NCBI GenBank assembly: GCA_036172245.1
Contig: JAYWIR010000017.1
Location: 3,596,001-3,660,000 of the forward strand
DNA from: Raillietiella orientalis
Taxonomy: Eukaryota
Direction: 5' to 3'
Length of the DNA: 64,000 nt
Position 1 is the first letter of the stretch. The number at the start of each line of letters is the position of its first letter. The notes under the pieces are model-generated. The model was not told the DNA's origin and made no database searches. It saw nothing but the letters and a program-made list of their open reading frames with translations. Shown here in pieces: positions 1-64,000 of the stretch. The position numbers were made by a program, and so were the translations under genes.

Positions 1-89
1 TGAGCGTATCGTTTCATTATGGTGACTCCAATGTTTTATAAGTAAAATACAAAAAAGGTGTCTTACATCATCTAATCACGATGACAGGG

Positions 90-770
90 AATCACGTCAG
101 GGAATTTTTGAACAGCTTGTAGCCCTGACCGTCTGCTCAGCTTCCTCGTTGAAGAGGGTGTCGTGGATCAGGTCGCCGGGGTCGATCCCATCAGGAGGCC
201 CCTCACTTCATGGTCGCCTGCGGCGCACTCCTCGTCGTCACGGTCCTGAGGAACACTGTGCCCTCCTATGTGCTCGTCGGCTGACGACAGGCTGACTCTC
301 GACAGAGGAATGCCGTTGACGGTCACATCCTGAGACACCAAATCTGGGCATCGGAATCCGAACAGGAACACGCTTGTCCCTTGGACTGCTTGGTCGCCAT
401 CCAGGGTCAGGATGCTTTGGCCGAAGTCTTGCAAGCGGATGCCGTCGATGCCTCGCCGCACGTCGAGACCTCGGGCGAAATGCAGCGGGCTAACGAACGT
501 CTTCATCTCGTAGATCTTACTGTCCTCCGTCCGCTGGTCGTTGACCCACTCTGCTTCCAGGTCGAGCACCTGCACGTGGTTCCGAGGCGCGACCCGAGCA
601 TAGGCGAGCTTAGTCGGAGAGTCTGGGGCAGCATCTCTTCCAGTTTCAGACTGTTGAGCGGTCCCAGGACGGAGACAGGAAGGAGAAAGGGAGCATCGCC
701 CTGCGTGATGCCTGCGAACCTTCCGCGCTCAGGTCGACTTCCTGCCTCGAGGAAACGCGGCCGAACTGCT
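90..770 (-). pseudogene. Frameshifted coding fragment of a repetitive beta-strand protein, reminiscent of arthropod Closca/Nasrat/Polehole-like repeats
   Basis: Recurring motifs across shifting frames: PVSVLGPLNSLKLEEML, EMKTFVSPLHF..GIDGIRL, QAVQGTSVF..VTVNGIPL, DGIDPGDLIHDTLFNEEAEQTV.GYKLF. Several 1-nt indels are needed to connect them. Family assignment is from memory of the repeat pattern only. Confidence 0.35.
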
Positions 771-999
771 TTCTGTCCATGTGATCTAAGTTTTTAAACA
801 ACATTTGCAATAAAATTAATGATATTGAAAAAAAATCAGTGTACTCGGAGCAAGTGGATGTTTGTTTTCTTTTCTATGTTGAATAATTCGAGCATGACGT
901 CATTGGAACCGATCTATCCCATCATCGTTACATTGGAATCTCAAGCAAAGAGTTGTAAACTCGTAATAATTGTAATCCTCATACATTGCTATATGATGA

Positions 1000-1340
1000 G
1001 CCACATTCCAAATAAATTAAAATAAATAAACTTTCATTACTACATAAAAATAACTAATTAATCCAAACACTTTAAAATTTAAAATCTTCACCTCATTCTA
1101 ATTACCACTACTTCAAATGAAACCATTACTATAAGCCGCTCGTAATCCTTAAGAAACCAACATTAACTTGAAATAAATCTTATAATACCCCCAAACCACG
1201 CAACCCAATAATCTGTCGCTAAACATACTATCATAGCCAAATTCAACTACATTTCCTCAGACATAGCAATCATTTTATTTAACCCATCAACATCCAGTAT
1301 AAATATCAATTTCACTCTAATAAAACAAGACACGCATCAT
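1000..1340 (-). other. Degraded NUMT-like segment, nad1-like
   Basis: Strong A/C versus G strand skew typical of mtDNA. The minus strand at ~1105-1150 reads GLRAA..MVSFEVV, similar to ND1 GxLRAVAQTISYEV, with indels. Confidence 0.35.
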
Positions 1341-3300
1341 TAGTACTTCTAAAATATTCACTTAAATACACAAATATTTTTTAGAACTTTTAAATATCTG
1401 ATAACCCTGTTAATGACCATTGGCTAGGTAAGTACAAGATAGTGGCTCAATAAATTCTAGCTCTATACTATATCCATCCACAGCTTTATTAGCGATTTAT
1501 CCTTCAGTTGTAAAATACAGTCTGCTTTTTCTGGTAGTAAATGATTATTTGCTAGAATAAAGTATCCTCACTTAATCCTTCATCTTACTCCAAAAGGAAC
1601 TTTGGTGTGCGAGCGGATCGGTCCTCCACCCACCGTTCGTCCATCTCCTCTTCGACCCATCTCCGCCGGAAGGATGCACGAGGGAAGGATGAACAGTAAG
1701 AATACGCGCGCTTTCTCAGAACCTCCACGTGTCTCTTCATCCTCACTGTCTTCCCTCTCCTCACTGGACTCGTCGCTGCTCGAAGACGACCGAGGCGATC
1801 TCTAAGGTCTCGTGTGAAGCGAAAAAGAGTCGAGACGTTGCAGTGGACGTTGAAGTCGCGGCAGTGTCGCGTGCGCTATCTCTGACCGTTCGGTGCTTCG
1901 CACGCGGGAGCACGAGCACAACCGTCGAGAGATCGGTTTGCAGCTTCGGAGCATCTGTACAGAGGTACAGGGAAAGATGGGGCCCAGAAGACGAAAGAGT
2001 ATGGATCCTTACTCTCCTCGGCTCCCCCTTCTGTTCTGTGCCTTCGAAATCCAGACCTGGAGCGAATAAGGGACTCGCGAGAACTGATCACTCTGGCGGA
2101 TCGCACGTGCTTGCCCTGACCATCCGCAGAGGACGCTCGCAAGGTTCTACGAGATCCTTCTGGTCGGCGAAAGGGAGCTGGTCGTGGTCCGTTGGCTGTC
2201 ACACTGTGCTTCCTGTTCAGAACGGTAGCCTTCGTGGGTGGCCACCCTTTTCATCATGCAGGTCTCTCCGCTTTGGAGAGCTCGACGTCCTCTCGAGCGA
2301 AATGCTAATTCCGGCGTACCTTCGGTGTGCCGAGCTTTTCCTCCTCTCCGCATTCCTAGGGTCGAAATCTGCCCTGTTTGCGCAGCCTCCGGAGGGAATT
2401 CTGCTTCTTCGAAACTTAGAACGTGGGTTATTTGTCCATTCCTGCGTTCTTCTCACGCGTGATGTTGTCTCTCAACCTCTCACGATCAGTGTGTTCAAAT
2501 GAAGCAAAAGCTTATCCTTTGTTACCTTTGGAAAGTACTCCAAGGACTTCATCGTCCTTCTAAATAAGCTAGCAGCGTCTGAAGCAGTATGCAGTGCATC
2601 GTCGTTGAACTCGTTTCAAAAGCACGGAAGACGTTTCGATCGAGTAATCGGGAGGATCGTTCGAAATGCGAATTCCTTGTAGCTGGCTATTATAAAGAGA
2701 GAAAAAAGTGGTTCCTTGCAATAAGAGCAACATCCCTAACTTGCGCCTAAAATCGTGCATCCCCTAATCTCAACCATTGCTAGAAGAGGTTTGCCAGCAT
2801 CCATGCTTTGGGAGAAGCGAAGTCAGCTGATCGTTCCCAAATGAGGAGTACAGAGCGGAATCCTTAGATGTCGAACGGTTCGGTTTGCCCGATAACATGT
2901 TTGTAGAGAGAGAAGACGGCGCTTCTCTCTCTTTTCCAGCTTTGAAAAGATGATCGTTTGGAAAAAAGCGTTTTCCAAGAGATCGATTGCGGCACAGCGC
3001 CAAACCTTCCGCGCTGCAGATGTCTCCAGAGAGCACCTTGCAAAGAAGAGGTTTGTGAGGGTGGATGCTTACTAAAAAGAAGAGCGGACCCTCTGAAAAT
3101 ATCTGGAGAAGATTCGAGCTCAGCGAGTTTGCAGTGAATCCAGTGGGAAGCAGCGGACGCCAGAAGCAGGTGCACTGTGGTTGCTCCGTTTGCCTCTTGC
3201 ACACGGAAACTGTAGCATGTTTTGTAATTGTAAATCAAAGCAATGAAAACCGTGGCTTTCTGGAATTCCTCCTCTGCTCATCTGTGGCGCACGTCGCCCC

Positions 3301-4340
3301 TCAGTATGTCGCTTCTTCGGCTTTCTGTTCTTCGTCTAGCGATAGTTCACCTCTGGGGTTCACCGGCTGCATCTGTTTGTCGGACCTCCGTGTGACGTGG
3401 GCTACATAGTCTCTGGAGCAACGGATGCACGGAACCACCATTCGGTGCTTCATCGTCACCCAGTGCTTCTTCGAAATTCCAAAATCTTGCAGTACTTTTT
3501 CGTTACCTGGATCCCAAACTCCCAGTGTGCCCACGATGAAAGCATGCATCCTGCACTGTTTCCCCTCTCTGTCTAGCTAAAGGGCTACTTCCTTGTATTT
3601 TTCCTGTTTTCTCCTCCTAGCTGTGCTGAACGCCTCTCCTCCTCTCTTCCACCCTCCTTCGGGAAACAGACGTCCGGCACCACAAAACCTGTTTCCTTTT
3701 TTCATCACTAAATCTGGTTTTTAAGAGAGAGTTCGTTCCTGGAACTCTCTGGAGTACACTACCTGCAAATATTTAGTGACTCATCATTTGTGGCACTGGT
3801 GAAGGCTATCAGATTCACAGCGGTATCCGACCGCGGGAATGAAGCGGTGACCCCTCAGCATTTCAAGGTATCCGACCGAACTTTGATCCAATGTTCGGTT
3901 TTTGTTCTTGACAGTGCGAATTCTGATAGAAAAGAAACTCAATTACGATTTGCTCGGAATACTGGGCAAAGAATAAGAGAGATGGAAAAGCACAGTATAT
4001 ACACAACGCTTGAGATTTTGTCCACCCAACTGTCTTTTTTTGCTCCAATACTGCTATCTTGTACCACGAAAGCGTTAACATTCAGAAATTTCAATCTTAC
4101 TGTGGCTTTCCTTGTCAGGGAGTAATCACTATGGACGAAGAGCACGGTTGTTACAAGGAATTCAGAAGCACTATTGCTTCCATCTACTTAGGATTTGCAG
4201 GTTGGCGCAGAAATGCTCACCACATGACTCTTGGTTCCTCAAGATCATGAAACAGTGCCGAAGAAGTAACACCAAACCTTCAATGATTCGCCTGTGAAAG
4301 TTTCCTCGCACAGAGGGATGATTCCAAGTTTTCTAGCCAA
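3301..4340 (-). mobile_element. Degraded 3' part of an RLE-type non-LTR retrotransposon (NeSL/Utopia-like)
   Basis: KPDLVMKKG..DVC..EAFSTARRRKQEKY (PD-(D/E)xK restriction-like endonuclease), followed by AFIVGTLGVWDPGNEKVLQDFGI..SRDYVAHVT, the typical C-terminus of this clade. A frameshifted PD(Q)GK motif lies near 4110. Confidence 0.7.
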
Positions 4341-4689
4341 TTTACCCTTTAAACAAGAAATCATTTGTTAGAGAGTGCAACAGAACCCCTCTTGCTGTAA
4401 ACTGTGCAAGTGGAACACGAAAGCGATCTCCGTCTCAGAATCTTTCAACAGCCACCGGGAAGCGGAAGTCTGCTGTCTTCGCAGCATCCTCGCCCAAAAG
4501 AGAGCTCGCGCTCATTCGCTCTCCGACGGGTGACGGGAGGAACCAAAACTCTGCCAGGACGCCAGCACCGAATGGGTCCGATGTCATGCCGCGAGCTCAT
4601 GCCACGCGTAAGAATCCGTCACTCTGTGATCCAAACACACAACTGGCCCCTTCTGTTCCGATAACCACCTCTCTTCGCCATTCTACTGT

Positions 4690-5010
4690 ATCTCTGATTC
4701 ACCGATGCCCGGTCGAATTGACCACGGTCCTCTCTGCACCACCAATGACTTCGCTCCGCTGCTCGTAGGTTCGTTGGACCTTCGAAGTTCCACAAGGGCA
4801 ACGGAGTGGACACTGCAAACCTATTCGACATTGCGGGAGGCGGGGCAAATTTGCTCTTCTCCCTCCCCTTTTTTTCCTCCCCCTTATTGGAGAAGAAAGA
4901 AAACCATGGAAACCTTGCGAAATTCTATTTCGGAAACAAAATTTTGAGTGTGCATGAATTCTCAAGGCAGCCCCAGGTGCCCCGAAAATTACGGCGTTGC
5001 GCGGTATGGC
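4690..5010 (+). mobile_element. Degenerate Ty3/gypsy RT N-terminal fragment
   Basis: LREAGQICSSPSPFF..KK..TLR resembles gypsy L.AG.I.PS.SPFASP..KKDG.LR. Frameshifted. Confidence 0.35.
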
Positions 5011-6114
5011 GCTGTAACTCTTGAAGCACAGAATCGCCAAACTCATTGACCTCTTGAAGATTCTTTCGCTACGGGGAAAGGAAAGTCTGCCTTCGGACAA
5101 GCAACGAAGGGTGGAGAGGACCCTGGGATTAAAGAATAGGCTCAGCAGGGGATTGTGTCACTACGAGAACGTGGTAAGCCGACTGAAGCAGCAAAGAAAA
5201 AGCGCCGGATGCTCGCCAACCCTGGTTGCTGTCCAGGTTGACATCCGTCCACCGATGGATAGAGATCGCCTTTGGAGGTGAGAGCTCAGAGCCCAGGCGC
5301 AGCATGCCCGATCCGTGGACGTGTGTCGCGCGCAGCAACGAGGCTCGCGCACATGGGGGCCGCGTTGCGCCGCCGTACCTGAGACCCGCTTTTGCGCCTC
5401 AGGGATTCGTGGCCATTTTGCCGGTGATCGACAAGCAGCAGTGCTTGTCCTTCACCGTGCACCAGCTGATGACCCTCATCAGGGACATCTCGGACGTTGT
5501 GCTGGATATGGGTCTTGACGATGACGAAGGGACGAACAATGAGAACAACTGGGAAGGCCGGTAAGCACCGCTGAGCCGGTGCGCGCCACCGCACGCCGGC
5601 GGCGGCGGCGAGCGCTTTTCATTCCTAACGCATGTCTTTCTCACTCCTGAAGGGCAGCACTCTGATGGTCACAGAAGATGACTTGGTGACTGCAGTAAGG
5701 GAGGGCGAGGGAGGTGCGCAGAGTTGACTTTGGGCTTAAAGATCAGCGAGTCGTCGTGGGATGTGCAGGAGGAGATGGCGGGGGGCCGTCTCCCGACGCG
5801 CGTCCCCAACGACGCTCTCGTCGTTCCGACGGCGGCCAAGCAAGCCTTCGCCGCTCTCACCTTCTCGAATTGCCTCCTCGCCAGTTTGTGCATCCACCGC
5901 AATATGCTGTCCCGGTCCTGGAGGCCGTCCAGTTCGATCCAGGAGATCCCTTTGTCCTAAAAGGGGACGAACGCCGGACTCTCCGAAGGCCCAGCGACGA
6001 ATTTGCACGTCCCTGAGAGCTGTCCCTTTCACGTATCTCCAAGACACCGCGCGCCTTCTCCAGTCCCCGATGCTTATTCCCTGCATCCTCTGGCTGAGTG
6101 TCCCAAAAGCTGAC

Positions 6115-6800
6115 AAAAACTGAAGCCTCCTCTGCTGCTGCTGCTGCTTTCCGATCTTCGACAGCCTTCAGTCTGGCATTTTCCTCCAGGAGGCGACCGA
6201 TCAGAGTCGTATCCACGGCCAGAAGGCTCCCCAGAAACTTCTTCAAACTTCGGAAATCGCCGTCCAGGTTTTCTTGCATGCAGTAAGCCGTTTCCTCCTC
6301 GCCCTTAGAGGAAGCGCACGATCGACTGCAGCTCCTCGCTGACCCTTAAGTGCTGCAGTCGGGTTCGCTACCCGTCGATCCGCAGAGAAAACAGGGAGCT
6401 AATTTCCTGCCTCAGCCGTTCCAGGGGCCCCAGAACCGCTTCTGCCCGTCCTGCTCCTCTCTTCCAGAGCGCCCCTGAGCTGGCCGTTCACGCTCCCCAG
6501 CACGGCCAGCAGCACGTCCGGATTTTCTATCACCACTCGCCCGACCAGCCCCTTGACCTGGGCGGCATCCAGGTCGCACACGCTGTACGGAGCTAATGTG
6601 GTGCGTTCGACGGATATAAAATTACGACGTGTGAAAAAGGAAAAATTACCCTTTGCCATCAAAATACGAAATTTGAGCAAAAAGTTGGAACCATCTCATT
6701 TATTTTACTTATATGCTGATCGGGACTGCAATGTGCAAAATGTCCTTATTCATTTTTTTATCAAAACACTTTTGAAGTGCCAAGTAAACAAAAAATTCTT
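6115..6800. repeat. 686-bp near-identical direct duplication, copy 1 (copy 2 at 9976-10661); contains a frameshifted minus-strand coding-like exon
   Basis: Sequence matches at offset 3861. The only mismatch noticed is G6777 vs A10638. ORF translations are identical over the shared span (e.g. QENLDGDFRSLKKFLGSLL..RLLEENARLK). Confidence 0.95.
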
Positions 6801-6989
6801 AGAGAGATAAGAGATGGAGATTGGTGTGAAGGATGTTTCGTGGTGAATTTGTGGTTTGTTTATTGGGAGGGTAGTGAAAGATGGTAATCTAATATTAAGA
6901 TAGATTAGGAGAGAAATCGAGGAGGAGATGATTAGTGTGATTGCTAGAGTAGGGATTAATTCTAGGGTTATTCATTTTGAGAGGAATCC
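6801..6989 (-). other. NUMT, nad2 C-terminal fragment
   Basis: In the invertebrate mitochondrial code the minus strand reads GFLSKWMTLELIPTLAITLIISSSISLLIYL (ND2 GF.PKW motif with TGA=W), stop-free. Strong mtDNA-like skew. Confidence 0.75.
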
Positions 6990-9268
6990 TCAGTTCCAGA
7001 AAGCAAAATTGAAATTAATGGATCCCTCTTCCCTTTGACAAGTATGAGCTGTAGGATTGCTCGCAATTGACCCATGATGAACAGTCAGGCGATTTGATTT
7101 CCAGTCACTTGGGCCAAGGAAAACCTTGTTTGGAGTTAATTCAAAAGAAAGTAAATTAGGATTCCAGACCCAAAAGTTTCAAAAACTAGAGAAAAAAAAT
7201 TCCGCCATAATTCCACTTTTTTCTTGTTTTTACTGCCTTGACCTGTAATTATTTTTATTCTGCTGCGCAGGCAGCAATACAATTTATTTGTATTAACTGG
7301 AGTTTGTGTGATTGAGAGATATTAATTACATTGTTATCAAAGATGGCATAAGAAAAAAAATAGTTGCCATGGGAATAGGCATCAAAACAAATTTCGTACG
7401 TTAGAAGACGAGTGAACGGAAATTGGGCAGCAAACAGGAAGATTGGAAGCAGGCTTACCACTGGGTCAGCCACCTACGCATAGATTCAGAGCAGCTCCAG
7501 AAAATTAGAACTAAGAAAATCCAACTCGCCCAAAAAGGTACGGAGCACTTATGCTTTGAAGGGTTTTTTTTTTCTTTCATGGTTTCCTAAATCGAATTTG
7601 AAACATTCCCTGCTTCCACATGGGATTCTTTATAAACTAGCACCCGTTCAATTCTTGTCAATGCTCTTCTCAACTCTTTGGAAAAACGGGAAAATCAGAC
7701 TCGACTATGAACAGCAGTTTGCAGTTCCTTGAGAACCACAAGTTGAAACGGAAGAACACCGTCTCTCCGGTGTTGAGAATCGTGGCTGCCCAGATTTTGA
7801 GATCAGAATCCTTCGCGGCATACGCGAATACGTGCGCATAAATCGAGAAAGGAGCAAAGAGCACCAAGGAGAGGATGAATCTAGCTGGGGCCTCAGTACC
7901 ACTTTCCTCGGTATTGAGTTTCTGCGCTCAGATGGGAAATGGGTTCTACGACTCATTCTGAGAAATTAGACCACCCATTGCTTGCATAGGTGACTTTGGA
8001 AAATAGCACTGTAATTAAGCTGTTGCTACCCTCCCAAGTCGGAAATGTAGTGTCGAATCACAGAGGAGCACTTGGGAACCACTGGCAAGTACTTGATGAT
8101 AAAGGGCACACCTCAGTCATGGGTCTTCGCGTCTCAGCCGTGTCGTAAGAAAAGCCGTGTCGAATCCTAACGTAGTCCCAAGATCCAGGAACATTTGTCA
8201 TACTAAACCAGGGAAGGAGCGACCTAATTCTCCCAGTTCGTAACAGCATCCAAGATTAGTTTGTTCCGCATGAAAAATTCCTGGAAGAACAATAACAAAA
8301 GGCAATCGACTTGTAAAACGGCATCCAAGGATCCACAAAAGAAATGGTATGTTTTCGGAAAAGTGCACCCATGACATGGGATGAAGCGCAAAATTCTAAA
8401 AAGCGGTATCTTGGAAAGATCACTCTATCATTCATTACGTCGAAGTTCTTTACGAAGAATGTCGACAAAAATCAACACACAGGAGCGTCTTGTGGAAAAA
8501 ATAAAATGAAACAAAACCGTAGGTAATCATTGAGAGCAGAAGTAAAACGCTCTTTACTACCTTACTTTGGAATTGAAGTTTTGCAACTTCTTCTCCATCT
8601 TGAAGTTTAAATCAGAAGGACGTGAATTCCATAGGACTTTGGATCGGTTCTATGCAAGGCATTTGGTTTGGAAGTTGTTTCACTTTCAAGTAGGATGTTT
8701 TTCCGCCTTCCACCTTTGAAACGTTTCCGAAGGTAAAAAAAAAAAAAAACACCAGTCACGAAAATATGAAAGTTGTGCTGGAAAAATTAAGGTGAACGTA
8801 AAAGTCACACTGCCCCTTGATGACTATTGATGAAACATGTTAATTTGCTATGCGTATCAGGAATCGTCCCATTGGGGTATAGGAGAAAACCTTGAGATAA
8901 CCTTCTCCTCATCCCTGAGGCTATCTCGAGATTTCTAAGTTTCGTTTGCTGGCATTTCATTGATAAATGTTAAAAAGAACGGATGCCTTTTAGTTCCGAG
9001 GAATAATAAGGAATTTTTTTTTTTTTACTAGCACTAGAATCACCTCAAGAGGGAACCAGATTACCGACAATCTCCATTGAAATAATGCCCTACGACTAAG
9101 TCTCTATCAACAAAGATAAGGTATTGTAAATGCTGGTCAAAGTTCGATTCTAAAGTACAGAGCACTTAGCCACAAAGTCCAGTCCGGCAGCCAGTAAGTC
9201 AGGTGAGAGCTCCAAGTCAGTTCACCCTGACCATTCGAAAAGAACTCAACATTGTCATCTATGAACAA

Positions 9269-9889
9269 ATGAGCAGAACTTTCAACAAGACGATGTTACT
9301 TCTTGGTGGAGCCACGGTCCTTTTTCTGGGGTTCTTTGCCTGCAGAAATGAGGTAACCATTAAGGGCTTCAAAGATTTCTTCTGAAAGATAACAAATGTA
9401 AAAAGGAAATCACATTTTGTATGCAATCATTTAATTGCCTTTTTGTTGACTCTTCTTTTAAGGGAGGGAGCGTATGCAAACAAATGCTGCTGCTACTTCA
9501 AAACGCAAATGTGTTCTTTATTTCAGTTGCCTTTTTGGGGGGAATCTACTAAGAAAAGAAATAAACATCAAGGAAGTCCGAAATTCGTCATAGACCTGGA
9601 AATTGGATACACACCGAAGGGTGCCTACTCCAGAAAAACCGACGAGTTTGCTGTACATTCGTATGAAGACAAGAATGTGGAGCAACGGTGGTGTTCCCCA
9701 AATATCAGAATGCATTCCGTCCCATTAAGAAAACTGGAGTCTGTGATACAAACACTGCTAGCTGACAAAAAATCAATAGTGAGACTTTCGAAAGAAATAA
9801 AAGCTATTCAAGAGGAGATCAAACATTTGATGTTTCTGCATCAGTTTTCTGAAGCATGCGCAGGCATTTCATTTTTTGGAATGACCTAA
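9269..9889 (+). CDS. Putative two-exon gene (9269-9352, 9527-9889), 148 aa, with N-terminal hydrophobic anchor and C-terminal coiled coil
   Basis: The GAG|GTAACC donor and TTTCAG| acceptor are phase-compatible (phase 0). Protein: MSRTFNKTMLLLGGATVLFLGFFACRNE-LPFW..LESVIQTLL..LSKEIKAIQEEIKHL. AATAAA at 9901 just after the stop. Confidence 0.45.
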
Positions 9890-9975
9890 TGGTGCACCAT
9901 AATAAAGGTTACTTTTTTTCACGGTTCGGTCTTTCACTCCCACTGGCGCATTGGGACTGTGAAAGGAGCCACAGA

Positions 9976-10661
9976 AAAAACTGAAGCCTCCTCTGCTGCT
10001 GCTGCTGCTTTCCGATCTTCGACAGCCTTCAGTCTGGCATTTTCCTCCAGGAGGCGACCGATCAGAGTCGTATCCACGGCCAGAAGGCTCCCCAGAAACT
10101 TCTTCAAACTTCGGAAATCGCCGTCCAGGTTTTCTTGCATGCAGTAAGCCGTTTCCTCCTCGCCCTTAGAGGAAGCGCACGATCGACTGCAGCTCCTCGC
10201 TGACCCTTAAGTGCTGCAGTCGGGTTCGCTACCCGTCGATCCGCAGAGAAAACAGGGAGCTAATTTCCTGCCTCAGCCGTTCCAGGGGCCCCAGAACCGC
10301 TTCTGCCCGTCCTGCTCCTCTCTTCCAGAGCGCCCCTGAGCTGGCCGTTCACGCTCCCCAGCACGGCCAGCAGCACGTCCGGATTTTCTATCACCACTCG
10401 CCCGACCAGCCCCTTGACCTGGGCGGCATCCAGGTCGCACACGCTGTACGGAGCTAATGTGGTGCGTTCGACGGATATAAAATTACGACGTGTGAAAAAG
10501 GAAAAATTACCCTTTGCCATCAAAATACGAAATTTGAGCAAAAAGTTGGAACCATCTCATTTATTTTACTTATATGCTGATCGGGACTGCAATGTGCAAA
10601 ATGTCCTTATTCATTTTTTTATCAAAACACTTTTGAAATGCCAAGTAAACAAAAAATTCTT
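9976..10661. repeat. 686-bp direct duplication, copy 2
   Basis: Matches 6115-6800. Confidence 0.95.
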
Positions 10662-13600
10662 CTTTTTCTTTTTACACAATTGAAGCTCTAATTGAGGAAA
10701 ATGATTTTCCTCAATGAAGGCTTCAAATGATCAGTTTGGGCAAAAAGTGATCCATGTAGGATTGAACGCAATTCCTGGTCAACAGCTGGACGTTCCCAGA
10801 AAATCAAGAAAGAAATGCTTACCTGGTTTGTATGAATTTCTGGATAAGAAGGAAGAATTTTTGGAGCCATGGGAAAAGATGGGCGCTGTGCTCGCAAGTC
10901 AAGTTTTGTGAAATGACCGTTTCACACATTTTCAATTCCGTATAAAGGAGCTCAGAAGACGGCTTTGCTGGACTGTACTCTCAAAGCAAGAACAAATGAA
11001 GGAATTTACAAATGCCAGTACAATAGTATCCTGTGAGCAAGTGCTTGTGCTTTCTCATGGTGCAATGTGAACTGCCGTTTAAAGAAGCGTGTTGTTTAAA
11101 GAACGGAAACAATTCATTCCCCATGTTCAGGTTTGACCTTGTTATGGCACTGATGACAAGTACTGAGTATTCTCAATGCTCTTTCAAAATGTTGAGCCGA
11201 GTCGCGGGAATTTTGTTAGATTTTCAGCATAACAAAATTTCCATGGATTCCCACCAGCAGGACACTCCAGCAACCGGAGGAGGGGAAGATTTTCGAGATT
11301 TTTCATCTGTAAGATCTGCTACCATGATGATTCGTTACTATGGAGCTGAGCATGGCTGTTCCTTTCGTGCCAACGGCGCTCACATGCTGTGCCGCATGCA
11401 ATCTCTGAAAACGAATTCATTCATATTTTCATATTCGTTGATAATAAATATTCCTTTCTTAACCGAGATCAGAGCATCTCTTAGCTTATTCATCATTTTA
11501 AGCAGTTAAGAGGGCAGAGGTGCATTCCTAAACTGATTGAAATAAGGAGCAGCTCATTTTCTCTAAACTAAGTATCCTATACGTCTGAGAATTTCCTAAT
11601 TCTCTTTGATTTCCATATTGCCTTTCTTTTCATTTTGAAATGCCAGTACCGATAAATGTCAAAAATCCTGAGCTGATCATTGTAGTATCACTAATTCAAT
11701 ATTTCGTACTTTTTGTGAACTTACAGTGGCATTCACAAATTTCGTATGTTTTGTGTTCTCACAACTTGGCTAAATAACATCATGGCATAAGGTCTCATCA
11801 CCACGATGTAACACGCTGAAAACACAAGCAGAAAAAGCGGTTACGTGAAAATGAGATATTTTGTGCCCTTTTTTTTTTTTTTTTTTCAATATCTATTTCC
11901 TATTAAATTGTATCAGATATCATCTAGCTGCATGTTTTTAACGTTTCCAAGAAAACAAATTGAAAGGTTTTCAAGGTGTCGCCTTTCAGTAAAACGCCGT
12001 CTTCGAATAAAAGGAAACAGAACTGCACAGAATGTCCATTCGGGTTGCTTGGATATTTGACAATTTTCTAATTGCATAATTTGATTCTCTTACAGCTTTT
12101 TCCTTGCACGAGAGGAAACATCGTACTCTCTATTTCATTATGCTGTACTTGTTCTCGACCTTCATTGTGTTTCAAAAGGCAAGTTCCGCGTTCGTTTTCT
12201 TGTTTCATATTTTTTGTATTTCCTGTCAAAGTTTGCAAGTCTCAAGAAAACTGATCAGTGTTATCGAAATTTCTATAAAGAAATTGAAATTCTCGAGATT
12301 TTATATTTTGGAATTCATGTAGAGACGTTTTTCAAAATAAAAAAAAATTAGCAAACTCACAATGATAAAACTTGATAATTTTCCTAAACTGATTTCTAAA
12401 TTTTTTTATTAAACTCCTTACATTACCATAATGTCTTGGCTATTAGAAGGATCAAAAATCAATTCATGAGAAAATTAACGTAACGAAATTCGTAAAATAA
12501 GGAAAAATCTCATTTTTTCGGGCATTTTCCACTACTCAAATGCTGTTGCTAAACTTTCAGGTTCACTTCGAAGATAGCTGTTAAATTGTGGAAACTTTAG
12601 TGTTTCCGATCGTCTGCTCTCGTATCTGGGAAGGACACTTATTTCTTATTCACCTTAGCACTTTGAAGAAAATTTCAGTGTTTCATTAGTCTCATCAGCG
12701 GAGAAACCGTCCGTAGTCACCGTCCACAGTTTTGTTGGTGTTTTTATAGTACCAACAAAACGGCAAGTACATCGATCATTGTGATTAGATGGTATTTCGC
12801 TTGTCGAGAACTCGAACTCGAGAAACTGGAAGAGATTCCCGTTTTTATAAACTCAGCAGGCTGCCGATCGGTTAAAACTGCTTTCGAATGCATCCCCCTG
12901 GAAAATCGACCAAAAGAATAAATAGCGAATTCCGAGGTGATATGGGGAACGCTGATGAGCTCCGAGATTATGGATAAGGACATCTAAGGATTCAAATTGC
13001 AAAGAGATGAGCCAGTATTATAAACGTTCAAATCATAAAGATGAAATGAAAATTTCTCAATGAATATCCAAAAGTATTCTTAGGAATAAAGTCTTCCTAA
13101 GACTTAGATTCGAGTGGAATGAAATCCTCCCTTTATATCATACGAGTTACCATCACAATATACGATCCGTCAACAGTGTTGCCTTATTTTGAATGCATCT
13201 TTGTTTGCCTCTGTTACATGCATAGAAAATTTTTTTTATGCTTTTGTAGTATTCAATGAAATGATCGCTTTTTTTTTTTGTTTCCCATTTTGGAAATTAA
13301 GCATTTTGAAATTGGAACACAACAACGGAACTTTGCATTTCTTCGAGAAAATCTCCTAATCTCAAAACAGACAACTTGCAACGAAGTCAGAAAGGTCTCC
13401 TCTCAAAACATAATCAAGTTAAAACCTCGCATCGCAATTTGAGAAAACGAAAGAAACATAAAATCATGACTGCCTCAGCTTCAAATTGATGTTCAAAGCA
13501 ATTCACAGAACTGATGATTCTTTGAATAAAATGAAAATTTGAACATATTTACTCCTCCCCAAATAGGTTAATATTGTAATATACTAAGTTTGATATTATA

Positions 13601-14499
13601 ATAATATTTCGGGCTTTCCTCTGCATTGCTATTTCATGCAAGACCGAGAAACAAATCGGTTTCGAAAATGAGGAACCAGGAAGATCTATCCTAGTTCCAG
13701 ATTCGGTAGCAACGTTGCCAGCTTCTAAATGGGCTCAAAGAGTAGAATAATTGGTGTGAATAAGGAGCTGCTCCAGAATAACCCAACGCTCTCAAGCGTA
13801 GCAAAATCGAGTAATTTATTCTGAATGTTCGTTTGCTTCTTTACGTTATGTTTGCTAATTGCAGCACGTTGGGCTACTGGCAGTGGGCATGGAATTTTTA
13901 AATGCTTTTGATTGTCACTCGCAGAGTGGTGCTTTATTCAAATAATATGCATCCTGTGGAAGGAATTTGTAATTATTTGTAACATTCTCGTTGTTTCAGT
14001 TTCATAGAAGAGTTTCTCGTGTGTGGTACGCGCATTACGAGCAGATCAAATAAAGTGGATTTGTGCATTATGTATAGTGAGCACGTCCTGTGATTTAACG
14101 GCACGATGTTGAAGCCTTTGTCCCAAAGTTTGGAATGGTACAAACAGTGTAGAGGACATCGTTTTGAAAGTTCAAGCGGGAACTGGAGATAGAAAAGGTG
14201 TTTCGCAACCCCCTGCATTTGAAATCATTAATCAAATGCACTTACGATAAAATGCAGCACACAATGAGCAATCTTCGAACAGTCGTCCTTACAAAGGATG
14301 TTTGTGTTACACTTCATTGATCCAGTTTGTGAATTTGCTCTTGGATAAGAGGAAGCGATCTCATCGAAAGCAATTCATTTTCTATGTGTTGAGGGGTTGC
14401 AATGAGCAGGCTCACGTTAAATGTGTTCAGTTTATGGATGAATTGTTAGGGAATTTCTCTTATGATTTTAATGATAAGTGAATAGTTAAAAACGTAAGA

Positions 14500-16782
14500 A
14501 TGGATAAAAAGCGCGCTATGGATGAAGAGGTTGTTGAGGAGTCCAGAAGAAATAGGCGCAAAAAATCAAAAATTGAAGACAATGATGAATATAAATCAGA
14601 GAAGTACAGCTGCTCATCCCCAGGAATTATGGCCTTTGATAAAAAAAGCTATAAGTATCCAGATATAAAGAAGGAAAGCATTGAAAGTATTAGTATAGAA
14701 AGAATTGATAAGGAAGAAGATCCTGATGATTCTGAACATGATGACCCTACTGGCTTGGAAGGTGCTGCTTTTCAGAGCCGATTACCTTTTGATAAAATTA
14801 GTACTTTGGAAGCATTAAAATTCCCTGATATTGCGGAAGGTGCCCTTCAAACTCAAAAATTGTTTCTCTATTTGAGGAATAGAATTTTACAATTGTGGCT
14901 GGAAAACCCCAAGCAGCAGCTTTCATTAGAAATAGCTCAGAGTCAGATTGAACCTCCATACAATGCTGATGCCACACTTATTCAAAGAGTACATAGTTAT
15001 CTTGAAAGGCAAGGCTTGATTAACTTTGGGAATTTCAAATTGGTAAAACCAATGACTCAAAAAGCTGGAAAAGTTATTGTAATTGGTGCTGGAATTGCTG
15101 GATTATCAGCTGCCAGACAACTGCAACAGTTTGGGGTAGAAGTTGTAATTTTGGAAGCAAGAGATAGGGTTGGAGGAAGAATTGCTACTTTTCGGAAAGG
15201 AAGCTATGTTGCAGATTTGGGTGCTATGGTTGTAACTGGGTTGGGTGGAAATCCAGTAACAGTCTTATCCAAACAGATCAACATGGAACTGCATAAAATC
15301 AGGCAGAAATGCCCATTATATGAATCCAATGGGGGAACAGTACCCAAAGAAAAAGATGAAATGATTGAAAGAGAATTCAATCGTTTGTTGGAAGCTACGT
15401 CATATCTTTCACATCACCTTGACTTCAATTATATCAATGGCAAACCTATTTCATTGGGGCAAGCTTTGGAGTGGGTCATTAAACTTCAGGAAAAAGCCGT
15501 CAAAGAGAAACAAATCAAACATTCTCTATCGATTCTTGAATTGCAAGACAAATTAAAAGATGTGTTGCAAAGAATGGCTAAGTTGAATATCAAGGAACTT
15601 CATGCTAAAATCCAAGCATATGAAGAAAAGCACCCCCCTACAAGAACAGTGAATGAAGAGTTTTGTTTAAAAGTGATGATGAAAGATTTGAGTAGTTTAA
15701 TTGCAGAATATGATGCTTTAGCAGAACAGCAGAAAGAAATTGAACTAAAGCTTCAAGAATTGGAATCTTCTCCTCCAAGTGATGTGTATCTGTCTTCTCG
15801 AGATCGTCAGATATTAGACTGGCACTTTGCAAACTTGGAGTTTGCTAATGCTACTCCCCTAACAAACTTATCCTTAAAACATTGGGATCAAGATGATGAT
15901 TTTGAATTCACAGGCAGTCACTTGACAGTACGGAATGGTTATTCATGTGTACCAGTAGCCTTGGCAGAGAATTTGGATATTAAATTAAATACAGCTGTTC
16001 GCCAAATCCGATATAACAATAATGGTGTAGAAATTCTTACTTCAAATGCAAGAAATCATGCAAATCCTGTGACTTACAAAGTTGACGTAGTTCTCTGTAC
16101 TTTACCTTTAGGAGTACTAAAGCAATCAGTTTCTCCTGCAAATCAAGGATTACCAAATTCAGTTCATTTTATACCACCTCTCCCTGAATGGAAAACTGCA
16201 GCTATACAGAGACTGGGATTTGGAAATCTTAATAAAGTTGTTCTGTGTTTTGATCGTATCTTTTGGGATCCCAATTCCAATTTGTTTGGTCACATTGGAA
16301 GTACAACTGCAAGCAGAGGTGAATTATTTTTGTTCTGGACCCTATACAAAGCTCCTGTCTTAATTGCTTTGGTTGCTGGAGAAGCTGCAGCTGTAATGGA
16401 AAATATCAGTGATGATGTAGTTGTAGGACGCTGTGTTGCTGTACTGAAGGGTATTTTTGGAAACTGTGTTGTGCCTCAGCCTAAAGAATCAATAGTAACA
16501 CGATGGCGAGCTGACCCATGGTCAAGAGGTTCTTATTCATATGTCTCTGTTGGATCTACTGGTAATGATTATGACCTATTAGCAACACCAGTTTCTCCTC
16601 CCTCAAACACTCCATCACAGAATGGTCAAGAACAGAGCCCTCCCCGTGTTTTTTTTGCTGGAGAACATACTAATAGAAACTATCCAGCAACTGTGCATGG
16701 TGCAATGCTGAGTGGACTTCGAGAAGCAGGCAGAATCCTAGATCTCCTTTTGGGATGCCCATATAGTGCACCAAACAATTGA
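14500..16782 (+). CDS. KDM1A: Lysine-specific histone demethylase 1A (LSD1), 760 aa, intronless CDS
   Basis: SWIRM domain ([18 protein letters not shown]), FAD-binding [10 protein letters not shown] and EARDRVGGR, Tower coiled coil, [12 protein letters not shown], catalytic Lys in [11 protein letters not shown]-terminal [20 protein letters not shown]. Confidence 0.97.
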
Positions 16783-19061
16783 AAAAAATTATAGTTTTCA
16801 TCATTTTAGTTAACAATTAATGCCAGAACAAAGGCATCCTTCAGATGATTGTATGCCCTAATGGTTGCTTTCTGTTAATCTATGCAGTCTGCACATAATA
16901 TTTTTTTCAGTGACTTTCAGGTTCACCTATGGATTATTGTGATCTCAAATGTGTACAAAAATTAAAGATCAGCTTGAAAGTGACTTGTTGAAATGTTTGT
17001 TTTTTACAAAAAATTTCTATTGTATTTTTTGAGCAATCTGAGGATTTTTTTCGATGGCCCAATTTCTTCGTTGTTTTATGCATTGAGTAATCAATGTTTA
17101 GTAGCATTCAGTTACATGCCCGTAATGCTTTCTGTTGAAATAAAAAATTTTTTATTAAATTTGTTAACATCAGTGTCCAGTTTTCTTATTTTAACCATTT
17201 TTACGTTACGTGATGCATACATGAAAATTGAACGTTTACCAGGTAAAAAAACTGGGCCAAAATATACAAAGACGTGAAATGTCTTCCTGGTATCAGGTTA
17301 AAGAGTTTGCCAGAAAAACCGATCACGAGAGTTCGTGTATACAACCGTCATGCTTTCAGAAATCTCTTAAACCAAAAAACTGTATCACAAGTAGAAATTA
17401 AGGTACATAATAATGCGCTTATATTATTTATTTGTTTTTATGTTTCCTCCAAGGGTTTCGAATTCAAGCAAAGTGCTTATTTTACCCGTGTGTTTCGTGC
17501 AGCATCTAACCAAAAAGAATTGTTGGGAGGACCTTGGGTTTTTTTTCCTTTGCAGCACCCACCAGATCGTTTCATCCATCCGTGTGATCACAGATGCGGG
17601 TCCACACTTTGCAGAGCTTGGTACAAATAACACGATCATATCGTTTTTTTGTGTGTGTTTTTTAATATTACACGTTAGTTGGTTCATTCAGTTTCATGTG
17701 TTAATTAGGCTACTTCACAAGATCTGTTTGAAAGATTTGGCTGCGAAGAACATTTCTAAGTATTCTTTCCAATCACTTGATTCTGACTATTAGGAGCAAA
17801 GAATATTTTGTCTTTTCCAAATAAAAGTTGGCACTGGAAACGAATGAAGGTTGCTGCATTTCAGTTGTATAAAAAAAAAAAAAAAAAAGGATATTTCTTG
17901 GGATTACTAATGCAATAAGTCACTAACAGGGATTTTGCTTCGTGCTTCCAAAGCTCAAAACATCAAGTGCCTTGAGAAAGTGTTGGTTAACCTTTCATCA
18001 AGACCAAGCAAATGAAAGCACGAAATGCCGACTTAAAAATGAAATCATCGATTGGTGATTCGAATCTTTTTTTTCTTCTAGTGTTTCGGACTTATTTTCT
18101 GATGCCGAAATTAAGTTTAAAATCCAATATAGTAACCAAAACAAGGAAACAGCTGCATATCAAACAATAGCTCTCGGAAACAAATCCAAAATGCCAAATC
18201 CAACTAAAATTTCTGTTTAAGAATACTAGTTAGTCTTCTGATACAGCAGTATGATACTCTCATTGTATTCCATTTTATGCTTATTATTTTCTATCTCTCT
18301 GCTTCCTTCCTTATAGCATTTAAAAGTGAGTTCCTGCTGTTGTGTTTATACGTCTGTCTGCATACCAAACTGTCACCGTTTGGGCAGTTTTTTAATAGGA
18401 TTATGTTTAGATTTTGCATTAATAAAGCTTGTACTAAGCCACCATTTGCTGAAGTTGCACAGTATGGTGATGGTAAATGAAGTATGCAGTGAGTATGATT
18501 GCTTCGATTTGATCAATTTAACTTTTTGTGAGGACTTGTCTTAGATCCGCATCACAGATATGCATAATCGAATAAAATTAATGGTTATTCTAAATTTATG
18601 AAATCATTTTCGATTAGACATTCCACTAGTCTTACTCCAAACATATACTTATTCCATGCAATACAGGCATTTAGTATTAAATACATACAAGTGGCGAACC
18701 TAGTTAAAATTTCGTGCATTATGTTGATTTACTAAACTGATCTAACCCTCTTGAATTGGACCTAAATTGAGTAAGTGAATTCTACCACCTTAATCAATTT
18801 CATTTCATATATTTTCGGATATCATCCCTTCCTTATTTACCAATATAACCATAAGAAAGGTTTTTGCCATTGGCTTCAAATTGTACACAATTTTTTTTGT
18901 CTTCATCCTAGTTTTTTTTAATCCTAATCATGCTGCTGTGTTTCGTGGAATCGAAAATGTGGACTCATTTGCAAAGCCTGGCTCTCATTTCAATCGGTTT
19001 TTCTCGAAAATGATCAATGTCGTTATCATGAATATTTTTTATGCTTAAAGTTTAATTGCTT

Positions 19062-19232
19062 AGGGTGATTTGTTATTGTAGTTATTTTTTTGTGTATAAT
19101 GATGTTAGTGTGGTGAAAATGTAAGCTTGAATGAAAGCTATAGTAATTTCTAGGATTATGATGGGGATGGATGGAATGAGGTTTGTGAGTTTATTTGATA
19201 GCATAATAATGAGGATTCCACTAGAGATGTCT
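19062..19232 (-). other. NUMT spanning the atp6 3' end and cox3 start
   Basis: LEIT.AFIQAYIFTTLTSLYTKK* is the ATP6 C-terminus (stop 19082-19084). After a 5-nt spacer, ATA ACA AAT CAC CCT = MTNHP is the COX3 start, in the usual atp6-cox3 order. Confidence 0.85.
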
Positions 19233-19386
19233 AATAATTGATTCTTGCAATAAAGCATAAGTACGAATGACGTTGTTCGTTTTATTAGTACACATGTGGG
19301 ACACTTGTCTGCTCGTTTTCCAATGACGCTCACTTCTGCCCATAAAGTGGCACCTTTCTTTCTCATATGCTTTCGTTTTCTTATTC

Positions 19387-21854
19387 CAGGTGTGTCACAC
19401 TCATCTCAACCACGGGTCATTTAAGGCGATTGTAAGTTATGGTAATGGTAAGATTCACGCGGGCCACATCACATTTACAAATTTTCTTAAAATTATAGTT
19501 TGAAGTGAGGATTCAGGAATAGAAATAGGATAGTTAAAACACATTATGTAATTAAGTGAATTTCGTGTAATGATGTATAATTGCTATATTATTGCTTTTA
19601 CTTAAACATTTATTTAATTTAATGTGTTTATAAAACATGAAATTTCATTTTTTTTTACCAGAAACTGGCCAGAGCTTTCCTCCTACTACCTTTTCGATAT
19701 CTGGATTCAAAGATTGAGAACAAACAATCTTCATTGTGACAGACAGATGTCGATCAGTTAATCTTGATCTGCAAGCCGTTTTATTGCATTTTATGCACGA
19801 AATTTCATGCACTCACACAAGTACGTACTCCCAAAATAGCATAAAATTTGTGCAGCAAACTTTTTCATTTCCGGTTATTTTTCACCTAAACAAGAATATG
19901 TTTTGGAAATTCCTACTTCTCGATATTTGTCTTTTAAAACCGAATCATTCTGGAAATCAATTGATTCCAGTTGTATCGAAGTGGGGGCTTTTTCCGCCTC
20001 AAAGGGAAAAAGATTAATAAAAAGAGAAAAAAATTCTTGCAACTCTCTGAAATCCTGCAAACGTTTATCAAATTCGTTTTTAATTTCTTCAATTTTATCA
20101 CAATATTGTGAAAACGAGCAACTTTGACTTTGAGCTTTTAACTGCTCACACGTAGGAAAATACATCAAAACGTTTTTTTGTAAGTGATTTTTAAACAAAG
20201 GCAGTTTTTGTACAAAACTTGCTATTGTATCGTACATATGCGTTATTAATTGGTCTTTGCCTTGCCATGTAATATTAAGACTGTTCAGATGACCTGTAAT
20301 ATATGTTAAAAATGCCGGGTTCCACAAAGGATTTTTATCACCGATATATTTTCGTTCTTTTCATCTTTCATTTCAAGAAATACTATAATTTCCTCCAAAA
20401 GTAGACATGTCTTCAGGACTTTGTGGAAGGACAACCAACGAACTTCCGTGTAACAAGGAAGATCTTCGAATTCGGATTCTGAATCTTTAAGGAACGAAGT
20501 AAATTGGAGATGGTTAAGTGATCTCGATCGGATAAAGTGGACTGTCTTTCTTACTGTTTTAAGTACTTCGTCCATTTTTCATATTTTTAAACAGAGAACT
20601 TGTTGCTGAATAAGACAATGGAAAACCCTGATTTTCGGTTTATCTGAGTATTCATCTTGTAATTTTCCTGTTAGTCTTGACAGAAATCCTTTCGTTTCAA
20701 CCGTCATCGATTTGGTGCCGTCAGTTGTTGTTACAGAAGCAAGCCTGTCAAGAAGCCTCAATTTTTCTAAAATGCTCCATACGGCACCAAAAGTACCTTC
20801 TATTTACTCTTCACCAGTTGTAGTTCCGTGAAGAAGATTCAAATTTCAGACTCTTCGGTGATCCTCATGTTGTCATCACAACCACGGAAAAAAACAGCAA
20901 CTTGTGCAACATCTCTTACATCCATGCATTCATCAATAGCAATTGAAAAGAACTGGACTTTGGTAGATATTTGCTGTAGTTGTGAACTGTTATTTCAGTA
21001 ATTCTGTCTGCCACCGTGTTTTTTGATATCATATATCTAGAAATGTCTGTACAGACTTTTGTGGACACGAATTCGACAGCTTTTATCATACATTCCTTGA
21101 TTAAAGAACCATCGGTGGATGATTTTGAACGTTTTGCTAATAAATAGCCTATTTCGTGACTAGCTCTCGTAAGAGTCCGAGGGAGGACTGATTCATTACT
21201 TTTCGTGAATTTTGTAAGCACTCGTTGCTGGCTGTGAAGTGAATTCTTCCTTGTTTTTCATTTTTCTTCTCTTATATTTCCTCCGAAGCACGAAAATTAT
21301 TCTTCGTGATTAGTGCTGTAATGCCGCTTCATGTATTCTTTAGCGACACGAATTGATTCTTTGCAAATTAAGCACGTAATTTTATTGCTCATTTCCACAC
21401 AAAAATAGTTCAGCTCTCACCTTCCTTGAAATCTTCCCTCCTCATCAATCTTCCCTCGTTTTTATTTAGCGTTGAAAGTAATATTGTCTGTATGAAAAAT
21501 AGGAGTTTAATCTAAATTTTTAAAATTCAAACAACCGCAACTACTTACATGTTTTTTAAAATAAGTTATAAAAGAAACAACCCACAAATCTTTGGCACGC
21601 CAAAAGGGGCAAAGAAACTTGCGCAAATGCCTTTCGTTAAAATTATAAGAAAATGTAACAAAAACTCAGTTTATTTCTAACGCTGCATTTGGCATTTCCA
21701 CTGGTCTCCCACGGTTGATCGGTGCATCATAGCAGATGCTATAGCAACAACGCGACGGTTACTCGCCACTTTCTTCGGAACATATTGCTGTTGTTTTTCC
21801 ATTTTATTTCAGATCATCGCGGGCCACATGCGGCCCGCCAGTTTGACACCCCTG
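19387..21854 (-). mobile_element. hAT DNA transposon (SPIN/Buster/GTF2IRD2-like) with pseudogenised transposase
   Basis: TIRs CAGGTGTGTCACACT / AGTTTGACACCCCTG, with perfect 8-bp TSD TCTTATTC at 19379-19386 and 21855-21862. Transposase fragments: LLAKRSKS.TDG.LIKECM, SIAIDE, TTDG.KSM, FHCLIQQQVLC, EVRWLS, IQLESIDFQ. Confidence 0.92.
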
Positions 21855-23325
21855 TCTTATTCGAACGAATTTTGCTCCTGATGCACGTTTTGCTTTGACA
21901 CTTACTACTTTTGTGAAAACTTCCGTTCTACTATCAAACTGCTCGCAGTACCAATCTTCTCCCAAAGAAGGCATTTTCAATGTGCTGATCGGAAACGGTA
22001 AAAAGTCAAATTACGTGCATCACATTTAAATTTATATAAAACGTAGGGTGCGAATATTTTTGGCTGGTTCAAATCCAATGCGTCATTTTTTCATTATATT
22101 GTTTGACTTTTCAGTATTACAAATGCAAGGTCTCAATGAAATAAACAGCAAGGCAAAGCATCGCGACAAAAATGATCTTAGTCGCAGAAAATGTACGAAC
22201 ATACCTATATTTTAATTTATTATTAATGTACGAATGTACCTACGTCTATATTTTTCTATACGAATATATCTTGTGAATATGAATGAATGGATGAGCAACA
22301 GTTTCAGGCCAACAACAAATGCGTTTCCTTTTAATAGCAGCTCTTTCAAAGCAATCCCGAATCCATGAATGGTGGATCACGCACCATCCTTGATATTAAT
22401 TTTAGGGAAAATCATTCCGTATCCGAATGTCGCTGAACCCGAAAGCTCATTTCTCATTCCAATGAATTGTTGAATAAATTAAAAAATAAGTTGGGAGCGG
22501 ATTGTATGCAGCGAATTTCATTGCCAATAAAAATTATTTACGAATAAATTTGGAAGAAAATTAAAAAAGCATGGAACGCTTATGTTTAAAATATCTAACA
22601 GATGATGATGCTACGAAGAAAAAACAGAGAGAGAGAGGAATCAGAGTTTACAGCTGTTGAAAGACTACGAAAAGTAGTCTCAAATTACAAGAGTAATCTG
22701 GTGCATTGGAAAGGAAAAAAAATACGACTCATCATCACCAACAAAACATAAATTCCCTCATGCACCATAGGGCTTCTGACTATGTGAATGAACAAAGAGA
22801 AAATCACTTGAGAGAAAGAGAAAAAAATGTTCATACACTGTTTAACTTAGATGCTGATTAAACCAAAAATGTGCTCTTCATGTGAATCTAATATGCATAA
22901 AAGTGGCTGCACACCAAACTCAAGAATTGGCAGTGATTACCATGTACATGTGCTTAGCTTAATGATAGGCATGGTATGCAAGCTTTATAAAGTGAATCTT
23001 AATAAATGGCAACAAACCTGAAATTCTATACCCATTTTGAAATATGGGTCTAAACATTGCTCACACTTGAGGCCTTCAAAAGATCAAAATATAATCCCTC
23101 TGGATTAATAAATGAAAAGACGAAAACATTTTGTTTCCTTTATTCAACACAAGTATATGGCTCTCTTGTACACAATCTTAAAAATTTCTTTATTAATCCT
23201 TCACGGGTGTACATATATAAGGAATGAATAAAAGTTACATGAATGAATACATAATACCAATGGCATGAAACTGATATCAACAATTTTGAAAAATTAATAT
23301 TCATATTATTTAGACCTTAAATGAG

Positions 23326-26751
<3,426 letters not shown>

Positions 26752-27400
26752 TATGATGGGATTTCCATAAAGCTGACGTTACACATGTTTCGACGATGAT
26801 TTCAACACATACACTGTATATAGAGAATCTTTGTTTGTATAGATTAAAAAATATACAAAGTAATCACTCTTTCATCACAGACAGGAACACTTGCACCCAT
26901 CTTCGGACCTACATCTGTTTTCAAGAGCGAATCTTCAAACCTTGTCCCTCCTCCGTTTTTCAGAATCAGTGTTACAACAATGTTCTGCATTTTCACATGC
27001 TAAGATGAATAAGATTTTTCTACGAAAATATCGATCTACTCTGTCATCTTCCGAATATAAAAAGCAAGAAAACGATACTATTTGAAATGAAAAATGAAAA
27101 CTATGTATTATGACGTAGTAAGAAAACTTGGAAATATGAAGGGAAAAATGTATTTCGAATTCATCTCGAATATCTTGCTTCAAAAGCAAAACTCCAGAAT
27201 ACTTTTGGATAAGCCTTATTTAACAAATTAATGATACCTTGCACATAAAATTAGTAATGAAACATATCTAATATTATACATGAAATTACAAGCTCTTTGT
27301 GCTTTGAATGAGGACCATTTTTAGGAACAATTTTGGTATGCGCTGCTTTATTTTCACGATAAATCGAAAATGCATATTTGAAAATTCCAAATAGTTATTC

Positions 27401-27592
<192 letters not shown>

Positions 27593-28739
27593 TGTTTTGC
27601 CCAGTGCTACAAGCAGTGCAGTGAAGTCGATAATGAACCACCAACAGATCTGAAACTTTTAATTTCAGTATTCAAGCTCTGATGATTTAAACTCACAACA
27701 TCAGAGAATGAATTATCCACAGACATGGGTAACTCGTGCATTGTAATTTTTTTACTAATTTCTGTCATGAATAACTCTTAGAGCAGAGATTTAGAAATTC
27801 ATTTGCTCTTCAAATCATTGAACTGGATAGCATGGTGTAGTTCGGAGACAAAAAAAAATGTAAATTTTCGTAAGGGTCTGTCTTAATAATTAATAAACTC
27901 AAGAATTGCTTTTCATCCTTAATGAATGTATAGTTCAAAGTAACTACAAAATGGAAAATTTCAGATACATTTGTTTGCTGAGTGTGAAACCATTCTAAAG
28001 GTTATTCACAAGGCAAAGTATACTTTTGTTTCTGTGTCCACTTCATATGTATACATTTTATATGTACATAATGCCTTGAAACATTAAACTATAGGCATTA
28101 AATATGGTATTTCAAAATTTCAGTATTCTAACTTCATTATACTTTTATGAGATGAGTGTTTTGGAAAATAAATTAATTTTATTCTAACATGGTGGACTAT
28201 AATTCTAACAAAGTATACTTTAAATATGTTCACATAGGTGCGTTGAGAAATTTATCAGTGTTCTTTAAAGAAAACGATGCCTCCAAAAAGCAACTATTAT
28301 ATGTTTGTTAACAAACATTCTCATTTATAGGTGAATTGTATTTGCAAACAAAATTATGATGAACAGAATAATGACGGATGATTGTGATGCCTTATTTAAA
28401 ATGCTCTCATGTTTTTAAATTAGAAATTTGGTAATACCAACGTACATATAAACAAAGCTAATAGATAAGGCTCGACTTGCCATCACTTGAAATTCCTTTG
28501 CAGGTTGCATCTTTACAATTCTGAACTAGCAGAATCTCAAGGGACTACTGTGTTCTGAATTCAAATAACATGAATGTCGTATAAATAGTGAATCAATGAA
28601 ACTTCTGTCGGTAAAAAGTTCGACTAAATGCTTCAAACAATAAAGTGCAGTTCGTATTCTGTTTTTACAAACTTTCTAATAACAACATTTGAAATTTGTC
28701 AGTCTAAAAATTTTGTTAAAGTTTCTTCTTTTTTCTTCA

Positions 28740-29338
28740 AGCTACTCCATGGATGTGGAGACCATTCTAAACAACCGTCTGTTTCAAAAATGTGTCCTTC
28801 GACTCTTGTGGGAATGCAACCGCATCGTAAATACCTCCTTGTCTCCTTCCCCGCGAACTGGACTACATGGCCTCAGGAGTCGGTTTCCGCGTGGGCTAAG
28901 TTCAATGACACCAGAAAGTGGACTACTCCTGCCTCCGTAGAGGCAGGTACGCTGGACAGCCCCTGCAGGAGATCGTTTTCAACCCACGGAAACTTCTGTG
29001 GGGTTCATTTATCCCCCTTGCCCCCGTGCTGCAATCCCTGAAAAACGCTAGGGACATCCAGGAGGAAGCATCGTGGAAAGTGTCCTGCCTCATAGAAAGC
29101 AGGAAAAAACTCTTGAAGGCGTGGACAGCTCGGAAGCTAGCGGACGCTGCAACCCCGATTGTCCTGCCTAAAGGACTTGTACGCTGGGACGAGCTGCTCG
29201 GCATACCTCCGGAGGAGGTGAAGTGGCCCCCAGCGCGTTGGGACAATGGCACCCTCCCCTTGGATTGGCAGGAGACGGCGTTGCTAGTGTTGCATTGGGA
29301 ACTCCTTTGCAGAGCACACCTCTCCCACTGGACACTAG
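28740..29338 (+). mobile_element. L1/Tx1-like LINE copy D, left part of the ORF2 C-terminal region
   Basis: WDELLGIPPEEVKWPP..PLDWQETALLVLHWEL..HWTL, homologous to the other copies. Ends at TSD TGGACACTAG (29329-29338). Left boundary approximate. Confidence 0.8.
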
Positions 29339-29340
29339 GG

Positions 29341-29975
29341 TGCCGCCCGCGTCGTAGGCTTTGTGGTTAAGGCTTCCGTGCGTGGCTCCATGCGTCGCGA
29401 GTTCGAATACTCCGGCAGAAACTGACGCCACTGCGTCGTTAGGTTCAGAGTTTCTCCTGCTGGTTGGCCGAGGCACTCGGGTGTGGCACCGGCGGTGGAC
29501 TAAGCCGGAGGTCCCTGATGAAGGCTGGAACGATGGGAGTCGACCTTCTGGTCCTTCCAGGAATCAAGGAGTGGGGAGTTTCCCCTCCGGTCGTACAACG
29601 GAGAGCGGATCCTCCTCACCGGGGGGACCTTTCCGGTTGGTTTCAACATGGAGCAGGAGCCCTCACGGGCACCTCTCCAGTTGTTTAAAGGAGCGGACCC
29701 CCCTGTTGCGGGGGGACCCTCCGAGTTGTGGCCTCTTTAAGGAGTGCAAGAAAGCAAAGGAGAGCGATTCCCTGCGGGAAGCTGCGAGCGCCCCTTCTGA
29801 GTTTCGGAAGCTTCCCTTTGGGGTTCTCTTCAGAGGAGTGAACAGGAGAGGTTCCTTTGCGGATCCCCTTCGGAGAAGATGAAATGGAGAGGACCACCCT
29901 CCCCATTAGGGAGTTTCCCTCCAAAGAGAATGAGGAAGGAGGTTCCCTTCGGGATTCCCCTTCGGAGACAACCAG
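29341..29975 (+). mobile_element. tRNA-headed SINE-like element, 635 bp, with 11-bp TSD
   Basis: Flanked by GGACACTAGGG at 29330-29340 and 29976-29986. A-box-like GGCTTTGTGGTTAAGGC (~29356-29373) and B-box GAGTTCGAATAC (29399-29410). No TTTT inside. Hairpin-rich tail. Confidence 0.75.
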
Positions 29976-29986
29976 GGACACTAGGG

Positions 29987-32881
29987 AGTTCCCACCCGGT
30001 CACGCCGGGGCATTTATTTCTAAACAGTATATTTGCGGCTAGGTCCGCTACGGCCAATAGTTCATGGGGTCTGCCGGGAAGCTGGTACGCAGACCGGCTC
30101 GACACTCCTTGGCAGCGGAGGGGGATGGGGGGGAAAACAAAAAGAAAAATAAAGGAAACAAAAAAAAAAACGGAACTTTGGAGGGCCGGGAAGGGATCAC
30201 AGCCCGCTGGAGGAAGAGACCATCCTTTCCAGGATGCCCTCGAGGTCCGTCGTCATAGCTCCCAGATGGGACCAGCCGATCGCGATTCGCAGGTAGCGAC
30301 CCGCGTGTACGATGGGGTCCCTATCGCTGCTTCCTCTGTTGGCTGCGCTCCACGCGGCCACAATCCCTCGGAGGCAGCAAAGCGCTGCCAGGGTTGAGGC
30401 TGGTGGCAGGGCGTCTCGCACGAAAAGGAGTCACAGAACGTCTCTGGGGGCACTGCCGACCGGCATCTGGAGGTCGTAGAAAAATGTTCCCACAAGGGCC
30501 GGAGGGCAGCGCAGTCCACTAACAGATGGGGGAGGGATTCCTTCTACCCGCACACTGCACACTTCTGTCCCACCTTCTCCAAGGTCCAGTGGTGGCGGCG
30601 CGCGTAGCAGGGAAGACCCCAGTGCAACAGCAGCAGCACCGATTCCTGCCACTTGAGGGGGAGATTAGATGTGTCTCTAAATACCGGGGGCCACTTTAGG
30701 TCATCCAGCGGGATGCCTAGCAACTCGCCCCATCTCTGAATTCCTCGCGGGAGGACGCTTATGGTCTCGGCATCAGCCAGTTCCCTCATGGTCCAACCGC
30801 TTAACAGCTTCTCCTTGCCAGCTATCCGGCAGGAGACTTGCCACCTCGGCGTTCGGCTGCTGCCGAGCGCCCTCCTCAAGAAGGGCAGTGCCGTGGTCAG
30901 TGGGGTCGTCTCTGCCCACGTGCTTCTGGCGGGACACTCGAGCATGTTTCGCAGCGTGCAGCGGGTGTAGATGCCGGGTCGCAGGCAGTTCCAGGATTCA
31001 CCACTTCTGGTTCAGCTTCGCCCACGTGCCGACTGTTTCTTCCAGCCATGCGCTGGAGTTGGCGGGGCTGCGGGTCATCCAGCCGTTCTCCTTGGCCAGG
31101 GTATCCATGCGTCCGAGGAGAAGGTCGCATCTTATTTTCCGACCGAGGCACAGAAGAAAAGAGGAGAGCCCTCCCGCTCTGGATACACATCTGGCGAGGA
31201 GGTGGATGGAACGCACCAATGGGTGCTCCAGTACTGCGCTGCGATGGCCAAAGTTCGCCATCGCAGCTGAATTTCCATGCGCTCCAGCGTCTGGAGGCCT
31301 AGACCACCATCACGACGCGGAGAGCACAAGTCCATCAAAGGGACTCGGGGCCTCCCCTTGCCCCAAAGGGCGATGCGCAGGAGGTCCTTTGTCCGTTTTT
31401 TCATACTCATGGGGACAGGGAAAACAAAAAGTAGGGGGCGAAGGATGGGGGCCGCAAAAGCGTTCCATACTGTGGCCCGTTCCGGCAAGTGGAACTTGCC
31501 CTCCAGGGACGGGCCGATCGCCAAATACACTTTCTGAAGACGGCCTGACCATGCTTCTGACGGGCAGAAGTCCCCCAGCGGAACGCCAAGGTACTTCAGG
31601 TGTGTGCCCGTCGGGATCCCCAGGCGGATCCAGTCAGGCCGTCCAACCCACGTCGCTCCAACTGCCACCATCGACGATTTTGCCCTGTTGACCCGTAGCC
31701 CTGTCCTATGGCTTAGCAGGTCGAAGAAATATTCGACTGCCGTTGCCGGGGAGGACATTGGGATCAGGAGCAGCAGATCGTCAGCATCGTCAGCCGGCGT
31801 ACCTGGGCACGAGCTCGGCAGGGCAACCAATGTCACCTTGTATGCTCTCAGCACCAGTTCGAAATAGGTGCTAAAGAGCAGGGGACTCAGACTGTCGCCC
31901 TACCGGATGCCGCGCCTTACCTTCACGCCGAACACGTTTTGTCCTCTGAAAGAAACGGTGATTATCGCATTGCGCCAGCAGGAGAGCGAGTAGGCCGTTA
32001 AGACGGCCGGGAAGCCCATGCAATCCAGGAGCTCCAGAAGGAGTTCCCGGTCCACGCAATCGAACGCTTTGTGCAGATCGACTGCGATCGCTAGAGCCCC
32101 CTTCCCTACCCGGTCGTCCCTTACCTGCCCCACTGGAGCCCCCAAATCAGGGCTGTAGACAATTCGTTTTCCCTTATTCTATTCCCTTTTTACATGGAAC
32201 CATGTGCTGGCGAGGAACATGTTCGCTTCCATGCTTCTCCCTGGAACAGCGTAAGTCTGTTCCGGACTGATGAAGCTATCCGCTACCTGTCCCAGCCGCG
32301 CAGCCCACAGTCCAGCCAGCAAATTGGCGTCCGTGTTCACAATTGTGATCGGACGCCAGTTGCTTACTTTATGGAGGTCTCCTCCCTTTGGAAGGAGCCT
32401 CACTCTGGCTGACCGAAACGAGGCGGGAACATCGCCTTCGTTTCGGATCAGCCGTGTCAACTCGAGCACCAGGGAAGTCAGCTCTGCGGCGAAGCACTGA
32501 AAGAACTCCGCCTACAGGCCGTCCTCCCCTGGCGCCTTACGCCTCTTGAGCCTTTTAATCGCGGTGATAATTTCACTGGTCGTAAAAGGCTCGTCGAGGC
32601 TTTCTTTCTCCTCCTCCCTTATGGCCGGGGCTTCATCTGGGAGCAAGCGCCGCGAGGCGTCCCACTCCGCAGGTGCTTTGGCATAAAGGGAGGAGTAAAA
32701 TCCACGCACGAGGCGACGTATCGATGCCAGGTCCGAGTGTTCCTGGTCCAAGTCGTCCAGCACGCTGGACGGCCCGATTTGCCAGGCTTGACGCTCGGCC
32801 CCGGCTTTGTACTCGGCCAAGCGACGGACGTCAGGGGTCCTCGCGTAACGACGGGCGTGCAAATACGCCCTTTCGTTACGG
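29987..32881 (-). mobile_element. L1/Tx1-like LINE copy A, 3' part: ORF2 tether, RT, CCHC finger and 3' UTR
   Basis: RLKRRKAPGEDGL, SNWRPITIVNTD, VDLHKAFDCV, KYLGVPL, GGLGL, CAVCG..PHLLVDC. Several stops and frameshifts. T-rich 3' UTR with AATAAA. Confidence 0.9.
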
Positions 32882-33865
32882 AAGGACGTGTTTTTCCGTT
32901 GCTCCGTCAACAAGTACCGGGAAGCGGTTTCTTCTTGGGAAGTGTGTGTTTTTTCACATCGTTGGTGTCCGATGGCATCGCTGCCAGAGGACACCACGAT
33001 GGAGGTAGGCGTGGGGGAGGCTAGTCCCCCCCACGGCCTACTGGATCAGGGGCATCCGCCCCGGAATCATCCCCGGCAACGCCGAGGACGTGGAGCGCCA
33101 TGGTGGCCGCGCCGAGCGCGGAAACCTTGGCGGAGCAAGCGGCTTACAGGGCCTCAGGATATAAACCATCTCTGGTTTATAAGGTAGGACCCCTGTTTGA
33201 TGGTCGCACCGCCCGGGCCTTCAGTAAGGCACTACAGGACTTTCCTGTAAGAGAAGAGGATCTTGACGGCCTCTCCGTACTCAGCGGGGGGCAGCGCGTG
33301 GAGGTCGTCTGCAAAGACGTAGCCTTAGCACAGCGCCTTATAAACACCCCGCTGAATGTGGATGGCCGGAAAATCCTACCGGTTAGCATGGACCGCTCCG
33401 TAGTGGTCCATCTAACCGGAATCACAAATCGGATGACGCGCTCGGCGGTCGATTCCGAGTTGATGAAATACGGAGAGGTACACGCGTTGTGGCCAAAGCC
33501 CACCATCTTCGAAGGCTTTCATAGCCATTTCGGAGGCCAGGCTGCAGCGCGTGTCACTGTCAATGAGGGTGCTGGGTTGCCCCACAAACTGGAGGTCGCG
33601 AAGAAATCCGTCGACCTCTGGTACGTGGGGAAACCCCGCTATTGTGGCTACTGCAATGCAGTAGGGCACTTGCGCAAGCGGTGCCCGAACATTGAGTGCC
33701 ACTTGTGCGGGGTTAAGGGACACGTGCGTCGTGTGTGCCCTAAACGCCCCACCCCGGTGCCACCTGCTGCCAAAAAGGCGCAGGCCAAAAAAATGAACAA
33801 GGTCGAAAGACCTAAGCGAGAAACTGGCCGGCCCCAGCCACCATCTCCTCTTCCTCTCACCCAGG
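32882..33865 (+). mobile_element. LINE 5' UTR and ORF1 (gag-like, two CCHC zinc knuckles), 3'-truncated
   Basis: ORF 33100-33969 contains CGYCNAVGHLRKRC and CHLCGVKGHVRRVC. Probable true start is ATG 32972, with a frameshift in C7 at 33026-33032. DPE-like GGACGTG at 32884. Fused at ~33866 to ORF2 C-terminal sequence in another frame. Confidence 0.85.
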
Positions 33866-34562
33866 CGTCTCCCGCTAAAGTGGCAAGAGTCGGCACTGCT
33901 GCTGTTGCACTGGGGTTTACCCTGCAACGCGCGCCGCTTCCACTGGACGCGAGGAAGTGTAAGCCCTGAGTGTGCCAGGTGTGGGGAGCGGGAATCGCTC
34001 CCCCACCTTCTAGTTGACTGTGCTGCCATCCGACCCCTGTGGGAACGGTTCGGGACGACCCTCGGGCTCCCAATGGGCAGCGCGCCCAGAGACGTTCTTC
34101 GGCCCCTCTTCGTGCGGGACGCCCTGCAGCCCGCCGCAGCCCTCGCAGCCCTCTGCTGCATCCGGGGCATCGTGGCGGCCTGGAGCGACATTTGCGACGA
34201 AGGAGTGGATGCCAACGAGAGGGAAGTCATCCCGTATGTTGTGAGCTTCATGCGAAGAGCTGCGAGATGGCCCCATCTGGGACAAACGCAGAAGGACCTA
34301 GAGGGCATCCTGCGAAGGATGGGCCCTCCTCCTAGTGGATAGTGATCCCTTCCCCTCCCTCCAAACTCCTTTTGTTTTTCTTTATTTTATTTTTTTTTGT
34401 TTTCTCCCAAACTCTCCTCCACTGCCGAGGAGCGTCACGCCGGGCTGCGTCCCGGCGTCCCGGCAGGTCTGGTGTTGTGCGGCCGTTAGTGGGGCCTCGT
34501 ACCACGTTTTTGTAGAGTTTCAATAAACGCCCCGGGCGTACCCGGGTGGCAACACCAAATCC
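33866..34562 (+). mobile_element. LINE copy B, 5'-truncated (ORF2 C-terminal finger and 3' UTR)
   Basis: PLKWQESALLLLHWGLPCNARR..CARCGERESLPHLLVDC, stop at 34342, then the conserved 3' UTR. Confidence 0.88.
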
Positions 34563-36544
34563 CGGCGTGTTGGTGCGGCGGGGCATAAGGAAGGGCGATA
34601 GCCTGAGTCCCCTGCTCTTTAGCACCTACTTCGAGTTGGTGCTGAGAGCGTACAGGGCGACTTTGGCTGCCTTGCCGAGCTCGTGCCCCGGCACGCCCGC
34701 AGTAGCAGCATACGTCGACGACCTTCTGCTTTTGCTCCCCATGTCCGCTCCGGCAGCGGCAGTCGAGGATTTCTTCGATCTGCTAAGCCACGGGACGGGA
34801 CTGCGGGTGAACAAGGCAAAGTCGTCGGTGGTGGCGGTTGGTGCGACGTGGGTTGGACGGCCTGACTATATCCGCTTATGGATCCCCGCGGCCAGGTACC
34901 TGAAGTACCTTGGCGTTCCGTTGGGGGACTTCTGCCCGTCAGAAGCCTGGTCAGGTTGTCTCCAGAAAGTAGAGCTGGCGATCGGCTCATTCCTAGAAGG
35001 CAAGTTCCTCTTGCCGGAACGGGCCGCGGTATGGAACGCGTTCGCGGCTCCCATCCTCCACCCCCTGCTTTTTGTTTGTCCCGTTCCCTTCCTGTTGAAA
35101 AAGAGGACGAAGGACCTACGCATCGCCCTTCGGGGCAAAGGGAGGCCGCGAGTGCCTCTGAAGGACTTATGCGCTCCGCGTCGGGACGGCGGTCTTGGTC
35201 TCCTGACGCTGGAGCGCTTGGAAATCCAGCTGCGATGGCGCACCTTGGCCATCGCAGCAAAGATGTGGAGCACCCCTTGGTGCGTTCCGGCCCGCCTTCT
35301 TGCCAGCCGTGTCTCCAGGACGCAAGGACTAGCGTCTTATCTTCTGTGCTTCGGCCGGAAGATACGAAGATGCGGCCTGCTCCTCGGACGCATGGACACC
35401 CTGGCCAAGGAGAATGGCTGGATGACCCGCAGCCCCGCCAACTCCTCCTCAGGGCTGAAGGAGACCGCTGGCACGTGGGCGAAGATAAATGAGAAGAACC
35501 ACGAGACGTGGAACTGCCTGCGAGTCGGCATCTACGCCCGCCGCACTCTGCGTGAAATTCTTTAATTTCCAGCCAGTTGCACGTGAGCGGAAGGGACACC
35601 CCTTGCTACGGCGATGCCCTTCGTGAGAAGGACGCTTCACAACAGCCGGAAGCCGAGGTGGCAAGTCTGCTGCCGTATCGCAGGCAGAGAGAAGATGATG
35701 AGCGGCTGGACCATGGGAGAGCTGACAGACGCTACGACCCCTAGTGTCCAGCCGAAAGGACTAAAGAGATGGGGCGAGCTGCTCGGCATCCGGTCGGATG
35801 ACCTGAAGTGGCCCCCGGTTCTGATTGGATCCAGGATTCTTCCCCTGGAGTGGCAAGAGTCGGAGCTTCTGTGGCTGCATCGGGGTCTACCCTGCAACGC
35901 GCGCCGCTTCCACTGGACGCGGGGAAGAGCAAATCCTGCGTGTGCCAGGTGTGGGGAGCAGGAGTCCCTCCCCCACCTCCTAGTTGACTGCCCTGCCCTC
36001 CGGATTCTTTGGGATCGTCTTGGAACGGCCCTTATGATACCGGTTGGTGGCAACCCCAGAGACGTTTACAGTCTTCTCTTCGTGCGGGACGCCCTGAGTC
36101 CAGCCGCAGCCTTGGCAGCACTTTGCTGCATCCGTGGTATTGTAGCGGCCTGGAGTGATGCCGAAGATGAAGATTGCAACGTAAGGGACGTCATCCCGTA
36201 TGCTGTTCGCTTCCTGCAGAGAGCTACCGGATGGCCCCAGCTGGGCAGAATGAAGGAAGACCTCGAGGGCATCCTGCAAAGGATGGGCCCTCCTCTCAGT
36301 GGAATGTGATCCTTTCCCGTCCCTCCAAACACTTTTTGTTTTTGTTTTTCTTATTTTATTTTTAGTTTTGTTTTTTCCCCCATCCCCATCCACTGCCGAG
36401 GGGAGTCACACCGGGCTGAGTCCCGGCGTCCCGGCAGGTCCGTTGTTGTGTGGCCGTTAGTGGGGCCTTGTACCACGTATGTAGTTGACCAATGCGAAGT
36501 TTTAATAAACGTCCCGGCGTACCCGGGTGGCATCACCAAATCCC
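34563..36544 (+). mobile_element. LINE copy C, from the RT core to the 3' UTR
   Basis: GIRKGDSLSPLLF, AYVDDLL, KYLGVPL, GGLGL, CARCGEQESLPHLLVDC. Premature stop at 35565. Conserved 3' UTR. Confidence 0.9.
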
Positions 36545-36910
36545 CGGGACAGGCGGTGCAGAGGGAACTCCTCGCAGAACTCGAGGACCGAGACCTTCAT
36601 GCGGTCCCAGTCGTCGAGATTCCGGAGGATGACGCCTCCCAGGAATTGGCAGAGATGTTTTGCCGCACCTGAGAATCGCGTCCAGTCCCCGGGCAGACGC
36701 CACGCCCTGGATGGTGGTCCTTTGTCGCGAGGCATAACCTCGAAAATGAGTCGGAAATGGTCCGATAGCGTCGACGGAAGTTTCCCTCGTCTGCCGACCC
36801 GTGGGCACAGGTCGGCGTCAAGCAAGACGTTTGGACGCTTTGGACCATTTCCGGGAGGTCCCACAACAAGTTGCTCGCCCGCATAGCAGCTCACAGCTCG
36901 TTGGCCGCGT
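36545..36910 (-). mobile_element. LINE copy A, 5' part (APE endonuclease C-terminus)
   Basis: LSDHFRLIFEV..WRLP..WDRMKVSVLEFC. Joins in frame to 32881 as HRLSR-NERAYL. Bounded by the TSD at 36911-36920. Confidence 0.8.
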
Positions 36911-37350
36911 TGGACACTAGAGAGTGTGGATGCCAATTGTGCAGGTGGCGGGGAAAGGGAAACTTTTCCCCACCTGCTAATCCTTGCCCTCCTCCCAATG
37001 TGGAATCGACTATCGTCGAGTCTGAACATTCCGGTTGGCAGCCCGAGAAACACTTTCCGTCGCCTCCTGATGCGGGGCGCCCTGCCAGCAGCAGCGTATG
37101 TTGCAGTTCTCTGCTGCATGCGCGGAATCCTGGATAAATGGACTGTGTCGATGCAAGGCCACAACAGTTGGAATGCCATTCACTGGGCAGCCATCTCCGT
37201 GGAGAAGGCTTCCCGATGGCTCCAGCTTCGAACTTTGGGACCTGCACTTGTCTGCATCCAAAACCGGATGCAGAGGACCGCCCACGGCGAGCAGTGATCC
37301 CTTCCCTCCCCCCCCCCCGGTAAAACATTGCCCTGTATTTTTGTTTTTTT
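36911..37350 (+). mobile_element. LINE copy D, right part
   Basis: WTLESVDANCAG..ERETFPHLL continues the left part in frame (HWTL|ESV). Stop at 37297, then a T-rich UTR. Confidence 0.8.
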
Positions 37351-40270
37351 ATTCTTCCCCTCACCCTTCGCCAGCGAAGAGGACCTCACCGACCTGCGGG
37401 CCGGTAGGCACATGCGTTGCAAGACAGGCGGAACCACTTGGTCTGCCTGAATGAACATGAAGACTATTATAAAATTTTACTATGTTAAAATTTTAATAAT
37501 GAATGCCCCTGCAAATCCGGATGAAAAACCCGGATGAATGTAGGACAACCAGCGTCTTCTTGTGGGGTGAATTAGGAACCCACGACGCATTGCGTCGATT
37601 CCTTTCGGAGCATTCTAACCCACGACGCATAGTTCCACGCCCGGAGACCCCCGTAACCACACGGCCTCCTACGCGGGCAAAATAGTAAAATGGCTTTCGA
37701 ACTTTGGAAAGAAACTTCCTCTGCGGAAGTGCATGAAGGAAATAGAGTAATGAAAATTAAAGGAGCGACCATTTGATGGCAAAAAGATTTTGCTTAGTCA
37801 CGGATTGTAGTCAGATCACAAACCGATCTGTTTTCAGGCTACAAAAGTAAAGCCAAATTCACTTGAAATTCATTTGATTCCATAATCAAATGATTCGTTT
37901 GATCATCTGCTGTGAAATCAATGAAAAATCTCAAAGTTTACCCGATTTTTTAATGAATGGTTCGTTGCATAGAACAAGCTAGTGGGTAAATACGATCTTT
38001 TGTATCGACCACGAATTTCCAAAAGATAAACAGAGATGATGTGCTGATGTGTGTCACCAAACTGCTCTGGAGTTTTCCGTAAACAACAGTTCTATTTCCG
38101 TGAGTCCGAATAAGTCCCAGCTAGTAAATCCCAATCGTCCAACATCGAAAAGCAAGCAAGTATATTCCGAAGGAAGCATTTGATAGAAATTTACAGTGAT
38201 ACAGCAAGGGACCACTTCCATAAAAGGGTCTACTGAAAGCCGAATGCTGGTCGCTAGCGGTTATGAGTGAAACATCAAAAATTGGACGGTTCATCCTTCG
38301 ATAGGGGACAAAGAAACTGAAATTCACAACATAAGATGAAAAGCATGTGTATTGTGGATCTTACGGGGCTTTTAGTAAGGCTTCTAAGTATAAAAGGATT
38401 CGAAACCTCCTGAAAATAGCAATCTACTGTGGCATTGGATGCAGAGTAGTTCCGTAGATCCGATTCGACCATATCAGATGTCGAAGTCTGGTACGTGCCG
38501 AAATGCATCGTGAATCTTGGGGTACAATAGTGTTATGATCCGGATACTGAGGTTTTTTCTCTAAGGGTTTATGAATGCACTCCTCAATCTTCGTTATGTG
38601 AGTATTTCATATCTAGATGAGCGTACAATCTGAGCAAGCAATCTAAAACAAGTGATCATAATGCTATCTCTGCCACCTGCTATTCTTTTAGGGAAATTTT
38701 TCCGAGAGAATCTGCCTCCATCCTTGAAAACTCATGGAAAAAAGAGTACATCTCTAGAAGTAAATCTAAAAGGAATCGCCATCACTTTCATCGAATGCTT
38801 CGTGCTTTTAACCAATTATTTGATGATGTGTTATTTATCTTATATCGACTCTATGCCGAATTTTCCATTACTTTTCAAAAGGTGTAATTTATCATTGTGA
38901 TTCTTATGAGCATAATTGCTATTATTTTAAAATGTTTGAATATAAACTTCTATTCCCGTTAGAAATATATTCTTCAATTCCCAATATAAACGCTCTATCC
39001 TCAGTTTCTTAAAAAAAAAACGAAAAGTTCCCAGTGAACAAAACAGAAAGTCGGTCGCACTCATTAGGCTACTTAGTAATTAATGTGATTATTTGTTTCT
39101 CAAGCACATTTTTTTATTTCGTGAAAACAAAACTTGATAATGTTCCGACTGCTTTCTGCGCTTGGAAACAAAAAGTTTACATCTATAGTTACCACAACGA
39201 TTTTTGTATATTCTGATTTGCTCTGCAACCGTCTTCCTTTAGGAAATCTGTCGCTCTTTTTCTTAGGTAGAACAATTAATTCCAGGTAAGCATTTTTTTT
39301 TTTTTTTTTGGCTTTGAAAGTGAACACGCCTTAATTTATACCCCCCCAAAATGCTGTTAAGTAGTTCTGATTGCAATGTTTTTACCTAAACTTTCTCCTA
39401 GAAAATAAACCAAACAAATCACCAAACATCCCCCTTACACTACACAATAGTTATTATCCTTTTGGTCCATTGATATGAAAATCCAATCACTAAAATCACA
39501 AGCTTATCATTATGTTTGATTTGCATTTGCGGAATCTTTTTTTTCTTCACATCTTCAAGAAAAGCATATGAACCTTGCCATTCTTTTCGAAGTAATTCAG
39601 GAAAGAGACTAGAATGAATGTCTTCACTTAACAGGAGAAAAAAACTAGATCATGAATATTAAAGTTGTCCTAAACAAAAAGACATCAGCTACTAAAGTTT
39701 ATCACTGTATTTGAGAATAATAGTTGTATATGTCGAAGCGATGCTTTTCGATTTTAATTACTGCGAGTAGAATTCAGTGACCATCTGAAGGATTGGTACA
39801 GTGCTCTGGTTTTATTGAGAATCGTACCTTCCACATAAAGAGTTAAAATAAAATGACCTTTGGCAGGTGCGTGGATACTTGAGTATGCTTATCGATAAAA
39901 CAATCCAGTAACTAGAAAGATCTGAAAAAGTTACGATAGAAAGGAAATTTAAGAGTTAACCACATGGATCCGTGGATCCTGTTGGGTGCCCAAATGTATT
40001 GGATTCGTTCTGACGGTTTCTTGTTTGTAAATAACGGAATTTCTGATCTACAAAGCAGAAATCACCCGAGATTGCATCTGTGTTGTGGTCTTGCTGAAGT
40101 TCAGACGCATGTATTTCTATACTACATAAAAATGATATCCACTGATGTTTTGAATAGATATTTTTCACCAGTGTTACGAGTGTTTGTTGGACTTTTTTTT
40201 TTTTTTTGGCTTTTCCTAACGTGTGGGTTTGTAACATTCCCTTTGGTTTTCGAGGTAGCATGATTTACAG

Positions 40271-40682
40271 AAAGCATAGAGACTGCGGGCATGAGAAATC
40301 TAGAAATTTGCAAGTCCTCCGGGATAACAAGATGTGCCCAGTGCCTTCTGATGACACAGATCAGTCGGAGTGCGGCGCGGCGCGGAAGGATTGCCCCAAA
40401 ATGGGAGTTTGCCACACGAAACGTGTGACAGATAAAGTCGAGTACGGGCCTTGCGGAGAAGTCGTGCAATCTCTGAAAAAAAGCATCTCCACCGTGAAGA
40501 AGCCCAAAGTCTGCCAAGTTCCGCAGAGCCTCCTTAGGACCCCAGATTGTGCAACACTGGAAATAAATGAGGCTTGCAAGAGACAAGTGTGCAGGAAGGA
40601 AACAATGAGCTATCTGCATCTGTTCGTATTTTCCTTGTCATTTCTGCTGGGGTGCTTGCTGATGTATTTCCTCATACAATAA
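40271..40682 (+). CDS. Putative terminal exon encoding a Cys-rich region and a C-terminal transmembrane segment
   Basis: TTTACAG acceptor at 40270. Open frame with ~9 Cys ending in LHLFVFSLSFLLGCLLMYFLIQ*. AATAAA overlaps the stop. 5' exon not established. Confidence 0.35.
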
Positions 40683-43600
40683 AGAAAACGTACTCAATGA
40701 TGATGATGATGATAACCGCAAACAGCTGTGCTCACCTGCTTCCGTCAGCTTTCTTCCATTTCAGCTAGTTTGCCATCTACTGAAATTTTTCCGTGATACT
40801 CCTCAGAGGCGTCTTATTGAGGCTATCTTATTATTTTCCAGCTGGGTAAAGAATATCACTGCAAAAGCAGCTCCATTTTCAGATTAATAGTGTTAGTGTT
40901 GTCTGGTGCATTGAGGGATTATCTGAATTTTTGCTTCCTGTCCAGTTACGAAACAGTTTATCACATAACCAAGGATTTCTTTTGTCGCGGATTTGGAGCA
41001 CATCTTTTCACAGATTTTAATCGTTGAGATGAAGGAGAGTACAGCGAAAGGTGGTATCTCAATAATTAATAACATAACACGCAATTATTCTACCCAACAC
41101 TATGGAATTATACACCCCTGTAAGATCGAGAATTATCGATTTGCCATTAAGACATATTTTGTTTTGCCCTTCTAAAATTCCGGATCGTCTTCACGATTTC
41201 CTAACTTTGCTTTCACTTCTCGTCTCGTCAACTGCCCAACCTCATCACCTACTACCTCATTTGCATTCTGAGTGGGGGCAAGCTACCTTCATGACATTTC
41301 TTATGGACCGTGTCGAACACCCAATGATGATTACAAACATCTCGGAAGCTGCTCGTAGACAGTAATGAGAGGCTGGTCCAGGTGGCAAACAGATTCGAGA
41401 ACCAACATGATGCACCAGGGAGGATGTACGCAGTCGATTCCTGTTGTACCACGATGGTGCAAACGATTCGAAAAAGGTTGCGAGTATCCAAAGGGAAACT
41501 TCATTCTCCTTCGTACCAGGAACAAATGTTACAATTTTTACAGCACAATAAATTCCAACACTTGGAACGAAGGCTTTTCCTAGCCAAGTGGCCAGGACAG
41601 ATAAATCTCTGTATTTGCATTACTTGTTTTTAACGCATATGTATATAAAAATATATATGCAGTCGTACTTTGTCACAAATAAATTACATATATATTTATT
41701 TAAAAACGCTCTGCAACAAAATGCTCATTATTATTTCGGTGGAACTGGAAATCACCTGTCACTATATGATTCTTTTTATCAAGACGAAATTTTCAAAAGC
41801 ATTCAAAAATGCAAAGCTTCTGGAACCCTTGTTCTGTTTCTAGTCTCCAATACACAATGAACTAGGGTACATAGGAAAACGGAATAAATATTAATTTACC
41901 TTGGGTTGCTCATGCATGATACGGACGGAGCTTAAATTTTTATTTATTCGATGGTATGCTGACGAATTTAAGTTCCTAGTAGCTCAGGAACAGACTTTGG
42001 TTGACTGTTTGGTTTAGAAATGAAACCAAAAAAAAAACGGAATTGCTAACTACGAGTTTAAACGCGGATACCTTGATGGCATAATTACATGATTTACTCA
42101 TTTCTCATTCGCAGGAAATTGGACAAGATGAATGATTCTTCAGCCTCCTGTGAGGCTGAAGAATAATAGACCAGTGCACAAATACTTGAAATGTTCAATT
42201 TTTTTTTTTTTTTTAATAGATAATATGGGAAGCAAGATTCTACCGCTGCTTGTTTAAATTCTCGCAATGATTTTCAATTATAAAAGAAAAACGTTCAGCT
42301 ATAAGTAAAAATTTAATAGTTCTTTCAACGGTGAGTGAAGATGCCGAACACAATAAAAAAAAATAAAAAAATCACCAAATAAGGGCACTACATGTCAGAG
42401 ATGACTTACAGTTCCACACAGAAAGCTCATTAATAAATAAATGAAGGCATGTCACTTCTTTAGCAGTCATTCATGGTGAAAACAGTACTAAGAATGGAGC
42501 AACCATTAAAGTATCTCAATTCTCAACTTCTAATCTCTAATCTCTTCTGCAAGTGATACTTTACAGAAAACATACATCCTCCTCACAAAGACAAAAAAAC
42601 TCTACACAAGTATTTAGCATTAGAAACAGCAATGAGGCTGAACCCTCTCTTCATTGAAATTTACATTTTGAGGGTACATTCCAAGTCCTTACCTATCCTT
42701 AGAATTTGGTTTTGTGGTTGCAGAATATAAGGTTCTTGGTTAGGACATTTGTTTTACTAATTTTTAGCGATGACGTTAGAAAATTAAAATCTTTCTTATT
42801 AAAGCTGTCTACTTTCACCAAGATTTTGATAGTGTTTTCAAGGTTGTCACAACATTACAATTTATTAATTTGCAAATGCACCTGCTGTACTTCAAAACGA
42901 ATCCATCATAATTAACGTTATTTCAATCCCATACCAGTATTCTGACATGGTTACTGTGCTGTATGAATCATAATGTGCAGCCTAAATATAACTGTTTTTA
43001 ATAATTGTGGAATTATCAACATGAAATAGGGATTTTGTGCAGCATCATTACACAAACTAGCCTTTGATCACTAGCATACTTTCAGGAATTTGTAGCATCT
43101 GTAACGATTTGTATGCAATCAAAGCACATTTGTCTACTTCAACTACATCTGTTAACAAATGATGCCCTGTTTTGATAAACTTATTTGTGCACTAGAGCAT
43201 CAGTCTTACTGTTCATGTCTTATGCACTATCATTTACTTGTCATTTTGGATTAAATGTACACAGTAATATGGAAATATGATTCTCTAGAACCAAAAAGTA
43301 ATTCCCAACTCAAGAGATGTCCATCTATATCACCTTGGGTAGGAACTCACATCTGAAGCCTAAAGCAACCAAATTTCGACTGCATTTGTTTGTTGACAGA
43401 GTTTTTGAAAATAGTAAAGTGATTCCATATAACTGATGATTCAGAATTCATTCAATCGAGCCCTAAAGCTACATTATCCACATGCACTGAGAGGGTATCT
43501 TTTGTGAGTTTAGTCAGATAAGGAACTTATTCTCTGAGCAAAATATAAATTCGAACACAGAGATACTTTTTTGAGTGACCATAGGGAATCATAAGAAATA

Positions 43601-45378
43601 GGACTCTTAGACTGAATTCAATAATGTCGAAACCTTAATGGACAAATTCATCGATGTTAAAGATATGCAATAATTTTCTGAAATGGCTGGGTGTATCTTA
43701 ACAGAATTAGAAGACTCTATCAAGAAAAAAACGTCAGTTACAGCTTTCATAGGATGCCAAAAATTTGATGCCATGCAATTCCTTACCACCTATTTCCATT
43801 ATGGATCGGATATCACAATTCAAGAAAATCTGCAAAGCAGCTGACTCGATTCAACGAACTATGACAAAATTTCTTTGCCATTTCTGGACATCCAAAAATG
43901 CTGTGTGCTCAGAAAATTCATGGAAAAATAATTACTGCATGGCTTTAGAGGGAATACTAATGAAGATTCAAGCCTTATAAATCAATAGATCTATTTAATT
44001 CATTATTACTCCACACATATGTGATAAATGGAAAAAAGGAAGCTTTGATACAATTTTCTCATTCAAGCATTTTAACTTAACACCACACTTTAACACAACT
44101 ACATATCTGATGCTCAAAAACAGAGACTTTAGAAAAATCATTAATTTATTTATTTCAGCTATTAAGATAATGATCAACTAAATATAATTTGGGAACTCTG
44201 TTCTGTAATTTATTACTTGAAATGATAATCATGATTTCTGATTCCTTAAATGCTTTAGGTCATAATCTTCAAATGATTCTACATAAAACACAGTCACATA
44301 TAAAGATCATATGATACTTAAATTAAAACTTTAAAGAGTACATAATGATAAAATTATCAAAAAAAATCTGTATGAATACATTTGTTAATAAGAAAGACAC
44401 AGGTTTACAATCCATTGCTTCCGAGTGTTACTTCAGTGAATGCTGTACTTAATTGTTAACATGTAGACTTAACGCTCAAGTGGATCTTGAGGGTTCCGAT
44501 ATCTCTGTTTACACCTTCAATGAATTTGATGGAAAACCTTTATATGAAGCACATATAGAACTCATCTCTTGGTGTAAGCATTCTAATTGGAGAAAACAAA
44601 TCATAAAAACTGAATAACCAAATTAAATACGAACTACACATTGCTTTTCATGTGATTAAAAATAAAACAAACTAACTATCAACATACACCACATAAGCTC
44701 ATCACTGCCATATATCCTTAAACTGCAGTATTTGTGTTTTACCATAGAATTTTCGCACTCTTACAGCCAGAAGAAAAAAAAAAAAAAAAAACACTTTAAT
44801 AAATGGATTCGATATTACAATTTCATTTTCTTTTCTTTTTTTCATTAGAAAGAAGAAAAAAAAATGACTTGGGACCTGCAGCTACTTAAGTACCCAATAT
44901 GCACAAAAACTTCATTACTGTAACACAAATGTGTATATGGTAGCTTTTTTCTCCAAGAAACAGCTAAACAAGCAAACAATGCACACAACAGCTTGCTTAT
45001 TTTGTTTCCTAAAAAAAAAATCAAGCCTCGGATTTCAAGGACATCAAACAGTTTTTATGCACCCCCAAATGTAACATCACCAAATTACAAAAATACTTGT
45101 AAATAGTTTTTAAGAGAGCATTCCATGAGTGTTACGCTAATAAATCAATCTAAGTGATAGAAAACAATTCAATATGTAATGCTTGCAAATATTTTTTATG
45201 CTTTTTTTTAGAATATTCTTACAAAACAAAATCTAAGATTTACACTCACCAGAATACTATGTTGTAGGTGAACCACACATTTCAGGAACTATATGTCTTT
45301 TTATTTAGAAACATTCAAAACAAAATAGAAGATTCATTAAATAGTATTCTTGAATAAATACATCTTAAAAATAGTGTT

Positions 45379-48378
45379 TCATAAAAATTTTTTTTTCTGT
45401 TCAATGCGGATTTTCTTTGGCTTAGTTGTTCTGTGAAATTTCTTTTTATATTTTTCATCTAACCATGGAATTGCAAATGGTCTGAAAATTATAAAGTGCT
45501 TTTCAAGGCTTGTCTATGCAACACCTTACCTCTTTGGCAACAAAGGTAAACAACAACCGAATGCACAGACAGGAATGCTATCTGAGACTTGTATATATTT
45601 TGCTTTAAAAGGATCTGCACTGAATGTTTTTGGAATCATTTCCGAAGTACTTCTTGTACAACCTTCACTTCCATTGTATCTCAGTTTCAGCTTTTCACAA
45701 TGCTTCTGTTCTCGATATCTCTGCATATCCCATCTAACAGTGTACAAAAATAATAATGAACTGCTTATTGGTTACACTGATCAAAGAATGCAAAAATATA
45801 CACTTTCAACTCAAACTCAAACAGCACTACATACAACTGCATCAATAAAAACTTTAAAAACATAATTCATTAAAAGTCCACAAAAGCAAAAGCACATTGC
45901 AACTGCAATTTACACATGGTCCAAATTCAACTATGTAACTTAGAAAGTAACTGTTGCATATTTTATAACTTTTAAATAATATGCAAAATAACATGTTTAT
46001 ATGAGCAACCCTCACAGAAATCCATTGAATTGCATTACTAGATTTATCAGTAAACTTTAGTGGGTGTCATGTAATTTTACTCACAAAATCCACATCATTC
46101 TTCCGTTCTCATACAATCAAGTTTCTTTCAAATTATGAACACACTGGAAGAAGGATTCAACTGCAGGTTCTAGGGCATTTCATTAGAATAGCATCAAGAA
46201 ACTGGATAATGAAACAGTTAAATCTATTGAGCAATACATTCAACAAAGTTAATGAAGTACCAGTTAATGAAGAAATTTGGATAACTTTTCGATAAGGACA
46301 TTACTTTAACTACTGATACTTAATATTTTTAATATATAAAACCATGTCCACAAATTGTTTCTTGTACCTCGCCCTCAATGTTAAAATAATTTTTTCTGTT
46401 AGCTTTGAAAATTACTACTTAAGTTGGAAAAGTTACTTTGTTCAAATAAACACAAAACTATACTCATGGTATTAAGGGTGGCCTTCCCAAAGTACAGGTT
46501 TTGTGGAAGTACAGGGAAATACATGAATACAAAATCTATCTTACATGTGGTCTTTATGTTATGCAAACAGTTTAATCTAACGAATTGTGTTCATTTATGT
46601 GCCAAATATTCATTACAAATTTGACTTTCAGTTATACTTTATATACTATTTCAACTTTAGTCAAGCTCATTGTTTTCTTAGGTTCCAACATTTGCTAGTC
46701 TTTCTGAAATTTCCCCTGAAGAATTTGTAAAATTATTTATAGTATAGTACTGGAATGTGGAATTGCTATTTTTATAGATCACAAAGGATATTTGTAAACA
46801 TCAATATTTAAAAGGAAATAATGAAATTAATAAATGAAAACATACACACATGAATCAACATAAATGTAAGTGGATGAATGAATAACCCAATAAATGTTAA
46901 TACAATAATAATCTGGTATGCACATTTCATAATCTTTGAGCAACCAAAATTTTCTTACATTAAAAGTTGAATTATTAACATGCAAGTATTTACACTATGT
47001 GGAATGTAATGACCAAATTATACTAGAATAAACAAACTTCCCAAAATTCATCGCTGAATTTCATTATAAATAATGACAAGCACCCAAGCAACATCTTACA
47101 AAAAAATAACTGCACTAAATTGAAAAATCAATTTGAAACTAAATGCTTATATTAAAGTTCTGATATTAATTTAAATTGAATGCATTCAAAATTAAATTGA
47201 AACTCAACATAATAGTAGCATTGTACTATGATTTTAATTTTAGGATATGAGAAGAACATTCTCACAAATAAGTTGCACAGAAAGGAAATGAACTTTATAA
47301 CATTACCTTTTTCTTCTTCGCTCATCTAATTCAAATTTTTGATGACGTTTCAAAAAGAACTCATCATCAAGATTTTCAGTACCTTCCATAGCATAAAAAT
47401 TTCCATATTGCTTAATTTTCCACTTAGGTATCTCAATTTCTTGAGTAAATTGGAGTGTAGATGTAACTGGATCCTCAAACCCAATGTTTGCAATCCAATA
47501 TGGCTCATTGGAAGTTAAAATATTACTTTTTCTTAAACAAGCATCCTCTTTTATAGGCATTTCTATAACCAAAACACACAAACAATTAATTTTTATGAAC
47601 CTGACATTGTTAGATTTCTACTAGATTTAACAAATAAAGTGAAATGCTAGAATCATTTCATTTTTTTTTTGATTTGCTTATTTGCATCAATTTAAAACAA
47701 ACTGTTTTTTTTTTTAACCTTTTTTCAAGAGAAATTCTTTTTCTTTTATTTTTGACAGTGAATCCACAAAACCTTTTTCCTCTGTGCTCCTTGTGCTATT
47801 ATCAGCAAAATTATTTACTTGAATGCTACTTTCATCTTTGTGAAAATCAGGCTTTTCAGATAATGATGATGGAAGCTTTCTTTTATTAATTGCAAAGATC
47901 TGACTTTTATATTTCCTAGCTGGAAGTTCAACATGACTGTTATCACTGTTTGTGAAAGAATCACTCAAATCCTTGTATGGTTGTTCATTTTGAGAAGCAG
48001 TTTGATGGGCAATAGTATTATTTTTAAATTCAGTATGTGTTCTCTGTAAACCAGCATTGAGCACATTCATTTGTAATGGTTGCAAACGCTTATTTTCTGC
48101 TTTTTCTTCTAGTAGCAATAAATTTTTCTTAAGCTGTAAGATACCAGAATTGAATGCAAATGAATGTATGAAGATACTATACTCACTTCCTCATTTTCTT
48201 GTCTCAAATGTTTTATTTCCTTATTTTTTGCATTTATTTCATCACATTGCTGCTGTATAAAATCAAGATGAATTAAAAGGAGTTCCTTTAAATGCTTTAC
48301 TTCAGTGCTTTTCTCTCCTAGTATTTTCGGTTCAATAAATGTGGTATACATATGATCAAATTCACAATGAAAACTCAT
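45379..48378 (-). CDS. MSL1: MSL1-like scaffold with PEHE domain, ~389 aa; exons 48378-48187, 48133-47719, 47562-47307, 45733-45530, 45481-45379
   Basis: N-terminal coiled coil LKELLLIHLDFIQQQ..AKNKEIKHL (MSL1 dimerisation/MSL2-binding). PEHE region EIPKWK..ENLDDEFFLKRHQKFELDERRRKRWDMQRYREQ. C-terminal IPVCAFG..LP..PFAIPWL. All junctions are GT-AG and phase-consistent. Confidence 0.88.
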
Positions 48379-49636
48379 TATGATATCATATTTCAACTAA
48401 ATCGAATTCACATTTCTGTAAATAAATTCAACAAGCAGTTTAATGTCTAGACTGGAAACACTATTACAGATATACACTGAAACTCTTTAGCAATAACTTT
48501 AAATTAAACAAAAGTGTAATAAATCAACTACTGGCTAGACGAAAAAAAAAAAATTTCGATACAGCTTGTGATCTTATTACATTTATAGGTTAATGAAAAG
48601 ATATATCCCATTTGCTATTTAAACTATCAATCTAAATTTTCTGGAAAGGCAGCACGCCAACCAAATCACTACCTCAAAGCAGATAAATGATAATTCTTGA
48701 TTAAAAATTACAAATGCATCGAAAGTTATATGAATCTTTGCATTAATAATAATTTCTATTAGTGATCAATGAGATACAGTTTCATTATAATTACCATTAC
48801 TGATGATTACTTGAACATAATTGCATGTCATTAATTTTCATTCCCAGTAGCATTATCTGCATTTGCAGTTATTAACATTTATATTAACATCTATTTGCTT
48901 CTAAAGAACCTTGTGCTATTCAAAACTATCACTATGTAAACAGTATTTCTTATGTTTCGTTCTGGGTTGGATTGATTCTTGGAGCAAAGGTACAATTGAA
49001 GCTTGAACAGAATGGAAATTAAAATGGAATTGTGAAGCCATTTTCAGAATGTTTTGATTTTTATCCAAAAATGGATTCACATCCTAGAAATTGTTTAATG
49101 ACTAACAATTTCATCAAGCACTCTTTCCGGCAAAAAAAACATAAGCATACATTTTATAAATAACCAAAAGTGCATATGCAAAAGCACAAAACTTTTACCA
49201 GAGAAGGTAGTTATTGCAATTTACTATCAAATAAAAAAATATTGTTAAAAACTGCTTCGCATCTTTGGAAAACATGACTTTAGCAACATCCTGGTCCAAT
49301 TTATTATTACAATGCCGATCGAGATTTCAAAATATTGATTTATTGCAGTTTTTAATTTCCTTTCTGTTCAAGTTTCAGTTATCCCTTTGTAACAAGAATC
49401 AACATTATCGGTTAATAAAAACCGTTTTTCAGTTATTGATACACTTGCTCAGGAAAGCAAACGATTAAAATGAACTTTCTGCATTACATCTTCACCAGCT
49501 TCTTTACATTATATCTGCATCATGAACACGAAATTTTGTCTCTGACACGCGTGTTCCGTGTGCACGTTGAACTGCTGAGCTTCGGGGGTTAATGATTTCT
49601 TAATCCCCATTAAGTCAAACCGTTAATTGCCCATTA

Positions 49637-50363
49637 ATGAGATCCTGCATGGCCGCTAATCACTTTATTTCAAAAGGGTAAAGTACCCGCAACCATTCAG
49701 AAAAGTGACCGATACAAGAATCAAATGAGAAGAAATTTCCTTTTCCTCAAAAAAATCAAAATCAAAGTGGGTTTGTCATAAACAAAATTCCCTCAAAAAA
49801 AAAAAAAAATCACAAAACATAAACATCGCAGGATTCTATGAATCTGGTCTGCCTTTTTTTAAATGGCAAAAGTATAGTTCCAAGTTTTTGGTGGATTTTT
49901 TTTTGACCTCATAAGCTGAATCGATATCTGCAGAGCGTGTACAACGTAAAGGAAGGGATAAACGATTTGTTTCGTACAGTTCATTCATAATTACACCATT
50001 TCCTTTCCACGGGCCACGCGCTTTGCGTGATGCATTTCAGTCGCATCACGTACATGCTCCCTACGTGCATTCCATACATATGTACATATATATACATTTT
50101 TTTTAAACAGCTGTACGAATCCAAGAATTCGTGACTTCAAGTTGGCACAGACCAAAAGATTCCTGAACGATCCACTTGCATCGGGGATAGAGGGATACAA
50201 AAGGCCGCACCATGTTCAGTCCAATCCCATTTGGCAATTAGTCCCCCCCCCTCCCTCCTCAACCGTGGTCAACTTAGAAAGGGTAGGTTTCTTCAAGCCG
50301 GCTTGCAAAGCAGTTTTCATGAACCACGGTGAGGAGCATCCCGAAGGTTGGGGACTCGTGTAA
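49637..50363 (+). CDS. Possible small two-exon ORF (49637 or 49649 to 49677, then 50111-50363), divergent from MSL1
   Basis: GG|GTAAAG donor and T-rich AAACAG| acceptor are phase-compatible, giving ~93-97 aa (..CTNPRIRDFKLAQTKRFLNDP..GWGLV*). No recognisable homology. Confidence 0.25.
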
Positions 50364-51499
50364 AATATCCAGGAAGTGGGGTTCTGCTCCCTATCTGAAA
50401 CCAAGGTACGAAGAATTTTCAAGCAGACAGCAGCATTGCCCCTTACGAGCCTAATTGGCATTCTTTAAAAAAAAAAGAAAAAAAGAAAATAGTTAGCTGC
50501 TGGAAATGCAAAAGTCAGAAAAGTAAATAGGAAAACTCATTCTGTAGCTGTTTTGCAGGAGTAGGAATTTCAGAGTTCATGGGCAGGTAAAAAAGCAAAG
50601 GAAATCAACACAAATAAGTGGAACATGAACTAATAAGCCAAAAAGGGACAATCAAGAATATACCAAAAAGATCAGCTCAAGAAAGAAGCATGCCAAAAAT
50701 AAGAAAAAGTGAAAAAAAAACTCATGCCTGTGGAAGTACATTTTTTTAAAATGATTTTGGATATTACTTTGTATGATGCATTGCAAGTTTGGTGCATCTT
50801 TGTTTACCATTTTGCAATAACACCCTACGCATCTTTAAAAACATTTTTAGAAATTTTTACAGTTTTGAAAAAGCATGTAATTGTAGTTGAGTTTTTCTTT
50901 CTGTTTTTTTAGCTTGACTACTGTCAGTGAGCTTAAAAATGTTTCAAAATCGTAAAAGCACAAGATCAATTCTATTTTAGTGAGTTAAATTGTAAAACAT
51001 GTATTGAATGAAATTGCGGTGAAACGTGATGCGTGCAATAAGTGGCGTGTGTTTATATATTACATATTTATGTAATGCTTTCACACTGGAGTTTCAAGTT
51101 ATACTGAAATTAGTTCAAGAATTTTCTAGCGTGCCTACACATAATTGAAAATCATGTAGTTAGACTGCTAGGAGACCGCAAGCCTTTCTAGGCGACAGCT
51201 GACAAGTCACCAAAAATTTGGTTATAAGAATAAGGTAGTTTCAAGCATATGTTAAGCATAGCATACGTGAATTAGCAACTAACAAACCTGTTTTTCGAGT
51301 TGGAATACGATAAATGCAACTTTTGCCGAAGAGTTGAATTTGTTGTACACTTGTAATTATGGCTTACGCTTTGTGGTAACATTATTTTTCAAGATGTTTG
51401 ATAACAACAAACTTTCAAAAAACCATAAATATCGAGTTCTTTTGTCAGTAAATGAACACATCAATATGATGTTTGAAGGTTTCATTAATCTGCTCGATC

Positions 51500-54450
51500 A
51501 ATAGTTCTATTATCAGTAAAATGATACAACACATGTTAATGGGGGACGGATGCAAGGGAGTCTGCACCTTCCATCTTTTCTAGTATTAATTCCTTTGATT
51601 TTCAGAGATTCTTGGATTACTTGAGATGACCCAGCCTATGTTTCTAAGAGGAACTGGGAACATTGTATACTAGCGCATTTCTTTTCCTGATATACTCTGC
51701 CTATTTCTTGGAAACTTTGAAGCCCTTCAGTACCTAATCATTGGTCGATTTCTGAAATGCTTCTATGACTGCTCTTACGATGGCAAGCACTCTCTTGGAG
51801 ACGAACTGGGAAGTAACACTATTTCCGATACTATTTGTCTTGCCTCTGTCAGTGCTGTTGATGAGTACTCATAACGGCAAGAGATGTTTAGAATGAATAT
51901 TTTTCCTTGGCCCTGGTGGACTATGTCCGACCTTGGCTATGAGTTTGTTCTCAGAATGGCCTGATTGGCAGGTACCAGCTGTCGTAGCTTCATCTCGCAT
52001 TCTTTGCTTTGGCTCACTAACGTTTTATCCCTTTCTACGATAGTGATCATACTCTGGTTATACATGGATCTGTTGAGAATGTGACCTAGGAATTCCTTTC
52101 TTCTTCCATACCTTCTTCACAGACGATTTGCGCCGCACCTGGTGCAGGTAGGTGGTTGAGTCGCCCATAGATAGATCTATAATCTGCAAACTGAAGATGC
52201 TTGCCATCGACAATTGAATGCTCCGAAACCTGATGCTTCACAGCACATGGTTTTCCCTTGATGTAGAGGTTTTGTAAGAAGAGATGTCTTGTGTTGGATC
52301 GTGCGTAGCTTTCAGGTAATTTTCCTCCTCCAATACATGTACCGAATATGATCTTTGATGCTTCCTTTTCAGTCACCTACTTTACCTTGAACCTTGCGAA
52401 TGCTTGTCTTCCTGACGTCCATGTGCTTTTGATATCTCGATTTGGTTCTCCCCATTTCACGTCCATCGCTCCAGATATAAAATTTCCCAAGTCAGTCATT
52501 CGTCGGCAGTGTCTTTGTTTCTTTTTCAGCACCAACAACATCGTCCTTTGGAAACGATGTAGTCCACTGGTTCCAGAGAGGTTAAACACAACAGTTAAGC
52601 AGTTAAACACAACTGACTACAGCCAAGTGATCGGCATGTTCATCCATGTCGGGTAATTTTTAAGCATAGTTATTCCCGGATGTTTATTGACAGCAATAAA
52701 CATTCAGTGAGGAGGAAGTCAACTTCCAACCGTTACAGTCATGGTTAGGGAACCGTTCAAGCATAGATTTGCTCAGGAGGACCGGTTCCACAAAAGGGAG
52801 GGAACATTAACAAATAAAAAAAAAAAGAATACATCATTAGAAAGGCACTACCATGGAAGAAGGGATCAACAGGATTCGCTTCTTCCACGTCTACCAATTC
52901 TGCGCTTTGGTTCCGTGAGAGCGGATTCTTCCCTATCGTCTGCTCTCAGATGAGACTGGTCTCAGGCGTGCTTCCACTACGCCACGAATGTGGCACATTA
53001 TTACCGTCACTACTGTAGTTATGAAGCACCTTTGAGGAAGAAAGAGACACCGCGCAAGCTCAACCGGGGCGTCGGATGAGTTCGAGAGGGATGCAGCTAG
53101 TCTCTCCTGCCAACAGAATGGTACCACACTCCAGTAATGGGTGCGGGGCCACTCGATCTTAACACCCCTCAGGTTAGTTGTGAAAGCATCTCACGGATTG
53201 ACGTCGCTTATTGCATCGTAGTCCCATGTATAAAAACAGGGTTTCTTTGCGGGAATGCAAGAGTGTCTGTCATGTCATGAAGTGTCATTCAAAAGTGTCT
53301 GTCATGAAGCTGTCATGTAAATTTGGGAGATCCCCAGCTGTTGAACAGAGAGCCTCCAAAGGTCCGTCCGTCTGGTCGCTCTCGCGATCACCAGTTCCGG
53401 TGGTCAAGAATCTCGCCTGAGATACTATGCAAGTATTTGTCAAGAACATAGACGAACCTTGCTCCTGAATGGAGATTTGGCCAGATTTATGTCTTGATTA
53501 ATCATTGGCGGAGGCTGCCCCCTTTAGAAGCACTGTAAGGAGTCTATGAGCAGTAGGGAGACAAGTCTTCAGTCAACTAAAGCAACTCGAATAGGGAGCC
53601 TCGGACCTCCACAGGACATCTAACCTTCGATCTTCGTACGAGGAGGAAGCTCACAGCTTGCGTGTGCACCTTCCAGATCAAACAAGTATAGTTTTGCCTG
53701 ATAAAAAAACATCCAGACCCGGGTCATGGGGACGCCCTGAGCTAATCAGCACCAGGATTCCAATCGCTTCCTTTCAGAGGGGACCACATAGGGCTTGAGG
53801 ACTGTTGCTTCGTATACACGTCTCAATAAAACTCAATGTCGTACAAGCCACACCTATTTGGATCAGTAACGACTGCATGTGCTAGAGATGCGAAGTGCTT
53901 CAGCATATTGTCAACCACTGCACATACAGCTTCCAAGCCATCATCAGTCACCATGATGGTTGGTAAATAAATTAAAAAAGGATGACAACAGAACACTGGA
54001 AGCTGATTGCTTTCGATCAACCTCATCTTACAAGACGATGAACGGTTGATCCTACTAGAAGTAAGCTGTCATATTGAGAGCAACTCAGAGGCCTTATAAG
54101 ACCCTAGGAAGAGGAAGAAAAGCAATTATTGCAGTTTAGATCAAGAGTTTGTTTCCAAAGGAGTACCCCCCTGTTACGAGCCATTGTCGTAGAATCCTTC
54201 GATGGCTTGTCGCTACTTGAAACGACAAGGTCCCAAAGGAATACAAAATCAAACGGAGGAGAGCTGAAAACTCCAGGATGGAGATGGTATGCAGTAACAT
54301 CTCACGCTTCCAAGAAATGTCTGTGAGTCGAGTTCAGATTTCACGATCTCCAGGAGCCACGCGCTGTGCCTGGGGAACGGCAAGAAACCCAACAGTTGAA
54401 TTTTCCCCAGGTCTGACAAGCGGCGTAGAGGATTTATTTGTATACGCACA
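51500..54450 (-). mobile_element. Highly degraded Ty3/gypsy pol remnants, probably two elements
   Basis: RT/connection-like CLTVVFNL..GL..LGNFISG and QTFLGSV. RNase H-like LKHF..VVTD. PPT-like GAGGGG followed by TGTTAAG at 53164. Boundaries approximate. Confidence 0.5.
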
Positions 54451-54554
54451 GCTTACACACAAGACAACAAGACAGACATATGTTGTTCATCGGGTAATCT
54501 TCAATGGTTTTCCAGCACCTTTCTTCCCCTGTTTGTCTGTTCGGGTGCTTCAGG

Positions 54555-56060
54555 CGCGGTAGGGTTCCCCTTTCCCCGCACCTGTAGCATTTCGCACTTT
54601 CCCTCCCTCTCCAGGAAGCAGTAGTAGAGGCGCGCTTTGTATGGGATTTCCCAATGGAGCAGGTGCAGCAACGCCGATTCCTGCCACTTGAGAGAGCTGA
54701 AGGGTGCGGTGGTCCTGCAACTCTGGGGCCACATCGGGGATTCGCGAGGATTCAGCAACAGCTCACCCCAGCGGATCCTTCGGGTGGGACAGGACACTGG
54801 GGGTCGCAGAGTCCATCAGCAGGACGCTTGCCACCTTGCTGGAAGGCCGTTGTCCCCTGCTTCCCTTAGAGAGGGCGGCGCTGAGACAGGAGGAAGGGGG
54901 TGGGTGGGGATGCGGTGTAAACGAAGGCCTCTTTCATGGGTTGGTAGCGATCTCTCGTATAGACTGACGAGCTTGTATCTGCCTTTTCTCAGACAGACGC
55001 ATTCCGCCTTGCTCGAGCCGTTGATCTTTCCCCATGCGGAAACTGACTCCTCCAGTCAGGCAGTGCAGTTCTCGGGAACCTCTCTGTGAACCACAGGGCT
55101 TTCGAAAGAGGTTTTTGATCCGTTTTTTGATAGCAAGGGCGAAGGAGAGGAGCCGCGAACAAGCTCCAAACCCGAAACCGCTACGGCATAACCGTAGGAT
55201 AAAACCGACAACCGTTCCGGAAAGTAAAACTTGCCGTTCTGGACCGGTCCGAGCGCCATATCTACTTTTTGGAGACATCCCCATCTGAATTCTGCTATGC
55301 AGAAGTCTCTCAACGAAACGCCAATATACTTAAAGTACCGGCCCGCGGTAATCCCCAAGCAGATCTAGTCCAACCGTCCGGCCCACGCCCCACCGACCGG
55401 AACCAATGACGACTTTGCTATGTTCACCTCCAAGCTTGCGCCCTGGCTTAGCACCTCGAAGAAATCTTCGAGTATCGACGCCAAAGTGGACATGGGGCGT
55501 AGCAGAGGAAAATCGTCTGCACAGGCCGACACGGAAGTAGGATCGGGGCACGAGCTTGGCAAGGTTTCCAGTGTCTCTCTGTATGCTCTTAGCACCAATT
55601 CAGAGTAGATATTGAAGAGCAGGAGACTCAGACTGTCACCTTGTCTTATACCGCGCCGCATCGGTATGCCATACATGTGCCGACCGTTATAACAGATGTT
55701 AATTAGCGCGCAGCGCAGGTGGGCCCGGAATACGACCGGGAATTCCATGCGTTCTAAGAGCTCCAAAAGAAGGAGTTCTTGGTCGACGCAGTCGTATGCT
55801 TTTCACAAATCGACTGAGACCGCAAGAACCACGGACTCGTCCGTTTCCCGGTGGTCTTCCACTCCCAGGTCTGCGGAGAATGCAGGATACTCGCGAATCG
55901 TCTGTGCAACGCGCTGTTGCAATTGACACCAGTGCTGGCGAAGAACAGGTCGGCTTCCATGGTTCGTCCGGAAAACAGCGTAGGTCTGTTCCGGACTGAT
56001 CACGGATGCAACCCGTCTTGATCTCTCATTCCATCTCCTCAATGGCTTCCTGGTGACAGG
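54555..56060 (-). mobile_element. Degraded L1/Tx1-like ORF2 (RT to finger), same family as the 29-37 kb copies
   Basis: ISPEQTYAV, GIRQGDSLSLLLF, CADD, FKYIGVSL, LKWQESALL. Confidence 0.85.
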
Positions 56061-56679
56061 GAATCGTCTGGAGCCAGGCAGGCATGCAGATGAGCGCCGC
56101 CACGATGCCATGCTTACTCGAAAAGTTCTTTGCCTTCGAGGTGAAACAGAGTCTCCGTGTCCCAGAAACCTTTCTACTGTTTGATGTTTTCTAGGATGTT
56201 GAGGTCGCTCATGATGATTATGCTCGTGGGTGCGGTTTTGCTGCTCAGGAGAGTTCGCACAGCTTCCTCACACCGATGTTTTTTTTCGTGTACACGTCCA
56301 TCAGGAACAGATGGATGCTTCCGCACCACGACATCCGAACTCCAACGACTCGGCTAGACTACAAGCGATCCCAATCCACAGGAGACCTAACAGCAAAGAG
56401 ACCATCTGCCTCAGCAGGAAGCCCAAGGTTTTTGTCCTGCTGCTATTGTGCGGAAGAAAGTCAGCCCATCGCAGTCCTCCTCATGCCTGAGCATTCACGC
56501 AGAAAAACACTAATGTTACCATAACTACACCACCCTAACAAGTCGACCAGAGCTGTACTTTCAGAGCTGGGGATTGAAAATTGGTGGGTGGGGATGGGAA
56601 CATCGGGTTTGCTGCCTTCAGAAGGCAGAGATGGCTCTCGTCCCCTTGCTCGATTTCAATTTCGTCTTACCGGAACGGG

Positions 56680-57710
56680 CCTTCATCTGGGATACTTCTA
56701 TCTTCATCCTCCTCCGCTGCTTATTTTTTGCTTGCCTTTTTCGATAAAGATCCAGAAGCAGCTTCTCCTCAGGAAACATCTATGGGGCACCACAAGGTCC
56801 TAATCTACCCGAAAGACTTGTTGGAGCCGTGCCAGGATGTGGGCCTGGGCATACTGACTTTCAGCAAGATCGGACTGCAAGTACAGTCTCGTCAACGTTC
56901 TGCACCAAATTGTGGACTTCTATGTGGTGAACGTCATCTTTTCTCATCCTTCGGCGATGCTCCGGCTGAGCAGGGCATCTATCGCTGCTGCCACGCAGCC
57001 GACATGGGATGGATTCAGTAGCTCCATGACGCTTCTTCCTTCACTCCTAGAAGTCCACACATGGATCTCTTTCCGAGAAAAAAACTGGAATGCCTGGAGG
57101 CAGGGCGTGACAGAATTCTGAGTAGTCACTCCGGAAGTGTGCCCCAAAGGAAATTCGTCCGCCGCAGAAATCCCTCTGCAAACCACTAGGAGATTTCCTG
57201 CAGGACTTGACTCAATGGTCCCGGATAGCTGTCACACCTCTTGAAGCAGCACTGTCTGTCCCCAGGGCAAACATTGACTGCAACCAACAGGATCAAAGCA
57301 GGGGTCGTCCTACAGGATTGTGGGAGCCGAGAAACTCCCTGACGTTGGTGAACGCCGCCACTCCTTGTTTTCGGGAAAAGGGACTCCCTCGGTGGGGTGA
57401 TCTGCTCGGCGTGCCCTTCTAAGAACTCGTGGTCCCTCCCATGTGCATGGACACGACGGTGCTCCCATTGCTGTGAAGACGGAATGTCGTGCTGTTTCTG
57501 CGCTGGGGATTGCCGGTGCAACTCAGAGCAGGCACCCGGTTTCCGGGAGAGTCGCCTCCCCGAACTGTTTCAGAACTGTTCCGGTTCCTGTTGTTCTGCG
57601 GTGCCCTGGCAGATATGTCGCGGAGACTCGCTTCGGTGGTCCGCAACCCGGAGGGCATCTCTCCGGACTTGCTGCGGCGCTTCTTCACTAAAGGTGGGCA
57701 GGTGCTTTGA
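56680..57710 (+). mobile_element. Degraded L1/Tx1-like ORF2 C-terminal half
   Basis: LLRKHLWG, GLGILT, KGLPRWGDLLGVP, LRWGLP motifs shared with copies A-C. Confidence 0.65.
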
Positions 57711-57795
57711 TTGCACACCCGGGTGCGCCGGGGCGTTTGTTCTCTTGCAGGAATCGATGGAGCAGATGACAAACCAATTACCATTGTTACACTAG

Positions 57796-60690
57796 AAAGA
57801 AGGGGGGGAGATGGACAGGTCCATCACGTCCACAAAGCGGAAGGGAGATGAAACAAAAATAGAAGATGAAAACAAACAATAAAAAAACAAAAATTAGTTG
57901 GAGGGAAGGGAAGGGATCACATTTCGTGGTGGGTGAGGCCTTTGCATCCGTTGAAGGATGCCGGCTGAGCTCCTCCTTCTCCCTTTCCAGGTGAAGCCAC
58001 CTCAAAGCTATCTGCAGGAAGCGGATGGCATGCAGGACAGTACCTCCGTCGCTTCGGCCTCCCTCGGCGTCACACTACGCCGCGACGACACCGCGCACGC
58101 AGCACAGAGCTGCGATTGCGGCTGCAGGCGTCATGGCGTCCCGCACGAAGAGGGACCTCAAAGAGTCTCTGGGATAGTCCATGGGATGCGGAAGGAAAGC
58201 AGAGAAACGTTCCCACAATTCCCAGAGGGCGACACACTGCACTATCAGGTGGGGGAAAGTCTCCTTCTCTCCACATTTGGCCCAGTTCGGCGATGCGCTT
58301 TCCCTCGTCCAGTGGTGCCGGCGCGCATTGCACGGAAGACCCCAGTGCAGCATCAGCAGCACCGATTGCTGCCACTTGAGAGGAAGAAGCTTCCTGTCTA
58401 GGAACACGGGGGCACTTCCAACTCTTCGAGCTGACTGGAGAAGAGTTCGCCCCAACGTTCCATTCCTTTGGAGACAGTTCTTGCTGTTGCCGCTCCAGCC
58501 AGCTCACGCGGTGTCCAGCCACTGATAGGCTTCCTGCGGGCGGAGATCTCGCAGGAAACCTCCCACTTCGCCGGTAGGCAGGTGCCATGTATCTCGATAG
58601 CGGAGGACACCGCTGCTGCGAAAGGGATGGGTGGCTGCTGGGTAGGCTAACATGGTCAGCTCACTACCCACCGCCTCCAGTGTTCTTCCGCTGTTCTTCT
58701 GAAACTGTCGACAGCGGATAACTTCCGACAGGGCCTGAGTGGTCTGGACTCACATCTTCACTTTCTCCTGCCGCCAGGCCGGAGTATTTGCAGGGAAGCA
58801 GCGAGTCCACGGGTTTGTCACTGTTCTCACCAGAGCAGCGACACACCGGAGGGAAGCCGCAGGATGGGAGCCGATGGTGGTGACACGCAAACAGGGTTGC
58901 GAGTCCTTCGCCACCGACCGCCAGCCGGGAGAGCAAACGTGCAGGGGCGCACCAATTGATGGCCCAGTTCTGTGCCACGAAGGCCAGTCTTCAGAAGTTC
59001 AACTGAACTTCCATGCGCTCCAACGTCAGGAGTCCAAGTCCTCCATCGCGACAAGGAGCACACAAGTCTTTTAATCGGATTCGGGACCTCCCATTGCCCC
59101 AGAGGGTTTTTCGAAGGAAGTCCTTCGTCCGTTTTACCACACCGGGGGGGAGCAGGGCACACGAAAAGCAGAGGTCGTAGGACGGGGCCACAAAAGTGTT
59201 CCAAATAATGGCCCGATCCGGCAACAGGAAGTTGCCTCCTTGGAGCGGGTCGAGCACCGACTCTGTCTTCTGGAGGCAGTCGAACTACGCTTCCTTAGGG
59301 GAAATGTCCTCCATTGGCACCCCTAGGTACCTAAATTACGGAACTGTAAGGATCCCCAAACAGACCCAGTCCGACTGCCCAGCTCATGTCGCGCCGACCG
59401 GGCACACGTTTGACTTTGTTCCATGCCCTGTTCACTTCCATGCCCGATCCCCTGCTTAAGAGCTCGAAGAATTCCTCGAGTGCGTCTACAGCATGGGGAT
59501 CAGCAGCAAGAGGTCATCTGCATAGGCTGACACGGTCGGCATACCGGGTCACGAGCTGGGCAGGGAAGCCAGAGTATCCTTGTACGCCCTCAGCAACAAC
59601 TCGAAGTAGGTGCTGAAGAGTAAGGGACTCAGGCTGTGTCCCTGCCTCACGCTGCGCCATACCGGAGTGCTGTACACGTGCTGCCCATTGAAAAAAACAT
59701 TGATCAACGCGGAGCACACAATCCACAAGGAGGTGGGGGAGGGACTCCCGTTCCCCACACCTAACACAATTTAGGTTCACTGCTCCCCAGGTCCAATGGT
59801 GTCGGCGGGCGTTGCAGGGGAGTCTCCAGTGCAGCAACAGGAGCGCTGACTCCTGCCATTTTAAGAGGAGGGTAGGGGTGTTTATTAGCACCGGGGGCCA
59901 CTTCAGATGTTCAATCGGAACATCGAGCAGCGCGCCCCAGCACAGAAGTCCATGGGGAGGTGTACTCGGGGTCGCAGCGTCAGTTAGCTGGCACGTCTTC
60001 CACTCTCCTATCTTTTTCTCCCTTTCGGAGATTTTAACTGTAGCCTCCCGCTTCGCCGCAACATGACATGAAACCATTTACACTGAGGAGCTGTGGACCT
60101 CACTGTCTCTTTTGTTTTCGCAGAAAGTATTCCTGTGCAACCTGAACCAGGTTTGCGAGAACAGATAAGCCTCCATAGTTTGACCAGGAATAGCTTATGA
60201 CTGCTCAGGGCTAACTTGAGGATAGTCAATCTTTCTAGGCGCTCTACCAATTTCGATAGCAGCTTGCCACCCTTAAAGAAAATACCAAAGTGATAGGATG
60301 CCAGTTGCTGCAGTTGGAGCGTCTCCTTATGGAGGGGGCGCTCTCTCTGAGCGAAACGAGGCAAACTATGTCCCCTGGATAGGCGAGGTAAACCTTTGAA
60401 TCGGTGGGTACAACGCTTCCGCAGAACATCGAAAAAAATCCAAAATCCGGCAGATCACCCGCTCTTGGAGCAGTGCGCTTCTTGAGCCTCTCCAAAGGAT
60501 CTGCACCAAGCAGAAATCGTCGATATGCGTACGTTCCTCTTCAAGTAGCTCGGACGCACTTCCTGCAGCAATTGTCGCGAAAACACGCTCTCTACAGGAT
60601 GTTGGATGCTGTTCCTAGACAAGCCTGGGGATGTCGGACTCCCGGCAGAGAGAAGCAACGAGTGCTCAGGAAATCTCAGTAGATCTGCTA
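57796..60690 (-). mobile_element. Head-to-tail degraded L1/Tx1-like fragments (~57796-59715, 59716-60060, 60200-60690)
   Basis: RLKKRTAP/SNWHPITL, then CVRCGERESLPHLLVDC fused directly to RT sequence VRQGHSLSPLLF, then a second finger KCGEKETFPHL and a T-rich 3' UTR. Confidence 0.8.
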
Positions 60691-60699
60691 ACTACTGCG

Positions 60700-63040
60700 A
60701 CTGCGCAAAGATCGAAGATCCAATCCGCTCCAAACGATTTTTCCATTTTTCGTAACATGGGTTTCATCTCCATATCGAGCAGCAAGGAACTAAAAGAGAA
60801 CTTTATGCATTACTCCTTGATGAATTTTAATGTTCCTGGTTACTCTCGATCTGAGAGTCGGTGCAGAGATCTTTGACGATCCTTGACTTATTTTCACGTG
60901 TCTTCCCTGCTTCACTTTCTTGAGGTGCAGTAGCTCGTGTGATATTGTTCCAAACGCATTTCGCTCTATCCACAAATGAAATACATAGATCCCAAGATGA
61001 TCTTCTGACACCGTTTGCAGGATAAAACTTCGCTCTAGGATTCTGTCGTACGTGAGGAATTCCTTCTGTTTCTGGCAGACGACCTTGTTATCCTGAGCCG
61101 TTCGCGTAACCTTCTTAGATTTTTCGCACAAAATCAGCAAATGCAATCACCACTTGATATTGATTTTCACCTATTTGTTCTTTCTAATGCTGAGGGCGAT
61201 GGAGTATAGGATTGACTTTTATTGTTTCCGGTACACCACTATTCTCCTGAACCTAAGAGATACGTTGAAAATCTCTGCCATCCTTTCCACGTATGGGTCC
61301 ACTGATTTTTTACCATTTGGAGGAGCTACCATCAAATCTTGGATAGTAATTTGTTGATTTATATAATACAGCCTCTACTTTATCTGCTTTGAATGGCAGG
61401 CTTTTGATCCATTAAGAGACAGGGTTTTTCCTTTCAGTTACCCTACTATCGGTATCGAGGGATCTGTAGAAGATTCAGTTTCAAACATGCCTTCAAAATG
61501 CTCTTTCACTTTCCCAAGTGGTATCTTGCAATTCTTCCCTTTCTTTCAAATGTTGGCATAAAGTTGTTCTTATTTCTTTTCGTCGGCAGGTTCAGTGTAG
61601 CCTTTGTATTTCACTGCGATTCATTCGATCTCTCTGTTTCCTCCTTGACGTTGTTAGATTTGGACGGTTTAGTTTCCTGGACATCGTTTATTGAGATGAT
61701 TTAATTTGAAAGAATTTAATTTGGACATCGTTAATTTGAGATAATTGTCAACTGAGATTGTTTGCTTTCGAAGATGTCCAAACGTAAGTCCTTTAAACTG
61801 TCGAACCCCTGCAATGTTATTTCATATCCACAGACTAATGGAATGATTCTGTATCTTGGATTTCTGCTTTGGTTTCTTTCGTTTCTCCCTATTCTATGTT
61901 CTTTGCTATGTATAGCAACTTATGAGATATAATTTCGTTTCCTATCTTTGGATGCTTTTCACATTTTGCCAATGCCCTTGACATGCATCCTATATGAATC
62001 TTATTTGTTGCAATTTTGGCTCATGATTACTTGTTACTTACTGATGATTACTTATTGTTACTTGTGGCAGATGATTCGGTTCTCTTTGTTTCACGTTTGT
62101 CATCCCTGGATTCTTCTCAACACAGCTGTCGTGTTAGCTCTCCTTTCCTTGAGCCGATACCTGGTAAAGCACATAGTAAAGCATCTTGTAAAGCAGAGGT
62201 TGATTTTCACGAAATCATCAGAAGATGTCAGGTTTTTATACACAGTAGAGTCCATTATTCCCAATTGTCCCTATCCGACTTGGGTGACACATTACGTGTT
62301 TCTTCCTGAGCCCATATGGACTCAACCTCTCGTGTCATTCCGGTTAGGTATACATAGATTGATTCTTGTGAGGTATTCCATTCTCCCAATTCAAAATGCA
62401 ATGTGAATGTCCTGAGAGAAGGGAGACGAACCCAAGGTAAACACATTGCATTGTGTTTACGTTGGGTTCGTCATCCTCCTTCACATACCAGTATATACGT
62501 TTCGCCAAGGCTTTCCTGTTGCGAATGCCACTTAAATTCCGACCTGCACCGCATTCATATTCCAGTGTTCTCACGGTGGATGCTGCAGTGGGTTTACACA
62601 CTTGGGATGGTTGGGGTTACACAGAATATTTTGCACCCATTTGACGTGTCGTTTGATGCTGCACATCTGATCATTTTTGCTTTGGACATCTAAATGAAAC
62701 AGCCAATTTCAAACGGGTGGACTAGTGCCGGCGCAAAATGCGAAGAGAAATACCAAGAACTCTTCCTATTGTAGAAATCTTTCAGCATTATCCAATGATT
62801 GCTTACTTTTCCAATCCCTTCTGCTTCCGAATTTAGAAATTGTTTTTCCAGACAAGTGTCGACTAGCCCAGGCAGCGTTTTCGGCCGGTTCAATCCAGCG
62901 CCCTAGGTATTGTTACTTTACTACAAGCCTGCCAGTCGAACTTGCGAAATTGCTGGAATAATTTCTTTTAGGGGCCTTTTACATGATATAAGTTTCTGAA
63001 AAACCCACCTGTCTTCATGAAAGCCGAACTTCACATTCCA
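60700..63040 (-). mobile_element. Degraded RLE-clade (NeSL/Utopia/R2-like) non-LTR element: RT and probable N-terminal region
   Basis: QKEFL..D.ILE.SFIL..WIE.NAFGTISHE..TRNIKIHQGV, with DPY..MAEIFNVSL upstream. The part beyond 61500 is only weakly supported. Confidence 0.55.
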
Positions 63041-63050
63041 TTTTTCACTA

Positions 63051-64000
63051 CACCCATCCCTCCATGTACGCGGATTGTCCGTTCCACGTAGATTTTTTTT
63101 TACGCGGATGAAAATCGCGTAAAATAGATAGAGTCTGCCGGTACGAAAAAAAATACTGATAAGAAAAACCGGTATAAGTTATGAAAGTATTTATTTCGTA
63201 TAGGTTGACAAAAAAAAGTAATGATGATATTTCAGAGATATTTTATTCGGTTTCAGAATCTGTACTATAATTCAGTTTTTCCTCATTTGCATTATTAATG
63301 TTTAGGTCTCTGGATGGATTTTTCAATAACTCATCTTTTGCTGAGTTGTCGTAAATTGCCTGATATTCGCTTGAACACTTTTTTAAACCTTGTTGACGTT
63401 TGGATCAATATAGCACTTTTTAATTCCGTGGCCAGTTGAAGAGCTTTATAAATTTTTTCTGCAGTGAATGAAACTGGTTCGTCATATTCAATGCCACTTT
63501 CAGTGTTAGGATGGGTAGTACTGCCAGAAAAATCAAATTCCCTTTATCAGATGCTAAAGCTTGCTTTTTTAAACTGTTACAAATATTCACAGCTTTTTGT
63601 CTTATCACATAACTGTTCATAGGTATTTTCTTTTGAGTACTGCCTTCAATCCAGATCAATGCCTTCCCCATATTTTCTATTATAGGGTTTCTTGTATAAG
63701 AGCACTTTGAGCTTGCTAAAGATCGAGCTGAGACACTCCTTCTAATAATTTTTTTCAATTTTTTTCTTGTCCGGACAGTGGATTCGTTTATTCTATACAA
63801 CTTAGCAATAGATGAGGATTTCTCTTCTTTTTCAAGTCGTTTTACAATTCCTATTTTCATATCCAAAGACAGATTTTCTCTTCCTCCATATTATTGAACA
63901 TTCGTTACACATTTATGGGTTGAAATTACGATGATAATAAATATAAGCAGCCCGATAAGAATTTGGTTACTTACTGAGTGTTGGATTATTAATCCATTTT
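63051..64000 (-). mobile_element. Tigger/pogo-like DNA transposon, internally deleted, running off the window
   Basis: CENP-B-type HTH domains (KIGIVKRLEK..INESTVRT..MGKALIWIE..IRQKA). TIR-like CACCCATCCCTCCATGTACGCGG preceded by TA at 63049-63050. Confidence 0.85.

What the first reader, a model, noticed from the sequence alone, without database searches (positions are those of the whole stretch)
28740..37350. Reconstructable nest of L1/Tx1-like LINEs inserted into one another
Seen: removing 29339-36920 rejoins copy D in frame (HWTL|ESVDANC), with the 10-bp direct repeat TGGACACTAG at 29329-29338 and 36911-36920. Inside it, minus-strand copy A rejoins in frame (HRLSR|NERAYL) when the plus-strand block between CGG 32879-32881 and CGG 36545-36547 is removed. 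That block is 5'UTR+ORF1, then 3' end B, then RT-to-3' end C. Inferred order: D <- A <- C <- B (B with a large target deletion), plus a SINE. The flanking AT-rich ~17 kb carries no copies, which suggests the family targets itself. Known: several Tx1-clade elements are target-specific, including for other transposons.
Basis: partly seen in the sequence, partly recalled or inferred. Interest (0 to 1): 0.75.

Follow-up and report, generated by a model that had tools for sequence, protein, structure and literature searches.

The report
Nested L1-like LINE cluster, one site reused
An 8.7-kb GC-rich island in an AT-rich, mite-like animal genome is a real stack of broken L1-type jumping genes inserted into one another, and one insertion point was hit twice at almost the same base, which hints that these elements prefer to land in or beside their own earlier copies.

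Summary
Removing 29339-36920 rejoins copy D into a 274-aa open frame colinear with copies A, B and C. The 10-bp repeat sits at the stated coordinates. Copy A rejoins in frame. The inner block is 5'UTR+ORF1, a 0.7-kb 3' end (B), then RT-to-3'-end (C).

New here: GGACACTAG occurs three times on the + strand, at 29330, 29976 and 36912. The third copy lies between a 635-bp non-coding insert and A's 3' end. The insert's own 11-bp repeat includes two bases of A. So the order is D, then A, then the insert, at the same site within 0-2 bp. This sandwiched duplication is known from target-specific Tx1 elements (PMC4494074).

All reverse-transcriptase-like DNA in the window lies in two clusters: this one and 54.5-60.5 kb.

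The RT is closest to human L1 ORF2p. Tx1-clade membership, the "SINE" label and genome-wide self-targeting could not be tested: no genome, reads or related contigs were available. Self-nesting L1 elements (Zepp) are already known. This is a likely new member of a known kind, of moderate interest.

The parts
28850..29338 (+). Copy D, left part (ORF2 C-terminal region up to the HWTL codons). The 5' truncation point is approximate (28810-28850).
   Evidence: Alignment to C, A and a cluster-2 copy; tblastn 28921-29337 to A positions 750-888.
29329..29338 (.). Target-site duplication, copy 1 (TGGACACTAG), part of D.
29339..29975 (.). Non-coding SINE-like insert of 635-637 bp, orientation unresolved. 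A ~105-130-nt end module lies at 29345-29470.
   Evidence: Flanked by GGACACTAG(GG) on both sides. No Pfam, Rfam or tRNA hit. The module recurs at 37678-37576 with 74% identity.
29976..29986 (.). Middle copy of the duplication (GGACACTAG plus GG). The GG is shared with A's 3' terminus.
29985..32881 (-). Copy A, 3' part: linker, RT, C-terminal Cys/His region, 3'UTR with conserved hairpin (29992-30018). Contains in-frame stops.
   Evidence: tblastn to P0001 at 67% over 522 aa.
32882..33860 (+). Segment E: 5'UTR (32882-33099) plus ORF1 (33100-33860) with two CCHC knuckles. ORF1 is cut before its stop codon.
33861..34563 (+). Copy B: the last ~0.7 kb of an element (Cys/His region plus 3'UTR and tail).
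   Evidence: 78.5% identity to C 35831-36544; tail pattern at 34522-34549; junction alignments.
34564..36544 (+). Copy C: 5'-truncated within the RT, running to the 3' tail. One frameshift near 35565-35587.
36545..36910 (-). Copy A, 5' part: end of the endonuclease-like region (SDH motif) plus linker. 5'-truncated at 36910.
   Evidence: The profile of 33 relatives aligns to residues 29-119 (10.9 bits).
36911..36920 (.). Target-site duplication, copy 3 (TGGACACTAG).
36921..37540 (+). Copy D, right part: degenerate Cys/His motif, C-terminus and 3'UTR. The 3' end is approximate (37527-37540).
37576..37684 (.). Second copy of the SINE-like end module. It abuts D's 3' end in the same relative arrangement as the first copy has to A.
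54531..60489 (.). Second cluster of at least 5 degraded family fragments: F(-) 54531-56033, G(+) 56613-57700, H(-) 57701-59713, I(-) 59715-60047, J(-) 60132-60489.
   Evidence: No clear duplications were found there.

Best explanation
The block is a genuine nest built by successive target-primed reverse transcription of 5'-truncated copies. The copies come from several diverged subfamilies (55-80% nucleotide identity) of one L1-superfamily LINE. That LINE has an ORF1 with two CCHC knuckles and an ORF2 with an endonuclease-like region, an RT and a Cys/His C-terminus. It has no poly(A) tail and carries a conserved 3' hairpin.

Order of events:
1. D (about 1.1 kb) lands in AT-rich DNA.
2. A (about 3.3 kb, opposite strand) lands in D's HWTL codons and makes a 10-bp duplication.
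3. A 635-bp non-coding passenger element lands in the regenerated site at the D/A junction. Its nicks are shifted by at most 1-2 bp and it makes an 11-bp duplication that includes two bases of A.
4. A plus-strand element lands in A's endonuclease-RT linker at a CGG.
5. B is added, either into that element with a ~2-kb deletion or as E+B beside C.

Inferred: insertion is not random. The machinery prefers sites in or beside earlier copies, and the duplication recreates the preferred site. This is the behaviour of target-specific Tx1 elements and self-nesting Zepp elements. At the 3' junctions of B and C the tail's terminal CGG coincides with a CGG in the target, which suggests priming by short tail-target pairing.
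For: Shown:
- D rejoins exactly and A rejoins in frame.
- There are three exact copies of GGACACTAG at the three junctions. The 11-mer GGACACTAGGG flanks the insert.
- A, B, C and D are all 5'-truncated, and 3 of the 4 tails match one 27-28-nt pattern that none of 100 shuffles matched.
- The hairpin is predicted in 4 of 4 tails (A, B, C, H), 7 pairs, without covariation.
- All RT-like DNA in the window lies in the two clusters.
- In a uniform-insertion simulation, at least 7 of 10 events fell in or beside family DNA in 2 of 200,000 runs. At least 4 of 10 did so at P = 0.017.
- No other transposon type lies inside the nest.
- D has lower GC and CpG o/e than the inner copies.

Precedents read as passages:
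- Tandem insertions 'sandwiching a TSD', and Tx1 families that target other transposons (PMC4494074).
Against: - The insertion sites inside copies are not homologous (ORF2 ~888 in D, ~121 in A). The 3' flanks of A, B, C, D and H share no motif. A single recognition sequence does not explain every event.
- The window was picked because it looked nested, so the simulation overstates significance.
- Selection against insertions in the flanks would also produce clusters. An intronless KDM1A-like gene lies at 14.5-16.8 kb.
- B/C tails run 17-19 nt past the hairpin, against 7 nt in A if the 9-mer is a duplication. So the 9-mer could be read as part of A's tail.
- The insert shows no tail likeness to the LINE in either orientation (20 comparisons, lowest shuffle p = 0.05).
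- Cluster 2 gave no clean duplications.
- No reads, genome or related contigs could be obtained.
Confidence: 0.6

Rival explanations
1. Passive accumulation. The LINE inserts more or less at random. Copies survive only in neutral 'safe' DNA such as older copies, so nests build up without any targeting.
For: Nested transposons are common in many genomes (general knowledge). The insertion sites within copies differ and share no motif. The flanks hold at least one gene. The window was selected after the fact.
Against: This does not explain two insertions at one site within 0-2 bp. Both clusters hold only this family plus its passenger, while other repeats in the window lie elsewhere. The 16.8 kb from 37.7 to 54.5 kb has no recognisable gene yet holds no copy.
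Confidence: 0.22
2. One event, not two. A and the 635-bp segment entered D together as a read-through (3'-transduced) transcript from a source copy. That source copy itself sat at a CTAGTGTCC site next to the SINE-like sequence. The middle 9-mer is then the source locus's duplication.
For: The SINE-like module also lies just 3' of D, in the same relative arrangement. The insert has no LINE-like tail of its own. Read-through of target-specific elements is discussed in PMC4494074 (passage).
Against: The same 9-11-mer must have been used at two loci, so this still implies sequence-specific targeting. B and C carry no such extension. The 11-mer repeat that includes A's terminal GG fits a later insertion more simply.
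Confidence: 0.12
3. Assembly artefact: similar LINE copies were wrongly joined.
For: Repeat-rich regions are prone to misassembly. No reads could be laid on the region (none was listed).
Against: The copies are only 55-80% identical, too diverged to be collapsed. The junctions show exact duplications and exact colinear rejoining, which chimeric joins would not produce.
Confidence: 0.05

Closest known systems
Zepp / ZeppL L1-clade LINEs of green algae (Chlorella, Coccomyxa, Chlamydomonas)
   Same: Both form clusters of nested, mostly 5'-truncated L1-type copies that make local GC peaks. Copies are absent between clusters. Zepp clustering is attributed to insertion into existing copies (passages in PMC3446292 and PMC8226300).
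   Different: The host here is an animal (mite-like). There is no poly(A) tail; that Zepp has one is recalled, not checked. One cluster per chromosome and a centromere link are unknown here. No phylogenetic link was tested. The primary Zepp paper (Higashiyama 1997) was not held.
Target-specific Tx1-clade LINEs and their SINE partners (Tx1-Mar with SINEU-3 in crocodilians; Tx1L in Tx1D)
   Same: In both, a LINE and a short non-autonomous element use the same target inside another transposon. Tandem insertions sandwich a copy of the duplication (PMC4494074, passages). A Cys/His motif follows the RT.
   Different: The target here lies in a diverged copy of the same LINE superfamily, not in a DNA transposon. 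Only one site is documented, against the '>20% of flanks' criterion used in that paper. Other insertions in the nest use other sites. Clade membership was not tested. That paper's supplements were not viewed.
Human LINE-1 (ORF2p structures 8c8j, 8uw3, 8sxt)
   Same: This is the best RT match: E 7e-40 to 5e-39 over ~395 residues. Both show 5' truncation, a 10-11-bp duplication, and possibly insertion with a target deletion.
   Different: ORF1 here has CCHC knuckles. No L1 ORF1p was matched in PDB, where 7 weak knuckle hits were the only result. There is no poly(A) tail. The tail has a conserved GC-rich hairpin. The linker is about 45-50 aa shorter.

Membership tests
L1 superfamily (L1/Tx1 group) non-LTR retrotransposon | RT domain most similar to L1 ORF2p rather than to other LINE groups | tested here: met
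   P0001 is 64-67% identical to A and C. It matches L1 ORF2p at E 7e-40 and R2 proteins at 7e-17 or weaker. 10 distinct PDB sequences were matched.
L1 superfamily (L1/Tx1 group) non-LTR retrotransposon | N-terminal APE-type endonuclease | tested here: inconclusive
   Only the last ~50 residues survive, in A-right. Pfam gave no hit. A profile of 33 distant relatives aligns the SDH region at 10.9 bits.
L1 superfamily (L1/Tx1 group) non-LTR retrotransposon | ORF1 with a nucleic-acid-binding domain (CCHC knuckle type) | tested here: met
   zf-CCHC scores 21.6 bits against a cut-off of 20.8, in two stretches. An AIR2 knuckle match has E 1.7e-5. An RRM was not shown.
L1 superfamily (L1/Tx1 group) non-LTR retrotransposon | Cys/His motif C-terminal to the RT | tested here: inconclusive
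   zf-RVT scores 19-21 bits against a gathering score of 27.5 in B, C and a cluster-2 copy. The C..C..H..C pattern is visible in A, B and C and is degenerate in D.
L1 superfamily (L1/Tx1 group) non-LTR retrotransposon | Hallmarks of target-primed reverse transcription: 5' truncation, conserved 3' end, target-site duplication | tested here: met
Tx1 clade | RT phylogeny groups with named Tx1 elements | not testable with these tools
   No named Tx1 reference sequence could be obtained. The only lead is an Atlas cluster named 'Transposon TX1...' at rank 22, score 0.88, below the tool's 0.9 line.
Tx1 clade | Target preference: one kind of sequence in >20% of flanks (criterion quoted in PMC4494074) | not testable with these tools
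   No genome was held. No runs were listed. No related contigs were found. Within the window, one site was used twice.
Zepp-like self-nesting LINE | Copies occur as clusters of nested 5'-truncated elements and are absent elsewhere | tested here: met
   This holds within the 64-kb window only: 2 clusters and no solitary fragment. The genome-wide state is unknown.
SINE (tRNA-, 5S- or 7SL-derived) | Pol III-type head derived from a small RNA gene | tested here: not met
   ARAGORN found 0 genes. Rfam gave no tRNA, 5S or 7SL match even at E<=10 on either copy. The B-box-like motif I saw rests on a recalled consensus only.
SINE (tRNA-, 5S- or 7SL-derived) | 3' tail shared with the partner LINE | tested here: not met
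   20 local alignments (4 ends x 5 LINE tails) against 200 shuffles each. The lowest p was 0.05 and most were >0.2.

The most novel reading that the evidence does not exclude
An animal L1/Tx1-like lineage homes to short sequences carried by its own family. The site cut in D, CTAGTGTCCAG, is the antisense of the conserved HWT codons. The same 11-mer also occurs in sense in copy C at 35741. Each insertion recreates the site. The family and a passenger element would therefore build self-propagating GC-rich islands in an AT-rich mite genome. This would be an animal counterpart of the algal Zepp clusters, possibly with a chromosomal role.
Probability: 0.2. Interest if true: 0.6.

Novelty: new member of a known kind. 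Interest (0 to 1): 0.38.

Why it matters
If the preference is real, this family limits damage to its host by landing in its own dead copies. That strategy is documented for Zepp in green algae and, with other targets, for Tx1 elements in vertebrates. It is little described in arthropods.

It would also explain how sharp GC-rich islands arise in an AT-rich genome. And it would provide a natural case for studying how an APE-type endonuclease re-finds a site that its own duplication recreates.

If the preference is not real, this is an ordinary nested repeat. Its main use is then as a well-resolved example for annotating this uncharacterised LINE family, which has only one close relative (P0001) among 1.8 billion representative proteins.

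Tried and rejected
- Whole genome: none is held.
- Public runs: none was listed, so spanning reads and expression could not be checked.
- Metagenome scans: the 3'-tail pattern gave 0 matches. The RT alignment matched 197 pattern stretches, none confirmed. A first alignment was unusable.
- The tail pattern in prokaryote genome contigs gave 0 matches.
- The RT alignment in viral contigs matched 65 stretches, none confirmed.
- Earlier scan notes held nothing.
- Protein searches found one close relative (P0001), then only ~30% identity. The cluster names were uninformative. P0002 is a tandem RT-fragment artefact with no hit in the window.
- tRNA origin of the insert is rejected on present evidence.
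- LINE-like tail of the insert is rejected.
- The two inverted module copies as ends of one large inverted-repeat element: rejected. D-right lies inside that span, D-left lies outside it, and the flanks share no duplication.
- Twin priming: rejected. A's 3' end faces the middle repeat, not outward.
- Cluster 1 as a duplicate of cluster 2: rejected. Identity is only 66-75% and the order differs.
- A duplication for copy H was looked for and not found.
- Ranking the ages of A, B and C by GC or CpG gave no resolution.
- The mite genome paper PMC11758997 has no mention of Tx1 or nested elements (term search only).
Full report
**Setting**

The window is AT-rich (about 28-38% GC) with sharp GC-rich blocks. 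The block at 29-37.5 kb is 57-61% GC. An uninterrupted 766-aa ORF at 14482-16779 is a KDM1A/LSD1 homologue (SWIRM plus amine oxidase). Its best hit is from an oribatid mite, followed by other arthropods and molluscs. The host is therefore an animal, probably an acariform mite or a relative. No whole genome, sequencing run (none was listed) or earlier scan note was available.

**What the elements are**

Translated pieces of the block match Pfam as follows:
- RVT_1, 29.7 bits against a cut-off of 29.6.
- zf-CCHC in an upstream ORF, 21 bits against 20.8.
- zf-RVT after the RT, below threshold (19-20 bits against 27.5).

The whole-library HMMER search found one close relative, P0001 (619 aa, 64% identity). 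Everything else was at 40% or less, and the 40% hit (P0002) is a tandem RT-fragment artefact. P0001 aligns to copy A over 522 residues at 67% and to copy C over 334 residues at 63%.

Against PDB, P0001 matches human L1 ORF2p at E 7e-40 to 5e-39 over ~395 residues. It matches R2 proteins at 7e-17 or weaker. So this is an L1-superfamily LINE.

The Tx1 clade could not be tested, because no named Tx1 reference could be obtained. An Atlas cluster named after Xenopus TX1 appeared only at rank 22, score 0.88, which is a lead and nothing more.

The endonuclease type rests on weak evidence. Only about 50 terminal residues with an SDH motif survive. Pfam does not recognise them. A profile I built from 33 distant relatives aligns them at 10.9 bits.

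There is no poly(A) tail. Three of the four tails in the nest (A, B, C) match one 27-28-nt pattern that none of 100 shuffles matched. A 7-pair GC hairpin is predicted in the four tails tested (A, B, C and H from cluster 2). The hairpin columns are invariant, so there is no covariation support.

**Checking the nest**

Self-comparison gives these relations:
- A (30071-31930) against C (36437-34563): 77% identity, opposite strands.
- B (33861-34563) against C (35831-36544): 78.5% identity.
- D-left (29135-29333) against C (35720-35918): 70% identity.

The 10-mer TGGACACTAG is at 29329-29338 and 36911-36920.

With 29339-36920 removed in a script, D reads as one 274-aa open frame across the junction. 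The distance from HWT to the His of the Cys/His motif is 19 residues in D, A and C alike. The D rejoin is therefore exact.

A's two halves join in frame when the plus-strand block is removed. I could not show that nothing is missing. No other copy or close relative covers this linker. My profile of distant relatives has about 43 more positions than A just after the junction. The linker is also about 45-50 residues shorter than in human L1 and other relatives. A deletion of up to ~130 bp or a naturally short linker are both possible.

- 5'UTR plus ORF1, cut before its stop codon (32882-33860).
- B, the last 0.7 kb of an element.
- C, running from the RT to the 3' tail.

**The new observation**

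The 9-mer GGACACTAG occurs three times on the + strand, at 29330, 29976 and 36912. It occurs once more on the other strand, inside C at 35741. The third + strand copy lies exactly between the 635-bp non-coding insert and A's 3' end, 7 nt past A's tail hairpin.

Read with its neighbours, the 11-mer GGACACTAGGG flanks the insert at 29330-29340 and 29976-29986. The final GG is not D sequence, because D continues AGAG after the repeat at 36921. The GG is the complement of A's terminal CC.

The simplest reading has three steps:
1. A entered D and made the 10-bp duplication.
2. The duplication recreated the site at A's 3' junction.
3. The short element then entered that site, with nicks shifted by at most 1-2 bp.

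Twin priming does not fit, because A's 3' end faces the middle repeat rather than outward.

A read-through (3'-transduction) origin of A plus insert is possible. It requires the same 9-mer to have been used at a source locus, so it also implies sequence preference.

A caveat: B and C run 17-19 nt beyond the hairpin, against 7 nt in A. The 9-mer could therefore be read as part of A's tail. But an 11-nt identity with the D junction would then have no explanation.

**Precedents**

Kojima (PMC4494074, passages read, supplements not viewed) describes the following:
- Tandem SINEU-3 insertions 'sandwiching a TSD'.
- SINE and Tx1 copies side by side at one target inside a Mariner transposon.
- Tx1 families that target LTR retrotransposons.

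For Zepp, Craig et al. [quoted passage not shown] Blanc et al. (PMC3446292, passages) report 26 nested Zepp clusters that form GC peaks. The primary Zepp paper was not held.

**The 'SINE'**

The insert has no coding signal. ARAGORN finds no tRNA. Rfam finds no small-RNA family, even at E<=10. Its ends show no likeness to the LINE tails in either orientation.

A ~105-nt module at one end (29345-29446) recurs at 37678-37576 with 74% identity. That second copy is again immediately 3' of a LINE (D), with the module end distal to the LINE. If the module is the 3' end, the second copy is a 5'-truncated tandem partner of D. If it is a 5' head, the second copy is a shorter relative. Orientation is unresolved.

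A 13-bp tandem repeat (AAAYCCGGATGAA, 37513-37538) at the D/module boundary is unexplained.

**Is insertion non-random?**

Evidence for:
- All RT-like DNA in the window lies in two clusters, this one and 54.5-60.5 kb. The second holds at least five degraded fragments (F to J) abutting one another.
- None lies in the other ~49 kb.
- No other repeat type sits inside the nest.
- In a crude simulation of uniform insertion into the window, at least 7 of 10 events fell in or beside earlier family DNA in 2 of 200,000 runs. At least 4 of 10 did so at P = 0.017.

Evidence against:
- The window was chosen because it looked nested.
- Selection in the flanks would also cluster copies.
- The sites used inside copies are not homologous (ORF2 ~888 in D, ~121 in A).
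- The 3' flanks of A, B, C, D and H share no motif.
- Cluster 2 gave no clean duplication.

One mechanistic hint: at the 3' junctions of both B and C, the tail's terminal CGG coincides with a CGG in the target. This is what priming by short tail-target pairing would produce.

**Order and age**

D has lower GC (0.57/0.53) and lower CpG o/e (0.62/0.70) than A, B, C and E (GC 0.58-0.61, CpG o/e 0.83-1.09). Both D halves are about equally far from the other copies. This fits one old outer copy.

A, B and C cannot be ranked. They differ by 20-30% from one another, which may reflect subfamily rather than age.

For E, B and C two models fit equally:
- A full-length element (E...C) entered A, and B later entered it with a ~2-kb target deletion.
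- C entered A, and an internally deleted E+B entered the same site beside it.

The junctions carry only 2-5 bp of ambiguous overlap.

**Verdict**

The nest and its reconstruction are confirmed. The self-targeting idea is plausible (about 0.6 including its variants) but is untested genome-wide, and it has clear precedents. I rate this a new member of a known kind, of moderate interest.

Noticed in passing
window 14482-16779 (+): An uninterrupted 766-aa ORF encodes a KDM1A/LSD1-type histone demethylase (SWIRM plus amine oxidase). Its best hit is from an oribatid mite, which suggests the host lineage and an intron-poor gene or a retrocopy.
   Followed up: partly
window 54531-60489: A second cluster of at least 5 degraded fragments of the same LINE family (F to J) on both strands, abutting one another. 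No clean target-site duplications were found there.
   Followed up: partly
window 6115-6800 and 9976-10661: Two direct repeats of 686 bp, 99.85% identical and 3.9 kb apart. Their ends are not TG...CA and no flanking duplication was seen. Either a young long-terminal-repeat-like element or a local duplication.
   Followed up: partly
window 25945-26132 and 27401-27591: A direct repeat of ~190 bp at 95% identity, 1.45 kb apart, in the AT-rich left flank.
   Followed up: no
window 63423-63890 (-): An ORF with a CENP-B N-terminal DNA-binding domain (Pfam E 1.4e-4), suggesting a pogo/Tigger-type transposase remnant.
   Followed up: no
window 35741-35751 (+): Copy C carries CTAGTGTCCAG in sense (codons TPSVQ). 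This is the same 11-mer as the site cut in D when read on A's strand. The site in C is unoccupied. This could be chance or a second potential target within the family.
   Followed up: partly
window 37513-37538: A 13-bp tandem duplication (AAATCCGGATGAA / AAACCCGGATGAA) lies exactly where D's tail meets the second SINE-like module. It is unexplained. It may be a tail repeat, a minimal abortive insertion, or tail-target pairing.
   Followed up: partly
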